From Naegleria gruberi (Eukaryota): 64,000 nucleotides of DNA. Both the position numbers and the translations under genes were made by a program. Location of the stretch: NCBI GenBank assembly GCA_000004985.1, contig GG738855.1. One strand, written 5' to 3'. The notes under the pieces are model-generated. The model was not told the DNA's origin and did no database searches. It saw nothing but the letters and a program-made list of their open reading frames with translations. Below are positions 1 to 64,000 of the stretch, one piece after another (position 1 is the first letter of the stretch; each line of letters opens with the position of its first letter).

Positions 1-45
1 GCATATGGTGAAGGGATTGATGGTCCTCAAATCCGAAGAAAGACA

Positions 46-3000
46 GTGATGGGGTCTTTCGTCTCTGTAATTATGAGGTTTATTGTAATAGTATTAATTG
101 CTTGGAAAATGTATAAGGTATTGAGTATGACTAGGTCTGAAGATATTGGCGATATAATATCTATAAATTATAATAGATCTGGATCAATGTATTTTATGGA
201 TATTCCAACATTACAAATGAATGTCTCGAGTAAGATTTTGTTTTTTGAGAGGGCTGAGGACGGTCCTTCGTTACAGAGGATTGACATCATTGATATGTAT
301 GGATTGGAAAAGACATTTTCAACATTGAGTCCAAGTGAGAGTTTTACTCTGCGGAAACCCTTAACGAAATCAATTTTTGGAAATGCTAATATTGGATTGA
401 ATTCTTTTTTTCCTAGAAATAGAGATGCTGAAACAGGATTTGACTCGGTGAATACTTTTTCAACAAAAACGTCTACAGTTTCTTCAATTCTGGATCCTGC
501 TGAGGCATTATATATTCAATCAAATCAGGATAAGGATTTTATTGAGCATACAGTTCATTTATATTTGAGATTTTTGGATAATTTGAGAGGAATCAAACCT
601 TGTCAACTTCAGATTGGAATGATAAACTCTGGTATTCTTGCGCTATTGGAAGATGTTGATGAGTATGGAAATATAATTTTTGAACATCAATTACAGTCAC
701 ACGAGGATGTTTATTTTGCAACTGATTCTTCCACTTGGGCAATGTCAAATATTATCCCTAATGAGACAGAGAGAGCTTCTCCTAAAGTACTGAGTGAAGG
801 CATTTCCAATAGCCAATTTTACCTCACAACAAACTTTACAACATCGAACTTGGTTTCCTTTCTTCAGAAAAAATCAGTCAATGGAAATTTGAGAAATATT
901 GCCCAGATATTTCTCGATAGAGGGATATCTTTGCCTCTCTTTAACGAATGGACCTTTATAATTAATTACATGAACAACTTTGTATATACTAGTAACAAGC
1001 TTATTTGTGACGATTACGAGCAAGATATAGATGAAAGCTCTCAAACCAACCCTAGGTTAATTCTCAATAACTCCTTCATTCGAAAAAAATTATTTCCAAC
1101 AGATGTCAGAATTATTTCCAATAATTTGGGAGAGAATGATACTACTGTATTGGGATTTGTTAAAGGTGATTTATCACAACAGCCACCATTCTACATGATT
1201 ATTGCAGGATTTTCAGGACATTCAGAGGTTGTAACTGTTTCAAGTATGGAAATAACTCAAGGTAATAATAACACAGATGATTATAGAGCTGTGTTATTCA
1301 ATGTTGAAAGATCCACATCAATTCCATTTGCAGATGTTGATATTTATGCACCTGATGATTTTCAAGAGCAGGTAGCAAATTATCAAACACTAACTAATTT
1401 ACCAAAAGCTTTACCAATCAATTGGATACAACAAGGTTTGTGGAAGTGCTCCCCCGAAAAGTATGGAGATGGTTTTTGTGATTGCGACTGTGGCTTTGTC
1501 AACGATACACTCACAGTAAGGGACATTGATTGCAATACTATACTTCCGAACCTTTTCAACTCTGAAAATCCAATCTCTAAATTATCCAAAGTATCATGTA
1601 CCTCTAAGGGATTACTGTGCTCAAATAGTGGCCAGTGCATTTCACCTTCTTTCATCCAAGGTAGTAAACCATGCCTGTATAAGGCATCAACATTTGGACA
1701 AAAGAAGGTAACAGGATTTTTTGGAACAACAAACGATTTTTACAAATCTGGTGGAGGAAAATACTGCTCTGAATGTGAAGGTTACAATATCAATAATGAA
1801 CAATCTACATACAGCAGCCACAACTCGAGATTTATGTGCCAAGTTGCCCCAAAAGGATATGTTTTTGGCATTGATTATTTGAAGAAAATAGAGTCTGATA
1901 CAAGTATTTGTTTTCCAATAAGAACCAAAGTAGGAGAAATGCCATTCCCTACCATTATTTCCCAATTTGAAGAACTTGCGATGGTGTCAATTAATCGGGG
2001 CATGAAAACAAAATTAATGAACGTTTCTGAAACAAGTTCAATTAACAGTGCCAAATATTTAAGCTCAAAGAATGAATTGTTTGGTTCTTCAGCTTTTAAT
2101 ATCCAAACCATTTGCATAGGAAAAGACCATGAGAAGTTAGCATCTTTCGGAAGAGTTGTCTCCTACAACCCCTTCTCTAAATCCCTAATAGTTTCAAAGG
2201 AATTTGGATTGGAATTTTCTCAACGGATAATACCCAGCTCTGTTCAATTTTATGTTGGAAAAACATTTTCAGAAGATGTGGTACTTGACAAGATAAATCA
2301 ACAACCTCTCATGGTTCAAATTGAAAGTCTGGTAGATATGGGAAATTACCAACATTTGACATTGCAGAAGGCTGTTGACATCTCTATGAATTTGTACACC
2401 ATTACTTTTATTAATGGAACTAGAATAACTATTGAAACCATAATGCCCTCAAAACAATCACCAACAGGTGGGCAAAAGTTTGTGGTGAGAAAATCTATCC
2501 ACGACTTCTCCCTAATTCAAGAGTCTACCTTTTCAATTTTAACTATTACTAGTAACACCTCACTAGAAATTATAACCCAAACTGAATTGAAATCCTACTT
2601 TTCGATAGGTTCCATTATTGAGTTTTTCACCGAGGACATCTATGTTGGTTCCAGCTCTATTGATATTGAATATTTTCAGGAAAATTACAAGTTTAACATG
2701 TATGATCCTGGTGATAGATGGAAGTCTGTGAGCTACCAACCTTTGACTTCTTTGCAAATTGAGTATGCTTTATTTGTGGTTCCTATAAGGAAAACATTCA
2801 AAACATCTACTACTAGTGCTACCCCACTCGATTTATGTCCAAGAGAGCACTCTTTTCTTCTCAATTCATCATTTCCTGATTTTAAAATAGATCCTCAGAG
2901 ACAACATTATTTCACATGCTCATTAGAGGCCACCAAGGATTGTACTGAATATCCTGAACAAGATTTTTGCCCATCAATATCATTTCTAGATGCAGAGCCT

Positions 3001-4041
3001 ACATACAAGTTTGAATTTGATCATCTCTTTCAATTGAATAACAAGTGGAAAACTATGGGTAATTCACTAGAAAAAGACATTGCACTAGGTGGTGCAACAG
3101 AAGTTGAGTATAAATACTCATTCTCTCAGGAGTATCATTTTCAACATGATTCCAGTTCCAATGATGTTGATGCTGAATTTACCAAAGGGTTCAATGTGAA
3201 TTCAAATTCTACATCCAATATATTCAATGGAAGATTGAACTTTTTAGGTAGGTCTCTTGATGATGCTGGAATACCTGCCCATTCTCCAATACTTGATTTT
3301 GAAGTGAAGATTGACCTGTCTCCGTTTTGTGGAGAAGATATTGTCAAGTATGGAGATGGCATTTTACAAGATATATTTTCTGGAATTTTGAAAGAAACAG
3401 GATCTTGGAGATATACCTTTCGAGAGAATGCTAAAAATGCAGAAGGAGCTCAACAATATGCTCGAAAGGTCTTCACCTCTCCTCTCACCATCAAGTGGGA
3501 TCTTTCTACATTGGGAGAGTACAATACGAATGACAAACTAATTTTGAGTCCAGGATACGAATTCGATTTTAGAGCTACTCTGAGAGCTACAAGCGTATAT
3601 TCCTCAGGATTTACTGGAAATGCTGACATTAAGGAGGTGAAATTATCAATTGATAGTACTAGTGTTTCCAAGACAGCTTTAGATTTTTCCAACAGAAATA
3701 AGCTTGTCTTGAATTATATTATTCAAATCGATCTTACCCAGAGTAATCAAGTCTTTCTCATTGCTGAATCATCAGTCTTGCTGGATTTAATGACTGATGT
3801 AGGTGGAGCTATGGGAGTGCTTTCACTTGGTGCATTATTCTTAAAATTCTGGCAAATGCTAGTTGGTCAGCCATCTGTCTTTTTGAGAGATGTTATTTTG
3901 GCAGATGAACGTAAGGAAGAACGAAGAAAAGCCTCTCCAACCTTCCTAGATAGAGTATCTTCATTACTATTTGGTAGGAAAAGGAGAAATAGAATTGCAC
4001 ACTTACATCCTCACTCTCAAGCTGCTTATGAATTGAAATAA
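46..4041 (+). CDS. Large (1331 aa) Cys-rich membrane protein with N-terminal signal-anchor-like segment and C-terminal TM plus basic tail; function unknown
   Basis: Uninterrupted ORF. N-terminal hydrophobic segment FVSVIMRFIVIVLIAW. Cys cluster CSPEKYGDGFCDCDCG...DIDCN. C-terminal TM GGAMGVLSLGALFLKFW followed by RKEERRK tail. The frame is open upstream to window position 1, so the 5' end may be truncated. Confidence 0.5.
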   Translation: MMGSFVSVIMRFIVIVLIAWKMYKVLSMTRSEDIGDIISINYNRSGSMYFMDIPTLQMNVSSKILFFERAEDGPSLQRIDIIDMYGLEKTFSTLSPSESFTLRKPLTKSIFGNANIGLNSFFPRNRDAETGFDSVNTFSTKTSTVSSILDPAEALYIQSNQDKDFIEHTVHLYLRFLDNLRGIKPCQLQIGMINSGILALLEDVDEYGNIIFEHQLQSHEDVYFATDSSTWAMSNIIPNETERASPKVLSEGISNSQFYLTTNFTTSNLVSFLQKKSVNGNLRNIAQIFLDRGISLPLFNEWTFIINYMNNFVYTSNKLICDDYEQDIDESSQTNPRLILNNSFIRKKLFPTDVRIISNNLGENDTTVLGFVKGDLSQQPPFYMIIAGFSGHSEVVTVSSMEITQGNNNTDDYRAVLFNVERSTSIPFADVDIYAPDDFQEQVANYQTLTNLPKALPINWIQQGLWKCSPEKYGDGFCDCDCGFVNDTLTVRDIDCNTILPNLFNSENPISKLSKVSCTSKGLLCSNSGQCISPSFIQGSKPCLYKASTFGQKKVTGFFGTTNDFYKSGGGKYCSECEGYNINNEQSTYSSHNSRFMCQVAPKGYVFGIDYLKKIESDTSICFPIRTKVGEMPFPTIISQFEELAMVSINRGMKTKLMNVSETSSINSAKYLSSKNELFGSSAFNIQTICIGKDHEKLASFGRVVSYNPFSKSLIVSKEFGLEFSQRIIPSSVQFYVGKTFSEDVVLDKINQQPLMVQIESLVDMGNYQHLTLQKAVDISMNLYTITFINGTRITIETIMPSKQSPTGGQKFVVRKSIHDFSLIQESTFSILTITSNTSLEIITQTELKSYFSIGSIIEFFTEDIYVGSSSIDIEYFQENYKFNMYDPGDRWKSVSYQPLTSLQIEYALFVVPIRKTFKTSTTSATPLDLCPREHSFLLNSSFPDFKIDPQRQHYFTCSLEATKDCTEYPEQDFCPSISFLDAEPTYKFEFDHLFQLNNKWKTMGNSLEKDIALGGATEVEYKYSFSQEYHFQHDSSSNDVDAEFTKGFNVNSNSTSNIFNGRLNFLGRSLDDAGIPAHSPILDFEVKIDLSPFCGEDIVKYGDGILQDIFSGILKETGSWRYTFRENAKNAEGAQQYARKVFTSPLTIKWDLSTLGEYNTNDKLILSPGYEFDFRATLRATSVYSSGFTGNADIKEVKLSIDSTSVSKTALDFSNRNKLVLNYIIQIDLTQSNQVFLIAESSVLLDLMTDVGGAMGVLSLGALFLKFWQMLVGQPSVFLRDVILADERKEERRKASPTFLDRVSSLLFGRKRRNRIAHLHPHSQAAYELK

Positions 4042-4597
4042 ACATTCCAAGCACCTCTCGCTCTATTAATTAGAAGAATTGATAATTCCTTAATATTATT
4101 ATTTAATATTTTAAAAAACTGTAAAAAATTTCCACACAGATAAGGAACCTTTCAGTCCAGTTATTGCTAGTTTAATGACCACTGCGAAATGGTGTGGGCT
4201 TGAATAATGTATTGGGATGCTTGCTCTAAAACCATTTTTATAGGTTGTGCCCATTATAAGGAAATATTCTCTGGAAAAGGAAGAAATATTCAATATCTGT
4301 TATTATTTGCAATGATGATGGTTTTGTGCCTTATCATGTGCAATAGTGATGATATTACTTCGGATCAATAGATTGGTTAATAGTAGTAGTTGCCACTTCA
4401 TACATTAATAATCGCGAACTAATGCCCTATTGCTTGCCAGGTACGAAATAGTTTTTGGATGCAAAGAAGCCATTCTTGAACTATGAACGGTATTTTGAAA
4501 ATTACAATCCAACGCTTAAAAAATACCTTCTGTTTATTGTGCTGATTAGTGACAGGTCAAAATCCACTGCTAACAACAACTGAACAACAACAAGACC

Positions 4598-6607
4598 ATG
4601 TCGGTTAGGACATCAATAACCGAGCCCAATTTCCATGACAATTTCATTACAACTCTAAATGATTCATCATCATCTTCAAGTCGTCCAGCCACAACAACAA
4701 GTATAGATTTATTCATGAGAGGAGAACCAATTCTTGTAGATTTGCTTTTACATCATGATGAGGATATTTGTCTGCAGGATATTGACGATCATCAGTCGGC
4801 GATGGATAAAGAAATGTCGACAATTACGAATAATCTTCCTCATCAACAACAACATATTATCGGTCAACAACACGAATTATCATCATCACCTGTTGTTGCT
4901 ATTACTTGTACTCCTCCACTACTAACTAATTTAGACATGACATTCAATTATGACAAAACTGATAATCAGCAGCAGCAACAAGAAGTAAATACAACTAATA
5001 GTAATAATATTGTATTTAATAATGATATAGTAATTGTGGAAGATTCTAATAGCAATAATAATAATAATAATAATAATCGAATGAACATGGTGAATATTGT
5101 TGATGGTAGTTCTATTATATTAAATAATACACCTCAACTCTTTATTGAAACAAAACAAGATAATTCTAAAGGGTTAGTTCTACCTTTAAATTTATCTAAT
5201 GATAATTCTCCAGTCAATTCAGAGATTTCATCGGCTGTGAGTGTGACCTCCTATGGGTCAAGTCTTCCATCGACTCCAAATAATTCCCATCAATCTTCAA
5301 GCTTTTTCAATTCATCAACAACAATGGTAACCAATGATGAAACTGATTGGGAAATTATTGTAAAGAATAGAAATGCTCAACAAATAGCACGTATGGCCTC
5401 TGCTACTGGTTTAGTATTTCATAATAATCTATCCTCCTCACCATCAACTACTTCATCTTTATCGTCTTCAAATCTATCAAATCAACATCATCACTGTGTT
5501 ACCACTCCAAAATTGGATACATCTTCTTTAAATGAAACATCATTCAGAAAGAACTTTATCACTCGACATAGTTCTGATCAGAGAATTGCAATCTCTAGTA
5601 ATAATAGTAGTGGTAGTACATGTAATGAAGAGTCCACATTTGGTACTGGGTCAAGCAAGCAGAGAAGCAAGACAAGTTTTTTGTGGGGAAGATCTTTAGA
5701 GAGGAAGAATTCTGCAAACAGCAATACTTGTATGCCTCCAATAGAGGATTCTAAGAATGCTCAACTCGATATTTCGGCCTCTTCAATAGAGAGTAGTGCC
5801 ACCAATGTTGCATCAGATGAGAGCTTTTTAGAGTTTTTACAGAGTGTAGATTGTCGAATGAATGTTATTTCGATAGAGTCAATTGATTCTGCCTCTACAC
5901 AAGACACATCATCCAAAGAGACTTTGAAAAAGTCCAAATTTTGGGATAGACTCAAGATTATCAAAAAGGCAATTAAGAAACAGCTTATGGAAGAAGAAAA
6001 ACCTAACAGCACCCAACAAACACTTCACACTCAACAACCATCTAAACACTCGAGAACCAATAGTATTACAAGTAATCCACATACACTTGATTTGGATTGT
6101 AAAAGTACATCATCTTCCTCTCTGACAAGCGTTAGTGATGAAGACAAGTATACGGTTGTTATTACTAAACCAGCAATAGTCTCTAATAGTGCAATTAGAT
6201 CTGCTGAGGATGAAATGAGACATTGTCTTAATGATCCAATTTGTTTACAATTATTTGATGAATTTTGTTGTCAGGAATGCTCTCAAGAGAATTTACTTCT
6301 TTGGAAGGAGCTCAATAAGGTCAAGACTAATTTCAAGAAACTTTCAGATAAGAGAAGAAGCAAAACCCTTCGAACCATTCACTCGAAATTCTTCTCTGAG
6401 AAGAATGAAAATTTCGATGTAAATGTTAGTGGTCGAACTAAAGTTCAAATAGAGGAACAAGCAAATAGCAAGAGAGTTAGTTTAGCATCTGGCGCACACG
6501 TTTTAAATAGCTTACAACGAGATTGTATCAACAATTTATGTGACAGCTTTTCGAGGTTTATTCTCACTGAGGATTACAAACTATGGAAACAAAACTTTGA
6601 TAGGTAA
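4598..6607 (+). CDS. Asn/Gln/Ser-rich protein with C-terminal RGS (regulator of G-protein signalling) domain
   Basis: 669-aa ORF. Motif LQLFDEFCCQECSQENLLLWKELNKVK fits the RGS core (F..F...E.S.ENL.FW). Long low-complexity N-terminus including an (AAT)n-encoded poly-Asn tract. Confidence 0.6.
   Translation: MSVRTSITEPNFHDNFITTLNDSSSSSSRPATTTSIDLFMRGEPILVDLLLHHDEDICLQDIDDHQSAMDKEMSTITNNLPHQQQHIIGQQHELSSSPVVAITCTPPLLTNLDMTFNYDKTDNQQQQQEVNTTNSNNIVFNNDIVIVEDSNSNNNNNNNNRMNMVNIVDGSSIILNNTPQLFIETKQDNSKGLVLPLNLSNDNSPVNSEISSAVSVTSYGSSLPSTPNNSHQSSSFFNSSTTMVTNDETDWEIIVKNRNAQQIARMASATGLVFHNNLSSSPSTTSSLSSSNLSNQHHHCVTTPKLDTSSLNETSFRKNFITRHSSDQRIAISSNNSSGSTCNEESTFGTGSSKQRSKTSFLWGRSLERKNSANSNTCMPPIEDSKNAQLDISASSIESSATNVASDESFLEFLQSVDCRMNVISIESIDSASTQDTSSKETLKKSKFWDRLKIIKKAIKKQLMEEEKPNSTQQTLHTQQPSKHSRTNSITSNPHTLDLDCKSTSSSSLTSVSDEDKYTVVITKPAIVSNSAIRSAEDEMRHCLNDPICLQLFDEFCCQECSQENLLLWKELNKVKTNFKKLSDKRRSKTLRTIHSKFFSEKNENFDVNVSGRTKVQIEEQANSKRVSLASGAHVLNSLQRDCINNLCDSFSRFILTEDYKLWKQNFDR
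5054..5077. repeat. (AAT)n microsatellite encoding poly-Asn inside a CDS
   Basis: Sequence aataataataataataataataat. Typical coding microsatellite of dictyostelid genomes. A similar tract lies at about 23390-23410. Confidence 0.8.
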
Positions 6608-6785
6608 ATTTTGGAAAATCAATACCCCAAAGTTAAATTTGTGTAAATATTTGAAGAGAGTGAATTCAAAAGGATTCAATTATTTCAATTTTCTTTAATT
6701 AAACTTGTTTTTAATTACAATTAATTTGATTATTATTATGGCGCCATGATGAACTCGAATTAAAATAAAAAATAAATATTAAAAA

Positions 6786-7538
6786 ATGTCTCAAGATCAA
6801 ACGGAAAAGCTTTTGAGAAAAAGATCAACATCAAGTGGTTTGAAGATTATTGGTAATTATCAAATTTTAAATGGCGGAATATGTTTATTATGATGATCAG
6901 TTCCTGAACCTGTTTTTAAAAAGTTGGATTTACAAACTGTTTCTACTCTGATCGGAAAGGAAAATGCTTTGTTTATTGATGTAAGGTATGATTATTATTG
7001 TTGTATTTTATAAATCAACATCATCATGATTGTACGATCGGATCATCATAGAGATGAAGACTATGAAGGAGGTCATATTAAGGGATCTATTCATCAACCA
7101 TTTTCTTCTTTCGATGAGTTGTGTCCATCTCTTGTTACCCTTGTTGAAGAGAAGGCATCCACTTTGGACACTCTTGTTTTCTATTGTATGTTTTCGGAAC
7201 AAAGATCTCCTCAGTGTGCTGCTGCTTTTGCTGAAAAGATTTCTGGAAACAAGGCTTTGGAACATTTAAAGATGTAAGTTATTGGATAATTTAATGTATG
7301 ATTAATTGTGATGATCGGATTAATGAATTGTAATATGCTATTATTATAATAATAATATTATAGAATTATTCTTTCTGGAGGATTTAATTCATTCTTGAAA
7401 AAGTATACACCACCAAATGATCTTATTGAGGAATATAATGCTGAATGTTATAAGGAAGTTGATGGACAATTATTGCACATGATCGATGCTCAGTATTTGG
7501 ATGTCATTACCGATAAGAATGTCAGTGTTAGCGAATAA
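6786..7538 (+). CDS. Cdc25/Acr2-like rhodanese-domain phosphatase (arsenate reductase / dual-specificity phosphatase family), 4 exons
   Basis: Exons inferred by eye: 6786..6852, 6901..6985, 7052..7273, 7364..7538. Donors are gtaatt, gtatga, gtaagt and acceptors are (t)ag. The spliced product reads MSQDQTEKLLRKRSTSSGLKIIVPEPVFKKLDLQTVSTLIGKENALFIDVRDEDYEGGHIKGSIHQPF...YCMFSEQRSPQ...ILSGGFNSF. It has the CX5R active-site loop CMFSEQR and the IDVR rhodanese signature. Confidence 0.55.
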
Positions 7539-7596
7539 AATAGCTAGCTCAGAAATTAAGATCTAGTAGTAAAACTGCAGATGAGGAACCACAATT

Positions 7597-10500
7597 TTAT
7601 TTCTTTTTTCGTTTGAAAAATTGGAAAGCAGATGAGGAACCACTATCTGAAGAGGAGCCTCCCTTCTCAAGGGATTGAGTAAGCATTTCAATAATGTCGT
7701 CACAAGGAACATGAGACGATTTGGCAATATCTAATGGTGTTTTACCTTGCTTATTTTTCAAGTGTAAAACCTTGTACATTAATGTTTGTTTTGGTTCTAC
7801 TCTTGGACTCGATAGATTTGTAGTTGAAGCACTTCTACTATTTTCTCTTGGTGTTGAAAGGAGACCTCCTGAAGTTGGAGTGGTATTTTGATTTGGTGAT
7901 AAATTTGCAACAGAGCTAGCTGCAACACTAGGTCTCTTGTTCATTTGAACACCAACAATATTATACAGTGATAGGAGATATCTTACAGCAAATGTATTGC
8001 TGTCGCTACAAGCATATGCAAGACAAGTTTGATGTTTGTCATTATCTGGTTCCATCAACAACTCATTGAGGACTTCAATATTTTCTTGAGACTCTTCGTC
8101 ATATTTTTGTTTTTCTGCAAGCTTTTGTTCTGGTGTGAGCTCTACATTCTTTGGTGCTAATCTGAGGGCCGATCCTAATGTACTCTTTCTAGGTTGAAGT
8201 AGCTCATTAATAATCAATTGCATGGATTTCAAATCACCCTTAATTACACAATCGTGTAGAATATTTCTTCCATGATAATTTTGACTCTTCAAAACTTTAA
8301 TGAATTGCTCTCTAGAAATGTATGGCAAAATTGCCTCCAAAATTGGTTGTTTTCGTTTCAGTACACTGTTGTTGTTACTTTCTGTTGATGAATTGTTGGT
8401 TTGAGAATTATTCTTGCTTAGTTCAGGATTGAGTTTCTTAGCTCTCTCTGAAGGATCATTGTAAAACAAGTCACGAGCCTCTTGTTCACTCAAGCCATAG
8501 AATTTTTTAGCTGAGAGAATGAGTGTCTTGGTTGACCATCCCATTTGAGGAACAAGCAACTCCATGGCTTTGAACATAATATTCTTCTTCAATTGGAATT
8601 CATCTTGAAGGAAGTGACTAATGTGATTAGGGAATCTAGAACCATTTGTATTGGTTTTGGAATTGGCTGGAGAGGGTGATGAATTATTTTGAATTGGGCT
8701 TGATTTAATCTTGATAGAATCTTCAAGAAGGACACCTTGTTGATTACTGGTATAACCTCCTCCTGCCATTCCATTAATACCTGAAAGAGCAGCCAATGAG
8801 TCTGATCTCATTTTGAGTGCAGCAGGAAGCTTGAGAGGTTCTCTCTTCTTTCTTCTATCGTTTGTTAAGAGTTTGTTCTTATTTTCATAATTGACTTCAC
8901 CAGATTCACCAACAAACATTTCATCCAATTCTTGGAAAATATCAGCAGAAACGTCAGTATCACAACTAGAAACACTAGTTGTTGGTGATGGAGCTCTATT
9001 CGAAATTGGAGTATTATCACTATGTTCTGATGATTGTTTAACTGAGTCAACTCTAGGTGAGTCATATTTAGTTGATTCATTGATGGTATCCTCATCTTTT
9101 TCCTTGGACATTTCATGTTCGAGAAGGAATTCTTCAATCAAAAGTAAATCTTCATCTGGTACTTGAGATGATTCTCTCTTTGATTCTACCGATTTTTCAT
9201 CAGCAGCATTAATTACATCCTTTGTTGAGTTTTGTGAGGAGAGAGTTCTTGGTGAAGGTTGAGTTGGCACTTGTTGTACCTCAACTTCTCTCCCAACAAG
9301 ATTGAAGAGTGGAACACATCCTTTTTGATCCTTCTTTAGTAAAATAGCTCCCTTCTGAATGAGATAAACTATTCTATCCAATGGTAATTCGAAACAAGCA
9401 CGGTGCAACATGGTTTCACCTCCACGAATTGTAGTATCCAATGAAGCACCAAACAAAATGAGCATGTCACACACTGCAAAGCAACCTCTCTTCAATGCTA
9501 CATAAAATACATTGTATCCAAATTCATCATCCACTTGTTGAATAATCTTTTCCAATGCATTGTTATTATATGGAGATGAAGCTCCAGTAGCAGGAGATGA
9601 ACTAGTTGGTGAAGGAACATCTGCCTTATTCTTATTACCGAAAAAGCTCTTTCTTCCAGAGCCTCCTCCACTATTAGAATGTGGATTGGCCACAAGTTCT
9701 GATCCATTTCTAGCTCTTGAAACTCCTGTCTTGATTGTTGAACTCTTAATTTTCGTACACAAGAATGCACAGCTCTCAGTAGCATTAAAGAAGGAAGTAT
9801 AAAAGAGTGGAGTCATTTTCATGGCATCCGAAACAAATAAGAAATCAGGTCCACATTCATCAAATAACCATTCCATAATAACACTCTGATTGTACTTGGA
9901 TGCCAAGTGCATTAGTGTACACTTTTGAATAGAATTAAACTTGGTATTGAGTAAATATTTAGTCCACAATAATTTCAAAGATGGTTCCGTTGCAAATTTA
10001 AATTGTTTCCAAGTGTCGAGAACGTCCTCTTTCATGGAGGTAAATTCCTTCCTTGACATGACTTCAACTTCACGTGTAGGTGATCCAGTACTACTTGATG
10101 GACTGCCAAGAGATTGGAGGTCTGCGAATCTAGTACTGTTCCTGTTTAGTTTTATACTATTTCTATTAACACTGAGACTGTTACTGACAGTAAGAGTTGA
10201 TGATTCGTTACCACTCAATTTCATAGATCCAGTTGTAAAGAAGAAGAATCTAAAGTAGAGTAATTGTTTCAATCGGTAGAGAGAATGAATAGAAATGTGA
10301 TAGAGACCACTCAAGTCCATTAAAGCACTTCCCTTTGAAGATAATACCGAAGTTGTGGTATCTAAAATTATTGATTTGGCACTAGTTTCCGCAACTGTAT
10401 CTTTTTCAATCAATGGCTCAACTTGGCTGGTTTCGTTTGCTTTCGAATGCTTTCTGTTAACTTTCTTCTTCTTGGCAGATAAATGTTGTGATGATGGAAC

Positions 10501-11085
10501 AAAGCAATTCAACACCAACTCCTTCCAAGTATCTTCATCCAACGAAGAAGCATCTAAATTATCAAAGAATTGAGCCACTTTAACAATATCAATATCATTA
10601 TAAATTGTTGTACTATTTGTACTTCCGTGATAACTGTGAGTAGAACTACTTCTACTCAGAAAACCATTTCCACTCAACTCTCCCATATCATCGACCAGTT
10701 TACCAATTTGGTCTAAATTCATTGGAGTTATTGGAGATGAATAATTATTATTAACATTTTCAATGGATTGTCTGTTTGTTTGACTCGGTGTTATTGTTGT
10801 TGTTGATGGTGGCATCATTGGAGTAGTGTGATTATTATTATTTGATGAAGGAGTTGAAAATTGGTTATTATTATTTGGAGGAGAAGTGGTAGTTGAGTAG
10901 TGGTGGTTATCAGTTGTTGTTATTATTGAAGAAGTATTCGTCATTATGGAAGCCTTTCGAGGGGTAGAAGGAGAGTTAGCAGAGTTTAATGTAATGGTTT
11001 CATCGGTGGTGGTAGAAGTATTACTAATGGGCTGTTCAGGTTGAGTTATTCTGGATGATGATGTTGATGATTCTATTGAAGTCAT
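7597..11085 (-). CDS. Ser/Thr/Asn-rich ankyrin-repeat protein (1162 aa)
   Basis: Continuous ORF. Several ankyrin-like repeats: MHLASKYNQSVIMEWL, YNVFYVALKRGCFAVCDMLILFGASLD, GETMLHRACF, GRNILHDCVIKGDLKSMQLI, KQGKTPLDIAK. Extensive low complexity. Confidence 0.6.
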   Translation of the reverse strand: MTSIESSTSSSRITQPEQPISNTSTTTDETITLNSANSPSTPRKASIMTNTSSIITTTDNHHYSTTTSPPNNNNQFSTPSSNNNNHTTPMMPPSTTTITPSQTNRQSIENVNNNYSSPITPMNLDQIGKLVDDMGELSGNGFLSRSSSTHSYHGSTNSTTIYNDIDIVKVAQFFDNLDASSLDEDTWKELVLNCFVPSSQHLSAKKKKVNRKHSKANETSQVEPLIEKDTVAETSAKSIILDTTTSVLSSKGSALMDLSGLYHISIHSLYRLKQLLYFRFFFFTTGSMKLSGNESSTLTVSNSLSVNRNSIKLNRNSTRFADLQSLGSPSSSTGSPTREVEVMSRKEFTSMKEDVLDTWKQFKFATEPSLKLLWTKYLLNTKFNSIQKCTLMHLASKYNQSVIMEWLFDECGPDFLFVSDAMKMTPLFYTSFFNATESCAFLCTKIKSSTIKTGVSRARNGSELVANPHSNSGGGSGRKSFFGNKNKADVPSPTSSSPATGASSPYNNNALEKIIQQVDDEFGYNVFYVALKRGCFAVCDMLILFGASLDTTIRGGETMLHRACFELPLDRIVYLIQKGAILLKKDQKGCVPLFNLVGREVEVQQVPTQPSPRTLSSQNSTKDVINAADEKSVESKRESSQVPDEDLLLIEEFLLEHEMSKEKDEDTINESTKYDSPRVDSVKQSSEHSDNTPISNRAPSPTTSVSSCDTDVSADIFQELDEMFVGESGEVNYENKNKLLTNDRRKKREPLKLPAALKMRSDSLAALSGINGMAGGGYTSNQQGVLLEDSIKIKSSPIQNNSSPSPANSKTNTNGSRFPNHISHFLQDEFQLKKNIMFKAMELLVPQMGWSTKTLILSAKKFYGLSEQEARDLFYNDPSERAKKLNPELSKNNSQTNNSSTESNNNSVLKRKQPILEAILPYISREQFIKVLKSQNYHGRNILHDCVIKGDLKSMQLIINELLQPRKSTLGSALRLAPKNVELTPEQKLAEKQKYDEESQENIEVLNELLMEPDNDKHQTCLAYACSDSNTFAVRYLLSLYNIVGVQMNKRPSVAASSVANLSPNQNTTPTSGGLLSTPRENSRSASTTNLSSPRVEPKQTLMYKVLHLKNKQGKTPLDIAKSSHVPCDDIIEMLTQSLEKGGSSSDSGSSSAFQFFKRKKK

Positions 11086-11550
11086 CTCGTTTGTTTTATT
11101 TGAAATAATAATGTGTGTATATATATTCGAAGAAAGTATTACTCGAGGTGTTTTTGTAGAGCAAAATTTCTTCTTCTTGAAAGATAATATTATATCTTGT
11201 GATTTGGCAAACGGTTTTTGAATTTGATTTTTTTAACCGGAATGTTGGTGATGATTGTTAATTTGCGCCAAGTTTACTTGTGCTATTTTGTGTGGTGGAA
11301 AAATGAGAGTGCTGACACTAAACATGGACAAACCAAATGGGTTGTTTGATGCTAAGAAAGTTATTGAACTCTAACAATTAATTGGCTATTCGTTTCGTTT
11401 AGTTTATTTGATGGGATAACAAAATTTCTGCTTTTAAACAGTTTGAAAATCGATCGACTTAGACAATCATTAGTATTTAATGAGTTTCATGGATTTTCAT
11501 TCAAATATGTGTGGGGGTCATGGCGCAGTCGGTATTATTAATAGATTTTA

Positions 11551-11585
11551 GGGTAGGTAACGCTCTCAATCTACCTCAACGTAAC
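11551..11585 (+). repeat. R-repeat copy 1 (GGTAGG(G)TTGCGCTCTYAAG..CTCAACGTAAC family)
   Basis: Sequence gggtaggtaacgctctcaatctacctcaacgtaac. One of four direct copies inside the tRNA-Met insertion. Contains a ggtag/ctacc stem. Confidence 0.6.
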
Positions 11586-11615
11586 TTTAAATATAAACTT
11601 TATTTATTTTTAGAA

Positions 11616-11647
11616 AGGGTGGTTTGCGCTCTCAAGCAATGTTGCTC
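11616..11647 (+). repeat. R-repeat copy 2 (divergent, lacks CAACGTAAC tail)
   Basis: Sequence agggtggtttgcgctctcaagcaatgttgctc. Confidence 0.5.
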
Positions 11648-11685
11648 TTTAATGTACTGTTGCTATACTTTACATTGAATTGAAT

Positions 11686-12338
11686 TTATTGATTAATTAT
11701 TTCAACTTTTGAAGATTTCTTACTATTTTTCATACTATTAATAATTTTTAATTTTCTTTCTTTTCTTAATTCTTCATCATATTCAATTTCTTCTGTATAA
11801 AAACTAATATCACTATAATTTAAATTTGATTGTTTGGAATAATTTGGAAAATAATTATTTTCTGATTCATTAAATTCTTGAATTGTTTTTGATATTTTTT
11901 CAATTTCATTATCAATAAATTCATAAATTTGTTCATGTTTTTTAAAATTAATTTTCATTGATAAAATTAAATTTAAAAATAATAATCCTTTTCTAAAAAT
12001 AGATAAGGTAGGGTTGCGCTTTCATTAATACTCAACGTAACTTTTAAAATAAAAAACTTACCCAAAAATTTTACATTGAAAATTATCATCTTCAGATTTA
12101 AAATTAATTAAATTAATTTCATCTGATAAATTTGTTTCATCAATATGTTCTCTAAAATTTTCATTTGTTGTAAAAATTAAAAATGAATTTGAATTATGAA
12201 TTATATCTTCTCCTAATTCATCTGAAATTTCACTAATTCTAATTATTTGTAAATTTTTAATTATTGAATATAATCTTCCAAAATTAATACAAATTGGTGA
12301 ATGTTTACAATTTGATTTAATTATAAATGTATCATTAT
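11686..12338 (-). CDS. Spliced gene for a small Lys/Asn/Glu-rich protein nested between the tRNA-Met halves on the opposite strand (function unknown)
   Basis: Minus-strand exons complement(12062..12338) and complement(11686..11992), joined by a canonical intron GTAAGT...TTTTTAG (11993..12061). Splicing gives ...NFQCKIFGGKGLLFLNLILSMKINFKKHEQIYEF... in one frame. A possible mini first exon ATGACAG|GTAATT at complement(12582..12588) would place the tRNA 3' half and R4 inside intron 1 (12339..12581). That first exon is speculative. Confidence 0.45.
12006..12041 (+). repeat. R-repeat copy 3, lying inside an intron of the minus-strand nested gene
   Basis: Sequence aggtagggttgcgctttcattaatactcaacgtaac. 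It sits 13 nt from the GTAAGT donor (minus strand) of intron 11993..12061. Confidence 0.6.
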
Positions 12339-12356
12339 CTTTTAAATAATAAAATT

Positions 12357-12390
12357 AGGTAGGGTTGCGCTCTTAAGTATATCAACGTAG
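12357..12390 (+). repeat. R-repeat copy 4, abutting the tRNA-Met 3' half
   Basis: Sequence aggtagggttgcgctcttaagtatatcaacgtag. Its CAACGTAG tail runs directly into the tRNA D-stem GCGCG. Confidence 0.6.
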
Positions 12391-12443
12391 CGCGTAGGTC
12401 TCATAATCCTAAGGTCGTGAGTTCGATCCTCACTGACCCCAAC

Positions 12444-12449
12444 TTTTTT
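12444..12449 (+). terminator. Pol III oligo-T terminator after tRNA-Met 3' half
   Basis: A tttttt run starts 3 nt after discriminator A. Confidence 0.6.
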
Positions 12450-12988
12450 GCTAGTTGGATCTAACAAATTCTAGAATAGCACCATTTATTGAAACAGCTT
12501 GCCATACAAATTCTCTATCTCTTTTCAAGGCATTAATCAAAATTTTGTGGTTCAAGTTTGATCGATTCCTATGCTAATTACCTGTCATATCTAAATTGCT
12601 CTCGAACAAACCTCAATACTAACCAATCCTTGAAGGAGTTCAATGTCATTTCTCAATCTTTCAAGAAATAAACTGAATGGCTAATCCAGATGATTTCAGT
12701 CTTTCAATCACTTGATGCATATGTAAACAAGAACCAGTTCCGTCTTCTAAAGATTTATATCCATTAAAGCAGGTCTCAAGGCTGAATCACCTTAAAGGTG
12801 AAACAGTCCCTGAGCTTTAATACCCATTAGTATAATTACTTGTTCTCAATCTTGTTTTTATTAATTTGCAAGGTAACATCTTCAATTCATTAGATCCATA
12901 TGAATATGATCTTGGTCTAGAATCTTATTATTCTCTGAGAAGGATTTATGTTTTGCACGATTTTGCCTTAATTGCAACATACACACCA

Positions 12989-13071
12989 GCCCGCGTAGCA
13001 GAGTGGTCAAATGCGTAAGACTTAAGATCTTATCCCGAATGGGTTCGTGGGTTCGAACCCCACCGCTGGCA
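12989..13071 (+). tRNA. tRNA-Leu(UAA), type II with long variable arm
   Basis: Acceptor GCCCGCG/CGCTGGC with one C-T mismatch. D-stem GCA/TGC with loop GAGTGGTCAAA. Anticodon stem TAAGA/TCTTA and loop CTTAAGA (TAA). Variable arm CCCGAATGGG. T-arm GTGGG-TTCGAAC-CCCAC. Discriminator A. T-rich terminator follows. Confidence 0.7.
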
Positions 13072-13091
13072 TTTCCTTTTCTTTTTTGTTT
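13072..13091 (+). terminator. Pol III T-rich terminator after tRNA-Leu
   Basis: Sequence tttccttttcttttttgttt. Confidence 0.55.
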
Positions 13092-13351
13092 TCTGTGCAT
13101 TGGTGATGTCTTTGCAACTTGAATGGAAAGTTTTCTGAATTTGAATTATATTCTTATAGACCAGATGCTTTTCCAATAACTATAATAACTCATAAAAACA
13201 GATTCCTTCCTTGAAAAAGCTTTTAATTATATTAATTTTCCAAGAGAGAATTCAAAGAGCTATTTTCTACATGGCTTGTCCATTATGATTGATTCAAAAC
13301 TCATAAGGTCTTTGCCTTAATTATATTTTCTTTATTTATTACAACAACTGA

Positions 13352-14337
13352 TTAATCTTTACTGATATACCGAATTTCACAATCTTTAAAAAAAAATGAA
13401 ATATAACAAAAAAATCTACACAATCCTTCTAAGGTATCTAGATTTGTGCAATATATATCAACCTCATTAATTAATCTCTCACCCATTAGAATGAAGGCAA
13501 TATAAACTCTCTCGTAATTCATCATAAAAAATAAATTATTACTTGATCTCTTGTCCACACTTTTTTCGAAATGGTATTTCAGCATAGAAAAGAATAAATT
13601 CTTTACCTCAGTTTCATTTTCAAAATCACAATTATCCAAATTACGTTTTGAAAATTTACCATAAATATTATTTCCAATTACAATCATTTCTTCATCCAAT
13701 CAAACATTTTTTTGGTTGATACTTCTTGTTCTTTTCCTTGAGAGGAAGAAACCATTTTGATAATACTATTTCTATAATACTATCCTGAACAATATAACTC
13801 TACTGCTGTAGTATTACCCGTATGATCATATATGGTTTCCCACCACGAAGACGTCTTTTCCTCATCCAATGAACATTTATGCAAAAATTCAACCCATGGA
13901 TGTCAAGGTTCACTCTCTATCATGTCGAGAGGAATTTTATGATTAAATATTCCCAATTTTTCATTGAATTTATACTGAGGGTCTTTCTGATAAAACGTGT
14001 TTTCCTCAATTCCGAAGGTGTAAATTTGTGCATTATTTTTACTTAATTTTACAAAACTAAGGAGTGACTTAGGAATCATCCAACCATTGTGTAGGATTTA
14101 TAAACATGTATTGATGGCTGAACAACATGAGTATTATGTCTAAATGTACACAACCTCAGCCAATAAAAAGTCATCAATTTGTTATAATAGATATATATTA
14201 TGAGTGGTAAAATATTTATTTGCCAACAGTAGATGGTGATAGTTAAAATTGATCAACAATAGTTGCTCCACAAATTGAGGATCATCCACTACTGAAGCGC
14301 TTATGAAGTTTGTCGCACAAAAACGCAATCGATTATC
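13352..14337 (-). pseudogene. Fragmented coding region (possible decayed gene): protein-like segments in a single frame interrupted by in-frame TGA and TAG, plus a frame change
   Basis: Minus-strand translation gives MIVDNRLRFCATNF... (start ~14337), then ...NGWMIPKSLLSFVKLSKNNAQIYTFGIEENTFYQKDPQYKFNEKLGIFNHKIPLDMIESEP-TGA-HPWVEFLHKCSLDEEKTSSWWETIYDHTGNTTAVELYCSG-TAG-...MVSSSQGKEQEVSTKK. The ORF 13352..13699 (LDEEMIVIGNNIYGKF...) is in another frame. No canonical introns explain the breaks. Confidence 0.3.
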
Positions 14338-14365
14338 AACAATCATTACAAAATTCTAAAAAAAA

Positions 14366-15560
14366 ATGCTCTCTTGGTTAAATGGTGATTCAGCAAATGT
14401 TTTTTCCTTTCCGTCTAAACCAGAGGTAACAATTTTGAAGGAACCACAAAGTTCTGACTCTCCTATTATTGTTGATGGTATTAAATTATTTTCATACAAG
14501 GGTTTGTTTTAATTGCATGTCATGATGGATTGACCAGTAGTATAATAACTGTAACTCTCTTTTGTATTGAAAACTTCATCAAATTAATTATCAATCATTT
14601 GATACAAACAAACAAATGGAATTACAATGTTGGTTGGTTAATGAATCATTGAAGATATACTTGCCATTCGTGAGGAAATAGCAAACGAGGAGGATTATGA
14701 AATTCTCTATGAGGAACCTGAAAATTATCGTAAAATGTTCATCAAGAAGAGAGGAGAGGGTTCAACAGGTGAAATTAAACGACACAAATATACTAGAACA
14801 AATTTTCCATCCTCTCCAAAGGAAATGTTTGTTGCTGTTAGGGATTTTGAGAGGAGAAAGAGTTGGGATGACAGACTGGAGGAGAGAAATGTCATGAGAG
14901 TTTTTAAATTTACTGATAAGGAGTAGGTTTCTTTTTGATGATTGGATAATCTTATCCTAAACCTATTTTTGTTATTACGGATCGATGTTATATTGTATCA
15001 CAATACTACTCTACTATATTAATTACTGATGATAATTTAAATTATAACTATGATGTAAATAATTATTTAGAACTGGTAAAGTTGTTATCAATTCAATTGA
15101 GAGAACTGCACATAAGGGTGCTTTTCCTGTTCAAGGAAGAGATTTCATATCTCTTACTGGTGTTGTTATTATGAATGAAAATCACTACTTGACTCGTTCT
15201 CATGCCCTCGAATACAGTTTACTTCCATACGCCACAAATGGAAATAAGAAGGAAAATCCACCTCCTCTTCCACAAGATAAATATGGACCTTCTGAGGGTT
15301 TCAATGGTTACATTAGAGGTTGTAACAAGTTTTTTGCAAATGAATGTTTTGGAAATGAAACAACAACTACTTACACAACAGTTTTAGAGACTGATGTTCG
15401 TGGTTGGGTTCCATCAACAGTTTATAATTGGTTTGTAAAATTTATTCCTGCCAATGGTGAAGTCAATCTAGGAAAAGGATTGGAATGGAGAAGGACAAAC
15501 TCAATTTCAAACGAATTGAATGATTTTTATTATAATATTGATTCACCATTGTTTAAATAG
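14366..15560 (+). CDS. START (StAR-related lipid-transfer) domain protein, 3 exons
   Basis: Exons 14366..14501, 14655..14922, 15071..15560. Donors ggtttg and gtaggt, acceptors ttgaag and tttag. The product reads MLSWLNGDSANVFSFPSKPEVTILKE...DILAIREEIANEEDYEILYEEPENYRKMFIKKRGEGSTGEIKRHKYTRTNFPSSPKEMFVAVRDFERRKSWDDRLEERNVMRVFKFTDKETGKVVINSIERTAHKGAFPVQGRDFISLTGVV...DVRGWVPSTVYNWFVKFIP. This is typical of a START fold. Confidence 0.6.
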
Positions 15561-15668
15561 TGGATTACATCCATGTAATTAATTGTATATATAGAACTAT
15601 ACTTGTAAATATATTCCTTTAAATTATTTGATTTTATAAATCAGTTTGTAATAAATTTCCGTTACAAT

Positions 15669-17363
15669 TTATTTACGATTGATAAATTTTTGAATTGGAA
15701 TTGCACCACTATCACTACCTGTTGCGATACATTTAATAAATTCAGTTGGTTCCAACATTGTAATATCACAAAAGTATTTAAATCTATTTGCAACATATTG
15801 AGCTTCCTTATATCCCATAAATTGAGTGAGATAGTCAACTTGTTGATCGTCCTCTTGGTAGCTTTGTTCCAATTTCTTCAAAAATGACTGGACAAGTAGT
15901 GAATTAATAAAGTGTGCTTCCTCAAAAAGTGTTGGGAACGCCTTAGAAAAGGTATAGCCCTTCTTCCATACTGCATTTCTCTTTTGATTACTCGAGTAAA
16001 TGTCCATATAATATTGATCATAATCCAAAATTAGATATTTCTCACTGTAGTACAAGGTTCTGAATCCTACATTATTGGAAAATACTGGCGAAACTGACAA
16101 TCCAACCATGGCAAAATTATTCTTGGTGTTACCCAAATCATTAACCTTATTGGGTTGTTGGTTTCTGAATAATCTGAATTGATCCTTATGCAAGTGACCG
16201 TACAGAATGGTGGTAATCATTTCACTATATTTTGACACAAGTGCCAAGAATTGAGATTCATACATTGGCTTCCACAATGATTTGTTATCAAATGAATTTT
16301 GACTTGCTGGAATATGGGTTACAATGTAAACAGTTACATCTCTAATTGAGAGTTCACTTCTTGCCTTTAACAATTCCATTTCCATCCAGGCAAGTTGTCC
16401 TGATGGATCACTTGGTGGCTCAGCTCCATTTGTCATATTTGGATATCTATTCGCAGAGTATAAAAGTGAATTTAAAACAAGAATAACCAACTTGGATTCT
16501 CTTCCCTGAGAAGTCTTGACAATTTCATACTTGTAATATCCACCCTTCAAGAAGGTATTTCTTTGATAGTCCTCAGTGAGTCCAAACATTTTTCCCCATC
16601 CAACAGGTCCAGTCCACAAACTTTGATACCAAGTCAAAGCTTCATTTCCATGATCAGGATCTTCAATATATGGCAAATAATAATCAGGATACAAATCATT
16701 ATTTCCAATGCATGGCAATATTGGCAAATCATAAACATTTAACTGTTTTGCCAAGGTAGATTGCAACATTTTCGTCACATCCAATGTATTTTGCAAAACA
16801 AATGATCCATTAGGCAAGTGATGAGCATTGTAATCTCCATTCATGACAATAAAATCTGGTAAAATTCCATTATGCTCCCTAATAACTTGTGCAATTTGTG
16901 AAAATGTGCTTTCCACAAGTGTCTTTGGAGCATCACATCCATATCTTCCGTACATTGCATAATCAGTAAAATTCGTATCAATTCCCTCGAAAGAAGGTGA
17001 ACTAGAATTACGAATCAAAATTTTTCTCTTTTCCTCAATAAACAAAAAATCTTGGATTTTTTGTTTGGTATTTCTCAAATGATGAAACTCTTGTTGAACA
17101 CGTTCTGGCTGATTTTCCGTAACTACTTGTTGTGGTTTTCTACAAAAGTATTGATGATTAGGAATGGTTGGATCATAGAATGGATCATAGTGAATATCAG
17201 TCATCCACAAAAAGTAACCAAATGCCGATTGTTCTCCTCCTCGTGATTTTAATGATGAGAATTTATTAACTTGTTGTGTTGTTGAACATATTGTTGAAGA
17301 AAACAACAAAATGATGAAGAAGGAGAATAAATAATTGGGTGATGATGAAACATGTTGAGACAT
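15669..17363 (-). CDS. Acid-sphingomyelinase-like phosphodiesterase (calcineurin-like metallophosphoesterase), secreted
   Basis: 564-aa ORF. N-terminal signal peptide. Metallophosphatase motifs GDYNAHH, GNNDLYPDYY, GHLHKDQF. Overall similarity to the sphingomyelin phosphodiesterase family. Confidence 0.75.
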   Translation of the reverse strand: MSQHVSSSPNYLFSFFIILLFSSTICSTTQQVNKFSSLKSRGGEQSAFGYFLWMTDIHYDPFYDPTIPNHQYFCRKPQQVVTENQPERVQQEFHHLRNTKQKIQDFLFIEEKRKILIRNSSSPSFEGIDTNFTDYAMYGRYGCDAPKTLVESTFSQIAQVIREHNGILPDFIVMNGDYNAHHLPNGSFVLQNTLDVTKMLQSTLAKQLNVYDLPILPCIGNNDLYPDYYLPYIEDPDHGNEALTWYQSLWTGPVGWGKMFGLTEDYQRNTFLKGGYYKYEIVKTSQGRESKLVILVLNSLLYSANRYPNMTNGAEPPSDPSGQLAWMEMELLKARSELSIRDVTVYIVTHIPASQNSFDNKSLWKPMYESQFLALVSKYSEMITTILYGHLHKDQFRLFRNQQPNKVNDLGNTKNNFAMVGLSVSPVFSNNVGFRTLYYSEKYLILDYDQYYMDIYSSNQKRNAVWKKGYTFSKAFPTLFEEAHFINSLLVQSFLKKLEQSYQEDDQQVDYLTQFMGYKEAQYVANRFKYFCDITMLEPTEFIKCIATGSDSGAIPIQKFINRK

Positions 17364-17792
17364 TTTTTAATAATTTAAAATTTTCAAATAACTATTTTGA
17401 AAATCTACCAATATTTTCACATGGTGCATGTGCTGAGAATGTTAATATTGCTGATATTTGAATAATTTAATTTTATTAAGGAATTTGTAAAATTTTATTA
17501 AAAATAATTAAATATTCGTTTTTAAAAGAAAAGGAGAAAATTAAGAAATAAACCCTTAACTCCTTATCTTACACAACAAAACAATCAAAATAAACACTAT
17601 TAATATTGATAATACTAATAATATATCCAGATGAAAAAGAAGAACTTTTAATATCCATTTTTGAACCTTTCCAATCTTTATGAACAAAAACAGGCTCCAA
17701 AATAAATTTTTAGAAAACTAGTCGCACAAAATGCCGACCTTAAAATATCCAAATAAGCGCAGTAAATTTGTATAAAATAAAATCATAAAAAA

Positions 17793-19166
17793 ATGCAACA
17801 ACTTAATACTAATTTATCATCTGCTACCACTGGTCAAGAGCAACCACATACTCCAAAGACACCAAAAACACCAGGTTCTTTCCCTGTTGTTGCTGCCACT
17901 GGTAAATCAAGTCAAGATGAAGCAGTTCCAATCTTTTGTAGACAATACAAGATTATTTGTAAGAATTCTATCGGAAAGGTTGTTTTGAGAGAATTCGATT
18001 CTATTGAATGTGATGGTACTGTTGTTATTGAAGGTTTGTATTTTAAAATTTGTTAAGCTTAACACAATCTTGTTAGGTTTCCCATCTGAAGAAGGAATGA
18101 CTGCTATCATGACTGCCAATTATATTATTAAACAATTACAGCTTCCATTGGTTGGTGATATTGTTTCTCCATACTTTACTCCTCTTGGTGTTGTCAGAGA
18201 TGGTTTGGTATGTTTAATACAATTAATTGCTAATTATCTAACATTTATTTTAATGATTGGACTTTATTGTGTGTTGTATAACATTTAATTGTTATTGTAT
18301 TAATCATCAATATTAAATTGATGTAAAATTTTACTATCCTACCATTCACCATGTGTTGAACAAAATAATAATCAACATGATGACAAATATTATAACACAA
18401 TGTTCTTGTTAAATTTAATTATTTAAAGCCTTCTCATGGTATTAGAATTTATGGTAACAAGAAGATTGTTGTTTTCGTTTCTGAATATGAAATCAAGGAT
18501 CCAGAAATTCAAAATGATGTCATTGATGCTGTTTATGATTTCTGTCAAAGACACAGATCCAAGTGTTTAATTTCTGTTGATGGTTTGGACATGGACCCAA
18601 CTGTTAAGAAACAACCTTCCGATGATATCAAGATTGGTATTCAAGCTGCTGGAGGTGCTGGTGAAGAAGGTGATGATGAAGAAGGAGAAGATGAAGAAGG
18701 TGATGAAATGATGAGCTTTGAAGATGAAGATGCTCCAAAGACCACAGAAGAACTTCTTAAACTTTTGGAACAAGAAGATTACAAGGAAAAGGTTTGGTAT
18801 GTTACCAACAATGAACATTATGCCAAGAAATTGCAAGAAATGAACGCTACTGTCGCAATTGAAGTTGCTTGTACAGGTATCAGTGGTGGTATTCTTGCTG
18901 AAGCTCCATTTAGAGGTGTTCCAGTTTTGAGCTTGTTCGCTCCACTCAATCGTTTCCTCAAGATTGGTACCAGAGCTAGTATTGCTCTCATTCATGCTCT
19001 TAACAAACTCATCAGTGAAGATCAAACAAGTATTCTCATTGATACTTCTGAATTGGATAAGACTGCTAAGGAATTGGAATCTAAGTTAAAGGATGTTTTG
19101 GGTAAGATGGGTGCTACTGGTGATGAAAAGGTCCCAGGTTCTGCATTCCACTCAATGTATATGTAA
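17793..19166 (+). CDS. Proteasome assembly chaperone 2 (PAC2/PSMG2)-like acidic protein, 3 exons
   Basis: Exons 17793..18033, 18077..18207, 18429..19166. Donors gtttgt and gtatgt. Segments GFPSEEGMTAIMTANYIIKQLQLPLVGDIVSPYFTPLGVV and ACTGISGGILAEAPF resemble PAC2-family motifs. Acidic D/E tract in the middle. The family assignment is tentative. Confidence 0.45.
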
Positions 19167-19457
19167 ATTTAATTGTAAAAATTGTAATTATAATTTTAAG
19201 GGAATTGTTTTTAATTCGATTGATAATCATTCAATTGAGCTCATTTTACTGTTGAATTGTTTCCATCAACATTTGATATTTGCAAATGTGAATATCGTCA
19301 TTGGAAAGGTGTGAAAACAACAATGTGATTCTCAAAATCCCTTATGTCCAAAAGCAGACCTATCCAATTTTGCCAATTGTGATTTCTTTTGACCGAAATA
19401 AGACTCGAGTATCTAGTTTAGTTTAGGTTCTCTTCAACAATTTCAAAAAAAAAAAAT

Positions 19458-20364
19458 ATGACACCACTTACTAGAGAAGACTTTTCAACCTTCACAACCG
19501 ATCAAGTGTGAATTTTTCAAACAACACAAGTGTCCAGACAGAGTGTTGAATTGTAAGTTTTCAATTTATTTGACGACTCTTAATTTCTTTCTTTTTATTA
19601 TTTATTTTGTTAATTTCTATTCGAAAGTATTGCGTGAGAAAGATTATAATGGAGTTAAAGTTCTCTCCTCCACAAAGGACGACTATTTGAAGGAGGGAAT
19701 TTCACAGGCCTCTTGTGTGCTATTGGTGAGGGAATTGGAAAAGGTTCTCAATCCAACTATTAACAATTCAGTTTCTACACAACCTGCATTGGAAACATCG
19801 GCAGAAACTAAAAAGTTATTAGAAAAAGGAATGAAATGTATGGAAAATAATGATCTCCAAGGATGTTTTAATGCCTTCTTTGATGCCTCACAGAATTTGG
19901 ATGATCCAACCATAATTACTGAATATTTTGACAAGCTATATAAGGCAGGATTCACAGATGAAAAATCGTATGCACTCCTCATGGAGTATTTTCTGATTCA
20001 GGCTGAAACTGGGGATGCATTCTCATCTAATATGATTGGACAACTTCATTGTGGATATTGTGGACATGCAAAGGAAAGTAAAAAGGCCTTATTATGGTTT
20101 GAAAAGGCAGCTAAACAAGGAGAAGTTTCTGCTCAATTCAATTTAGCTAAATTATATTTGGATGGAGATGGTGAGCATGTACCAATCGATTATTCAAATG
20201 CTCTGAAATGGTTCAGAAGAGCAGGTTTAGAAAATTCACATCCAGACTCACTTTACTACCTCTGCACAATGTATGAAAAAGGTTTAGGTGTGAGTGCAGA
20301 TTTGAATTTAGCAGAGGAATATTTTGAAAGAGCTAAAGCTTTGGGTTCAATACTTACTCAATAA
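19458..20364 (+). CDS. Sel1-like (TPR-type) repeat protein; 5' exon structure unresolved
   Basis: Main exon 19628..20364 contains Sel1 repeats (AAKQGEVSAQFNLAKLYLDGDG, ALKWFRRAGLENSHPDSLYYLCTMYEKGLGV, LAEEYFERAKALG). Region 19553..19627 is a GTAAGT...GAAAG intron that the ORF track translated through. The ATG at 19458 is not in frame with the main exon without a further unidentified splice. Confidence 0.5.
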
Positions 20365-20518
20365 TTAGAGTAAATCAGTGTAATTTATTTTCAAACATTT
20401 TTGAATACCATTATGAACACAATATTCAACCTGGGGACCAACCCAGCAAAACTCTTCCTTTATGATGATTTCAAATCTAGACATGTTTAGAGAAAATCCA
20501 AAACATCCTACTTATAAT

Positions 20519-22004
20519 TTACATGATAGTACAACAACCCTTTTTACCTCCACCTTCACAGTTGGCAAGCTTCTTTTCTAATTCCTCAATTCTAGCCTTC
20601 AGCTTCTTTTCGTTTTCTAAAAGCTCAGCAATCTTTTCTAACCTTGGATCTCCTCTAGAAACTCTGAGTTTGTTCTTAATTTGCTTGGCTCTATCAGAAA
20701 AGTAGAGAGTGCTCAAGGTCTCTTCACTATTTACATCTGCTGAAGAAACACATGATATCATTACACAAAATGCATTACCTCCAATGGAATCTTTCAATAA
20801 CCGAGTCAGGATTGAATTTCTGTATGGTACAAAGTTTGTTTTCTTCACAAGGGCATTAATGACATTACCCAAGTTGGATAAACTGAGATTGATATTTGCT
20901 CCTTCCTTCAACCGGTCTCCTGTAGCTTCTGTTGATGAGGCTCTTTCACTACCAGCAAGATCGACCAGTGAAATCTTGTTGGATCTCAAACTGAGACCAT
21001 CTTCATCACCTTTATCAACTTGATCCATGTAAATTGTCAGAACAGCGTGAGATCTTGAGGAGAATTGATTCATTTTGGTTTCGCCAACAGTTCTCCTACT
21101 AGCTCCTTCATCCAACAACTCGTTCAATTCCTCTTCACTTCCGATTGGCCTTTCAATGAGATTTGTAACAATAATTCCCTTCACCTTATCTTCTCTAACA
21201 TCATATTTTAACTTTTCAGTTCTATTGTGGAGAAGATCGTGAATATTTTCATTATAAATTTCAATATATGAAGCCTTAATGGTAATATCCGTTTTCTTTT
21301 GTTCCTTTCTCACATATTCAAAGAGCTCTCTCACAAAACGAGTCATTATTCCTTGTTGTTGTTGATCTCCTTTCACACCTTCCATTGTGTAGGTTTTTCC
21401 ACTTGATGTTTGACCGTATGCAAAGATACAAGCCTGAATTCAAATACAACCTTAATGAAAAGATTAGTCTTTAAAAACATACATTATATCCCAATATAAA
21501 TCTCTCCAAACACATTGCTCCTGTAGCTTTATAAATTTCAGTTTGAGCAGAAGTTTCATCAAAAACTCCATCAAAGAAAAATTCCTTATCTTCCTTATCC
21601 TTTCTCACCAGTTTGATTTTTCCTTCCGATTTGCCTATCGATAAGCAAGAACTACTCTTGAGAGATAATTCTCTCTGATTCAATGGTCTTGATCTCACCA
21701 CAACTTTAATATTAGTCTCGTCAACTGCTGACACCATCGTATTGATAGCTTCTAAAGCAACTTGTTGTGACTTTTCTTCCTCCTTCCTAGGCGAAACAAT
21801 AATGGTTGTGGTACCAGCACTCAATTTTGAATTATCCTTCTTTTCATTATTTGTTGATGAAATTGCCGATCCAGGAGCACTTCCTGCCTTCTTCTTCTCT
21901 ACTGCAGTGGTTGTAGCAGTAGCAGTGGAGGGACTCTTTGCTGCTTTAGGATTTTTGTTATTAGTATTAGCAGCAGGCGCATTTGTTCCTTTTGATGCAA
22001 CCAT
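20519..22004 (-). CDS. Kinesin motor protein (479 aa) with C-terminal CaaX-like motif CTIM
   Basis: Exons complement(21483..22004) and complement(20519..21433). Intron 21434..21482 is GTATGT...TTCAG. Motor motifs IKVVVRSRPLNQRE, P-loop GQTSSGKTYTM (spans the splice), switch I NQFSSRSHAVLTIY, switch II LVDLAGSER. Neck coiled coil follows. The protein ends ...GGGKKGCCTIM*. Confidence 0.8.
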
Positions 22005-22437
22005 TTTTTTTAAAGAATTTTTTGAGGTCAGTTAAGGTCGGTTGAGGTGGTTATTGTTTGGCGTAGGTGTTTTTGGAAAAATTTAAAGTTCCTTAAAGAT
22101 ATGTGAAGAATAGGAGAATTGGAAGGAAATTTGAAATACATATATGAATGGGCCAAACCTCTTATAGTTGATTAAGAATAAGTATTCATTGCATGATATC
22201 AAATGTAATGTTGAACATTCAACTCAGATACTCTCAATTAATGTCATTTCTCCAAATCCAAGTATCACTGTGAAACCAGTAGCCCATTTTACAATAAATT
22301 CAATATTGAAATTAATCTTACAACAGTAACATGAAAATCAATGAGCGCGCGATACTACATTTGCGGTGGTTGTTTCAATCAAAACACAGATTTTTTCTTG
22401 AATTTTTAAAAAATACAAAAAAATCAATTTCATCATC

Positions 22438-24483
22438 ATGCACAACAATAAAACATTTGCCTGTTGTTGTGCAACTCTCTTGGTGGTGCTATTGAGCATT
22501 TTGATGATCTCATCGAGGGATGCTCTCGTATTTGGAAAGTTTATCATCAACAACAAAAAAGTAATGCCAACCATTACTTTTGAAGAGTTGAAAAAGTTAT
22601 TGCCAAAGGAAGATTTGAGCAAGTTGAAGGCCGAAGCCTTGATTAATACAGTATCTATTTATTGTTCATCATCAGCATCATCAACAAGTAAATATTATTT
22701 GAAGGAAACATCGACATCATTTACCTATACATTTGGTAATTATGATTTTGATAAAGCCATCGCTGTTGGTATTCTCTATGATGGTTATTCACCAGTTTTG
22801 AATAATCAAACTGATGCTGTTGATGGTTGGATGCGTTTGTGGGTCTCTACCTTCACCAATGTTAATAGAGAATCAAGTGGTGTTGATGCTTGTTATAAAT
22901 CGGAAATTAACAGACAATATGCTGCTGGTATGGTTGAAGGTTTATTGACACAACCACAAATTTACAACTTTTTCCAAAATCAATATAGTAATTGGAAGTT
23001 TGCAAAGAATAATGTGGATTTGAAGGCCAAGTTTGGTGACAATAATGAATGGGTCAAGTCACACGAAAGATTCAGGTCATCTCAACAACAAGGAAGAAAT
23101 AGTTCTAATTATTATTTCCCATCTGCATTGGTTGCCTACATGCAAGACAATTACAATTGGTTGAATCAACAAGTTGCTTCCAATCCAACATCTAATTATT
23201 GGAAACAAGTTGGTGGAACTTTGACTCAATTCAATGGTCTTGTTCAAGGTTATACTATTCGTGCCGAACAAGAAAAGAATGAAGTTTATGGAAGTTTGAA
23301 TTGGTTGGATTTATACTTTTTACAAGCTGCAGGTGATATGGAAACTTTGGAAACAGCTATTAAGGATCCATCAACCACTACCAGATCCAGAAATAATAAT
23401 AATAATAATGGAATTGTTCTCCCAGATGAAGAAACCATGACTGATTGTAGTGCTCTCATTAAGATTACACCAGATTGCCTTAACCTTTTCGCAGGACATA
23501 CAACATGGAGAGGATACAACATTATCAACAAGATGTACAAGGTCTATAGTTTATTGTTGAACAATGTTGCCTCAAAGACTGTATCATTTGCTTCATCTCC
23601 AAGCTTTTTGAGTAGTAAGGATGATTTCTATGTCACTGAAAATGGTCTCGTCACTATGGAAACAACCAATGATGTTTTCAATGAAACCCTCTTCCAATAT
23701 ATTACACCAAAGAGTGTCTTGTGTTGGGTTCGTTCCATTGTTGCCAACAGACTTGCTACAACCTCTAAGGAATGGGTCTACTATTTTGGACTCTACAATT
23801 CTGGTACTTATAACAATCAATGGATGGCTTTGGATTACAAGAACTTTAAACCTGGAGTATGTCATTTGCCAAAGGATTCTTTCTGGATTTTGGAACAAAT
23901 TCCTGGATCCGTCATGACTAGAGATGTTACTGATGTTTTGAATAAGCAATCCTTCTGGAGCTCTTTTAATATTCCTTATTTTGAACATATTTATAACATT
24001 TCAGGATATCAACAAGCCAAGCAAAAGTTTGGTAATGATTATGATTATAATTTGTGTTCTAGAGCTCTCATTTTCAAGAGAGAACAAGCCAAGATTGGAG
24101 CTGATAGATCTAAACCAGTTGATTATAAGGATTTCGGTAGAGTTTTACAATTCAATGAATGGAAGACTGATCCATACAGTTTAGGCGATCCTAGCAAAGC
24201 TGTCTCATCTAGATATGATTTGAGAGATCTAAGATTCGCTGCCTTTGGTGGTATTGATACTAAGGTTACTGACTATGTCAAGAATTTGAAACACACTTCC
24301 ATGTGGGGTATTTGTGGTCCTACCCATCAAGACGAATCTCAAACTCCACCATTCACTTGGACTGATAAATTCAAGGCCACCCATTTGGGCCAACCTCAAA
24401 CTTATAATTTCGATTGGGTTGATTTGGAAGATGTTGACTCCTTCTATTCCTCTCTTTCACAAAAATCTAAAAGAAGAAATTAA
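22438..24483 (+). CDS. Phospholipase B-like (PLBD/LAMA-like Ntn-hydrolase) secreted protein
   Basis: Signal peptide present. Ntn autocleavage/nucleophile motif DCSALIKI. Motif YNNQWMALDYKNFKPG (PLB-like NQWM.DYK). Length 681 aa. Confidence 0.7.
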   Translation: MHNNKTFACCCATLLVVLLSILMISSRDALVFGKFIINNKKVMPTITFEELKKLLPKEDLSKLKAEALINTVSIYCSSSASSTSKYYLKETSTSFTYTFGNYDFDKAIAVGILYDGYSPVLNNQTDAVDGWMRLWVSTFTNVNRESSGVDACYKSEINRQYAAGMVEGLLTQPQIYNFFQNQYSNWKFAKNNVDLKAKFGDNNEWVKSHERFRSSQQQGRNSSNYYFPSALVAYMQDNYNWLNQQVASNPTSNYWKQVGGTLTQFNGLVQGYTIRAEQEKNEVYGSLNWLDLYFLQAAGDMETLETAIKDPSTTTRSRNNNNNNGIVLPDEETMTDCSALIKITPDCLNLFAGHTTWRGYNIINKMYKVYSLLLNNVASKTVSFASSPSFLSSKDDFYVTENGLVTMETTNDVFNETLFQYITPKSVLCWVRSIVANRLATTSKEWVYYFGLYNSGTYNNQWMALDYKNFKPGVCHLPKDSFWILEQIPGSVMTRDVTDVLNKQSFWSSFNIPYFEHIYNISGYQQAKQKFGNDYDYNLCSRALIFKREQAKIGADRSKPVDYKDFGRVLQFNEWKTDPYSLGDPSKAVSSRYDLRDLRFAAFGGIDTKVTDYVKNLKHTSMWGICGPTHQDESQTPPFTWTDKFKATHLGQPQTYNFDWVDLEDVDSFYSSLSQKSKRRN

Positions 24484-24680
24484 ACTGCCAAAAATCAATA
24501 AATATTTATTGAACCTGTACAGATTTTCTCTTGATTTTCACCTTCTCCAACTCATTGAACCAACACTTTCACTTTTTCACACCCACTCAACCAATTCATT
24601 TCAACACACACAATGTTAACTATTTAACTCGACGCTAAAAAGAATCACACATTGAAAAATATCTTTGAAATTAAAAAAAA

Positions 24681-25889
24681 ATGCCAAACACGCGCCACCA
24701 TCACGTAATTTCCAAATATTTATTTACTCACTTTGAACGGAGAGATCTTTCGTTATTGATGAATGGTTATGTAAATTATCAACAAGATGATCAGATAAAT
24801 ACTCTTCCGTATGTAGCATCCATTCCGATTGATATATCGGAAGATGAAGGGTTGATGGGAGGTAAAATTGGTACATTGGTTGGATTATTTATTTTGAGTG
24901 TTGTATTTGGTATATTGCCATATATTGTTCATCATTTATCTCAATTGGAAAGATTGAAAAAGTTAAAGAAGGCACTTCATATTGTTCAACTTATTTTCGG
25001 ATATTGTAATGCTATTGCTGCTGGTGCAATTTTGGGAAGTGGATTGACTCACTTGTTACCTGATAGTATTGAATGTTTTAATAATTATTTTGAATTGTAT
25101 AATCATCAGTTTGATAATTCAACATTGAGTTCAGTAGTTTTTGGTGATTCACCAACTACTAATGGTACATTTACTCCAATTTCGGATACAGTTGTTGATT
25201 ATCCTTGGTCAATGATGATTGCTGGTACTATTAGTTTGTTTTTGGTTGGTTTGGATAGAGTTTTCTCTGAACATTCACATGGATCTTCGAATAGTTATGG
25301 AGGACATTCTCACTCACATAAAGGAGAGGAAGACCATTTAATTGTAAATTCTGAGGAAAGACATGAAATGTACAGTGAATTGGAACATGAAGAAAATAAG
25401 GAACGTCACAAGTATTCCTTCCTTGTCAAATCATTGCTTTTTACATTTGCTATTTGTGTCCATTCAGTTTTTGAAGCATTTGCACTTGGGTTGGAGACAA
25501 ATACTGAATCATTTGTATCCTTGCTAGTTCCTATTGTAGCTCACAAGGGTTTCGAATCATTGACAACAGGATTCATTGTATTGAGATATACATTGTGTAA
25601 ATCATGGTTCCAGGTTCTTATTTTGATACAGGTTGCCATCTATGCATTGAGTACACCTATTGGAATGGGAATTGGTATGGCCATCAGCAGTGGCGATTTG
25701 TCCTTTTCTTACTATATGATTTCAGGTATTATTCAAAGTATTGCTTGTGGGTCTTTCCTTTTCATTGCTTGTTTCGAAATTATTCCAACAAGTTTGGAGG
25801 AAAATTTTGGATTGTGGGATAGAGCTTTGAAAATGTTCTTGATTTGTTTAGGATTTGGAGTCATGTGTATTTTGGCTGCCTTCTCATAA
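24681..25889 (+). CDS. ZIP (SLC39) family zinc/iron transporter
   Basis: Multiple TMs. His-rich loop HGSSNSYGGHSHSHKGEEDH. ZIP signature helices HSVFEAFALG and HKGFESLT. Confidence 0.8.
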   Translation: MPNTRHHHVISKYLFTHFERRDLSLLMNGYVNYQQDDQINTLPYVASIPIDISEDEGLMGGKIGTLVGLFILSVVFGILPYIVHHLSQLERLKKLKKALHIVQLIFGYCNAIAAGAILGSGLTHLLPDSIECFNNYFELYNHQFDNSTLSSVVFGDSPTTNGTFTPISDTVVDYPWSMMIAGTISLFLVGLDRVFSEHSHGSSNSYGGHSHSHKGEEDHLIVNSEERHEMYSELEHEENKERHKYSFLVKSLLFTFAICVHSVFEAFALGLETNTESFVSLLVPIVAHKGFESLTTGFIVLRYTLCKSWFQVLILIQVAIYALSTPIGMGIGMAISSGDLSFSYYMISGIIQSIACGSFLFIACFEIIPTSLEENFGLWDRALKMFLICLGFGVMCILAAFS

Positions 25890-25945
25890 ATCAATTTATT
25901 AGCTTTGAAATCTCGATTACTTGCATCCAAATTTCTAATCAAGCA

Positions 25946-28900
25946 TTATTGTTGTAACTGGTTTCGGATTGTGTTTGCTTCATAAGAAGAGATAATACTT
26001 CTTCCTCTAGTTTTCCTAGTTACTGCTTCCTCTTTTTGTTCGATACTTTGTGCAGAGGTCCTCATAAATTCATTCATTTCTTCATCGGTTGGCATTGGTT
26101 TCGTGTGGTGTTCATCATTCAGCAAGTAACATTTTGTCATTCCCTTTCCTTTCACTTCGATATTCCTCTCCTCAAAAACAAATCCCAAATCATGAACTCT
26201 CTCATAGGTTGATCTGGTTATCTGTATTCTTCCTGAAAGAGATGTTGATTCCATTCGAGAAGCTGTGTTAACTGCATCACCCCACAAATCGTAGGCAAAC
26301 TTTTTGGTTCCAATCACACCAGCCACAACTGACCCAGTATTGATACCAATGAATGTATCACCTCTCTTCAATCGTTGGGCAACTGATTCAGGTAAGATAT
26401 TCTTCAATAGATTTTCAGAGTGTTTCTTCTCGTCTTCCAACAGAGCTGCTGCCTTTTTTTCTGAGGTGATATCCTTTATGGTTAAAATAATTAGAACGCC
26501 CTTTCCTGATACCTTAACTGTGAAAAGATTGAGTTTTGTTGGGAATTTTGTTCCATTTTTTCTTAAACATTCGGATTCTAATGAATCATGACCTCCACTA
26601 TCATTTCCTGAAAACTCATTTACGAGGGCACTCACTGATTTTCTGACAGATTCTTTTGTTTTCCCTTCCTCGAATATGGAATAGAAGGAGGTTCCAAGGA
26701 TTTCCTGTGTTGCAAGACCAAGCATATTAAGGGCTGGTGTGTTGATTAGTTCCACTTCTCCTTCTGTATTGATGATTATTGAACCATCAACACTTGAATT
26801 AATTACAGAGCATACGCCCGAATAAGATCCTTGTCCTTCATCTGATTGCCTTTCTGATTTTAGACTAAACTTATTAGACAATGGATCTGAGAATAGATTG
26901 TAGAGTGCTAAATTCTTCAATCTCTCATTGTTTTCGAGAGTTTCAATAGGAATATAATTCAATAGCATCTTTGTGTAGTAATATTGATTAGAATTCGACC
27001 CCATAATTGAGAGAATCAATTTACAAAAAATTAAAGAAATACAAGTACCCAAAATAGTAAATAACAATACAGAAACATAACTGGATTTCTGAAGAAACTC
27101 TTGCAAATTCTTGCATAAATGATGCTAGTTTTAGAGAGAGAGGATATGACCTAGCTTGATTAGTGTAATGTTCAAAAAACAAGGTACTAATTTCTTGCAT
27201 TGTAAAGTTGGTTGACTGGTATTTGTAGAATTTCTTAGTTAACTCAGACACTTTGGATGAAGTTGAAACAAATTCAGACATCATATATTCGACACCAATA
27301 CAATAACTATAGTAATTTTGCACATTAAATGTAAAATTATTTGCTTGCAAATATTCAGTACAATTATCTGAAACTCCAAATTTCAATGTCTTGTCCATCG
27401 ATGGATAGATACCAACAAGAGGTGTATCGTATGCTAAATATTATGGAAATTATCAGTAATTAAATTGAGGTTGAAACTTACGAATATTAATATTACCAAA
27501 TATCAGATCCGTATAATTAGACGAAAGTCCATCAATTTGATCCAAAAGAATGTGGCTCAGCTCGTCAAATGTAGAACTAGTTCTTAAAAACGGATGGGCA
27601 ATGTTAGTAGCCCCAAAGTTGTTGGTATTTCCTAAACCATAAACGGATAAAAGTTCTGATAAGTAGTATCCACAAATTTGTACAAAATAAATTACTCTAG
27701 CTCCAGCTTGAATATTATAATAAGTTTTGAGTGCGCTTACTGCATTTCCATTAATTTCATTATAAAACATTCCCAAACAAAATGGGTTGACTAAAACCAA
27801 AACCATGACTGAAACTATGAGGGTGTACTTGGCTTTGGTAATTTTCGAAATCAAACTGGAATCAAGTGAAGAGTCAATAGATGATTGCTTGGAAAGTGAC
27901 TGATATATTCTAGCTATCTTGTCTCTTGGAGTCTCCTTCTTGATTGTTTTTACCAATCTTTTAAGGTAGTACTGTCTGTAAAGAACAGTAATAATGAAGC
28001 ACATAGCGATTGGCAACAATGCTAAACTACCAGCTACGAGATAGATTTGAAAATACGATAATAATGAAGTTGTGGATAATTGGCTAGAATCTACATAATT
28101 CGAACAAAATGCAGACAGAACATCAAATGCATTATCTCTGTTACTCCAATAATACATGAAACTATAGTCCTGTATAGAATTCATGAAAGTACCATTAATA
28201 ACAGACCTAACGAGCTGATCTCTTGTTGATTGAGAAATTGTTGTGGAGTTGGACAATAACAATAAATCATTGAGAGGAAAACTTTCTTGGATTCTTTCTA
28301 AGAAGCTTTTCAGATTATTGGTAAATTCATTGACTGATATTCTTCTTATTTGCACTGTACCTGAATAGTATCCATTGTCTCTAATCGTAGGAATTAATGC
28401 TGTGTGTTCTCCTGCACCGTAACTATTTATGAAATTAGCAAAAGAGCTCAATAAACTTACGCTGTATAGATAGGAGCATCAAAAACACCTTTTTGTGCAA
28501 GTAATATCAAATCGTGTAGAACATTCTTGTCATTTTCCATTCTATGAAGATAGTTTTGGATATATTCCTTTAGTAAGAGTTAGAGAATGTTATATTGGAG
28601 GGATACTACTTACCTGAAAGGTTTCTGTTGGGAGACTATCATATTCTGTCTTCCAATCACTTCCATAATTAATATAATAATTAATTGCACTTTGCATACT
28701 TCTGACATTTCTTATTACAGACATTCCAACTTCCTCAGTCAAACAAGCAGAATTCAAGTTTACAACACCAACTCTAATCGAAGATCCAATGTAAATAGCA
28801 AAAGAAGCGCCTCCTAAACCAACACTGAAAATGATCACAAAAATTAAAATAAACAGACTGTTTCTCAAACTTTCGTTTGGTTTGTTCCTAATTCCATTCC

Positions 28901-30833
28901 TGAACAATAGGTCCTTGTGCATTTCATGTTCTTCTTCTTCGTCTACCTCACTTACTGGTGCTTCAGAGAATAAATCAGATTCGGTAGGATCGAATGAAGT
29001 TGGTACTACTTGTGACTCTTTTCTAGGCCTTTTAGCACTCATGTACAAACCTCTTGCATCCTTTTCCAATCGATTGGCTTCTTCATAGAGGGTTTCAGAT
29101 TTCACCTTGTCAAACTGAAAAAGCTCAACGTACGTGGCATACAACCTGAGAATCTGTTTACTTCTCTTACTTCCCATTAATTCCTCAAACATTTGATTAC
29201 ATTCCACTGTAATCTCTGCAATCTTATTTGCAATCTTTTCAATGGTCGAGTATTGTGGTGATTCTTCAATAAGTTCCTTCCAAAAGTCTCTGTGGAGAGA
29301 CAGAAGCATATCCTGATTGTATTTCAATTCTTTGATGGTTCCATCGTCACCCAAATCAGAACTATTAATTGATGAGATATTTAGCCTATGCTCTTGCAAT
29401 TCTAATGATTTGTATAGGGAAATAGTTCTCATAAAAATATTCTTTGAATGTCTAACAATATGGTAGAGTATATCAATGGATTTGTCCAAATTGATGCTCT
29501 CATCTTCTTCTGCATGAGCTAACAGCATGGAAATGTAAAATAAACATTTAGGATCTCTGATATTCTTATTTATGAGCGTCTTGGCAGTAAGTAAATATAA
29601 TTCCCTTTCTGTCACATCTCCAGCAACAATTGCATGCTTTATTCTATGGTATTGACTAAAATAGAAGCTTAATTTAGAGAAATATCCTCTTCCATGATTC
29701 TCTTGCATAATATTTGTACAATTTACATCAACGCATGCAAGAATTGACTTTCTGTCAGATGATTTCAGATCAATCCCACTGAGTAGGGTTTTTCTGACTG
29801 AGTTGATTATCAAGCGCTGGTACAATTCCATCAAGATTATGAAAATAACAAAGAAAATGATTGCCAAGCCAAATGTCAAAGGCAGGCCAATTATTTGTAA
29901 ATAGAAATTATTTCCCTTCAGTATAGTAGAAACCAGTGAACCAATAGAAACGCCTGTTCTAGCACCTGCAACAGCAAATAATATTGAATTATCAACAGTA
30001 TTAAAACATGTCTTGAAATAGAATGTAACTGAAGCAAATATCAAGCTCATTACAATATTCAATGAATCTGAGATGATCTTGTATTCCAATGGAATTGAAA
30101 ATATGAGTAATACACCCATAAAGTTTACAATGTCAAGCGTCATAATATGAATGGGATAAGATGAGCAAAAAGGAACCCTATCATAAGTATTCATGTCACT
30201 AACAATCAATCTATTCAGGATTATTAATGCAAAGAGTATTGCCAAACATCCAATAGCTAATACAATTACTACCATGTTTCCAGAATCAATACAAGATACT
30301 TGATTGTACCTGTACAATAGTCGCTCCAATGTAGTTTCATTAATGAGATTCGAACAATTATAAAATCCCACCAGTATGTTTACGAAAAGAGGAGAAAGTA
30401 CAAGAAGTAAATTACCAAATATCCATAATCCTATTCTTACATATCTAATATTATCGAGTGCTTTCGTAACTACCCACACAGAGGCAATGCAAAGAACCAA
30501 ATTCATCATGACAAACATCATAACACCCAAACCTATTCCAATACTTGCATAATATCCCCACATGTCCACCAGCAATGTAATGGGGAAATTGATTATTGAA
30601 TATATTATATTCGAGTATAACTCTCCTACCTCTCCATTTCTAATCGAAGGAATAAACACAGAAATATACAGAAATAAGGAATGAAACAATAGAGTTGATA
30701 GATACCATTTCCATCCACGCTTTGAACCCTGTATCTTTACGGAAAGGAATGTGGAGAGAGTATTTTGGAGAGTCTTATTATTGAGGTTGGCTCTAATCAA
30801 ATTCTGACTAATCGAACTGCCAATATCAGTCAT
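25946..30833 (-). CDS. Large polytopic membrane protein with PAS domain and a truncated class III nucleotidyl-cyclase homology domain (multi-exon; one unresolved frame break)
   Basis: Minus-strand exons: complement(28614..30833) (~8 TM block plus cytoplasmic region plus TM), complement(28461..28567), complement(27482..28422), and complement(~27107..27433) which continues in another frame as ORF complement(25946..27106). Introns are GTAAGT...AG at 28568..28613, 28423..28460 and 27434..27481. The C-terminal part has TM, PAS (GSIIINTEGEVELINTPALNMLGLATQEILGTSFYSIFEEG...ILTIKDITSEKK) and cyclase motifs LLKNILPESVAQRLKRGDT|FIGINTGSVVAGVIGTKKFAYDLWGDAVNTASRMES. The ~90-aa segment with the FSDIVGFT/IGDAYM metal-binding aspartates is absent. 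The frame discontinuity at 27021..27106 has no plausible intron. Confidence 0.5.
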
Positions 30834-31328
30834 CCTTTTTTTTAATTTCCTACTCTGATGAATTGTAGATGATGAGAATATTAGAAAAATTCATTATATA
30901 ATTGGAGAGATTATAATTATTATGGATGATTATTGAATCTCTAGAAATATATATATTATGAAATAGAGATGGAGATGGAATAATTATAATTTAATAATAT
31001 TAGCTGTTACGTATGATGGTTAGTGCTGTTTTCCTAATTTTGATCGGATCGTAGCAGTAAAGTGCTCACTAGCCATCAAACATTTTTACATTTTTTTAAT
31101 TGTTATGTTTAACGAGAGAAGTGAATTGGTGGTGATATTATTTCCACGTTCCTGTTCAATTACAACAAGCAATGTTACATCATTCTAATCTAGAATTATA
31201 GTGATGATACTCGACTTCCACTATTGAAAACAAGTGAAAATTAAAAACTTTTTATAAATTTGTAAGTTTCTCTTAAATTTGTTCGATTTGACAAATTGTA
31301 AATGGAAATTAAAAGTTACAATTATATC

Positions 31329-34300
31329 TTATGCAACATTCTTTGCCTTCTTCATTCTGGCTCGTATGAAAAGTGCAATCACAACAGCAAGAAGAACACC
31401 AGCAACGCACACGACAACTACTCCACCAACTGATGAGGCTACTACAGCAATTAACACTGTGTTGTCGTTCACTAGGATTGGTTCTGAGTTTTCTGGTTCT
31501 CTTCCCTTTGTGTTTGCCTTTTTATAGTTTTGGTCAATTACTGCAAAGGAAGTCAAGTGACTAGTTCTGCAACTCATTGAAAAAGTAACAATATTTGAGG
31601 AGGGAGAAAATTTCAAATCATTAATTGTCGTTTCTATGCCGTCTGTCTTCCACTCCTTGTCTGAATTATCAAAAAACATGCAGGTGAAATTTAATAACGC
31701 ATTTGTATCTTTGGCAGTTGACAAATTGGAGAAGTACAATTCGATAGGTTCTTCCAGGTCAACTATTGGAATTTTCTCATCATTGATATTGAACATGGAA
31801 ATTGTTACCACTGAACTAATTGCATAAGCTTCCTCACTTGAAGGACCACTTGAAGAAGAAACTGAGCTAATCACCTTTACCACCTCAGTTGAATTAAATC
31901 CTCTTTCATTGATAAGATAATCTTTCACTGCTGTAGGAAAATTGACTGTTACTGAACTTCCAAACTTTGTGAACGTGATATTCTGGTTATTAACCTCTTT
32001 TAACGAATAAATCAATTCTTTCGTCTCAATATTTCCATTTTGTCCACCACATTTGAAGGTGTTATTGACCAATTCTAAAGTTCCAATACAGTAAGGAGTG
32101 GTACAATTTCTACCAATCCATCCTTCCTTACAAATGCAATTATCAGGTCCAATACATGTTCCTTGATTACAAACTCTTTGATCAATCGAAGGAATTCCAA
32201 AACAAATTGGAACAGAACAGTCCGAACCAGTATAATTGGCATTTCAGAGACAAGTATTTAATCCAACACACGAACCATGTGAAGAACAAACTGCCTCATT
32301 ATTTTCTGGTATTTCATTACATGAAACCATTTGACATTCCGAGCCAAAATACCCAACCTCACATTTACAAATGTTGAATGATTGGCATGAGCCCTTTCCT
32401 CTGCAAACTGATGAAGAATTACTTGATTTTCCATAGCAAGATGTGAAATTACATTGAGGACCTGAATAACCTTCCTTACAAAGACACGAATCCTTATTGA
32501 AACAAGTTCCGTGTGAAGAGCAAGCAGTCAACTCATTCTTTCCAATACCAAAACAATAGAACTGATCACATTGGTTACCATAATAACCTAATTTACAAGT
32601 GCAGGAATTAGGCGAAGAGCAAATTCCATTTGATGAACAAGTAGAAACGTTTCTATTAGAAAGTCCAAAACAAATTGGAATGTCACATGCAACACCAGTG
32701 AAATTTGCATTACATTCACAAGTATTGACATTGACACATGAGCCATTTCTAAAATTACAAACTGAAGAGTCAGTGGATGGGATTGAAAAACAAAGAGGAA
32801 GTTGACATGAATTTCCTGTAAAATTTGGATCACATTTGCAAGTGTTCAATTCTGTACAATTTCCATTTCCAGAACAAACTGAACTATTCGAATTCTTCAA
32901 ACCAAAACAATAGAAATTTTCACAATTATTACCAAAATAACCTGAATTGCAGTCACAAGTATTGAACCCGCTGCATTTTCCTCTTCCTGAGCAAACATTA
33001 GTTTCATTATTTCGAATTCCATAACAGGAAGTCAACTCACAATTAGATCCTTCATAGAACTCATTACAAATACACTTATTAGGTGAAACACACGTTCCTT
33101 TCCCACTACAAACTTTAGAATTGATGGCAACAATACCATTACACATTTGAATATCACATTCTGGTCCTCCATATCTATTCGAAAGTGAACAGTTACATGT
33201 ATTATATCCTACACATGTTCCATTTCTATTACAAACGTTTGGATCATTAGAAAGTTTCCCAAAACATACTGGAAAGCAAGGAGAAGGTGTTCCATCATCA
33301 TTACAAACTAATCTATGAAATTTCTTAATGGAAGTTCCATCAATGAATAGAAATTGATTATTATCTATCATTGTAATACCCATTATGCTTTTTAGAGTTG
33401 GAATAGTTCCATCTGGAAGAATAGCTTTTCCTCCAATACCAACAAGTGTTGAGATTATTCCATTGTCAGGAGAAACCATACGAATCCTTGAATTGTCTGT
33501 ATCTGCCACATATAAAGTGCCATCTGGAGCCAAAACTGCCGAATGTGCTCTATTTATCGATGCACTATATAATTGTTAAAAGAAACATGTATTCGATTTA
33601 GACTAAAGTGATGTTAACTTACCTTTTAGCTGGACCGCCATCTCCACTAAATGAAAATGATCCACTCCCATCTCCAACCAATGTTGAGATAATATCTGTC
33701 GCTTTGCTAACAACTCGTATAGCTCCACTGAAAGTGTCAGCAATCACCAAATCATCTTTTTCACTCAATGAAATTCCATAACTGAAATCGATTTGAGTTT
33801 GAGAGCCAACTACTTGACCATCCCCAGAATAACCTCTTGTTCCACCAATATAGGTATATATAAAACCTGTTGTTGGTTTGATATTTCTAATTCTGGCATT
33901 ATTGGTATCAAGAATGTAGACTAAACCAGAGGTATTACTGTAAGCAACAGAGTAAGGGGTGTCAAGTTTAGCTGCAATGGCTAGCTCTCCATCTCCAGTA
34001 AATCCTGCTGATCCAGTTCCTGCAATAGTTGAAATAAACCCATTAGAAACCTTTCGAATTCTATTGTTATAAGAATCTGCAATATAAACATCACCTTTGA
34101 ATGGATCTACAGAAACACCTCTTGGGAAATACAACTTTGCATTGATTGCCAGCACTCCATCTCCAGAAAACCCTCCACTTCCAGTTCCGGCTATGGTTGT
34201 AATCGTACCATTCAATTAATCTTTCGAATTTTGTGAGCATTTGCATCTGCAATATATAATCTCACCATTAGCATAGGCAATAGCATGTGGAAATAAAAAT

Positions 34301-34455
34301 TTAGCCAAGAGAGCTTGACCACCATCTCCAGAATCACCACTTGAAGATGATTGTCCAGCAATTGAAGTGACAAGTGTCAGATCATAAACTGCATTGACAT
34401 GCATAATAGTAATACAAAGAAGAACAATGATCAACAAGAGCACCTCTTTTGCCAT
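31329..34455 (-). CDS. Single-pass adhesion-like protein: signal peptide - NHL-repeat beta-propeller - ~13 tenascin-type EGF repeats - GPS/GAIN-like motif - TM - short basic tail (contains frame errors and one in-frame TGA)
   Basis: Signal peptide MAKEVLLLIIVLLCITIMHVNA. NHL repeats (VYIADSYNNRIRKV, VYILDTNNARIRNI, LYVADTDNSRIRMV). Intron 33565..33622 is GTAAGT...ATATAG. EGF repeats of the form C.G.G.C...N.C.C..G(Y/F).G..C. Juxtamembrane CMFFDNSDKEWKTDGIETT...VTFSMSCRTSHLTSFAVI resembles a GPS autoproteolysis motif. TM VLIAVVASSVGGVVVVCVAGVLLAVVIALF. Two compensating frameshifts at about 34205-34260 and a TGA at complement(32244..32246). Confidence 0.55.
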
Positions 34456-34606
34456 TTTGTTTCTAAGATAATATTGTCAAGTAGTAAGAAATCTACATTT
34501 CATTTCGGCTAGTTTCGGGATGTTGAATCTCATTCGAAATAATCTTCCTTTACACCTGAAAAGCGACTCGTCATCAATGATCAATCTCATCAAAATGACA
34601 GTTTAT

Positions 34607-35746
34607 TTAAATTACAACAAGATTTTTCAATACATAATTACATTTGCCATCAAATACTGTTCCTGAAGGTGATTTGAATCCATTGGTTGTAATAAACAAG
34701 ACAATTGTGTCAACCAATGAATAAGATTCACTTTCCAATTCGTATTGAACGAATCCATCAGTAAGTTTCTTTTGAGTAATGCTAAAACTTGGATTGTCTA
34801 ATGTGTTCATGTACCAAGTTGAGTAACTTGAGCCACTGTTAACAACATTAGTTGGTTTTGAATTTCTGACGAAATAACGTTTGATACTCAAGTTGATTGT
34901 ATCAGTATATGGACAGGATCCACCATTCGCAATTTCAAAACGAATCTTCTTAATAGTTGCTGATCTTGGTAGTTCAATAGTTAAAGGAGTTTGTGTGAAA
35001 GTTCCAATTGAATATTGACTACTACTAGAAGTTAAAGAATGATAGTAATAATCACATCTATAACTATCAGAAGCACAATATGTAAATTGATTACCAATCA
35101 AGAAAACTTTTCCTGCTTTCAAAATGGTAGCATCATGATAAATTCCAGTAAATGAGCTAGTCTTTCCTTCAATGAATTCAATAAGAGCATTGTCATTGGA
35201 AGTGATTTGTCTATTCTTTGCAATCTTGTTAGAAGATCCAGGCTCTAAAAACCATAATCTTTCTTTCAATTCTGCAATATCCTTATTCATCACGTCAAAC
35301 ATCAAATCAATTTTTTCTTGTTGAGATATTTCAATCTTCTCCAACTTGAAATTGTACATTAAAAGTGAATCTGATGGATCTGGCAATACAATATTAATGA
35401 CATTTCCATTAATGGAATAGGAAGGTTTGACAACACTCATTGAAACACAACTTTTGTAATATCTAAATTCTGCCAAATTAGAATTACCATCTTGATAGAT
35501 GTATTTGTTGTATTGAAGGGAAGTTTCCATTGTGAGGAGAGTTGCGTTTAGTTTCATTGTTACTTGAATTGTATTCGAATCTTGTTTCTTTTCAATGGTA
35601 AAGACGAATTGACCAAAACCTGGACCATCTAGACCTGGTTGACCACGAAGGTGTAGTTGTTTTGCAAGTGGTGGTTGATATTGCGCACTTGCACAACTGA
35701 ATAGAACAACGAAAACTAAAGAGATTAGGATAATGTTTAGTTTCAT
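34607..35746 (-). CDS. Secreted protein of unknown function (family shared with the ORF at 51944..52897)
   Basis: 379-aa ORF with signal peptide MKLNIILISLVFVVLFSCASA. Shares blocks with the 51944 ORF: EFRYYKSC / HFKYYKTC, and KIDLMFDVMNKDIAELKERLWF / KLNTMLEVMMKDIAQLKGMLWF. Confidence 0.5.
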   Translation of the reverse strand: MKLNIILISLVFVVLFSCASAQYQPPLAKQLHLRGQPGLDGPGFGQFVFTIEKKQDSNTIQVTMKLNATLLTMETSLQYNKYIYQDGNSNLAEFRYYKSCVSMSVVKPSYSINGNVINIVLPDPSDSLLMYNFKLEKIEISQQEKIDLMFDVMNKDIAELKERLWFLEPGSSNKIAKNRQITSNDNALIEFIEGKTSSFTGIYHDATILKAGKVFLIGNQFTYCASDSYRCDYYYHSLTSSSSQYSIGTFTQTPLTIELPRSATIKKIRFEIANGGSCPYTDTINLSIKRYFVRNSKPTNVVNSGSSYSTWYMNTLDNPSFSITQKKLTDGFVQYELESESYSLVDTIVLFITTNGFKSPSGTVFDGKCNYVLKNLVVI

Positions 35747-36141
35747 TTTTTTGTTTGTTTATTCGTTGTAGTACAAGTGCTGACAGATTCTTAATTGGAA
35801 ACTAATTAGGATTTTGTAAAGATCTTCAAATTCCAATATGTTTTTAATTGTATTCATTGAAGACATTTGACGTATTGAACTGTTGGGAATTCTCATTTTG
35901 TATTCTGCAATTAATTTTCAAATCTCTCTTCACTTTATTAATTACAAATTAACTATTTCAATTCTATTTTGTAGATTGAATTTTAATTGAATTTAATTCG
36001 AACAGAATGTTTCTGAAGAACTCTTTCGAACAATTTCGTGTCAAGTTCACAACCCGCCCAAGCTATCAAAATCACAGCTCCACTCAAAAACATCTCGCCA
36101 CACTGTTGGTTGTTGAACCACATCAAAAAAATATTCGAAAC

Positions 36142-39043
36142 ATGAATCGCACCAACACGCTTTCGTTTCTTCTTCTTCTGACATTATCCATTCTTCTTTT
36201 AACACTTTCGCGTATCCATGCAGCCATCAAAACTTCATCAATTCTTGCCTTTGGCTATAATCATAGATGGTAAATTCGGTCAGACACCAAATTTTGGTCA
36301 AAAATTACCTGTCAGACATTTGACTCTCGAACAGATATTGTTCAACTCTACTGAATCCATCAAAAAAGCAAAGATATCATCTAGTAACTTACCAGATAGT
36401 CTTCTTCCAGTGTTATCGCATGTGAGTGGAAGTAAACAAGGAGGAAATTTTGTGTTTCATGTCAAGTATATGAATAATGGTCAATTTGTGAATCAGACAG
36501 TGTTTTCATGTGGGAAAATGGGAAAGTTAACACCTCTAGTACCTATTTCGTCAACGCCGATGCCATCTTATGGATTTGTGAGTGAAGGAGTTTCGAATTA
36601 TGGAGACGAAAGATTGGTCAATCAAGAAATTATTAGTTTAAATTGCAAATATTCTTGTATTGCTGTAACTAATCAAGGATTATTATTCATCAAGTGGCAC
36701 AATGAAACTAGTTGGAAATTAGTAGAGTTGCCATCAACCTTCACAAATCCATCAAATTATGAAAATGTCAATTTGAGAATTTCACAAGCAGTCATTGGAG
36801 TTTCCTTAACTGAAGGATCTAACATTGAAGAAACCTTCCTATTACTGACTGATTCTGGATTTGTTTTGAGTTTTGGATATTGTAATAGTGGTTTGAGAGG
36901 TGATTCAACAAGTGCAACAGATTCTCTTTCGTCTAATTCATTCTATACCTTTACTACACTTTCAAATATTAGCTCCATTGGAGTTGGACCAGGTATTGGC
37001 TATGCCATCAATAGCACTGGTCAATTACACGTGTGGGGAAACAATCAAAATGGAATTCTAGGCGATCCTGACCCAAATCTCATTCTTTCAACTCCAAAAC
37101 ATTTGGAATTTAATTGTTTCATGAAGAAATTGTCATTTGGTGAGAGTTTTTGTTTATATTTGTGTCAGGATGGAAGAGTTTTTGGTAATGGACAAGATGC
37201 TGAAGGTGAAATATCAGCAGCACCTGGATCAATTATTTACACTCCTGTGGAAATTACTAGCTCGTTATCTGCTACATTTAATAGTGATATGATTATTGAC
37301 ATTTCGACTAGTGAAAAAACCAGTTTGGCTCTCACATCAACTGGTAAGATAGCAACATGGGGAGATGATAGTCAGCTCGCATTTGGAAGAGAAGGAAATG
37401 GTGGATACACAATTCCAGCAACATTTAGTTCTCTAAATATTGTAAAGGCATTTTTTGTTTACAATATTGGAATTGCAATTACAAATACCAATGAAACTTA
37501 TTATTGGGGATCTAATAGTGCTGGAGAAGCATGTTTGGGTGATTTGTGGTTTGCTGCCAAGCCAACTGTCATTCCAACATTGTCAGATGTTTCACAAACA
37601 CATGTCAATGAAATTTATTTAAGAGCTGCTTGTGGAATGATGCTATCCACAGATGGTATCACCAGTTCTAATATCACATACTGGGGGAAATGTAGTTCTG
37701 GATTGGATGGTCAATATGTTGATCCAACAGTCGCAGTTTCTGCCACAACCTTTGACAACTCACTTTTTAATAATGAAATTCTCAAAAAGTTTGCTCTGTT
37801 TAGAGGAACAGCTGTTGTTAACTCTATTTCTGGGAACAGTTATGGATGGGGAGAAGGTAGAGATTATCAATTGGGAGATGATTCAAGTCATCCTGTTCCA
37901 TTAGCACTATCAGTGAATGTTACTGATATTTTTAGCTCTAATCAATTTACAATTTTGGTTAAAAACGATGGTGGTGTTTATGGATTGGGGACTGTATCTA
38001 GCTCTGGAGCATTTGGTTCGTCCGTGCAAATGTTAACCACACTCACAAAATTGGACACTGATTACGTGACAAGTGATGGAAGCTCTGTAATTCAAGTTAA
38101 AGCTCTAGAAGGTATATCATATCTATTGACATCAAGTGGAAAGGTCTATGGTGCTGGATCCAATGCAAATCAACTCATTATTAACAATTCCACAACCAAA
38201 TTCGAAAACTTTGTAAGAATTAGTGGAGATGATTTACCAGATAATCACAGAATTCGAAAGATTATTGTCTTTCCAAATTCTCCACTAATATTTATTACCT
38301 ATGAAGGAGATGCTTATTATGTCTATCAAGGTATTCACAAGTTTCAGCTCCCAAATTCAAACGATTCATTTGTAATTCATGCATCTTCAAATTATTTGAA
38401 TTTCTATGTTATTACAAAGAAAGGAAATGTTTACGCTATGGGAACAACTAATGAATTTATGGAAATTTCTCAAAATCCAATGGTTTCAAGTTTGAATAAC
38501 ATGACATTGTATGCAACAAAGGAATCTCTTGGTGGTGTGCCTTACTTTATTTCCCCTGAAACCAATTTAGCCATTTTGGCCATCTCTAATGGATGGACAT
38601 GTAATGGAACAGCCTCTACCAGTGATTCTGTTTGTAATGGACATGGAGCATGTGTCGATCAGGATGTATGTGCCTGTAAAGAAAATTATGATGGATCCTA
38701 TTGTGAAAAGTTCACTTGTGGCGGAATTTCCAATGAGGATACAACCACTGTTTGTTCTGGAACAGGAAGTTGCACATCATTTGACACATGTGTTTGTAAA
38801 CAAGGATATAGTGGAGCAAATTGTGAAATTCCTTCTTGCTTTGGAGTAGCAAGTAGCAACACTGGAATTGTATGTAGTGGAAGAGGTCAATGTATGGGAT
38901 TAGATAAATGCAGTTGCATGACTGGATATTTTGGATCCAAGTGCGAATACAAGGCATGTTATTTTGAAAGTATAAGCGCCGGTACAGGAGCTATTCTATC
39001 AATCAAGAACAAGCTTTGTAGAGATATCAATAAATATCTTTAA
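36142..39043 (+). CDS. Secreted RCC1-repeat (beta-propeller) protein with C-terminal tenascin-type EGF repeats; N-terminal exon junction unresolved
   Basis: Signal peptide MNRTNTLSFLLLLTLSILLLTLS sits in ORF 36007..36273. The body is in ORF 36218..39043, so the frame switch near 36200-36265 implies a small intron or indel. RCC1-like repeats: GQLHVWGNNQNGILGD, GRVFGNGQDAEGEI, GKIATWGDDSQLAFG, YYWGSNSAGEACLGD, YGWGEGRDYQLGDD. C-terminal EGF modules CNGHGACVDQDVCACKENYDGSYCE and others. Confidence 0.55.
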
Positions 39044-39649
39044 TTTTGGAATGTTGTTGGTGCATGTTCTTTTTTCTGTTGTTTACAAACCATGTTTCTA
39101 ATTGGTCATGGATACTCTTTCCAGTCGTTCGTCCTTTTCATATTCATTTCTATTAACTGCATTGGATTCGAATTGAGGAGACTTCCTTCAATTGTTGACT
39201 TTTCTAGAATTGGATAATTTATCGTAAATTTATTAAATTATGGTGATGTAAATCTGATGGTGCCATAATTATTTGAGCTCCCGCTTCAATCAATTAAGAA
39301 ATCTTTGGCCAAGTTATAAAATAGGAAGAATAGCAATTATTGGCGCTAAAAAAAGGAAGTTATCTACGGTTATTTGAATTGAACACCATTTCTAATTCAA
39401 AGTAATTGTAACGTGTTGTGAGGAGATTCTTTTGTTTTCCTGTTATCACAATGTGTTGTTTGGAAACTTTAGCCCATTTACAGTAATTTGTCCTACGCTA
39501 GTCGTTTGTTTACCAATTCGGATTGTCATCATTAGAAACTGTACGAAACTTAATTAAAAAAAACACACAACAGTTCCTTCTCCATTTCCATCTCATTACT
39601 ATTCTCACAACTAGGCCTTCTATCAACAACATCAACACCAAAATACTGT

Positions 39650-41252
39650 TTGACAACAACTCCTTTTGAAATGACACAAGACCCACAACCAACATCTCAG
39701 CCAACTACTATCTCTACAAGTAATGACAAGCTCCATCCACCATCAACATCAACAACACAACTCCATCATCCAACAGAGAGCCATACTAAAAAAGATGCAG
39801 ATAACGAATCCAATAAATCATCTACTAAGAGCAGTTTCAGAAGAAAGCAAAAACAACGAGGCTGCTTATGTTTCCGAGGAGGGAAAGCAATTAAAGTGAA
39901 CACTTGTTGTGGTGTTTTGGAATTGTCTTGGATCAAAGTATTGGCCATTGTTGGTATGGCTCTTAATTCCTTCACATTTCTTGTATTATTGGCCTTGTTA
40001 ATTTTCAGTCAAAACTCAAATGCAGCCACTAATATTGATCTCTTAGCAATAAGAAGTGATTTATATCTGTATACAGCTTGGGTGGATGCTTATACACTTG
40101 TTGCTGCCTATTCCCAAAATAAGACCTATTTGAACTATTACTACAATTACCGTGATACCCTTAACACCTTGAAAGATGAACTTGTTTCAAAATTACCCTC
40201 CACTCTAGTGTCTCAACTCAATTCAACAGAAAGTTATCAATATTCTACATATTTAGAAGCTGCTGATACCCTGGCTGTGAATATGATGGAGAATGGAAAC
40301 TATTCGGGTGCTGTTTCTGTACTCACATCTGGATTCTACTATGCTACAAAGTTAAAATATAGAAATTTGCTGGATATTATTCTCAAATATATTCTGGATT
40401 CGCAAACAGAGGCAGAAAATTTATCGGATGCAGCTGTCATTTCTTCACTGGTCATTATAATGTGTAGCTGTTGCAGTGACAGTCCCTGCCATTCTGTTCA
40501 TCTTTGCATTCGCTATCAATAGAGAAGCATTAATGGCACAAAGATATAAAAAGGCAAGAGCTGTTGAATTGATGGATACAATGAGTAATGAAAAATTGAG
40601 AGCTCTCTTCCAAAAACACTGTATTAAGGAATTGAATAATGAAAACTTTGAATTTTTGGAAAAAGTTAATGAATATAAGAGATTGGTAGAACATCAAATT
40701 GAGTTGGTTCAATTATTGAGTGATGGAGATTCAATCCATTCCAATGAATTAACTCAATCTAGTTCCAATGTCTCAAGTAGTCAAATAAGTGCTGCCGAAG
40801 AACCCACTACAGCCAATACAAACACCAACAATTCATCAGATTCTAAAAAGAAGAAGCATACAATGACATCAGTCAAGTCCATTTCTGATTTGGAAAATGA
40901 GTTGGAAGAAATTGAAGGAAAAAAGTTTGCACTTGCCACTGAAATTTACAATAACTTCCTCGATTTGAAAGGACCAAAGACTGTCAACACCACCAAATCC
41001 CATGCTGATAAGGTAAAGATTGAATTGGAGTATTTCAAGAGCAAGCAAATTCATTCCTTGTCCGATGATTTGTTCACATCTTTGGAGAGTGAAATTTCCA
41101 TAGTCCTTCTCGATTCACATTATAGATTTAAAGAATCGATGGAATTTTTGAAGGAAATGAGAGTGAAGAGAATTAAAGATATCAATGAAAAGAAGAAGAT
41201 TAAATCCAATCAACACCACGATCAACACCATCATCACAATAATGGACATTAA
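39650..41252 (+). CDS. Two-TM membrane protein with cytoplasmic RGS domain (apparent +1 frameshift near 40468)
   Basis: ORFs 39650..40522 and 40476..41252 overlap in different frames. Reading through the overlap gives a continuous TM helix (SSLVIIM)CVAVAVTVPAILFIFAFAINREALMAQRYKK. It is followed by an RGS core LRALFQKHCIKELNNENFEFLEKVNEYKRL. A first TM VLAIVGMALNSFTFLVLLALLIF follows an S/T-rich N-terminus. Confidence 0.5.
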
Positions 41253-41470
41253 ATTATACTATTAATTATGTTGAAAAATTTGATTAGATTTGTGGTGTTC
41301 CATTTAAAATATTGGAAAGAGACAATCCATAAAATTAATGCCGATAATAATATTCAAGTGATGAAGGAAATTTCTCTGATTTTGGATGATGATTTGGAAA
41401 TATTCCCATTCTATTTGATAAAACCTTTTATGGGCTTTATTGATAATTTTTTTTAATAAAAAAAGATTTA

Positions 41471-42229
41471 ATGTTATCATCACACAACAATCATTATCAA
41501 CCAACTCTGAGGGTGAGAAACATCTCATCCGATGATTTTGAACATGAGCAACATCCACCACATCATCACGATGAAGAAGAATTGGAAATGAGAACAACAG
41601 GAGAGCCTCCACACTTTTTAAAAGATAATTTCGATTATGCACACTTTGAAAAATTGGCTCTTAGTAATGTGGGATTAAAACACGATGAGCATGATGATCA
41701 CTCGGAGGGACACTACTTGGAGAGATCTTATGTGAGCAAGGGTGGTCTGGTGGTGAATATTCCACAACAACAAGAGGATGGAAATAATAACGGAAATGGA
41801 GAAACACTGGTAGCCTTTCAAGAACATTCTGACGATGAACAACAACAGCAATTCTCAAGTAAATTACCAAAGGTACCACTTCTTAAGGAGATGAATAATA
41901 CATCAACTGCTGCTGGAAATCATGATAATATTACGAACAAGCCAGGAAGACACTACTTTGCACCAGTGGAAGCAACACGAGAGGAAAAGTTAGCGTACGT
42001 GAAGAAGGTAGCAAGAACCTTGTTCATGATCTTTCTTGTTATTCTCATGAGTGCTATGGTAGTCATTGATTACATCTCCAATCCAAAGAATACCTGGGTG
42101 ATTAGGTTGAGTATTTTCGTGTCGATGGTCATCTTGTGGAGGTTTCTGTATGAATACCTCTTTGAAATTATATTTGAGTGGATATTGGAGTATCTTGTTT
42201 ACAAGGAGAAGAAGCAAACCTCTGTCTAA
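41471..42229 (+). CDS. Hypothetical His/Asp-rich protein with C-terminal transmembrane segments
   Basis: 252-aa ORF. C-terminal hydrophobic helices TLFMIFLVILMSAMVVIDYI and IRLSIFVSMVILWRFLYEYLF. No recognisable domain. Confidence 0.4.
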   Translation: MLSSHNNHYQPTLRVRNISSDDFEHEQHPPHHHDEEELEMRTTGEPPHFLKDNFDYAHFEKLALSNVGLKHDEHDDHSEGHYLERSYVSKGGLVVNIPQQQEDGNNNGNGETLVAFQEHSDDEQQQQFSSKLPKVPLLKEMNNTSTAAGNHDNITNKPGRHYFAPVEATREEKLAYVKKVARTLFMIFLVILMSAMVVIDYISNPKNTWVIRLSIFVSMVILWRFLYEYLFEIIFEWILEYLVYKEKKQTSV

Positions 42230-42404
42230 TGCTTTTACCTTCTACTAACAACATGTGGTTCCATACAACTTCCGACTTGCGACTTTTGAGACAATGAGTG
42301 GTTTTATTTTTTTTGAAAAGGTAAAAATTTAACGGCTAGTTGGGGCGCACCTTGAAAATATACGAAGTTCTTTCCATCACAAAACAATTTTCCACATCAA
42401 CAAA

Positions 42405-45400
42405 ATGCCGTCATTCCTCTCCAAGGGCAACAAACAACAACAGAGGGCCAGATCTTCTTCATCATCCAGTTACTACAACAGCCGAAATAAACATGATGGT
42501 GAATTACGTTTTCATGATGATGACGATGATATTGACAATTTCTTGGAACCTTCACATGACGTTCAACAACATCACGAAGCGGAATCAAAGAGAAAAAGTA
42601 TTACTCTTGCAGCACAATCAGTACCTGCCATAGTTTCAAATTCTGTTATTGGATGGCTTTCTGCTGTATCACTCGTTGTTCACTTGATAGTTTTAATAGC
42701 TTTTATTGCACTACCTCTCTTTTTAATATTTATTCATTTTGATTTTTGTTTCAAATGTGGAGGAGCAGAGTTTTTAATAATATTTCTGATGAGTTTGTTT
42801 GGAGTGGGATTACTCTTGTTTGGAATGCTGTATCCTCTCCGACAATATATTATTGAAAGGAGGAAACAATCAAAGTTAACACAAGAAGATATCATACAAC
42901 AACAATTGGAAGCACCTCTAGAAGATATGGAAGATGGTGAACATGGTATTGATTTTGATGAATATCATCATGATAATCAATTTGATGATGCACCAGCGGA
43001 TCGTGGTTTGACAAGTGGAAAAATTTCAATCTCCCTCGCTAGAGCAAATAGTAATTCTGGTTGGTTTAAGAGATTTTTCGATATTTCAGAGTTTTTAAAA
43101 ACAAGTAAGAAGGAAAAGGCTGCATGTTGTGTTTTCTCTACTTGTAGTATTGCTTCCTTCATTTGGTTGGCAGTCACAATCATTGTATTTTTAACATTTA
43201 TTTTCTTTGTGAGGTCAACTAGAGTTAACAAATCTGGACACATTTATTCATCAGTTATTTCTGGTAAAAAGGTTAGGATTGAGAGAGAACCTACAGGTAT
43301 GGTTCACGTTGCTGCTGAAAATATTAATGACCTTGCTTTTGGTCAAGGTGTTGCTGCTGCTCAAGACAGACTCTTCCAAATGGAACTCTACAAGATTATT
43401 GGTAAAGGCTCATTGGCAGAGATTGTTGGTTCGGATGCTCTCATTTTGGACAAGCTTTCACACGTTCTAGGTTTAAGAAAGTATGCTGAGGAGAATTTAG
43501 CAAATATTCCAAAGGATATAGTTTCTATTATTCAATCCTATGTTGACGGTATTAATGCATATATTGAATCAGGTCCTGCTCTGAGTGCAGAATTTTCTCT
43601 TGTTGGTTTCAAACCAACTAAATGGGAAGTTATTGACGTTTTGACATTTGAGAAATTATTTGCCTTACAAATGACTTACAACTACATTTTTGAATTGGCA
43701 AGATTAGTTGTTTTGGAGAGAGGTGCTACATTGGAGAGAGTAACAGAGCTTTCATCACCAATGTATGCTAATTATTTCACAGTTTTCAATAGGGAAGAAT
43801 TAAAGATGAATATCACTGATGAGGAGGCTGAAGAAATTGAGAAAAAGTTGTGGGATCAATCAGGTGCTTATATTCCATCTTCCACAAATTCTGGTGACGA
43901 ACATGTTCATAATTTTGGAGAAATGCTGTATGAGAAGCTATCAAATGACAAGTACCTCAAATTACTTTTACCAACCAAGAAGGGAAGTAGCAGAGGTTCA
44001 AATAATTGGGTTGTCGGCAAGAGTATTTCCGATTCCTCAAGTGGTTACAATGTTAACGATCCTCATTTGGATATTATGGCTCCCGTTATTGTTCAACAAA
44101 TTCACTTAAAGATTGTTAAGGATATTACTGCTGTTAATGATATTACATCAGTCAAGATGGAAGAGAATACATTTGAATTGATTGGAGCAAGTTTCCCTGG
44201 ATTACCAAGTGTTGGTATTGGTAGATCAGCTTTTATTTCTTGGAGTATTACCTTGTCTTTTAGTGATGTTCAGGATTTGTATGTATTGACTCCATGTCCT
44301 GATCAACCAGACACTCACTACATGGTAGATGGTAAACCAGAAGAATACAAGATTAGAAAGGTTAATATCAAGGTTGCTGGTGAAGAGAATGTGGAATTGG
44401 TAGTTAAAGAAAGTAGATTCGGTCCTGTTATTAATGACCCATTGATTACCATTGCTCATGCAGATGTAAAGACTCAAAAGCCAATGGCTCTCAAATGGAC
44501 TGCTCACTTACCAAATGATACTTCTATTATGGGTCTGCAACAAATGACTAATGCAAAGACTATGGATGAGTTCGCCAAGGCTACAAGGTTACTCACAGCT
44601 TTACCTTTTAGCATTGTTTTCACTGATAGAAATGGTAATATTGGTTATTCGTTGACAGGTACAACACCAATTAGACAACAAGGACATACTGGCATGTTTG
44701 CAATGCCTGGTGATATTTCCAAATATGAATACAAGGGATACGCCACTGGTGATCAAATAACAGTTATTAATCCACCAAAGGGTTATATTATTACAGCCAA
44801 CAACAGAATCACACCTGGTGGATTCCCTTATATTGTTAGCAACGATAACGAATTTGATTATAGAGCTAAAAGAATTGATGAAATGATTAGAAATGTTTTA
44901 GATGTAGAAAATAGAAAGATCACACAAAAAGACATGATAGAGGCACAAAATGATGTAAAGAGTTTGATCTATGAAGAGCTCAAGTTTGTACTCAGAAATA
45001 TTTCTCAATCACTCAAGGAAGATCCATATGCCAAATATGTTAATGGTTTGCTCAATGATTGGGACGGAAAGATTCTTAGAGAATCTACTCATGCCACTTT
45101 ATTTGAATTTTTCCTTACAAATCTTATCAAATTACCTGAGCATGAAGTCGGAAAGAAGTACTGGAATGATTTCTTCTATCTAAGAAGAGCTTTATCCAGT
45201 AATGGCGATATTGCTTGCACAGTCCACAGAAAGCAAACTTGTCAAGAGTTTGCAGTGGCCACTTTTAAGGAAACTGTTGACATTTTATTGAAACACTTTG
45301 GACAAATTCCTCCTTGGAAAGTTGTTCACTATATTGATGCATCCCATCCATTATTGGGATTGACACCACTTTCTTGTTTATCTGACAGAAAGATTCACTC

Positions 45401-45707
45401 CAATGGTGGCACATACACTGTGAATATCAACAATTTTGTCTATGATAAGGTTACTGAAACAACTATTCCAACTGTAAATGCAGCAGTTTATAGACAAATT
45501 ATTGGTGGAGGTGAATTCTCTAATTCTAAAATTGAAGGACAAGATGATTTATGGATCTCACCACTTGGACAAGATGGAAATATGTTTTCAGAACACTATG
45601 ACAACTTTATTGAAAAGTATATTGAGGGATCCTATCTCCCACTCACCACTGAGGCCAAGTACTTGTCTGACGTTTTTGAAATTCTTCCAACAGAAAAGTC
45701 GGATTAA
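42405..45707 (+). CDS. Penicillin amidase / acylase family (Ntn hydrolase) protein with ~290-aa N-terminal polytopic membrane extension
   Basis: 1100-aa ORF. Penicillin-amidase signature GMVHVAAENINDLAFGQGVAAAQDRLFQMELYK. Nucleophile context GSSRGSNNWVVGKS (SNxW). N-terminal TM helices LSAVSLVVHLIVLIAFIALPLFLIFIHF and FLMSLFGVGLLLFGMLYPL. Confidence 0.7.
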   Translation: MPSFLSKGNKQQQRARSSSSSSYYNSRNKHDGELRFHDDDDDIDNFLEPSHDVQQHHEAESKRKSITLAAQSVPAIVSNSVIGWLSAVSLVVHLIVLIAFIALPLFLIFIHFDFCFKCGGAEFLIIFLMSLFGVGLLLFGMLYPLRQYIIERRKQSKLTQEDIIQQQLEAPLEDMEDGEHGIDFDEYHHDNQFDDAPADRGLTSGKISISLARANSNSGWFKRFFDISEFLKTSKKEKAACCVFSTCSIASFIWLAVTIIVFLTFIFFVRSTRVNKSGHIYSSVISGKKVRIEREPTGMVHVAAENINDLAFGQGVAAAQDRLFQMELYKIIGKGSLAEIVGSDALILDKLSHVLGLRKYAEENLANIPKDIVSIIQSYVDGINAYIESGPALSAEFSLVGFKPTKWEVIDVLTFEKLFALQMTYNYIFELARLVVLERGATLERVTELSSPMYANYFTVFNREELKMNITDEEAEEIEKKLWDQSGAYIPSSTNSGDEHVHNFGEMLYEKLSNDKYLKLLLPTKKGSSRGSNNWVVGKSISDSSSGYNVNDPHLDIMAPVIVQQIHLKIVKDITAVNDITSVKMEENTFELIGASFPGLPSVGIGRSAFISWSITLSFSDVQDLYVLTPCPDQPDTHYMVDGKPEEYKIRKVNIKVAGEENVELVVKESRFGPVINDPLITIAHADVKTQKPMALKWTAHLPNDTSIMGLQQMTNAKTMDEFAKATRLLTALPFSIVFTDRNGNIGYSLTGTTPIRQQGHTGMFAMPGDISKYEYKGYATGDQITVINPPKGYIITANNRITPGGFPYIVSNDNEFDYRAKRIDEMIRNVLDVENRKITQKDMIEAQNDVKSLIYEELKFVLRNISQSLKEDPYAKYVNGLLNDWDGKILRESTHATLFEFFLTNLIKLPEHEVGKKYWNDFFYLRRALSSNGDIACTVHRKQTCQEFAVATFKETVDILLKHFGQIPPWKVVHYIDASHPLLGLTPLSCLSDRKIHSNGGTYTVNINNFVYDKVTETTIPTVNAAVYRQIIGGGEFSNSKIEGQDDLWISPLGQDGNMFSEHYDNFIEKYIEGSYLPLTTEAKYLSDVFEILPTEKSD

Positions 45708-46515
45708 GATTCGCACATCTTTAGCCAAACAGGTAAAGGATTTGTTTATTTTGAGCAATCAAAGTTTAACGGTGAATACCTCAACTGCAAGATGGGTTAT
45801 TTTACTTGATGCATTCATTAGAAGAGATTAATTTAATTCAAACAATCATGCATCTTTGGGTCATAAACATAAAGCTGATTTACCATATTTACTGATTAAC
45901 ATCGTTCTAAAGTTACTGTTCGACTATCTCTGTATTACCCATAAATGGACATTATTAATCTCTCACTTTTGAATTACCCTTTTCGAATAACATTGTTTAA
46001 ATTCTTCGAATAATTTATTATTATTGGTGAGGCAATGGCAAAGAAATTGAGTGTTTCTATTGTGGCTACTGAAGAAACAAATAGGGAGGTTTCGTCCAAA
46101 TACTTGGTAAGGTCGTTACTGGTCTTGTCCCACTTGTTAGAAACAAGAAGAAGGAAAAGACGAAAGTATACGAAATGGGAGATTCCACTAATGTTGTATG
46201 GACGAATGGATGTATGAATTTTGAAATGTATCTGAAAGGAAACTATTCTGATAGTTTGGCTTTACATAGAGAATTTTCTGAAAAACATCCAGAAGATAAA
46301 CCAACTCTACAGCTCATCAAAAAAAATCTTAAAGAAACTTCCAAAAATGTTAATGAAACACGGGATGACCTGAACTGGTCAAAGCTAGTCAACTTCTGCT
46401 TGTCACTGATATTTCCTTCCCAAGTCATTGAACTGAAGTGAGATAAACTTGCCGAAACTCATCACGGATCGCTTCAAAACAATACGAAAAATTGCCTCAT
46501 CATTGAACATGCATT

Positions 46516-48732
46516 CATTATCGGCAATATTCATCCTACTTTTTTACACTATTCTATTCGCAAGGAATTTACAGTTCTTTTACTTGTTTTCACATTTCAT
46601 CAACCGATGCAAAAGTTTGCTCTTCTCGAGGGTCATGCCTTTCTACCAACAATTGCACATGTTCTACAGGTTTCTACGGAAGTAATTGTCAGTGGAGTGA
46701 TGATCCAATACTAAACGAACCTACTTTGGATTTATTTGGTTTAGGAATTGGAATTGTTAGACGAAATGTTTCGAATCCAACCTATGATTTGATGATTTCT
46801 GCAACTAAATTAACTTTTCTTGATTCTAAATTGAGAGAATTGATGGGATGTTCATTGGAAAGTGAAAATTGTTATTCTGTAATTGAATTTAAATGGTCAA
46901 TTAGTATGAATGCAATTAGTTTGGATTCTTCTAATGGATTTGTGATGGCAAATTTATCCCAAGTTGATGTATTGACATTTTCTCCAGTCATTCAATTTCA
47001 AAGTAGCAAAGGTTTGATTTCTGGCAGTCAGTTGATTACTTCTATTGAACTAAAGACGAAATATTCTAACGTTAACATGAGTACTAAAGGATGTACTCTA
47101 ANAAGGAACATCACATTGGAAATTGAAAATACAGTAACTTGTCTCTGTTCACACACAACCATGTTCTCTACCTTTATTGAACATAACAGTACATTTGCTG
47201 TCAAAGTCAAACAACAGCTGTCAACGCTATATTATGCTCAAATAGCTTTTGGTGTATTCTATTTTATCATTTCCTTAATAATATTAATTCTATTATTTGC
47301 TTTTAGAAAGGAACAACCAATTTCAAGTAGATTAGCAACTCCATTTATGGGAATGATAGCCCTATTGGTAGAAAGTTGTTTAATTTACATTACTCAGAGA
47401 GGAATTTTAGTGAATCAACTGAAATCTAGTAATAATCAAATGTGGGAGAGTGGAGATAATGATTCCAATATTATTGCAAATATTGTTACAATTTTTGTAA
47501 ACTCTTTAAATTTAACAGCAATATTTTGCTATGTTATTCAAGTGGTTAGATTTGAATTGATGAAATTCATGTACAAATTAATTCACAAGACGAAAGGAAA
47601 TGAGTCTAAAAGTGATATAGTATTGAAATCTATTAGAATATCAACATCAACAAGTTTATTCTTACTCTTGACAACTTTATTTATGAGTTTTAATCTGGTT
47701 TATTGGACAATTTGGGTTGTTTTGAGACGAATTAATGTAATTGAGCCTTCAACTTACACTTACATTGTTTCCATTTCGTATACTGTCATAATATTCTTCT
47801 TGAGTTTAGTAATTGCAACTGTATTAGTATTCGATTTTATTATAACAATTAAAGAAAAGAAAGAAGAGAAGAAGAATGAGCCCACAGATTCAACAGTGAA
47901 AGAAAATCTGGTAAAGAAATCAATCAAGATGAAGAATTCACTCTCAAAGGTTTATGATTTTTTCATTAGTTTAGATGAGCCACTCTATTTCAGAGTCGAA
48001 ATGATTCTCTACCTAATATGTTTCGTATTTCTAATAGTGAATCAAGTGATTGGACTCATTGGATTACCATATCGATTCATAGACGAGGAAAATTACAAGA
48101 CAGCTCTCCAATATGATGTAATTTCATTTATATTTGAAGTTTTATACGTTTTCACCTATATTCTAGTATTTGGTGGATATGCTTTGTTGATCCTACTCAT
48201 TTACAAAGTAAAGATTTGGAGAAAATTTTCAAAGAATGGAAAATCAAAGCAGGATGATGGAATGTTGAAGAATAAGGAACTTTTACTTGTGATTAGGAAT
48301 GAGGAATCGTACGAATCATTTGAAAAGTTTTGTGAAAAGGAATTTTCCTTAGAGAATCTTTATTTACATTCAATATTGGAAAAACATTCAAAAATAGTGA
48401 ATGGAGAGACATTTGAAGGGTTATCAACTCTACTTAATCAAATATTTGAAGGATTCATCCAATCAGGAGCAACAAATGAAGTGAATATTCCAAACAGTTG
48501 TAGAACAAAGATTGTCAACCTCCACAAAAAATATGGTTTTGAAAAGAAGGATTCAGATTTAAAGAATGTTGATTTAGAAGAAGTGAGACAGGCATTCTTT
48601 TCATTAGTTCAACAAGTATTTGTCAATCTTGGTGACACCTTCTCTCGATATTCTCTAACAACTGAATGGAAAGTTTTCAAAAAGGCAATTGAATTGAAAG
48701 AACACATTACGGAGAAAGCAAACTTGTATTAG
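46516..48732 (+). CDS. EGF - GPS-like - 7TM receptor with C-terminal cytoplasmic RGS domain (adhesion-GPCR-like 7TM-RGS)
   Basis: Main ORF 46726..48732 (668 aa; ambiguous base n at 47102). Seven hydrophobic helices: YAQIAFGVFYFIISLIILILLFAF; FMGMIALLVESCLIYIT; IIANIVTIFVNSLNLTAIFCYVIQVV; STSLFLLLTTLFMSFNLVYWTIWVVL; YIVSISYTVIIFFLSLVIATVLVF; MILYLICFVFLIVNQVIGLIGL; VISFIFEVLYVFTYILVFGGYALLILLIY. GPS-like TCLCSHTTMFSTF lies ~25 aa before TM1. C-terminal RGS core ESYESFEKFCEKEFSLENLYLHSILE. The same frame is open upstream to ~46516 and encodes an EGF module VCSSRGSCLSTNNCTCSTGFYGSNCQ. A signal-peptide-like MHSLSAIFILLFYTILFA lies in a neighbouring frame (46509...), so the 5' end is unresolved. 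Confidence 0.6.
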   Translation, partial: HYRQYSSYFFTLFYSQGIYSSFTCFHISSTDAKVCSSRGSCLSTNNCTCSTGFYGSNCQWSDDPILNEPTLDLFGLGIGIVRRNVSNPTYDLMISATKLTFLDSKLRELMGCSLESENCYSVIEFKWSISMNAISLDSSNGFVMANLSQVDVLTFSPVIQFQSSKGLISGSQLITSIELKTKYSNVNMSTKGCTLXRNITLEIENTVTCLCSHTTMFSTFIEHNSTFAVKVKQQLSTLYYAQIAFGVFYFIISLIILILLFAFRKEQPISSRLATPFMGMIALLVESCLIYITQRGILVNQLKSSNNQMWESGDNDSNIIANIVTIFVNSLNLTAIFCYVIQVVRFELMKFMYKLIHKTKGNESKSDIVLKSIRISTSTSLFLLLTTLFMSFNLVYWTIWVVLRRINVIEPSTYTYIVSISYTVIIFFLSLVIATVLVFDFIITIKEKKEEKKNEPTDSTVKENLVKKSIKMKNSLSKVYDFFISLDEPLYFRVEMILYLICFVFLIVNQVIGLIGLPYRFIDEENYKTALQYDVISFIFEVLYVFTYILVFGGYALLILLIYKVKIWRKFSKNGKSKQDDGMLKNKELLLVIRNEESYESFEKFCEKEFSLENLYLHSILEKHSKIVNGETFEGLSTLLNQIFEGFIQSGATNEVNIPNSCRTKIVNLHKKYGFEKKDSDLKNVDLEEVRQAFFSLVQQVFVNLGDTFSRYSLTTEWKVFKKAIELKEHITEKANLY

Positions 48733-49191
48733 ATTGAAATACTACATTAGATGATAACCTTCAAGAATTCAAACGGTGGAACGGAATTAATAGAAAATGA
48801 CATAGAATATTGTTTTTTACTTTTCACCAAATGAGTTGACAATTGGTCCAAACTGCAGCAGAATTAGCCACCAATAAAGTAGGCTTTTTGTATTGATAAT
48901 TTAGTAATCACGTTTTGTCTAATGCAGTTGTACAACATAGCTTAGTGCAAATCACGTTTCGAATAATCACGTTTGTTTCGAATATATTGTTGCTGGTGAA
49001 TAGTTTAATTTATTTCATTTCTCTTGCTTTATTTTCATGCTACAAATGACACTTATAGAACTAAATGGCAACTTTTCAAACTTATTCTCATCAATGAGAA
49101 AGCTACAACATTGTTCAAAGCCAAAATATTTTACTCATTCCAGTTCATCTTTTGCAAAATTTTTTGTTTTGAATAATGTTCTAGGCGATTT

Positions 49192-49216
49192 ATTTCGCCT
49201 AAATTTTAGGCGAAAT
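49192..49216. repeat. Near-perfect 25-bp palindrome atttcgcctaaa-t-tttaggcgaaat within a cluster of TAGGCGAAA motifs
   Basis: Direct reading. TAGGCGA(AA) motif copies at about 49183, 49207, 50275 and 51742. An inverted pair ttcagtaacacc/gttcccaac (49224-49254) versus ttcagtaacacc...gttgggaac (50231-50260). Confidence 0.6.
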
Positions 49217-50421
49217 TTCTGGCGTTCCCAACTCATCGTCCATTCAGTAACACCTTTTTAGTTTTACCATTATGGCAACTACTGGTTATTTTTGTTACTG
49301 AATGTTTTTGTTGGATTTTTAGCAAAAGGTGTATCACCTTGTGCCCAGCATGTGTGAAGAGACTTCACAACTGCTTCATCAATGTACTTATTATTCAGAC
49401 GGGTAGTAGAACAGATTCTTTCTATTGCTTGCATTTGTTATGGTTCTGTCAATAAAATAAATTTTTTTTTACGGAAAGCCAGCTGTCTGATCTGACTTTT
49501 CGACTTTAAAATTTTTTCCAATTTTTTGCTAGAAAAATTTTCAAGTCGAAATTCCATAGTTTTTTCCCTAATTGATTTCTAAGGCTATTCTCTTTATGAA
49601 TATTTAATATTTGAAGGAGAAAATTGGTAAATATATTATATATTAATAATATCATAATTTGGTTTTCAAACTTCGAATGAAATTGAGAACACACCTGTAG
49701 AACATGCTATCTATCACTAACTTTATGTTTGCAGCCTTGGTGGTGATGGAGAAAATATTATTTCTGTAGTTTTGGTATTTATTTTATAGAGAATTATTTT
49801 TATCATACTGAACTTTCTCAGATTATACTCTTGTATGTCTAAAATCATATATATCAGTTTTACATATCCATAATATGTACATCATAAGTTATTAATTTAT
49901 TCTCTAAAATTGGGGATTTTCAAAAATAAAAAATAAAAAATAAAAAAAATTAATAACTCCTTTATTATTCGATAATTAATGGAAACCATTGATTTTACAT
50001 TCTGATATGAAACAATATCTTCGGAATTATGTCCCTGATTATGAAATTGCAATAAAAACATCATCTATTTATCAAAAACTAATTCTGTATATATTGTTGG
50101 AAAGAGGGTGCTGATACCAAATATCAAAACTTTTTCTTAATAATGGTGATTGTCTATTCAGATAGATGTAGATTATGTTTTAGTTGAATGCTGTTGTTGA
50201 TTACCAGTTTGGACAACAATCTAAATGCGGTTCAGTAACACCATATTAGAAGTTGGGAACACCAGGAAATTTATCTAGGCGAAAAAAATCTGCCTGAAAT
50301 GGTTATGCCAAATTTATCTTTACGGTCATAACTACCATTTAAAGCACTGTACACCAGCAAGAATAAAAAACACCATCAAGAAATTTATTAAAAAAATGGT
50401 TTAGTTGGTTGTTCCTTAATC

Positions 50422-51608
50422 TTACTTCTTTCTGAAAGGTGGAGAGATTCTATTGGAGGGTCTCTTACTTCTTCTGCCCCTTACTGGTGTGATGATAACT
50501 TCCTCTGATTCGAGTGTGGAAGAAATAGAAGCAACCTTAATGACATCATCCCCATCGGAAGAAGTAGTCTTTTTGCTTGATATTGGGACGGATTCTGATG
50601 GTAAAACATCATTGTTTGCCGAGTCTGTTTCTTGTGACATTTCATCAGAAGGAGACAATTCTTCTTCAGCTGGTAATGAATTGCTTGTATTTTGGAATGA
50701 TTCTGATGGTAAAACATCATTTGTTTCTTGAGAGATTTCTTCAAAAACCTCATCATCAAAATTGGCAGCATCTTTATCACATCCTAAAACACGAGAGGAT
50801 AGATATTTAGGATCAATAGGATACTTGCATTGAGTGAATGGAGTTTCTGTAGATAGAAATCCACCAGTTGCTTGCCATTCAACAACAATTTTGTTACCTT
50901 GTGTTAAAGAAAGTACTTTAGCCTTTCTCTTTCTGATCTCTCCGTCATTAATCTTAATTGCCTTTGCATATGGAGGCTTGTCAACCATTACCAGTTGATT
51001 GATTTTGAAGGTAGATTCTACATTTGCTTTGTGTTTGTTGACTCTTTCGGCTTGCTTTTTAAATCTTTTTTGGACCGTTTCAACAATTAAAGCAGTGTCA
51101 ATAATGATTGAGCACTTCTCACGTTCATCACAAAAATCAGATATTCTACTTGGTGCCACCTTATCAAACAAGTCTTGAGGAGTGAACTTTGTAACACTAT
51201 GTACCGTGTTATTATGTTTTAAGACAACTTCCTTCAAATGGTCAACCCAAGTTCCAGCGTCGTTTTCATCAACAATGGATCGAATTTTGACCTCTATGCC
51301 ATCTTTGGTAGTTCTGTTGCACCTTTCAGCCAATCCGTTTTCTGAGGGACTGTAAGGGTTGGTAGCTGAATCCTTACAGTCCCTCAGAAAATCCTTACAA
51401 TAATTTGCTCAACTGGCTGAATTGGTGAAACAAAGGGAGTTTGTACTTGTTGACTAATGCTGTTTGGAGTTTCACTATTTGGAGTACTGTTGGAAATTAC
51501 AATTCTGTGAGGTTGATTTTGAGTAGCAATATAATTTTGGAATCTACTGAGGAAACTTGGGTCACTGGCTAGTTGATTAATAAGAGAAACAATCAGTCCT
51601 TGGTCCAT
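50422..51608 (-). mobile_element. Ty3/gypsy (Skipper-like) retrotransposon fragment: integrase C-terminal region plus chromodomain-like segment plus repetitive acidic tail
   Basis: ORF complement(50422..51333) reads LAERCNRTTKDGIEVKIRSIVDENDAGTWVDHLKEVVLKHNNTVHSVTKFTPQDLF, the post-DDE integrase region. A chromo-like segment is KIVVEWQATGG...TETPFTQCKYP. The tail has a ~120-bp tandem duplication (NDVLPSES x2) at about 50560-50760. An upstream fragment ORF complement(51384..51608) is present. No LTRs identified. Confidence 0.5.
51342..51386. repeat. Perfect 16-bp inverted repeat (ctgagggactgtaagg / ccttacagtccctcag) with 13-14-nt spacer forming a hairpin
   Basis: Direct reading. Located between the two retroelement ORF fragments. 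A further partial copy (atccttaca) follows at 51388-51397. Confidence 0.7.
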
Positions 51609-51943
51609 ATTGAATATTTTTTAAGATTTTAACATATTTTACAACAACAGTTAAATTTTTCAATTTATAGTGGTCAAGGATTATAACTAAGGATTCTTGA
51701 TTAATTGCAACCGTTCCAATAAAAGTACTTTTTATTTGTTATAGGCGAAAAAAATCTGCATAATGATTCATGCAATCCTTAGTTATAAATGAAACCTTGT
51801 ATCTATTCCTTATTGATGTGGTTACAACTCGTAATGGTTCCCTTGGTTGGACTGATAAACAAGGAATGCAGAAAAAGAAAACATACACCAAACATTAACT
51901 GTCAGGGAAGTTGTCATAGACACATCAAAACAAATCAAAAAAA

Positions 51944-52897
51944 ATGGTCAATTCTCATAGTTATCCATTTCGGTGCGAAGATGGAGAAGGTAAATTCATA
52001 GAATTACATTTATCATTCTCCGAACCCGAACATCTAATTACTCTGTCTTGTACCTACAATTATCACAAGTATTTGTTTACTGAAGAAACATCATCTGTAA
52101 TTCATTTTAAATACTACAAAACATGTTTGATGAACAATGCCATTGATTGCAAGGTTTCTGAGGACAACATTACCTTGGTTGTGAAGGAGTGTTCTGATAT
52201 TGGGTCCAGTGTCAAATTTATTCTTAACAAACAAGAAAGGGATGCTGATGAAAAATTGAATACCATGTTAGAAGTCATGATGAAAGATATCGCACAATTG
52301 AAGGGAATGCTTTGGTTTACTGATAGAGATTTGAATAAGTTCTCCGAGAAATACATTACCAATTGGAATAGTGTATTTATTAGAGTCAATGGTTCACCTA
52401 TTCTAGGCAAAATATTCACAAATACTTACTCAAAGAAAGAATTTTATGTTAATACCACTGGTTGTAAAATCAAAAAGGATTCAATCAATTCTCCATTATT
52501 TAAATCTTATCGTGAATCAGATCTGGAACCTATTATCATTTACTTTAAACAAAAAGTGGATTTCTCAAGAATTGAAATTTCTGTTAGTGTTCATCAATCA
52601 AACAATCAAGACTTGGTCAAGGTTTATGTTTTTGGAGTAATGAAACCTCAGGGAGTGATTAGAAAATTTGACATTGAATTAATTAATGAAAATCTAAGCT
52701 CTCATTACCAAGAGCCAAAGGAAGATTGGTTTATTATGCCTAAATTGGAGAAGATTTCAGAACAAGAGTGTAAGCTAAATGGATTAGTTTCAATTCATTT
52801 CGATTCGAATAACGCATATGATGGAATTGGAATTGCAGTAAGAAACCAACGAAACGATATGTTCAACTACACCATTCCTCTTTTAAGAATATATTAA
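51944..52897 (+). CDS. Paralog (probably 5'-truncated) of the secreted protein at 34607..35746
   Basis: Shares conserved blocks with the 34607 ORF but lacks a signal peptide at its N-terminus. It lies immediately downstream of the retroelement fragment. Confidence 0.4.
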   Translation: MVNSHSYPFRCEDGEGKFIELHLSFSEPEHLITLSCTYNYHKYLFTEETSSVIHFKYYKTCLMNNAIDCKVSEDNITLVVKECSDIGSSVKFILNKQERDADEKLNTMLEVMMKDIAQLKGMLWFTDRDLNKFSEKYITNWNSVFIRVNGSPILGKIFTNTYSKKEFYVNTTGCKIKKDSINSPLFKSYRESDLEPIIIYFKQKVDFSRIEISVSVHQSNNQDLVKVYVFGVMKPQGVIRKFDIELINENLSSHYQEPKEDWFIMPKLEKISEQECKLNGLVSIHFDSNNAYDGIGIAVRNQRNDMFNYTIPLLRIY

Positions 52898-53357
52898 CAA
52901 TTTTAAAATTATTGATTGTCATATATAAAAGTTTGGTACCTATAACCTCGGATACCTCTTACTCCAATCTCTTATTGATTTAAGATTTTGAAATTGTTTA
53001 TTATTGAATTTTTATAAAGAGTATTGACACGAATCAGAAGCTTCTTATTGTGACAACACTTGATAGAAGAATGGGAAAGTGGCTGCATTAATTCAACATA
53101 TTGAAAGTGAACAAGGTTCTCAAGATTTGGAACTCTTCTTCATGAAGAGGAGGTTATTGGGTGGTGACTAGAGAGAAACATTTCCTTGTAGCTTTTCTAC
53201 TAGTAAATGATTAATTGACCAAGATGTTGACCTGTAATATGGAAACACAATAAAATTCAATAATACTGATAAATACAGTAGTGAATATGAATGGTAATCA
53301 TAAATCACTGAAAAAATCATGATTGGATCCTTTTTGAGACTTTTGGAAGTCAACTTG

Positions 53358-53407
53358 NNNNNNNNNNNNNNNNNNNNNNNNNNNNNNNNNNNNNNNNNNN
53401 NNNNNNN
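53358..53407. other. Scaffold gap (50 N); identical-length gaps at 61557-61606 and 63221-63270
   Basis: Runs of n in the sequence. Confidence 0.95.
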
Positions 53408-56400
53408 TAGTGTCATCACAGACTAAACCTTTAGATAATAATCAAAGTGGTTCTGGAAATGACCNCAGTTTCATCACAAACTAAACCCTTGGATAACAAC
53501 CAAGGTGGTTCTGAAAAGAACCTAGATGCTATTCTTCACGCCATCACTTCATTGGGTGAGAGAATTAAACATCTTGAAGCAGTTCCACCCATCCTTCAAG
53601 AAGCTGATCAACTTGATGACAACTCTGATGAGGATTCTGCTGAAGATTCCACTGGTAAACATTGGGGTATGTCAACAATCAAGGAGATTAGAAGACACTA
53701 CGAAGTTGGCGACAGATTAGCCGATGGAGATGTCTTAAGTTTTGTTTCAGCCAAAACTCTTCGTCGTTATCAAACCAATGATGCTCTTTTGAATAGAGTT
53801 CAATCATTAATGGCTAGATTTGAATCCGTTATTCATAATCATCGTACTCATCCCCGTTTGCAAGAAATCCAATCAAAGGGCTTGCAAAAGATGATGGAAA
53901 TGTTGCATTTGAAATCTAGACTACTCCATTTCGCTTTAAGTCACCCAATGAACGTTGCTAACATCATTGAAATCACAGAATTAGTTTATCTTCTCTGTGA
54001 GGTCGAGAAAATCTTCTTGGAAGAAGGTTTGTTTGATAGTAATTTTGAGGTTGCCACCAATTTCATTCAACCATTCGTACAGAGCAATACGTTCGCTGAC
54101 ATAACCGAAAAAGCACGTAGTAAGAAGAGAGAGAAAGCTGTTATCAAGACTGCTTTTGTTGGAAAGATTCAAAAACCCAACAAAATGAAAGAGAAGTTGA
54201 ACAAACCCTACACTTCTCAACACAACAGCTACTCTAAGTCTTACAAGAGTAACTCCAATTTTCAAAAATCAGGAGACTCAAAACCAAAGTACAACAACAA
54301 CAACGGTGGAGGATCCTTCAGCAAGGACCTCTGACTTGGTGGGTTGTCGTCTTGGCAAGTTTGTAACTCAGTGGGAGAGTTACAACTTCAACCCATTCAT
54401 AGTGGATTGGATTCGGAATGGAGTTCCAATCTACTCAAATCCCACCCTTTGGAAAGAATTCAAGCAAAGGAAGAATTTCTCTCCAAAGGAGACCTCTTGG
54501 ATGGATCAAGAAATCCAAGAGATGTTGAGTTCCAATGTCATCGAACTTGGAAACAAATCTACGGTACTCAATCCAATAAACATTGTCCCCAAGAAGGGCT
54601 CAGATCAGTTTCGTTTTATTCTGGATCTCAGGAAAGTAAACTTGGGGATCAAGGATACTTCGTTCAAGATGGACAACATTCAAAAATGTTTGAAGTTTGT
54701 TCAGAAAGGAATGTGGGCAACAAAGATAGACCTGAAGAAAGGCTATTTTCATGTTCCCATCAGAGAGAGTCATCGACACCTTCTGGGATTCAAGTACAAG
54801 AGCCTTGTATACCAATTCAAATGCCTTCCATTTGGTCTAAGTCAAGCTCCCAGAAACTTCACCAAGATAATGAAGGAACTAATGACCAAGTGGAGAAAGC
54901 AGGGCATCTTGGTATTCATTTACATCGACGATATATTGATTCTAAGCAACCACAAGGAAACTACCCAACAACACACAGAGATAATCTTGAAAGACCTAGA
55001 AACATTAGGATGGATTATACAGAAGGAGAAAAGTGTGTTGACACCTTGTCAATGCATAGAATTTCTGGGTCTGGAATTGGATTTAATATCAGGTTTGGTA
55101 AAAATTCCACTCAACAAACAAGCCACTGCGATAAAACTGATCCAAGACTTCTTGTCAGCGAACCAACTGAACAGATATGTAGCTTGCAAGAAAGTGGCTC
55201 AGTTTCTTGGGAAGATGGAATTTCTAACCCTATCAAACCATTATTTTGCACCATTTCTGGCTCGTCTTCGAAAGGATATGGTGAAAGTAGTAAACGACAA
55301 ATCCTGGCACGCATCGATGAGAATATTCAGAGGTGCAACCAAAGACCTCAAGATATTGAAAACTCTGATTCAGGAAAACAGTGGAGTTCCATTCGAACTG
55401 AACTCAATGAACCCGATTCGAGTGAATTCAGATGCTTGCCCAACAGGTTATGGAATCGCAGAATCAACCATTACAATTGGAAGATTCAATTCCTCAGAGC
55501 ACATCAATGTCAAAGAGTTAAAAACACTCCTCATTTTCTTCACACAAGCAGATCAATTAAACCTTTATGGTCCTGGTCAAGCATTCGAGATAAGAGGCGA
55601 CAATGTAACAGCAATATCTTATATAAGGAGAGGTTACGGAGTCATCGAAGAACTCTCACAAATAGCCAGAGATCTCTACAAAATTCTAATGAGAAGAAAA
55701 TGGTGGATTTCCAAAGTGATTTATATTCCCTCAAAGGAAAACATTTTGGCGGACAGACTGAGTCGTCTAACAGAATGGAAATCCTCTCAAGAACTATTGA
55801 ATCTAGTTCAGACAGAATTTGGAAAACACCACGTGGACAGATTCTCAACATTGGAATCAACCACAACAATTCAATTCAATTCATGGATAGAGAACGACAC
55901 ATTTCTGAACCCATGGGAACAAAATCTGATGAGCTATTGTGCTCCTCCTCTGGGTCTGATATCTCAAGCTCTAGTTCACTGCATCAAGTCAGGAGCCAAA
56001 GCGACATTTGTGGTTCCAGATTGGCCCTCTTCGATATGGTTTCCAGTCTTGCTAAAGATATCAGAAAGAATGATAACTGTTTCGAGAAAGATGCTTATAA
56101 TAACGCCCTTATCAGAGTTGCAAGACAAGTTCGAGAATTCGAATTTCCTGGTTGTTCAAGTGCATGGCAAGTTATTCAAACAATGAGAGAAATCAGTATT
56201 CTCTCTTCAATAGGTGAAAAAACCTTCAGAACCTACAACAGGATTTATGGTGGTTTTCTTTGGTTTATCAATGTGTTCGATCTTACCATTGATAATCCTT
56301 TAGCTATTGAATATTACATCTCTTACCTTCTGGTTAATGTTCAAGGTTACAAAGCAAATACTGTGCAAGCAGCTATTCAATTCTTTGCTAACCTTGATGG

Positions 56401-57091
56401 CAGAACAATTAATATTTCCGTCTCTTACCCTAAAGTTAAAAAAGGTGTCCTTAAGCTTTATTCACTTTCGGATAAAGTTTCTCTTCAAAGAGATCCGATA
56501 ACAATCAAACATTTGACTGATTATTTGAAGTGCAAAGACAAAGTGGATAATTTCACTTTCCGTCTTACATCTGCTATTCTAGTAATTGGTTTTAGACTAT
56601 TTGCAAGACCTGGTGAGGTTGCGCGACTAAAATGGTCATATATCAAGATGCTTAAAAAAGGAAGAATCAAGATTGATCTCAGTGGTCATAAAACTGACTT
56701 CTTCCTTATTGAAAAACCAATTACTATCGAAAGGAATACTAAAGATCCTAATCTTTGCCCAATTTCAATACTAAAATCATACATGGATTTGGTTAGGAAT
56801 TTCAAAGATGCTGAGTCCCCATTATTTTCCTTCGAAAACGACAAATTCTTTGATTCAGATGGTATTTCAAAAATACTAAAGAATGCAGTGGGTATAGTAG
56901 ATCAAGGCGTAACAGTCTCAGGTCACAGCCTTAGAATAGGTGCTATCACAGAAGGACTCAGAAAGGGTATGTCTACAACTGATCTAATGGTCGGTGCAAG
57001 ACATAAAAAGGAAAAAAATTTATTTCCTTACCTTAGATCTGAAGGCCTAGCTGGCAAGAATTTCACTAACACTCTATTTTCTCTGGACTAA

Positions 57092-57139
57092 CCCATTGGT
57101 TTATCAACGAAATTCTTTATTGTTTTATTTGGAGAAATA
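57092..57139 (+). repeat. 48-bp direct repeat copy 1 (cccattggtttatcaacgaaattctttattgttttatttggagaaata), immediately after the recombinase ORF stop
   Basis: Identical copy at 57767..57814. The two copies are separated by ~627 bp. Confidence 0.8.
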
Positions 57140-57766
57140 TGGCTAGTTGCGAGGAACGATGCAACGTTAGTATTTCGACAAATTGTAAACAATAAAATTG
57201 AGTTGATAAATAATTTTTATGCTCAAAAAAATTAAGAAACATGGTAAACACACCAAGCAAAATCATTGCTGACCCACCCACCCATTCCCTTAATTTCATC
57301 AAGAATTCCTTGAATTCTTTCAAATAGTCCTTCACTCCTTGAGTGTTTTTTCCTATTTGTCTTTTAGTTTGATCTTGGTAAGTGATCCTTCTAAGGATGC
57401 AGGATTAGTATTACCTTGTGATACAATAATTTTTATTTCTAACTAACATCATTTGAATAATTCGAAATATGCTCGTAAAGTTAGCCAGATTTATTTTTTC
57501 AAAAAATATTTCTGATAGAAATTACCAGGCATTTTTTTACAAGCAATTCACTAGTTAAAATAGAGAACTTTAATGGATTGGAGTTTTTACTGATTTTTTC
57601 CTGCAATGCAGGTTTTTTATAGGGGAGTTGTTCTATTTCAATCTCGATTTTGTAAACAACTTTATTAACTCGGGACAATGCTGAATAAAGTCAATGACCT
57701 AAAAGGCAGCATTTCCGAGCAACATACCTCATCCTTTGGATGAAGAATATGTTGAGTGAGCTTCTA

Positions 57767-57814
57767 CCCATTGGTTTATCAACGAAATTCTTTATTGTTT
57801 TATTTGGAGAAATA
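57767..57814 (+). repeat. 48-bp direct repeat copy 2
   Basis: Identical to 57092..57139. Confidence 0.8.
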
Positions 57815-57929
57815 ATAAAAATCTATATGAATTTTCTGAAACAAATGGAATGAAAAATAAATAAAAGGTGTAAGTTTATTAATGTCTCTTGTATCAATAA
57901 CGACCTGAGAGACCACACTTTTTCGGCAT

Positions 57930-58960
57930 TTAAGGACTCTGTGCAACATTTGAATGATTTGGGTTAAGATTGAGTGCCGTTGAGTGAGTGTGCCTAAAGT
58001 AGGCTGATTGGAATTTTGAGTTTTTGATAAAAGGTTGTCGGGAGGGACGGTTGTACCACATAGTGTTTTTGTAACAATTTTCTAAATAAATGGCGAATGC
58101 CTTGTAAATTTCTAGAGCTACAGCCTTAGGAAGTCTTTTGTTCTTTGACCATAAGAGCCTATCGCTGCGAGAGCAGCTTCCGTTAAAATCAATAATAAGG
58201 CAGTTCCTCACTTTGTCTGAAGGGAGACGAATCGGATCGAGGTTAAATTTGGAGGAAATATTGTCCCAAGTAGCATACAGTTCCTGTTTTTCATGGTTGC
58301 TTTTAGAGCACGATGAGAAAACGTGTGTCCAGTCTTCGGCAGTTTGACATGAATCACAGGTTGTATTGTTATCTAGAATAATAGCGTGGTGAAGGTTTAG
58401 GAAAAGGAGTCTTTGTTGATAGTAGGAGAGATGGAAATTTCTCCAAAAGGAAACAGTTGAAAGGTGCCAATTAAGATTTGAATCTAACTGGCCCAACTCT
58501 GAGATGGTTTTTTTGGATCTTTTGAGTTCAAGAATATCGTTTCGTAAGTTGGTGATGGGTTTGTGTGACGATCTGTCACAAAGAACCCATCCACTCTCTG
58601 TTGGATTGAAGTATGCATTGAGTTTGTTGATATTTAAGGCTGCATTTGTCCAGAGAGAGTCTGTAGATTTGCCTCGGAGAGCTTTTTGAATCGAGGCCCT
58701 TGCAATGTTGCGGGTGATTGTGGATGAGGAGTTCACAAATCTACAGACCGATGCTGTGCATTCAATGTCTAACACATCTACAGGAGACGTGAGACCGAGA
58801 CCACCATGTCGCTTATCACCATAGATGACAGCTTTGGAAAGTTTGAAATTACACCCTAATTTCTTCTTAATAGAACCACTAATATTTGATTCAAGTTTGG
58901 TTAACGTGGATAGGGGGACGGCATCAACACTTGATAAGTATCTAGGGATAGAGAGTACTT
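57930..58960 (-). mobile_element. 5'-truncated non-LTR (LINE/TRE-like) retrotransposon fragment: ORF2 C-terminal region with CCHC zinc-knuckle
   Basis: ORF complement(57930..58775) and the upstream open frame read ...KRHGGLGLTSPVDVLDIECTAS...CDSCQTAEDWTHVFSSC..., the typical thumb/C-terminal tail of L1-type ORF2. No clear poly-A at the 3' side. Confidence 0.45.
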
Positions 58961-58989
58961 GGTTTGGGTTTGGTTAGGATTCAGAGTTG

Positions 58990-61490
58990 ATTTATTTGGG
59001 TTATTTAAGAGATTACTTAGTGAAGATTCAAATCAATGATTATAATTCTTATCATCTATTAATGATGTAAATTTGATGTTTTCATTTCTTATATTGATAG
59101 ATATTTAAAGGTCAGGTCAGAACTAACTTTTGAATTATGGACTTTGAGAAGTCAAATGTTTGGGACGTGAATCTACTCATTAGATTGAATAGGTATTGCT
59201 AATAAAGGAACATTTCATTGATTTATTGATTATAACGGTCAAATTGAGTTGAATGGAAGTGAATCACATGTTGATTCATCGTGGATGGGTAGTTTCGCCA
59301 CGTAGTGGTGCAACTACCAACCTTTGTAGATTGAATCAGGTTGATTTGCATGCAATATGAATAAGTAACATTATCAAGAGTGATTATTCCCCAATTCAAC
59401 GATCAATATTCAATAATCGGTTTGATTTCAATCAATAGCATGATCATCAAGCTTTGAATTAATATTCCAGTAATCAACGGCAGTCTATTTTTAAATTTAA
59501 TCAAAGACCATATATAGTATCTTGACTTTTGTGATCTGGAAACTATCTAGATGTTCTATATTGAATAATCTATTTGAAAATGAGAAGAATTAACTTCTAT
59601 TGAGTTTTATTGGTATTGCAAGGTATTACGATTTATAATAATCTTCACAGAAATCACTCTCGAAATATAAACTGTACTACAATGTATGAGAAACATAATG
59701 GTGGTGGAATTAATCAATAAATCGTTGAAATGACTGAGATGAAATGTAAACTATGGTCTATTTGTTATGTAATGGTGACTAGACAGTGTCAATTTCATCA
59801 AATTATTTCAAACTGGTAAGATTCAATAAAAAACGACTCTATACACCAAACATGCAATACGGAATGAGTTTCAATATTTAATATCGTGAACTGACTCTGT
59901 TGGATACCATCTCTATAAATATAACAATATGAAAAGTGTCAACATTCAATTTCACATGCGTTACTATGTAGAGTCATCATTATATCATCTAAATAGGTTG
60001 TATTTCATGTTTCAGTCACATTGACAGTCTTGATATTGAGATGTGTATACTAAGGTTGATGAAATGGTACCTTCACTGATTACTGACATGAATATAACAA
60101 TTGAATTTATAATTCTTGTATAATTAATTCATTATTCAACGATTTTGATATGATGGTAAAATTTAATTTTGAAATTAAGGTTCTTCCTAATTGATTACCT
60201 TAGATGTTCCTTAGTTGAGTTGAAGATGTTGAGCCATGAATATGAAACTTTCTCAGATTGTTCTCCTCATCAAGAGGAGTGTATTCATATTTGATACTTG
60301 TATGATATTTTGTAAAATGAATGAGATGGAGTATATTTTATATGTTGAAATGTGACAATTTGACAGATTGTTATTATTATCATACTGAATTCAACTCTAA
60401 TAGACTTAAATTGATACCATATGTATAACAGTGTGATTAAATGTATCTGGTAAAGTTACATGATGGTTGGATGTACTTTCATTGAGATAGAGTGTACACT
60501 TGGATAAAATCAATATTGATATTGAACATTAACTGACTTACTAATTGAAAGTAATACGAATTGGTTCCAAACTATATACAATGTATTTAGTTGATGTATA
60601 CTATATGTGGTATCAATTCTAGATTGATTGTATGTATAATGAGCGAGTTGGAGCATAAGCTTTGATTTCATGTCAAAGTTCTATAGTATAGTTGACATTT
60701 CGACATCTACTGAACCAATATTTATGAAATTGATACCATATGTTAATTAGAGTGTCTATATATCATGATATCAATTTCAGTGAAAATGGAGTTGTTTCTG
60801 TACCTTCAGATTTCCATCCATTCTTGAAATATCCCCCATGTACTATCTACTGGATGCATTTATTGAAATGAAAACATATAATTTGATGAAAGTCCACTTT
60901 ATTTGAGATGTAGAACTCGATATTATCATTTATTTTGAGATTGGTAACATTCCCTATAGTATCCTTAATTGTCTTAATTGACTAAAAAAGGTCAAGGAGA
61001 GATTTCAAAACATAAAATAAATGATATTTTCGAGATTTACTATCGATTTCCAATCGATTGATATGTATTTTGTAGATTGAGGATGTAGTTCTCTATTTGA
61101 AGATTTCCTCCTGATCTTCTAAGTCACCCTTGATAAATCACTCTTTACCTGAAAGATGGAATGTTCACCAAAACGTCTAAAAACTGAATTATATACATTA
61201 TTTGAGATGTGGAACATGATGGTAATGTTTCATAAAGTGATCATTTTCCAGATTTTCATCCATGTACACAGTTGACTAGTTGGTATGATAGAGTTGAAAT
61301 CATGAACATGAAAGTGAAAATAAACTTTATATTCTATCTCCACTCATCGAATGGAGCATTTTCATGCATATATTGTTGATTGAAGTGATGTATTTGACAG
61401 ACTTGGTCTGACTTGTCTTTTCTTAAAGTCATCTATAATATATCAACATTTACCTTTCCATGGTACCATTTCTGATTTATATGATATGAA
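58990..61490. repeat. 2.5-kb AT-rich non-coding region with degenerate interspersed short repeats (for example attgataccatatgt / atgtggtatcaat)
   Basis: No ORF of 60 aa or more in any frame. Recurrent motifs occur in both orientations at about 60410, 60606 and 60724. Confidence 0.4.
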
Positions 61491-61553
61491 ATTGAATTCT
61501 AGGGTTGGGAAAGCGTGTTGTTTTGATTTGTTTCTTCTGTGGCTCCATGGTCT

Positions 61554-62492
61554 TTANNNNNNNNNNNNNNNNNNNNNNNNNNNNNNNNNNNNNNNNNNNN
61601 NNNNNNATGGTAAAAGATTGGAGGAAGAACTACTCTTTGTATAAGTTGGATCATCTTCCTTATTGTTTGGCAATGAGTAACCAAAGTTATTCTCGAGCAT
61701 ATTTTGGTGTGATTCTATAATATTCAAAAGTGTACTCTCAATATTAATGAGTTTGGTAATTTGGTCACAGATTTGAATTCTTTGTGCTCTCAAATTCACC
61801 TTATTTGAACTCGTTTGGCTATTGGACATGGAGAAGGCAGGAGTTGTTTCCTCACCATCTTCTTCAAAATCCATAAGGAAGAGAGAACCAGGTTGCTCTT
61901 CATCCATCTCGGTTAAAATTTCCCACAAGTTTGACAACTCCTTGATTCCATTTTCCATTGCGTTTTTCAATGTACCCAACTTGTTAATAGAATCTAAACT
62001 AACTCTTTTAAGCTCAGTGTATTGTTCGAAACTCTCAGCACCATATAAAGAAGAACCAAAGCTTGTCTCACTGTCTTGGTGTTTGAGGACTGCAGCCTTT
62101 GCCAAAGTAGTTTTCATTTTGGAAGGAGAATCTTTCTTGTATGGGGATCGACATCTAGAACCATGATTATTTGTTGGTCTTTTGGTTCTTCCAGTTGTTG
62201 GTGAAACTGGCATCATGTCATTGTTAGTAGAGGAGAAATTAGTATTATTGGTGGAGGGAATTGTTGTATTATTGGAGGTACTTGTGTTAGTAGTTGGTTC
62301 AACAATAATTGTGGAGGTTGTAGTGGTTGGAGTCTTGCTGTCATTCTCGGATCCAGCAAGTAAAACTTTAAGAGTGGAGACTTGTTTACGGAAGTGAATT
62401 TGTTGGTGGTGAAATTCTCTGATGAGTTCCATCTTGTTGAAAGGAACAGTTGTAGTAAATTGCATCATGGAAAGGTTCTTAAATATGTACAA
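61554..62492 (-). CDS. Hypothetical Ser/Thr/Asn-rich protein; ORF spans a 50-N scaffold gap (61557-61606)
   Basis: 312-aa ORF with low-complexity N-terminal half. The C-terminus is interrupted by the gap. Confidence 0.35.
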   Translation of the reverse strand: MYIFKNLSMMQFTTTVPFNKMELIREFHHQQIHFRKQVSTLKVLLAGSENDSKTPTTTTSTIIVEPTTNTSTSNNTTIPSTNNTNFSSTNNDMMPVSPTTGRTKRPTNNHGSRCRSPYKKDSPSKMKTTLAKAAVLKHQDSETSFGSSLYGAESFEQYTELKRVSLDSINKLGTLKNAMENGIKELSNLWEILTEMDEEQPGSLFLMDFEEDGEETTPAFSMSNSQTSSNKVNLRAQRIQICDQITKLINIESTLLNIIESHQNMLENNFGYSLPNNKEDDPTYTKSSSSSNLLPXXXXXXXXXXXXXXXXX

Positions 62493-63201
62493 GTTTGTCT
62501 ATTTACTAGTTATGATCACAAGTATAAAGATTGATGAAATCAAGAGATTATGTTGTTCGTATTGAATACGTTCGTTGTTGTGTGCTCTAAACTAAAAAAA
62601 GCTACTCCACTTGAACTTGCTTTGATGTGCACGCTAATTGCCTCTCACGCTTGGTTGGTCACTCAAATATATCAAGCCAAAATGGAGACTTTTTTTAGAG
62701 AGAAGAAAAAAAACAATAAGTAAACCAGGGTAATATTTATTACAAAAATGTCTCCCGCTCTCAAACAACATCGCTAATTTTATTGAATACCTGCGTTATG
62801 GTGCTGAGAGTGTTGGTGTTTTATCAAGCTTGAGGATCTCTTTCAAAAGTGCAGTGTGTGCAACTTTGAAACCATGGCCAATGCTTAACAACACAAAATA
62901 AATATTACAGAAGATAATTTTCTATCAATATCATTGTAAGAGGTTGACTGAGGAGAGATAACACAATATTATGATAAGAATAGATTATTGCCATTTTTAG
63001 ATTTGGATTCGATTATTTTGATATCTGGCAGTTTAAGACTATGGTCTATAGTCATTTTGGATATGAGGCATTGGGCTGGATTTTATTCGTTCCATTTTAG
63101 TTTTAAATTGTTATCCTTTTCAATTTTGTCTTTTTTGTAAAGTGTTTGGTTTAGTAAAAAAGAAATTAGCTATTAAGGAATAAGTATTAAAGAGAAACAT
63201 A

Positions 63202-63987
63202 TCATATTGTCAATGATCTCNNNNNNNNNNNNNNNNNNNNNNNNNNNNNNNNNNNNNNNNNNNNNNNNNNATTGGCATTATTGGATGATTCCTTTGATTC
63301 TTCTTGTTGTGGAGCATTTTCTTGAGTTTGTTGTTGTTGGGCTGCTCCTGGGAAGAGATTATTCAACAATGATGACAAATCGAATGGATTGGCTCCTTGT
63401 TGTTGTTGACCATTATTAGGATTATTGAACAAGGATCCAACAACATTTTCAATGAGTGGAGCAAATTGTTCAAAACCAGCTCCCATACCACCTCTTCTTC
63501 TACAACCACCACGTGACCATGGACAACCAGATTGAGGACGAGCATCACCAAATGGACAATGTCCTTGACCTCTTCTACCACCATGCAAATTGAAATTCTT
63601 GAAAATTTCACTAAATGGATCCTTTGGACTATCATTGTTATCAGTTTCACTCTTTGGAACAATATTTTGGCAGACAATCTTGATAACAGTTTCAGAAGCG
63701 AGAATTGAGTTCAAAATCTTCCAATCTTCTTCATCTGACAAGGATACCCAATCATTTTGATCGTCAAGATAGAAGAGTTTGAAACTGGTATCTGTGACAA
63801 TGGATTTGGTTTTCAATTTTTGAACGAATTCCTCAAAGGTAATGCCACTTTGATCCAAAATGAGTCTGTGGACACTCTTTGGTTTTTCCTCCTTCAAGGT
63901 TGTTTCAGAGAGTGGTTGAATTGAGGAGTTTTCATAAAGGAAAACTTTGAAATGTTTACTAGCAGTTACTTGTTTTGCGCTGAACAT
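63202..63987 (-). CDS. PB1-domain protein with Gly/Cys/Pro-rich zinc-binding-like segment (sequestosome/p62-like), C-terminally truncated by gap 63221-63270
   Basis: N-terminus KVFLYENSSIQPLSE...SFKLFYLDDQNDWVSLSDEEDWKILNSI resembles a PB1 fold. HCPFGDARPQSGCPWSRGGCRRRGG is a Cys/Gly-rich segment. Gln-rich tail. Family assignment is tentative. Confidence 0.35.
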   Translation of the reverse strand: MFSAKQVTASKHFKVFLYENSSIQPLSETTLKEEKPKSVHRLILDQSGITFEEFVQKLKTKSIVTDTSFKLFYLDDQNDWVSLSDEEDWKILNSILASETVIKIVCQNIVPKSETDNNDSPKDPFSEIFKNFNLHGGRRGQGHCPFGDARPQSGCPWSRGGCRRRGGMGAGFEQFAPLIENVVGSLFNNPNNGQQQQGANPFDLSSLLNNLFPGAAQQQQTQENAPQQEESKESSNNANXXXXXXXXXXXXXXXXXRSLTI

Positions 63988-64000
63988 GTTGTTGTGCAGT

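What the first reader, a model, noticed from the sequence alone, without database searches (positions are those of the whole stretch)
32244..32246. In-frame TGA exactly at a conserved EGF cysteine position
In the EGF repeat ...GSCVGLNTCL*NANYTGSDCSVPICFG the stop TGA occupies the slot where every sister repeat has Cys (NTCECNANFTG, NTCKCDPNFTG, NTCDCNSGYFG). The ORF continues in the same frame for 305 more codons through the GPS motif and TM. A TGT/TGC to TGA change is a single base. The options are a sequencing error, a recent nonsense mutation that makes this a pseudogene or truncated ectodomain, or UGA recoding as selenocysteine. Selenocysteine is unlikely for a disulfide cysteine but is formally the classic Cys/Sec substitution position.
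Basis: seen in the sequence. Interest (0 to 1): 0.5.

Follow-up and report, generated by a model that had tools for sequence, protein, structure and literature searches.

The report
Nonsense codon in mis-annotated Naegleria pseudogene
The in-frame TGA is really in the sequence, but it is most likely an ordinary stop-creating mutation (less likely a base-call error) in a recently disabled amoeba surface-protein gene that also carries two frameshifts, not a selenocysteine codon.

Summary
The window is Naegleria gruberi nuclear DNA. On the minus strand, 34455..31329 encodes a surface protein. Its parts are a signal peptide, a six-blade NHL propeller, one 58-nt intron, ten teneurin-type EGF repeats, a GPS motif, a transmembrane helix and a short tail.

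The TGA at 32246..32244 is confirmed. It fills the fifth-cysteine slot of EGF repeat 9. All nine sister repeats have Cys there, and so do all eight aligned family members that have an EGF at that point.

Selenocysteine is not supported. No SECIS was found by Rfam at E<=10 or by a manual scan, and there is no significant structure downstream. The other 61 Cys codons in the EGF array are all TGT or TGC.

The same gene also has two frameshifts in its first NHL blade, with a TAA between them. That makes three disabling lesions in 3.1 kb. About 42 kb of other long ORFs in the window are intact.

The public gene model (880 aa) hides all three lesions behind invented introns. One of them is 1.45 kb long and removes 9.5 EGF repeats.

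The best reading is a young pseudogene or null allele. An assembly error is the main rival. No independent reads or close orthologues could be obtained. Interest is low.

The parts
32244..32246 (-). In-frame TGA at the fifth-Cys slot of EGF repeat 9. The likely origin is TGT to TGA.
31329..34455 (-). The whole NHL-EGF-GPS-TM gene, from ATG 34455 to TAA 31331..31329. The frame-corrected reconstruction is 1021 aa. It is read here as a young pseudogene or null allele.
   Evidence: Reconstruction; Pfam NHL, TEN_NHL, EGF_2, EGF_TEN and EGF_Teneurin hits; GPS hit.
34390..34455 (-). Start codon and a signal-peptide-like N-terminus, MAKEVLLLIIVLLCITIMHVNA. The public model places this inside an intron.
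   Evidence: The signal-peptide reading is inferred from the hydrophobic sequence and was not run through a predictor.
34251..34259 (-). Frameshift 1, either +1 or -2, inside the short TA run ATTATATATT in NHL blade 1.
   Evidence: The NHL consensus continues in the next frame (…ANGEI | YIADANAHKIRKIN). Only the frame-corrected peptide scores as an NHL repeat: 25.7 bits against no hit for the uncorrected peptide.
34210..34218 (-). Frameshift 2, either -1 or +2, which returns the reading to the original frame (…KIN | NGTITTIAG). In the uncorrected frame a TAA at 34218..34216 ends translation.
33565..33622 (-). A genuine 58-nt GT..AG intron (GTAAGT…TATAG). Removing it restores an uninterrupted NHL blade (…GDGGPAK-S-ASINRAHSAVLAPDGTLYVAD…).
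   Evidence: It is inferred from the sequence and the repeat periodicity; no transcript data were available.
32088..33266 (-). An array of ten teneurin-type EGF repeats. Repeat 9 spans 32321..32205.
31536..31682 (-). GPS motif, with the HLT candidate cleavage triplet at 31559..31551.
   Evidence: Pfam PF01825, 22.5 bits, equal to the gathering cut-off. A family member is named 'GAIN-B domain-containing protein' by UniRef.
31365..31457 (-). Single transmembrane helix, VLIAVVASSVGGVVVVCVAGVLLAVVIALFI, followed by the short basic tail RARMKKAKNVA.
   Evidence: Read directly from the sequence and conserved in family members.
30834..31328 (-). The 3' untranslated and intergenic region, up to the ATG of the next minus-strand gene. 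It contains no SECIS.
32176..33622 (-). The 1,447-nt 'intron' of the public model P0272. It splices out one NHL blade, 9.5 EGF repeats and the TGA. It is read here as an annotation artefact.
34191..34265 (-). The 75-nt 'intron' of the public model. It removes exactly the stretch that holds both frameshifts.

Best explanation
The TGA is an ordinary termination codon created by a single-base substitution, most likely TGT to TGA, in a structural disulfide cysteine codon. The gene is one member of a large Naegleria family of NHL-propeller / EGF / GPS / single-pass membrane proteins. This copy has recently lost function, either as a young pseudogene or as a null allele of a heterozygous or polyploid laboratory strain. 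It carries three independent disabling lesions: two frameshifts in the first NHL blade, with a TAA between them, and the TGA in EGF repeat 9. Everything else is still intact: 59 of 60 EGF cysteines, the GPS motif and the transmembrane helix. No recoding takes place. The public annotation conceals the lesions by fusing the upstream gene to this one and inventing introns around each lesion. Shown here: the lesions, the domain architecture, the absence of a SECIS and the structure of the annotation. Inferred: that the lesions exist in the organism rather than only in the assembly, and that the gene is non-functional.
For: The organism is N. gruberi: a neighbouring ORF is 100% identical to an NCBI N. 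gruberi protein on a 613-kb contig. The TGA sits at a Cys slot that is conserved in 9 of 9 sister repeats and in 8 of 8 aligned relatives with an EGF there. Two further lesions lie in the same gene: the NHL consensus jumps frame and jumps back, and only the corrected peptide scores as NHL, 25.7 bits against none. The lesions are concentrated. There are three in 3.1 kb and none in about 42 kb of other stop-free ORFs of at least 200 codons. Given the TGA, the rough chance that two more lesions fall in this gene is about 0.005. A Cys codon is an expected target, at 19 to 28% of one-step nonsense routes. No SECIS was found: Rfam at the gathering threshold on the whole window, Rfam at E<=10 on 30500-32400 and on 28500-35000, and a manual quartet/helix scan that gave only weak hits lacking the AA motif and overlapping the next gene's start. 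RNA folds downstream of the UGA and of the 3' UTR are not unusual, with z-scores of -1.3 and -1.7. The annotated model P0272 skips each lesion.
Against: The rest of the gene shows no decay. All other EGF cysteines are kept, and three long open segments of 198, 443 and 304 codons survive. Any inactivation must therefore be very recent, and the same pattern would result from base-call errors. The two frameshifts are only about 43 nt apart and cancel each other, which can also happen in a stretch of poor Sanger read. The assembly is imperfect: the window holds 152 N. No independent reads, transcripts or close orthologues could be retrieved. The concentration statistic is biased, because the comparison ORFs were picked for being intact.
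Confidence: 0.65

Rival explanations
1. Sequencing or assembly error. The organism has TGT or TGC at this codon and an intact first NHL blade, and the gene is a normal functional family member.
For: The remainder of the gene is perfectly preserved. The frameshifts form a nearby, mutually compensating pair within short low-complexity runs (ATTATATATT and AATTG), which is typical of a poor read end. The window contains N runs, so it is draft-quality sequence.
Against: This requires three separate errors, including a substitution 2 kb from the indels, in one 3.1-kb gene. About 42 kb of other long ORFs in the same window are uninterrupted. The N. gruberi reference is a multi-fold Sanger assembly (my own knowledge of Fritz-Laylin et al. 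2010, not checked here), in which substitution errors in the consensus are rare.
Confidence: 0.22
2. The gene is functional and bypasses the lesion. Either the annotated 1.45-kb intron is real, giving a protein without the EGF array, or low-level near-cognate readthrough of UGA yields some full-length protein.
For: The annotated model uses the same GTAAGT donor as the genuine short intron and an AG acceptor that keeps the frame. The downstream ORF, GPS motif and transmembrane helix are intact.
Against: The supposed intron contains a 443-codon open frame that encodes an NHL blade and 9.5 perfect EGF repeats, which is not intron-like. The upstream frameshifts still have to be bypassed, and the annotated 75-nt 'intron' destroys an NHL blade. 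The base after the stop is A (UGA-A). By general knowledge the leaky contexts are UGA-C and UGA-CUAG, so this is not one. There is no notable downstream structure.
Confidence: 0.08
3. UGA is recoded as selenocysteine, placing Sec at an EGF disulfide position.
For: UGA aligned with Cys is the classic Sec/Cys signature. N. gruberi is reported to have the Sec synthesis and insertion machinery (da Silva et al. 2013, as cited in PMC4561486).
Against: No SECIS lies in the 495-nt 3' region or anywhere in 28500-35000 at E<=10, and none lies in the whole window at the gathering threshold. The manual scan was negative. No homologue has Sec. The position is a structural disulfide cysteine rather than a redox-active site, and the other 61 Cys codons in the array are TGT or TGC. 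The gene is also frameshifted upstream.
Confidence: 0.02
4. A variant genetic code in which UGA encodes Cys, as in Euplotes, or another amino acid.
For: Only the coincidence of the TGA with a Cys slot.
Against: Only two TGAs in the window have at least 100 open codons on both sides. The other is the end of the gag ORF of a DIRS-like retroelement. In this gene's EGF array 61 Cys codons are TGT or TGC and one position is TGA. Several other long ORFs end in TGA. NCBI proteins translated with the standard code match the window exactly.
Confidence: 0.01

Closest known systems
Young (unitary or duplicated) pseudogene, or null allele, within an expanded gene family
   Same: It has clear homology to intact family members and several independent disabling lesions (one nonsense, two frameshifts). 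The sequence is otherwise well preserved.
   Different: No transcript, population or orthologue data are available to show relaxed constraint. Decay is minimal, so an assembly artefact is not excluded.
Naegleria NHL-repeat / teneurin-type EGF / GAIN-GPS single-pass membrane proteins (for example N. lovaniensis C9374_012056 'GAIN-B domain-containing protein', P0142; N. fowleri FDP41_011322, P0308)
   Same: The same domain order: signal peptide, NHL propeller, EGF array, stalk with the GPS motif C-x-C-x-HLT-SFAV, transmembrane helix and short basic tail. The C-terminal 300 aa align end to end with E-values down to 1e-56.
   Different: Identity is only about 33 to 40% over the C-terminal module, so these are paralogues rather than orthologues. 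This copy has ten EGF repeats and is interrupted.
Eukaryotic selenoprotein genes (UGA-Sec plus a 3'-UTR SECIS)
   Same: An in-frame UGA aligned with Cys in homologues, in an organism reported to have Sec machinery.
   Different: There is no SECIS and no Sec-containing homologue. The site is a structural disulfide rather than a catalytic redox residue, and the gene has other disabling lesions.
Metazoan teneurins and adhesion-GPCR ectodomains
   Same: Pfam teneurin-type EGF and NHL models match (EGF_TEN 122 bits, TEN_NHL). A GPS motif precedes the membrane span.
   Different: The protein has a single transmembrane helix, not a 7TM domain, and no YD-shell or Tox-GHH. The resemblance is in domain composition only, and no orthology is implied.

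Membership tests
Eukaryotic selenoprotein gene | An in-frame UGA at a position where homologues have Cys or Sec | tested here: met
   Cys is present in 9 of 9 sister repeats and 8 of 8 aligned relatives. No Sec homologue was seen.
Eukaryotic selenoprotein gene | A SECIS stem-loop (AUGA…AA…GA kink-turn) in the 3' UTR | tested here: not met
   Rfam gave no SECIS hit at the gathering threshold on the window, or at E<=10 on 30500-32400 and 28500-35000. The manual scan gave only weak hits without the AA motif, overlapping the next gene's ATG. The UTR fold has z -1.7. Caveat: no Naegleria SECIS was available as a positive control.
Eukaryotic selenoprotein gene | The organism has Sec machinery (tRNA-Sec, SPS2, EFSec, SBP2) | not testable with these tools
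   This rests on the literature only: da Silva et al. 2013, as cited in PMC4561486.
Eukaryotic selenoprotein gene | An otherwise intact reading frame | tested here: not met
   Two frameshifts and a TAA lie in NHL blade 1.
Pseudogene | Homology to a functional protein family | tested here: met
   Pfam NHL, EGF and GPS hits, and 578 relatives at E<=1e-3 for the C-terminal module.
Pseudogene | Disabling lesions (premature stop, frameshift) | tested here: met
   TGA at 32246..32244; frameshifts at about 34251-34259 and 34210-34218, with TAA at 34218..34216.
Pseudogene | The lesions are present in the organism rather than being assembly errors, and selection is relaxed or the product is absent | not testable with these tools
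   No reads, transcripts or close orthologues could be retrieved.
Naegleria NHL-EGF-GPS membrane protein family | NHL beta-propeller repeats | tested here: met
   PF01436 and PF25021 hits. Six blades can be read in the reconstruction.
Naegleria NHL-EGF-GPS membrane protein family | A teneurin-type EGF array | tested here: met
   EGF_2 130.6 bits, EGF_TEN 122.4 bits and EGF_Teneurin 120.2 bits. Ten six-Cys units are present.
Naegleria NHL-EGF-GPS membrane protein family | A GPS motif followed by a single transmembrane helix | tested here: met
   PF01825 scores 22.5 bits, at the cut-off. The …CRTSHLTSFAVID… motif and the hydrophobic helix are conserved across relatives.
UGA-reassigned nuclear genetic code (Euplotes-type UGA=Cys) | Many in-frame UGAs at conserved sense positions across genes, and UGA not used as a terminator | tested here: not met
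   One TGA against 61 TGT or TGC in the EGF array. Only two internal TGAs in the window have long ORFs on both sides, and one of them is a retroelement gag stop. Other long ORFs end in TGA.

The most novel reading that the evidence does not exclude
The UGA is decoded in vivo, either as selenocysteine through a non-canonical Naegleria SECIS that the models missed, or as Cys through near-cognate readthrough. The two upstream frameshifts would then be assembly errors. The amoeba would make a full-length adhesion-type receptor with a recoded residue at an EGF disulfide position.
Probability: 0.02. Interest if true: 0.75.

Novelty: new member of a known kind. Interest (0 to 1): 0.12.

Why it matters
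The biological importance is small: this is one more decaying copy, or a draft-assembly error, in a large lineage-specific gene family. The practical value lies in annotation. The public N. gruberi model for this locus (880 aa 'predicted protein') appears to be a chimera. It fuses two genes and removes a whole ten-repeat EGF array in order to avoid a stop codon. Anyone who uses that model for domain censuses of Naegleria adhesion, GAIN or GPS proteins, or who mines UGA/Cys pairs for new selenoproteins, would be misled. The locus is also a useful negative example: a UGA aligned with Cys in a Cys-rich repeat is expected by mutation alone.

Tried and rejected
1. Selenocysteine was rejected after Rfam SECIS searches at three scopes, a custom SECIS-core scan with a shuffled control, and folds of the region after the UGA and of the 3' UTR.
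2. A variant genetic code was rejected on codon counts and on the only other internal TGA, which is a DIRS-like gag stop.
3. A short intron that removes the TGA was considered. The first AG after the TGA is at about 32176. Any such intron would use a poor GTCTCT donor and would fuse two EGF repeats into a non-EGF cysteine pattern. This rests on inspection only.
4. Independent copies of the locus were sought without success. Exact-protein look-ups for four products of the region returned nothing. A metagenome DNA pattern with N at the third stop base returned nothing. A metagenome protein-guided scan returned only one relative at 41% identity.
5. The first homology search, with the C-terminal 370 aa, returned no hit. 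Yet the annotated protein P0272 shares about 283 identical residues with that query. This looks like a tool-sensitivity quirk and is unexplained. The exhaustive representative search and the full-length search recovered the family.
6. No orthologue close enough for a dN/dS test was found. The best identity is about 40% for the C-terminal module and 34 to 38% for the NHL-EGF part.

Full report
**Source of the window**

The window is eukaryotic, about 34% G+C, and comes from Naegleria gruberi. The ORF at 22438-24480 is 100% identical over its full length to an NCBI N. gruberi phospholipase-B-like protein on a 613,270-bp contig. The next best hits are N. lovaniensis and N. fowleri at 65 to 66%.

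**The observation**

On the minus strand, bases 32246..32244 are TGA in the context C-L-*-N-A. The frame is open for 443 codons before the TGA and 304 sense codons after it, and ends at TAA 31331..31329.

Splitting the Cys-rich region gives ten EGF units with the same six-Cys pattern. The TGA occupies the fifth-Cys slot (C-x-C) of unit 9, and all nine other units have Cys there. Pfam identifies the array as teneurin-type EGF: EGF_2 130.6 bits, EGF_TEN 122.4 bits and EGF_Teneurin 120.2 bits.

The downstream segment holds:
- a GPS motif, PF01825 at 22.5 bits, exactly at the gathering cut-off, with …CRTSHLTSFAVI…;
- a single hydrophobic transmembrane helix;
- a short basic tail.

**Gene anatomy**

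Upstream of the EGF array are NHL repeats (PF01436 and PF25021).

A 58-nt GT..AG intron (GTAAGT…TATAG, 33622..33565) joins …GDGGPAK to (S)ASINRAHSAVLAPDGTLYVAD… and restores an NHL blade of normal length.

The gene starts at ATG 34455 with a signal-peptide-like MAKEVLLLIIVLLCITIMHVNA. The frame-corrected product is 1021 aa. Its order is signal peptide, six NHL blades, ten EGF repeats, GPS, transmembrane helix.

**Two further lesions**

In the first NHL blade the consensus leaves the reading frame and returns to it about 43 nt later.
- Frame 0 reads …PHAIAYANGEIIYCRCKCSQNSKD*, with TAA at 34218..34216.
- The adjacent frame reads YIADANAHKIRKIN.
- Frame 0 then resumes with NGTITTIAGTGSGGFSGDG.

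The first shift lies in the run ATTATATATT (34259..34251). The second lies at AATTG (about 34218..34210).

Only the frame-corrected peptide scores as an NHL repeat across the junction, at 25.7 bits against a cut-off of 20. The uncorrected peptide gives no hit.

The gene therefore carries three independent disabling lesions, not one.

**The public annotation**

The NCBI/JGI 'predicted protein' P0272 (880 aa, same contig) is 100% identical to parts of this locus. Mapping it back shows four things.
- It starts with the upstream ORF 35746..34643, which has its own signal peptide and its own TAA.
- It splices over that stop and over the ATG and signal peptide of the NHL gene.
- It removes 75 nt (34265..34191) that contain exactly the two frameshifts, giving …AYAN|AGTGSGG….
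- It removes 1,447 nt (33622..32176), giving …GGPAK|RVCNQGTC….

The 1,447-nt removal discards an NHL blade, 9.5 EGF repeats and the TGA. A 443-codon open frame that encodes perfect EGF repeats is not an intron. The model is a gene-predictor workaround for the lesions.

**Relatives**

An exhaustive HMMER search with the 304 aa downstream of the TGA found 578 proteins at E<=1e-3. Many hits align only to the EGF part. About sixteen align end to end over the stalk, GPS and transmembrane module at 30 to 40% identity.

Those sixteen show the same NHL-EGF-GPS-TM architecture. They include N. lovaniensis C9374_012056, which UniRef names 'GAIN-B domain-containing protein'.

In an alignment of the last 400 residues, every member that has an EGF repeat at the corresponding place (8 of 8) has Cys in the TGA column.

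No relative is close enough to be an orthologue. A metagenome scan found only one relative at 41% identity.

**Is a stop at a Cys slot remarkable?**

It is not. In this Cys-rich sequence, Cys codons account for 19% of all single-substitution routes to a stop codon in exon 2 and 28% in the EGF array. Of the 61 Cys codons there, 49 are TGT, one transversion from TGA.

**Selenocysteine**

N. gruberi is reported to have Sec machinery (da Silva et al. 2013, cited in PMC4561486), so the hypothesis had to be tested. Several results count against it.
- Rfam found no SECIS in the whole window at gathering scores, or at E<=10 in 30500-32400 or 28500-35000.
- The 3' region is only 495 nt long before the next gene's ATG at 30833.
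- A custom scan for the AUGA/GA quartet with helix II gave three weak, overlapping hits at 8 to 9 of 12 pairs. They lack the AA motif and straddle the next gene's start. Mononucleotide shuffles gave 0.4 hits on average.
- Folding of the 100 nt beginning 3 nt upstream of the UGA gave z = -1.3, and folding of the 3' UTR gave z = -1.7. Neither is notable.
- No homologue has Sec, the residue is a structural disulfide cysteine, and the gene is frameshifted upstream.

Selenocysteine is effectively excluded. One caveat remains: no Naegleria SECIS was available as a positive control.

**Variant genetic code**

Only two TGAs in the window have at least 100 open codons on both sides. The other, at 54332..54334, ends the gag-like ORF of a DIRS-like retroelement. 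Other long ORFs end in TGA. Standard-code NCBI proteins match the window exactly.

**Real mutation or assembly error?**

This could not be settled directly. Exact-product look-ups and a DNA pattern scan of metagenomes returned nothing.

The indirect evidence favours real lesions. There are three in 3.1 kb and none in about 42 kb of other stop-free ORFs of at least 200 codons in the same window. Given the first lesion, the rough probability that two more fall in this gene is about 0.005. This figure is biased, because the comparison ORFs were selected for being intact.

Three points favour an error instead:
- the rest of the gene is flawless;
- the two indels are close together, cancel each other and lie in short low-complexity runs;
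- the window is draft sequence with 152 N.

**Probabilities**

I put about 0.65 on a genuine recent pseudogene or null allele. I put about 0.22 on assembly error, about 0.08 on some functional bypass, and 0.03 or less on any recoding.

**Verdict**

The finding is real but ordinary. The most useful product is the corrected gene structure and the demonstration that the public model for this locus is an artefact built around three lesions.

Noticed in passing
window 34607-35746 (-) and 31329-34455 (-): The public N. gruberi model P0272 (880 aa) fuses an upstream 379-aa secreted-type ORF to the NHL-EGF-GPS gene. The upstream ORF has its own signal peptide and its own TAA and has no Pfam hit. The fusion uses an intron of about 250 nt that swallows the second gene's ATG and signal peptide. 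These are probably two genes.
   Followed up: partly
window 53435-57091 (+): A DIRS-like retrotransposon. It has a gag-like ORF ending in TGA at 54332-54334, an overlapping ORF (54306-56183) with reverse transcriptase (PF00078, 92 bits) and a Dam-like methyltransferase hit, and a C-terminal segment resembling a tyrosine recombinase (…HSLRIGAITEG…), read by eye only. One search counted 152 Ns in the window. One is at 47102 and a run starts at 53358; the extent of that run was not measured.
   Followed up: partly
The word-indexed protein search with the C-terminal 370 aa returned no hit at E<=1e-3. Yet the database holds P0272, which shares about 283 identical residues with that query. This tool behaviour is unexplained.
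   Followed up: no
window 36218-39040 (+): The divergently oriented neighbour encodes an RCC1-like beta-propeller (PF25390, 280 bits) fused to teneurin-type EGF repeats. It is a second, different propeller-plus-EGF architecture next to the NHL-EGF gene.
   Followed up: no
window 25949-27106 (-) and 27456-28451 (-): A PAS plus adenylate/guanylate-cyclase ORF whose cyclase match covers only profile positions 104-182 of 183. A separate upstream ORF with apparent membrane segments ends in TGA. This may be an intron-split gene or another lesion. It was not examined.
   Followed up: no
window 12989-13071 (+): tRNA-Leu (anticodon TAA). It is the only Rfam or ARAGORN hit in the window.
   Followed up: no
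window 4598-6604 (+), 40476-41249 (+), 46726-48729 (+): Three separate ORFs with C-terminal RGS domains lie within 45 kb. The ORFs at 39554-40522 and 40461-41252 overlap in different frames, which means either an intron or a frameshift. This was not resolved.
   Followed up: no

What the first reader, a model, noticed from the sequence alone, without database searches (positions are those of the whole stretch)
46516..48732. 7TM receptor combining an extracellular EGF module and GPS-like motif with a C-terminal RGS domain
The ORF has seven clear hydrophobic helices. A GPS-like autoproteolysis motif (TCLCSHTTMFSTF; consensus C.C.HLT.FAVL) lies ~25 residues before TM1. An in-frame upstream EGF module (CSSRGSCLSTNNCTCSTGFYGSNCQ) is present. 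The cytoplasmic C-terminus carries an RGS core (FEKFCEKEFSLENLYL). 7TM-RGS fusions are known from plant AtRGS1-type proteins, and GPS-7TM is the adhesion-GPCR hallmark. Their combination in one polypeptide, receptor plus GAP for its own G-alpha, is architecturally notable. Two further RGS-domain genes (4598-6607 and 39650-41252, the latter a 2-TM RGS protein) lie in the same 64 kb.
Basis: partly seen in the sequence, partly recalled or inferred. Interest (0 to 1): 0.75.

Follow-up and report, generated by a model that had tools for sequence, protein, structure and literature searches.

The report
Naegleria 7TM-RGS receptor, shortened ectodomain
This is a real gene of the amoeba Naegleria gruberi for a seven-helix membrane receptor that carries its own G-protein "off switch" (RGS domain); the design is unusual but was already described for the sister species N. 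fowleri, and this copy is a member with most of its outer domain missing.

Summary
Window 46573-48732 (+) is one open frame encoding one EGF module, the C-terminal half of a GPS motif (CLCSH-T/T-MFSTF), seven TM helices and a C-terminal RGS domain (Pfam 31 bits, cutoff 23.9). The window is Naegleria gruberi nuclear DNA, and GenBank holds only a 5'-truncated 523-aa "predicted protein" for this gene.

The architecture is not new. Bosch et al. 2022 (PMC9283941) reported 28 "7TM RGS" proteins in N. fowleri, several with GPS motifs, EGF repeats and lectin domains, and showed that their RGS domains are GAPs for Naegleria G-alpha subunits. A profile search here finds 84 cluster representatives at E<1e-30. 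The named ones come from N. gruberi, N. fowleri, N. lovaniensis and Willaertia.

This copy differs in being the shortest member. About 430 aa are missing relative to its closest paralogs: most of the REJ-like region and GAIN domain, including a Trp present in 82/82 relatives. Its GPS scores below the Pfam cutoff and AF2 does not fold its ectodomain. Yet 38/38 conserved 7TM positions are kept. The signal-peptide-like ATG (46509) is one base out of frame. The 7TM has a generic GPCR fold, not class B2. Verdict: new member of a known kind, modest interest.

The parts
46509..46565 (+). Candidate initiator ATG and signal-peptide-like hydrophobic stretch (MHSLSAIFILLFYTILFA...), read in a frame offset by one base from the EGF/7TM frame
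   Evidence: Three-frame translation. It is the only Met-initiated hydrophobic stretch between the upstream gene's end (45707) and the EGF. There is no GT dinucleotide between 46509 and 46573, so no intron can join the two frames.
46540..46545 (+). T6 homopolymer. Removing one T joins the ATG frame to the EGF frame and gives MHSLSAIFILLFTLFYSQG/IYSSFTCFH... (about 740 aa)
   Evidence: Either a base-call error or a genuine frameshift; this could not be resolved with public data.
46573..46692 (+). Single EGF-like module (SSFTCFHISSTDAKVCSSRGSCLSTNNCTCSTGFYGSNCQ, six Cys)
   Evidence: Pfam EGF_2 20.4 bits, E=7e-4, cutoff 22.1. tblastn to EGF repeats of N. gruberi paralogs P0006/P0013 shows 44-52% identity.
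46711..47037 (+). Remnant of the REJ-like region that follows the EGF repeats in paralogs (LNEPTLDLFGL...GCSLESENCYSVIEFKWSIS...)
   Evidence: tblastn: equals P0013 aa 297-388 (E=3e-8), P0006 aa 952-1059 (E=2e-5) and P0005 aa 119-228. P0005 has Pfam REJ at 34.8 bits over aa 170-395. AF2 pLDDT is below 50 here.
47038..47079 (+). Junction where about 430-450 aa present in paralogs are absent: the rest of REJ, GAIN subdomain A, most of subdomain B, and the first GPS Cys and both Trp
   Evidence: Paralog alignments stop at 47037 (P0006 aa 1059) and resume at 47080 (P0006 aa 1492; P0013 aa 839; P0005 aa 681). The 'W-x(2-5)-C' is present in 82/82 relatives and absent here.
47080..47175 (+). C-terminal half of the GPS motif plus a Stachel-like strand: STKGC...TCLCSH-T/T-MFSTF. 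The putative scissile bond lies between codons 47155-47157 (Thr183) and 47158-47160 (Thr184)
   Evidence: Pfam GPS 16.5 bits, below the 22.5 cutoff, profile positions 17-43 only. 9/9 family-conserved positions are kept. HTT is found in 78/82 relatives. The family profile hits aGPCR GAIN sequences in PDB at E 3e-4 to 7e-3.
47102..47102 (+). Single ambiguous base N (codon aNa, aa 165). It is not an assembly gap
   Evidence: A single HSP to paralogs runs continuously across it.
47224..48219 (+). Seven-transmembrane GPCR-fold domain. TM1 47224-47322, TM2 47329-47412, TM3 47470-47547, TM4 47656-47724, TM5 47752-47856, TM6 47977-48081, TM7 48112-48219
48247..48720 (+). Cytoplasmic RGS domain (AF2 helices aa 547-704; Pfam match aa 563-679)
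   Evidence: Pfam RGS 31.2 bits, above the 23.9 cutoff. RGS5/RGS16 alignments conserve EFSxENL and EVNI. Foldseek TM up to 0.80.
48730..48732 (+). Stop codon TAG

Best explanation
The locus is a Naegleria gruberi member of the heterolobosean '7TM RGS' receptor family.

Shown here:
- One open frame encodes a single EGF module, a remnant of the REJ/GAIN-GPS ectodomain, a GPCR-fold seven-helix bundle and a canonical RGS domain.
- The bundle, the retained GPS half and the RGS keep the residues conserved across the family. These include the R4-type G-alpha-contact motifs EFSxEN and EVN.
- Full-length paralogs carry a true GAIN domain.

Inferred from the family's published biochemistry (Bosch et al. 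2022) and from AtRGS1:
- The protein sits in the plasma membrane with the EGF/GPS remnant outside and the RGS inside.
- The RGS domain accelerates GTP hydrolysis on Naegleria G-alpha subunits, some of which self-activate. The receptor would therefore hold G signalling off.
- An extracellular input transmitted through the 7TM would change the access or activity of the RGS.

Inferred for this copy in particular:
- It descends from an EGF-REJ-GAIN-7TM-RGS paralog by an in-frame loss of about 430 aa.
- It probably no longer autoproteolyses, because the GAIN fold that positions the H-T/T site is gone.
- Its conserved TxFSTF strand is probably no longer sequestered in a GAIN beta-sandwich.
For: - Organism and identity: 100% match to N. 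gruberi 'predicted protein' P0001.
- Domains: RGS above the Pfam cutoff, a seven-TM GPCR fold and an RGS fold.
- Family size: 84 representatives at E<1e-30 over GPS+7TM. Nearly all of the first 93 listed carry a C.C.HTT.F core and a C-terminal RGS. Named members come from N. gruberi, N. fowleri, N. lovaniensis and Willaertia magna.
- Pfam on 28 members: RGS in 26, GPS in 25, EGF in 8, REJ in 4.
- True GAIN in a paralog: the AF2 model of P0002 matches CD97 (E=1.2e-8) and the BAI3 GAIN crystal structure (E=5.3e-7, TM 0.53).
- Deletion mapping.
- Constraint: 38/38 7TM, 9/9 GPS-half and 17/21 RGS conserved positions are kept.
- Published function of the family: the RGS domains of Nf 7TM RGS2/3/4 are GAPs for Nf G-alpha 2/3/5/7 (PMC9283941).
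Against: - No expression or protein data exist for this gene.
- The signal-peptide-like start is one base out of frame with the rest.
- GPS is below the Pfam cutoff, and the ectodomain is not confidently folded by AF2 (pLDDT below 50 for aa 30-196).
- Four of 21 family-conserved RGS positions differ.
- GAP activity has been shown only for three N. fowleri paralogs. None of them is a demonstrated ortholog of this gene.
- How the ectodomain or 7TM regulates the RGS is unknown for the whole family.
Confidence: 0.75

Rival explanations
1. A decaying paralog (young pseudogene). An internal deletion removed the GAIN domain and a frameshift cut off the signal peptide. The long ORF merely has not yet accumulated stops.
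For: - There is a one-base frame offset between the only signal-peptide-like ATG and the EGF, and no possible intron can fix it.
- The Trp present in 82/82 relatives and the first GPS Cys are uniquely lost.
- Only 2/8 conserved pre-GPS ectodomain positions are kept.
- No 1:1 ortholog was found in N. fowleri or N. lovaniensis. The best hits are 32-46% identical paralogs.
Against: - The frame stays open for about 740 codons in 68% A+T DNA.
- The copy is only about 46% identical to its nearest paralog, yet it keeps 38/38 conserved 7TM, 9/9 GPS-half and 17/21 RGS positions. That is as good as or better than intact members. Most of its divergence therefore happened under purifying selection.
- The deletion is in frame.
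- The region has an ambiguous base (47102), so the T6 run may simply be a base-call error.
Confidence: 0.15
2. A true G-protein-activating receptor with a built-in brake. The 7TM acts as a GEF for a slow-exchanging G-alpha, triggered as in adhesion GPCRs by the TMFSTFI tethered peptide. The fused RGS then shortens the signal of that same G-alpha.
For: - The Stachel-like T-x-F-[ST]-x-F-[ILV] pattern is conserved across relatives and lies about 22 residues before TM1.
- N. fowleri has both slow- and fast-exchanging G-alpha subunits, and both kinds bind 7TM RGS domains (PMC9283941).
Against: - No GEF activity has been shown for any 7TM-RGS protein. In the characterised precedent, AtRGS1, the characterised activity is GAP action on a self-activating G-alpha, likely modulated by extracellular cues (as summarised in PMC9283941).
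- No sequence similarity was found to any Pfam 7TM family.
- In this copy the GAIN domain that would gate the tethered peptide is missing.
Confidence: 0.2
3. The short ectodomain is an assembly artefact. About 1.3 kb was collapsed or lost in the draft assembly, and the real gene has a full REJ-GAIN ectodomain.
For: This is a draft assembly, with a single N at 47102 only 23-65 nt from the junction and a 151-N gap at 53358 in the same window.
Against: - The junction (47038-47079) is upstream of the N, and paralog alignment is continuous across the N.
- The join is in frame.
- The sequence on both sides is unique to this copy: about 30% identity to paralogs on the 5' side and 46% on the 3' side. 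It is not a chimera of near-identical repeats.
Confidence: 0.05

Closest known systems
Naegleria fowleri '7TM RGS' proteins (Nf 7TM RGS1-4 and 24 others; Bosch et al. 2022, J Biol Chem 298:102167, PMC9283941)
   Same: - Same genus and same architecture: EGF-like repeats, GPS motif, seven TM helices and a C-terminal RGS.
- Direct sequence homology over GPS+7TM+RGS. N. fowleri P0004 gives E=1e-67. P0005, whose 90% cluster contains N. fowleri FDP41_000688, is 44% identical.
- The RGS keeps the canonical G-alpha-contact residues.
   Different: - This copy has one EGF instead of many.
- It lacks about 430 aa of REJ/GAIN and the first half of the GPS.
- It is the shortest family member among those listed from these searches.
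- No biochemical data exist for it, and no demonstrated 1:1 ortholog was found.
Arabidopsis AtRGS1-type 7TM-RGS proteins
   Same: Seven TM helices followed by a cytoplasmic RGS box. The presumed logic is a membrane GAP acting on (self-activating) G-alpha, regulated from outside the cell (as summarised in PMC9283941 and PMC3971589).
   Different: AtRGS1 has a short N-terminus with no EGF or GPS (own knowledge of the family). Homology of the two 7TM bundles was not tested here, because the afdb50 library was unavailable. The fusion may have arisen independently.
Adhesion GPCRs (class B2; e.g. CD97/ADGRE5, BAI3/ADGRB3, latrophilins)
   Same: - EGF repeats and a GAIN/GPS domain sit immediately before a 7TM.
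- The H-x-S/T site (HTT) is present.
- The hydrophobic pattern T-x-F-x-x-F/L-I/M matches the tethered agonist.
- The family GPS profile hits aGPCR GAINs, and a paralog's modelled GAIN matches the BAI3 and CD97 structures.
   Different: - The 7TM is not recognisable as 7tm_2.
- The C-terminus is an RGS domain, which is not part of the adhesion-GPCR definition (own knowledge).
- In this copy the GAIN domain itself is missing.
Polycystin-1 / PKDREJ / sea-urchin REJ proteins
   Same: REJ domain followed by GAIN/GPS and then membrane helices. Paralogs have Pfam REJ (4 of 28 members, best E=4e-28). The window copy keeps the first ~100 aa of that region.
   Different: Those proteins have an 11-TM polycystin channel-type membrane part and a PLAT domain (own knowledge). 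Here the membrane part is a 7-TM GPCR fold with an RGS. No REJ Pfam hit was found in this copy.
GPR158/GPR179-RGS7-Gbeta5 complexes
   Different: RGS7 is recruited in trans rather than fused. The similarity is fold-level only (9% identity), with no evidence of common descent.

Membership tests
Heterolobosean/Naegleria 7TM RGS family (Bosch et al. 2022) | Seven transmembrane helices | tested here: met
Heterolobosean/Naegleria 7TM RGS family (Bosch et al. 2022) | RGS domain C-terminal to TM7 | tested here: met
   Pfam PF00615 31.2-31.4 bits against a cutoff of 23.9, aa 563-679.
Heterolobosean/Naegleria 7TM RGS family (Bosch et al. 2022) | Sequence homology to N. fowleri members across 7TM and RGS | tested here: met
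   P0004 (N. fowleri) E=1.1e-67, 32% identity, 75% coverage. P0005 is 44% identical, and its 90% cluster contains N. fowleri FDP41_000688. 38/38 conserved 7TM positions are kept.
Heterolobosean/Naegleria 7TM RGS family (Bosch et al. 2022) | GAP activity of the RGS domain on Naegleria G-alpha | not testable with these tools
   Only sequence proxies are available. EFSLEN and EVNI align to EFSEEN and EVNI of RGS5/RGS16.
Adhesion GPCR (class B2) | Complete GAIN domain (helical subdomain A plus beta-sandwich B) containing the GPS | tested here: not met
   About 430 aa are absent relative to paralogs. GPS scores 16.5 bits, below 22.5, over profile positions 17-43 only. The first Cys and the Trp present in 82/82 relatives are lacking. 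AF2 pLDDT is below 50 for aa 30-196. The feature is met in paralog P0002.
Adhesion GPCR (class B2) | H-x-S/T autoproteolysis triad followed by a hydrophobic tethered-agonist strand about 20 aa before TM1 | tested here: met
   SH-T/T-MFSTFIE at 47149-47181. HTT is found in 78/82 relatives. The motif definition is taken from the abstract of PMC13062082. Actual cleavage is not testable here.
Adhesion GPCR (class B2) | 7TM of the secretin/adhesion (Pfam 7tm_2) type | tested here: not met
AtRGS1-type 7TM-RGS | 7TM directly followed by a cytoplasmic RGS box | tested here: met
AtRGS1-type 7TM-RGS | Homology of the 7TM bundle to the plant AtRGS1 bundle (common descent of the fusion) | not tested
RGS domain (R4-like, GAP-competent) | Nine-helix RGS fold with conserved G-alpha-contact residues (Ser/Glu/Asn of 'SxEN', Asn of 'EVN', Asp/Arg of 'D..xR') | tested here: met
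   Foldseek TM 0.64-0.80 to RGS4/RGS9/RGS16. Alignment to RGS5/RGS16. E578, S580, E582, N583, N626, D676 and R680 are invariant or nearly invariant in the family. Assignment of these residues as G-alpha contacts rests on my knowledge of the RGS4-Gi-alpha1 structure (1AGR).
EGF-like domain | Six-cysteine pattern and profile match | tested here: inconclusive
   The six-Cys pattern is present. Pfam EGF_2 gives 20.4 bits, under the 22.1 cutoff, with E=7e-4. It aligns at 44-52% identity to EGF repeats of paralogs that pass Pfam. Whether it is translated depends on the unresolved 5' end.
REJ domain (polycystin-1/PKDREJ) | Pfam REJ profile match | tested here: not met
   No REJ hit in this copy. Only about 100 aa align to the start of the REJ-like region of paralogs. 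REJ is present in 4 of 28 relatives.

The most novel reading that the evidence does not exclude
This copy is a natural 'GAIN-less' receptor. It retains a perfectly conserved Stachel-like strand (T-MFSTFIE) and 7TM but has lost the beta-sandwich that normally hides that strand. The tethered peptide would then be permanently free to engage the 7TM, giving a constitutively 'on' or 'off' 7TM-RGS.

If so, comparing it with full-GAIN paralogs in the same cell would directly test two things. One is whether the GAIN/Stachel switch, so far known only on class B2 receptors and polycystins, controls an RGS/GAP output. The other is whether GAIN-7TM coupling evolved on a non-class-B 7TM scaffold outside animals and their relatives.
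Probability: 0.15. Interest if true: 0.55.

Novelty: new member of a known kind. Interest (0 to 1): 0.3.

Why it matters
It matters modestly.

- The gene shows that the public N. gruberi model (523 aa, starting right after the GPS site) misses the whole ectodomain. This is probably true of other family members too.
- The EGF/REJ/GAIN-7TM-RGS family described in N. fowleri extends to N. gruberi, N. lovaniensis and Willaertia, with at least 84 clusters at 50% identity.
- The family is of interest for G-protein signalling evolution: a GAIN/GPS switch sits on a GPCR-fold bundle that is not class B and is fused to a GAP. It is also of interest as a surface-receptor repertoire in a genus that includes a lethal pathogen.
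- This particular copy, with its GAIN deleted but its Stachel, 7TM and RGS fully conserved, is a ready-made natural deletion mutant for testing what the GAIN domain does in these receptors.

Tried and rejected
1. Intron rescue of the 5' end. I looked for a GT donor between ATG 46509 and the first EGF Cys. None exists before 46574. The one good donor upstream (GTAAGG at 46109) is in the wrong phase for the acceptors at 46563 and 46573 (read). Rejected. A one-base indel in the T6 run, or an unannotated start, remains.

2. The N at 47102 as an assembly gap hiding the missing GAIN. Rejected, because paralog alignment is continuous across it and the junction lies upstream of it.

3. Public evidence for the true 5' end. 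The look-up of encoding contigs found no record for P0001. Two word-indexed protein searches returned only P0001 at high identity.

5. Foldseek against afdb50, to look for AtRGS1 or non-heterolobosean relatives. The library was not available.

6. Whether the neighbouring RCC1-EGF ORF (36218-39043) and the 2-TM RGS gene (39650-41252) form one receptor. This is unlikely on topology, since two TMs would put the ectodomain and the RGS on the same side. It was not pursued further.
Full report
**Residue numbering.** "aa" means the residue number in the 707-aa translation of window 46609-48729.

**What the window is.** The ORF at 46726-48732 (+) is 100% identical over its last 523 residues to a GenBank/UniProt entry, "predicted protein [Naegleria gruberi]" (P0001). 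Base composition is 30-40% G+C, and long genes are largely uninterrupted. The window is therefore N. gruberi nuclear DNA. The public gene model begins at Met185 (MFSTF...). That is immediately after the GPS-like site and shortly after a single ambiguous base at 47102, so the model omits the whole ectodomain.

**Checking the observation.**
- The frame is open from the TGA at 46504-46506 to the TAG at 48730-48732.
- Hydropathy gives seven segments: aa 206-238, 241-268, 288-313, 350-372, 382-416, 457-491 and 502-537.
- AlphaFold2, run with a 26-sequence family alignment, models them as a helical bundle at pLDDT 85-95.
- The C-terminus is an RGS domain. Pfam gives 31.2-31.4 bits against a cutoff of 23.9. 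phmmer finds RGS5 and RGS16. Foldseek gives TM-scores up to 0.80 to RGS16, RGS9 and RGS4.
- The alignment to RGS5/RGS16 conserves EFSxENL and EVNI. From my knowledge of the RGS4-Gi-alpha1 structure, these contain the Ser/Glu/Asn and Asn residues that contact G-alpha switch regions.
- The motif TCLCSHTTMFSTF is at 47137-47175, about 22 residues before TM1.
- The EGF unit (six Cys, 46573-46692) is in the same frame with no intervening stop. EGF_2 scores 20.4 bits, just under its cutoff of 22.1. The unit aligns at 44-52% identity to EGF repeats of N. gruberi paralogs.

**What it belongs to.**
- A profile of the GPS+7TM part, deliberately without the RGS, was searched against 1.84 billion representatives. 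It found 621 proteins at E<=0.001 and 84 at E<1e-30.
- Nearly all of the first 93 listed cover the full profile and are 1200-2600 aa long.
- By my own regex and HMM they carry a C.C.HTT.F[ST].F core and a C-terminal RGS. Many have up to 34 EGF-like repeats.
- Named members come from N. gruberi, N. fowleri, N. lovaniensis and Willaertia magna.
- Pfam on 28 members gives RGS in 26, GPS in 25, EGF types in 8, REJ in 4, NHL in 2 and an RCC1-like domain in 1.
- Hits weaker than about 1e-17 match only the GPS region. One that was looked up is an animal protein with canonical HLT.FAVL sites.
- The family's GPS profile hits the GAIN domains of ADGRF1, ADGRL3, ADGRE5 and ADGRG1 among PDB sequences, at E 3e-4 to 7e-3.
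- The AF2 model of a full-ectodomain paralog, P0002 (pLDDT 78.7), shows a helical subdomain (aa 32-171) followed by a beta-sandwich ending in the GPS. It matches inactive CD97 (E=1.2e-8) and the BAI3 GAIN crystal structure (E=5.3e-7, TM 0.53).

The family therefore has a genuine GAIN domain.

**Prior art.** Bosch et al. [quoted passage not shown] The isolated RGS domains of Nf 7TM RGS2, 3 and 4 accelerated GTP hydrolysis on Nf G-alpha 2, 3, 5 and 7, and some of those G-alpha subunits self-activate. De Mendoza et al. 2014 (PMC3971589) had already noted 7TM-RGS architectures in many bikonts.

**What is particular to this copy.**
- tblastn of paralogs against the window shows homology in three blocks. 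The first is 46555-46713 (EGF). The second is 46711-47037, which equals P0013 aa 297-388 and P0006 aa 952-1059, the beginning of the REJ-like region; P0005 has Pfam REJ at 34.8 bits. Homology then jumps to the third block, 47080-48726, which equals P0006 aa 1492-2071 at 46% identity.
- About 430-450 residues are therefore absent: the rest of the REJ-like region, GAIN subdomain A, most of subdomain B and the first half of the GPS.
- The Trp in "W-x(2-5)-C" is present in 82/82 relatives with a GPS core and is missing here. So is the first GPS Cys, which is at least 90% conserved.
- Pfam GPS consequently matches only profile positions 17-43, at 16.5 bits and below the cutoff. Paralogs score 26-32 bits over positions 2-43.
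- AF2 gives pLDDT below 50 for aa 30-196.
- The N at 47102 is not a gap. A single alignment runs across it, and the junction lies 23-65 nt upstream of it.
- In a leave-one-out count on the 26-sequence alignment, this copy keeps 38/38 family-conserved positions in the 7TM and 9/9 in the retained GPS half. It keeps 17/21 in the RGS, where other members range from 9 to 19 matches. It keeps only 2/8 in the pre-GPS ectodomain.
- The membrane and cytoplasmic parts have therefore evolved under the same constraint as in intact members. The ectodomain is what has been reduced.

**The 5' end.**
- The only Met-initiated hydrophobic stretch between the upstream penicillin-amidase-family gene (ends 45707) and the EGF is MHSLSAIFILLFYTILFA at ATG 46509. 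It is in a frame one base off the EGF frame.
- No GT occurs between 46509 and 46573, so an intron cannot reconcile the frames.
- Deleting one T of the T6 run at 46540-46545 gives MHSLSAIFILLFTLFYSQG/IYSSFTCFH..., a plausible signal peptide joined directly to the EGF.
- I cannot tell whether this is a base-call error or a real frameshift. No other public copy of the gene was found.

**Which kind of 7TM.**
- None of the 28 members matches a listed Pfam 7TM family at E<=1.
- The family profile hits no 7TM region among PDB sequences.
- Foldseek's top hit for the window model is CD97, but only at E=2e-3.

The bundle is a bona fide GPCR fold of undetermined class. Membership in class B2 is not supported, although the ectodomain logic (EGF, GAIN/GPS, Stachel-like strand) is the same.

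**How it most likely works.**
- Shown: topology-compatible domain order, a GPCR fold, and an RGS fold with conserved contact motifs.
- Inferred from Bosch et al. 2022 and from the AtRGS1 precedent they summarise: the RGS is held at the membrane by the 7TM and acts as a GAP on Naegleria G-alpha subunits, and extracellular events alter that activity.
- For this copy, loss of the GAIN fold makes autoproteolysis unlikely. It also leaves the conserved TMFSTFI strand without its beta-sandwich partner.
- Whether that strand docks into the 7TM like an adhesion-GPCR tethered agonist is speculation, stated as the novel case.
- Rivals: a young pseudogene (frameshift plus deletion, countered by the conservation data), a true GEF-type receptor with a built-in brake (not excluded and not mutually exclusive), and an assembly collapse (unlikely).

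**Verdict.** The finding is real and was read essentially correctly, but it is a new, ectodomain-truncated member of an already described Naegleria 7TM-RGS family rather than a new architecture. Interest is modest (0.3). The useful by-products are a corrected gene model and a natural GAIN-deletion variant.

Noticed in passing
window 31329-35746, minus strand: A probable multi-exon gene for a teneurin-like surface protein built from four ORFs. ORF 34607-35746 starts with a signal-peptide-like stretch. ORF 33619-34215 has NHL repeats (50 bits). ORF 32244-33533 has six or more EGF repeats (EGF_TEN 126 bits). ORF 31329-32072 has a GPS above the Pfam cutoff (23.0 against 22.5) with a canonical SHL/TSFAVI site, followed by a single TM helix and an 11-aa tail. 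This is a GAIN/GPS protein with one TM, not seven, and no RGS.
   Followed up: partly
window 36218-39043 (+) and 39650-41252 (+): An RCC1-like beta-propeller (280 bits) followed by three EGF repeats. About 600 bp downstream is a gene with two hydrophobic segments and a partial RGS match (29.6 bits, profile positions 4-46 only), which needs a short intron near 40476-40522. RCC1-like plus EGF ectodomains also occur in one 7TM-RGS family member, so neighbouring loci share ectodomain modules with the family.
   Followed up: partly
window 4598-6607 (+): A 669-aa protein with long low-complexity Ser/Asn/Gln-rich sequence, no TM segment and a C-terminal RGS domain (40.3 bits). It is one of the many soluble RGS proteins of Naegleria; Bosch et al. 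count 79 non-7TM RGS proteins in N. fowleri.
   Followed up: partly
window 42405-45707 (+): An intronless 1100-aa penicillin-amidase-family protein (Pfam 537 bits over aa 289-1084), directly upstream of the target gene. Read by eye from the translation, its ~290-aa N-terminal extension contains hydrophobic stretches. This enzyme family is mostly bacterial (own knowledge).
   Followed up: no
window 53358-53508: A run of 151 N, which is an assembly gap. The only other ambiguous base in the window is the single N at 47102 inside the target gene.
   Followed up: yes
window 28590-30833, minus strand: A 747-aa protein with about eight hydrophobic segments and a TmcB-like TPR region (48 bits), immediately downstream of the NHL-EGF-GPS gene on the same strand. 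It appears to be a separate gene.
   Followed up: no
window 45830-46500: About 700 bp between the amidase gene and the receptor gene contains short ORFs (46035-46217, 46175-46441) with no Pfam match, and a GTAAGG...TTAG intron-like element at 46109-46139. It is unclear whether this is a small gene, a 5' UTR or a promoter.
   Followed up: partly
P0003 (N. lovaniensis C9374_006073) and P0001 (N. gruberi): Public gene models of family members are often defective. P0003 lacks TM7, with TM6 joined directly to the RGS. P0001 lacks the ectodomain. P0002 and P0004 are N-terminally partial. Counts of '7TM' members from annotation alone will be underestimates.
   Followed up: partly

What the first reader, a model, noticed from the sequence alone, without database searches (positions are those of the whole stretch)
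53447..57091. DIRS-like retroelement in which a second frame stays open across the entire 1.8-kb RT/RNase H ORF before encoding the tyrosine recombinase
The RT ORF (54306-56186) and the 915-aa ORF (54344-57091) overlap for ~1.84 kb in different frames with no stop in either. Only the last ~300 codons of the long ORF look like a tyrosine recombinase (R..E..LKW...HSLRIGAIT). The first ~600 codons are low-complexity, Ser-rich overlap sequence. Overlapping RT and YR ORFs are a known DIRS feature. The extent of the dual-open region still suggests selection on both frames, or a fused YR ORF. The element is nearly intact despite the gap at 53358-53407, which makes it a candidate active copy.
Basis: partly seen in the sequence, partly recalled or inferred. 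Interest (0 to 1): 0.55.

Follow-up and report, generated by a model that had tools for sequence, protein, structure and literature searches.

The report
DIRS retrotransposon with stop-free bridge frame
This is a tyrosine-recombinase (DIRS-type) retrotransposon in Naegleria gruberi with the "long ORF overlap" already described for such elements: a second frame across the reverse-transcriptase gene is kept free of stop codons but not conserved as protein, probably so ribosomes can reach the recombinase gene downstream.

Summary
The RT/RNase H/methyltransferase ORF (54306-56186) and the 915-codon ORF (54344-57091) overlap for 1.84 kb. Synonymous shuffling predicts about 38 stops in the second frame; there are none after the gag stop. 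Host genes in the window have 8-14 stops per 100 codons in that frame. Five diverged relatives (RT 52-59% identical) keep the frame open, so it is selected.

The selection acts only against stops. The "bridge" peptide is no more conserved than the closed third frame, evolves with apparent dN/dS 1.65, and has no homologues. Only its last ~60 codons show extra constraint. The final 302 codons alone fold as a complete Cre-like recombinase (pLDDT 95, TM 0.75-0.80).

This "long ORF overlap" is already described for about half of DIRS1-like elements (Piednoel 2011), without a mechanism. New here: gag, bridge and recombinase share one frame, interrupted by a single UGA-C stop that is conserved in six relatives and one distant lineage. 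That suggests readthrough to a Gag-bridge-recombinase fusion, with RT reached by a +1 shift. This is an inference.

The copy's 5' end lies in the assembly gap, so "nearly intact" cannot be verified. Interest is moderate to low.

The parts
53358..53407 (.). Assembly gap (50 N) that hides the element's 5' end: the expected A1 repeat, the 5' UTR and the gag start codon
   Evidence: N run. The window gag aligns to L001 gag only from L001 residue ~33 onward. No match to the A2 repeat occurs upstream of the gap.
53408..53517 (+). Two 51-nt near-duplicate segments (53409-53459 and 53467-53517, 84% identical) on either side of a single N at 53465. Probably a join between paralogous copies.
   Evidence: blastn self-hit; sequence read.
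53435..54334 (+). gag-like ORF1, 5'-truncated by the gap. Its C-terminus is rich in N/G/K and has 'KFQ'-type motifs.
   Evidence: No Pfam hit. 78% identical to L001 gag, dN/dS 0.13.
54332..54335 (+). gag stop TGA followed by C. It is the only stop in a 3.65-kb frame. In the +1 frame the bases T-GAC read Asp, which leads into the RT ORF.
   Evidence: TGA-C is found in all six family members and in the distant element L013. Host ORFs in the window use TAA in 16 of 20 cases and TGA-C in none.
54201..56186 (+). RT/RNase H/methyltransferase ORF, in the +1 frame relative to gag. It has no ATG near its 5' end. Conservation begins at the G(G/C)RL..F..W motif at 54342.
54585..55079 (+). Reverse transcriptase domain (YIDD box at 54921-54932)
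   Evidence: Pfam RVT_1 E=4.2e-26, aa 94-258. Ty3 RT 4ol8 E=1.3e-20. Motif coordinates.
55425..55766 (+). RNase H-like region: SDAC..G (55425-55454), KELK (55509-55529), RGDN (55593-55613) and ADRLSR (55746-55766). These match the Ty3/gypsy-type D-E-D...ADxLSR pattern.
   Evidence: Motifs located. The assignment rests on reading against established Ty3/gypsy RNase H motifs. There is no Pfam hit.
55773..56093 (+). Methyltransferase-like (Dam) region, including PP..L and VVPDWPSSIWFP
   Evidence: Pfam PF05869 E=6.7e-5, 23.1 bits, below the 28.1 cut-off. Relatives P0009-P0011 and others carry PF05869.
54335..56182 (+). 'Bridge': 616 stop-free codons in the gag/YR frame (-1 relative to RT) that overlie the whole RT/RH/MT gene. 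It is not conserved as protein, except possibly its last ~60 codons (about 56000-56182).
56183..56186 (+). ATGA: a YR-frame Met codon that overlaps the RT stop TGA
   Evidence: The same overlap occurs in L002, L004, L005 and L010 but not in L001 or L003.
56183..57091 (+). Tyrosine recombinase: a complete two-domain Cre-like fold. Catalytic residues: R in ARPGE (56603-56617), K in SGHKTD (56681-56698), HSLR (56921-56944), H in ARHKK (56996-57010), Y in FPYLRS (57023-57040).
57091..57139 (+). B1: a 49-nt repeat that starts at the last base of the YR stop. It contains the family-conserved CCCATTnGTTTAT and TTTATTGTT motifs and has an ICR-like role.
57100..57212 (+). Long imperfect hairpin. The left arm lies in B1 (57100-57132) and the right arm in the start of A2 (57180-57212).
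   Evidence: DNA fold -26 kcal/mol, z = -4.5. Equivalent inverted repeats sit just after the YR stop in L002 and L003.
57140..57765 (+). A2: sequence between the two B copies. It is presumed to be a copy of the missing 5' repeat A1. It contains ATGCTCAAAAAAATT followed by ATGGT, as at the L003 gag start.
57766..57814 (+). B2: a 49-nt repeat, 100% identical to B1. Presumed 3' end of the element.

Best explanation
The locus is a tyrosine-recombinase retrotransposon of the DIRS order in Naegleria gruberi NEG-M. Its gene order is gag, RT/RNase H/methyltransferase, recombinase, followed by B1-A2-B2 direct repeats. The 915-codon 'ORF' has two parts. The first is a 616-codon bridge, which is simply the -1-frame reading of the RT gene. 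The second is a self-sufficient 302-codon Cre-like recombinase. Shown: purifying selection keeps the bridge free of stop codons. It does so by forbidding T at RT codon position 3 before codons that start AA, AG or GA. Selection does not preserve the bridge's amino-acid sequence. This is the 'long ORF overlap' already described for DIRS1-like elements. Inferred mechanism: eukaryotic ribosomes cannot start internally on the single full-length mRNA, so the recombinase is reached by ribosomes that translate through the bridge. In this family, gag, bridge and recombinase share one frame and are separated by one weak UGA-C stop. Termination there would give Gag. A +1 shift at or just before the UGA (reading GAC) would give Gag-RT/RH/MT. 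Readthrough would give a rare Gag-bridge-recombinase fusion, which would also tether the recombinase to Gag. My confidence in each step: DIRS-order element with the known long overlap, about 0.95; the bridge is a stop-free spacer rather than a functional protein, about 0.8; ribosomes traverse it to make the recombinase, about 0.6; entry is by UGA readthrough, about 0.4. The overall figure of 0.55 refers to the 'translated stop-free bridge that delivers ribosomes to the recombinase' explanation as a whole.
For: Identity: RVT_1 and a weak Dam hit; Ty3 RT is the best solved relative. The recombinase has all catalytic residues, PF00589 in 5 of 5 members, and a model with pLDDT 95.2 that matches Cre at TM 0.75-0.80 over about 305-318 columns. 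Host is N. gruberi. Stop-free by selection: 0-2 stops against 29-41 expected in all six family members; host-gene control. The layout recurs in L001, L002, L004 and L005 and in distant elements L008, L009, L011, L012 and L013. Not protein-conserved: for window versus L001, RT is 91% identical (dN/dS 0.08) and the bridge is 70% identical (apparent dN/dS 1.65), with changes at bridge position 1, which is RT position 3. Across the family the bridge is 0.31 identical, the closed frame 0.33 and RT 0.55. Against a stop-free synonymous-resampling null the excess is negligible over the first 400 codons (z<2) and appears only near the 3' end. The bridge has no Pfam hit and no homologues except P0001. 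Readthrough/recoding: a single in-frame TGA. TGA-C occurs in 6 of 6 members and again in L013, which groups with L011 rather than the Naegleria clade. Host ORFs use TAA in 16 of 20 cases and TGA-C in none. GAC makes up only 48% of Asp codons in these RT ORFs. The RT ORF has no ATG near its start. The long ORF abuts or overlaps the gag end in every element examined, whereas the RT frame does not in L008 and L011.
Against: There are no expression data of any kind. The in-frame gag/bridge junction is not general: the long ORF is +1 to gag in L008, L009 and L012 and -1 in L011. Readthrough therefore cannot be the universal entry route. The shared frame itself has a prior of about 1/2. The TGAC conservation is confounded with an Asp codon in the RT frame and could equally reflect a +1 shift site alone. 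A YR-frame ATG overlaps the RT stop (ATGA) in 4 of 6 members, which offers a route that needs no bridge. No supported RNA structure lies downstream of the UGA and there is no Rfam match. A fusion of about 140 kDa that carries 616 unselected residues, with no element-encoded protease to release the recombinase, seems costly.
Confidence: 0.55

Rival explanations
1. The recombinase is made by termination-reinitiation at the overlapping RT-stop/YR-start ATGA (56183-56186), as in UAAUG/AUGA coupling of some viral RNAs and of the SART1 retrotransposon (the comparison is from my own knowledge). The bridge would then be irrelevant to recombinase expression.
For: ATGA overlap in the window, L002, L004, L005 and L010. 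The 302 aa that start at this Met fold as a complete Cre-like recombinase.
Against: It gives no reason for 616 stop-free codons that are conserved across deep lineages. L001, with all ORFs intact, has ATA/TAA at this position, and L003 has no ATG. The bridge's last ~60 codons show extra conservation, which suggests translation begins upstream of this Met.
Confidence: 0.15
2. Ribosomes enter the bridge from the RT frame by -1 slippage, programmed or diffuse, anywhere along the RT gene. This would make RT-fragment-bridge-recombinase chimeras. The long open frame would maximise the target for such slips.
For: The recombinase frame is -1 relative to RT in every element examined, whatever the gag frame. 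The short-overlap relative L007 has a 117-nt RT/YR overlap typical of -1 frameshifting. The N. fowleri pseudogene shows that a frameshift from RT into the bridge yields one long ORF.
Against: I saw no canonical slippery heptamer when reading the last 150 nt of the window RT ORF (my reading, not a systematic scan). A constant RT/YR frame relation may simply be inherited. This route does not explain why the long ORF always reaches back to the gag end, nor the conserved weak gag stop.
Confidence: 0.15
3. The overlap is true dual coding: the bridge encodes a functional, possibly disordered Ser/Arg-rich protein domain, and both frames are under amino-acid selection.
For: The synonymous rate of RT in the overlap is lower than in gag or YR (dS 0.62 against 1.09 and 0.85). 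There is a small overall excess of bridge identity over the null (0.308 against 0.272) and a clear excess in the last ~60 codons (0.393 against 0.279).
Against: Over the first ~400 codons the bridge is no more conserved than the null or the closed frame. Apparent dN/dS is 1.65. T depletion at RT position 3 is confined to stop-creating contexts. There is no Pfam hit and no homologue outside the family.
Confidence: 0.08
4. The openness of the second frame is chance, a compositional effect, or an assembly artefact of this copy.
For: None found.
Against: Shuffle tests, the host-gene control and independent assemblies from other samples with the same feature.
Confidence: 0.01

Closest known systems
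DIRS1-like retrotransposons with 'long ORF overlap' (Dictyostelium DIRS-1 and about half of the 28 elements annotated by Piednoel et al. 2011, PMC3266345)
   Same: The gene content is the same: gag, RT/RH/MT and YR. The YR ORF extends back over the pol ORF, and the catalytic domain lies in the non-overlapping 3' end. RT is related to Ty3/gypsy. There is no protease or DDE integrase.
   Different: No inverted terminal repeats were found. The 3' end instead carries direct repeats B1-A2-B2. In this family the long ORF is in frame with gag behind a single UGA-C stop; the papers I read do not mention such a junction. In N. gruberi, DIRS-like sequences were previously judged too corrupted to classify.
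[quoted passage not shown]
   Same: PAT-like elements are described as similar in structure to DIRS1-like apart from their termini. The 49-nt B1/B2 pair flanking A2, and the 246-nt repeat of the 5' region after the YR gene in L003, fit a split-direct-repeat layout.
   Different: A1 cannot be seen in this copy because of the gap. Phylogenetic placement against PAT reference elements was not possible with these tools.
Gag-Pol recoding in retroviruses and LTR elements: MLV stop readthrough, Ty1/Ty3 +1 frameshift, and antizyme +1 shift at UCC-UGA-U (comparison from my own knowledge)
   Same: A single mRNA is used, with downstream enzymes made as rare Gag fusions through recoding at the end of gag. 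RT is in the +1 frame. The proposed shift onto GAC at a UGA parallels antizyme's shift onto GAU.
   Different: Two alternative downstream products in two frames are proposed from one site. One of them requires about 1.85 kb of otherwise meaningless, stop-free translation. No stimulatory RNA structure was found. All of this is untested.

Membership tests
DIRS order (tyrosine-recombinase retrotransposons) | Reverse transcriptase of the Ty3/gypsy-related type | tested here: met
   Pfam RVT_1 E=4.2e-26. The best solved match is Ty3 RT/RNase H 4ol8, E=1.3e-20. YIDD box at 54921-54932.
DIRS order (tyrosine-recombinase retrotransposons) | Tyrosine recombinase in place of a DDE integrase | tested here: met
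   Catalytic R, K, HxxR, H and Y are present. PF00589 matches 5 of 5 family members, best E=4.7e-10; the window copy alone scores 0.021. AlphaFold pLDDT is 95.2, and Cre is the top hit at E=1.6e-10 with TM 0.75-0.80. No rve/integrase or protease Pfam hit occurs in any ORF.
DIRS order (tyrosine-recombinase retrotransposons) | RNase H domain downstream of RT | tested here: inconclusive
   No Pfam RNase H hit. The D...E...D...ADRLSR motifs at 55425-55766 fit the Ty3/gypsy RNase H pattern on reading.
DIRS1-like / PAT-like (as opposed to Ngaro, VIPER) | Dam-like methyltransferase domain after RNase H | tested here: inconclusive
   PF05869 E=6.7e-5, 23.1 bits, below the 28.1 cut-off. Several ~30%-identical relatives carry PF05869. 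The VVPxWPxxxWxP motif is conserved across nine elements.
DIRS1-like superfamily | Inverted terminal repeats plus an internal complementary region | tested here: not met
   No long inverted repeat occurs within 51300-59500. The repeats after the YR gene are direct. An ICR-like hairpin between B1 and the start of A2 does exist. Caveat: the 5' end lies in the gap.
PAT-like superfamily | Split direct repeats A1 ... B1-A2-B2 | tested here: inconclusive
   B1 and B2 are 49/49 identical and flank a 626-nt A2. A1 is unobservable in this copy. In L003 the 5' region (61-306) recurs 32 nt after the YR stop.
DIRS1-like 'long ORF overlap' architecture | The YR ORF extends across the pol ORF, with the catalytic domain in the non-overlapping 3' end | tested here: met
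   The definition comes from PMC3266345.
Programmed stop-codon readthrough / +1 frameshift sites | Measured recoding efficiency above background, usually with a defined context or RNA structure | not testable with these tools
   Only the context is available. UGA-C is conserved. There is no supported downstream structure and no Rfam family match.

The most novel reading that the evidence does not exclude
A single deliberately weak UGA-C stop at the end of gag works as a three-way recoding switch. Termination gives Gag. A +1 shift onto GAC gives Gag-RT/RH/MT. Readthrough gives Gag-bridge-recombinase. About 1.85 kb of RT-coding sequence would then be under selection solely to stay stop-free in a second frame. 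It would act as a translational conveyor with no protein-level function, carrying ribosomes to a distal gene and tethering the recombinase to Gag. This would explain the so far unexplained 'long ORF overlap' of DIRS elements.
Probability: 0.3. Interest if true: 0.65.

Novelty: new member of a known kind. Interest (0 to 1): 0.35.

Why it matters
The long pol/YR overlap of DIRS elements has been noted repeatedly; in the papers I could read it is described without a stated mechanism. This locus and its relatives give a clean quantitative picture. The second frame is under strong selection against stops only, and the complete recombinase lies downstream of it. That turns a descriptive oddity into a testable hypothesis about how a eukaryotic retroelement expresses a third gene from one mRNA. 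It would also be a rare example of long-range selection for "translatability without meaning". Practically, it warns annotators: gene callers pick the 900-aa ORF and suppress the real RT gene, as happened in L001. It also shows that Naegleria carries a DIRS/PAT-type family with all visible reading frames intact, in a genome where such sequences were earlier judged too corrupted to classify.

Tried and rejected
1. I looked for other copies in the window and found none.
2. I searched 51300-59500 for inverted terminal repeats and found none.
3. RNAalifold on 145-157 nt around and downstream of the gag UGA in six elements gave only a 10-bp stem about 60-90 nt downstream. Its covariation term is positive (+1.5) and several pairs are broken, so I do not accept it as a recoding stimulator.
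4. An Rfam scan of the element gave only sub-threshold chance hits, with no SECIS and no frameshift element. Selenocysteine decoding of the UGA therefore has no support.
5. A metagenome scan with the recombinase profile returned a single short locus, L010, a close relative of L002.
6. An AlphaFold run of the full 918-residue bridge+YR with a two-sequence alignment gave pLDDT 26 throughout, including the recombinase that folds well with a deep alignment. It says nothing about disorder of the bridge.
8. The idea that TGA is a sense codon in the host is rejected. Host ORFs and the element's own ORFs end at TAA, TAG and TGA, and no reassignment is needed.
9. The N. fowleri hit is a decayed copy of the same layout, with a frameshift from RT into the bridge register and extra stops. 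It was not used as evidence for UGA-C, because it has TGA-A.
Full report
OBSERVATION. The RT ORF runs 54306-56186 (frame 0, stop-free from 54201). The 915-codon ORF runs 54344-57091 (frame 2, stop-free from 54335). They overlap for 1,843 nt. Over the RT ORF the third forward frame has 61 stops and the reverse frames have 31-36. The gap at 53358-53407 and a lone N at 53465 are real.

[quoted passage not shown] Frame 2 is therefore open from 53435 to 57091 except for one TGA at 54332-54334.

NOT CHANCE. I permuted synonymous codons within the RT ORF. This gives 38.6 +/- 4.5 stops in the second frame (minimum 23 in 5,000 shuffles). The only stop observed is the gag stop.

The signature is very specific. 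RT codons that precede codons beginning AA, AG or GA end in T in 1 of 179 cases. Elsewhere T ends 143 of 446 codons.

Eleven host ORFs in the same window carry 8-14 stops per 100 codons in that frame. Their longest open run is 73 codons or fewer. The RT ORF has 0.2 stops per 100 codons and a 616-codon run.

WHERE IT IS FROM. Six flanking ORFs are exact matches to Naegleria gruberi NEG-M predicted proteins (NAEGRDRAFT_64846 to 64865) on a 613-kb scaffold.

WHAT THE PARTS ARE.
- **RT/RH/MT ORF.** It matches Pfam RVT_1 (E=4e-26) and, weakly, Dam methyltransferase PF05869 (E=7e-5, below the cut-off). Its best solved relative is Ty3 RT/RNase H. The YIDD box and RNase H-type D/E/D/ADRLSR motifs are present.
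- **Bridge.** The 616-codon overlap translation has no Pfam match. Its only database relative is P0001, the same ORF in a related element.
- **Recombinase.** The last 302 codons carry the full recombinase catalytic set: ARPGE, SGHKTD, HSLR, ARHKK and PYLRS. PF00589 matches all five aligned family members, best E=4.7e-10. With a 51-sequence alignment AlphaFold gives pLDDT 95.2. The model matches Cre recombinase along its whole length (TM 0.75-0.80, E down to 1.6e-10). The complete two-domain recombinase is therefore encoded downstream of the RT stop, and the bridge is not needed for its fold.
- **3' end.** A 49-nt sequence starts at the last base of the YR stop (57091-57139). It recurs perfectly at 57766-57814. 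Its left part pairs with the start of the intervening 626 nt in a long hairpin (z = -4.5). Equivalent inverted repeats follow the YR stop in L002 and L003. In L003 the 5' region of the element (61-306) recurs 32 nt after the YR stop. This looks like a split-direct-repeat (PAT-type) end rather than DIRS1-type inverted repeats. The 5' repeat of this copy cannot be seen.

RELATIVES. I recovered five related elements from public assemblies. L001 has RT 91% identical to the window. L002-L005 have RT 52-59% identical.

In L001, L002, L004 and L005 the gag frame runs on to the end of the recombinase (in L005, to the end of the contig) with exactly one stop, the gag stop. L003 has two extra stops. Each element has 0-2 stops in the bridge against 29-41 expected.

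More distant DIRS-type elements (RT 24-30% identical) also carry a 920-1,080-codon ORF that spans the whole RT gene. These are L008, L009, L011, L012 and L013. L007 has only a 117-nt overlap.

About 10 of the best 150 recombinase relatives, from a library of 1.84 billion representative proteins, are 870-1,052 aa long with the recombinase at the C-terminus.

A decayed copy in N. fowleri has the same layout, with a frameshift and extra stops.

WHAT KIND OF SELECTION.
- **Window versus L001.** RT is 91% identical with dN/dS 0.08. The bridge is 70% identical with apparent dN/dS 1.65. Its changes sit at bridge codon position 1, which is RT position 3.
- **Across the family.** Bridge-frame identity is 0.31. 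The closed third frame, used as a control, is 0.33. RT is 0.55.
- **Against a null.** I resampled synonymous RT codons while keeping the bridge stop-free. The first 400 bridge codons show no meaningful excess identity (z<2). The excess sits in the last third, and mainly in the last ~60 codons (0.393 against 0.279).

The frame is therefore selected to be translatable, not to encode a particular protein. The exception is a short stretch that probably belongs to the recombinase N-terminus.

WHAT IS KNOWN. Piednoel et al. [quoted passage not shown] They found long ORF overlaps in half of 28 annotated DIRS1-like elements. They list N. gruberi sequences as too corrupted to classify. Later papers repeat that the ORFs are "frequently extensively overlapped". 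I found no proposed mechanism and no mention of readthrough.

MECHANISM (INFERRED). The RT ORF is +1 to gag and has no ATG near its start. It presumably needs a +1 shift.

The gag stop is TGA followed by C in all six family members. It is TGA-C again in L013 (AAT TGA CTC). L013 also has the in-frame layout but groups with L011, not with the Naegleria clade.

Host ORFs in the window end in TAA in 16 of 20 cases and never in TGA-C. From general knowledge, UGA-C is regarded as among the weakest eukaryotic termination contexts. In the +1 frame the bases T-GAC give the only conserved residue (Asp) of an otherwise unconserved linker. GAC is only 48% of Asp codons in these RT ORFs.

I therefore propose that the weak UGA is a decision point. 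Termination gives Gag. A +1 shift gives Gag-RT/RH/MT. Readthrough gives Gag-bridge-recombinase.

In all ten elements the long ORF abuts or overlaps the gag end. The RT frame does not in L008 and L011. This fits entry into the long ORF from gag.

CAVEATS.
- The junction frame differs in other lineages: +1 in L008, L009 and L012, and -1 in L011.
- The TGAC conservation is confounded with RT-frame coding.
- An ATG overlaps the RT stop (ATGA) in four of six members and offers a reinitiation route.
- No stimulatory RNA structure is supported.
- There are no expression data.

STATE OF THIS COPY. All three reading frames visible in the assembly are intact, and B1 and B2 are identical. However, gag lacks at least 32 N-terminal residues and its start codon. 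The expected 5' repeat is absent. The 57 nt after the gap are an 84% near-duplicate of the next segment, apparently from another copy. "Candidate active copy" is unproven.

VERDICT. The added value is the demonstration that selection acts on stops only, the self-sufficient recombinase, and the conserved in-frame UGA-C junction that makes a recoding hypothesis testable.

Noticed in passing
window 53409-53459 and 53467-53517 (N at 53465): Two 51-nt segments, 84% identical, sit directly after the 50-N gap. They encode the same stretch of gag twice. This looks like a scaffold join between two paralogous DIRS copies, which implies at least one further copy in the genome.
   Followed up: partly
window 56183-56186; L002 3061-3064; L004 2813-2816; L005 2913-2916; L010 759-762: The RT stop TGA overlaps a recombinase-frame ATG (ATGA) in four of six family members and in L010. 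It does not in L001 (ATA/TAA) or L003. This may be a termination-reinitiation site.
   Followed up: partly
L001 (Logan SRR2090155 contig), genes called at 2-964 and 1001-3724: The gene caller reported the 907-aa bridge+YR ORF and suppressed the overlapping RT ORF. In long-overlap DIRS elements, the RT gene can therefore be missing from protein databases while a largely meaningless 600-aa N-terminus is deposited.
   Followed up: yes
L006 (N. fowleri VFQX01000017.1) 6602-10463: This is a decayed copy of the same architecture. The annotated protein FDP41_013244 is a chimera of the RT N-terminal half and the bridge register after a frameshift near 9000. The recombinase remnant follows a TAA. Its gag stop is TGA-A.
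   Followed up: partly
window 57930-58775 (-): A 281-aa ORF immediately 3' of the element has a Cys/His-rich motif (TTCDSCQ...WTHVFSSC) that reminded me of the C-terminus of non-LTR retrotransposon ORF2 proteins. It has no Pfam hit at E<=0.01.
   Followed up: partly
window 50422-51333 (-) and 51338-51391: A 303-aa ORF whose N-terminal part looked to me like the end of an integrase core (no Pfam hit). It is followed by a near-perfect 23-nt palindrome (51338-51360 / 51369-51391, 96% complementary). This may be another mobile-element fragment. Further 50-N gaps at 61557-61606 and 63221-63270 lie in this end of the window.
   Followed up: no
L003 61-306 and 4079-4324: A 246-nt direct repeat (97% identical) includes the gag start codon and recurs 32 nt after the recombinase stop. 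This fits either split direct repeats whose A unit includes the start of gag, or a head-to-tail tandem or circular form.
   Followed up: partly
L008, L009, L012, L011, L013 (gag/long-ORF junctions): The frame of the long ORF relative to gag varies between lineages: 0 with UGA-C, +1, or -1. The RT frame is always +1 to the long ORF. L011 and L013 are each other's closest relatives (41% RT identity) yet differ in junction type.
   Followed up: partly
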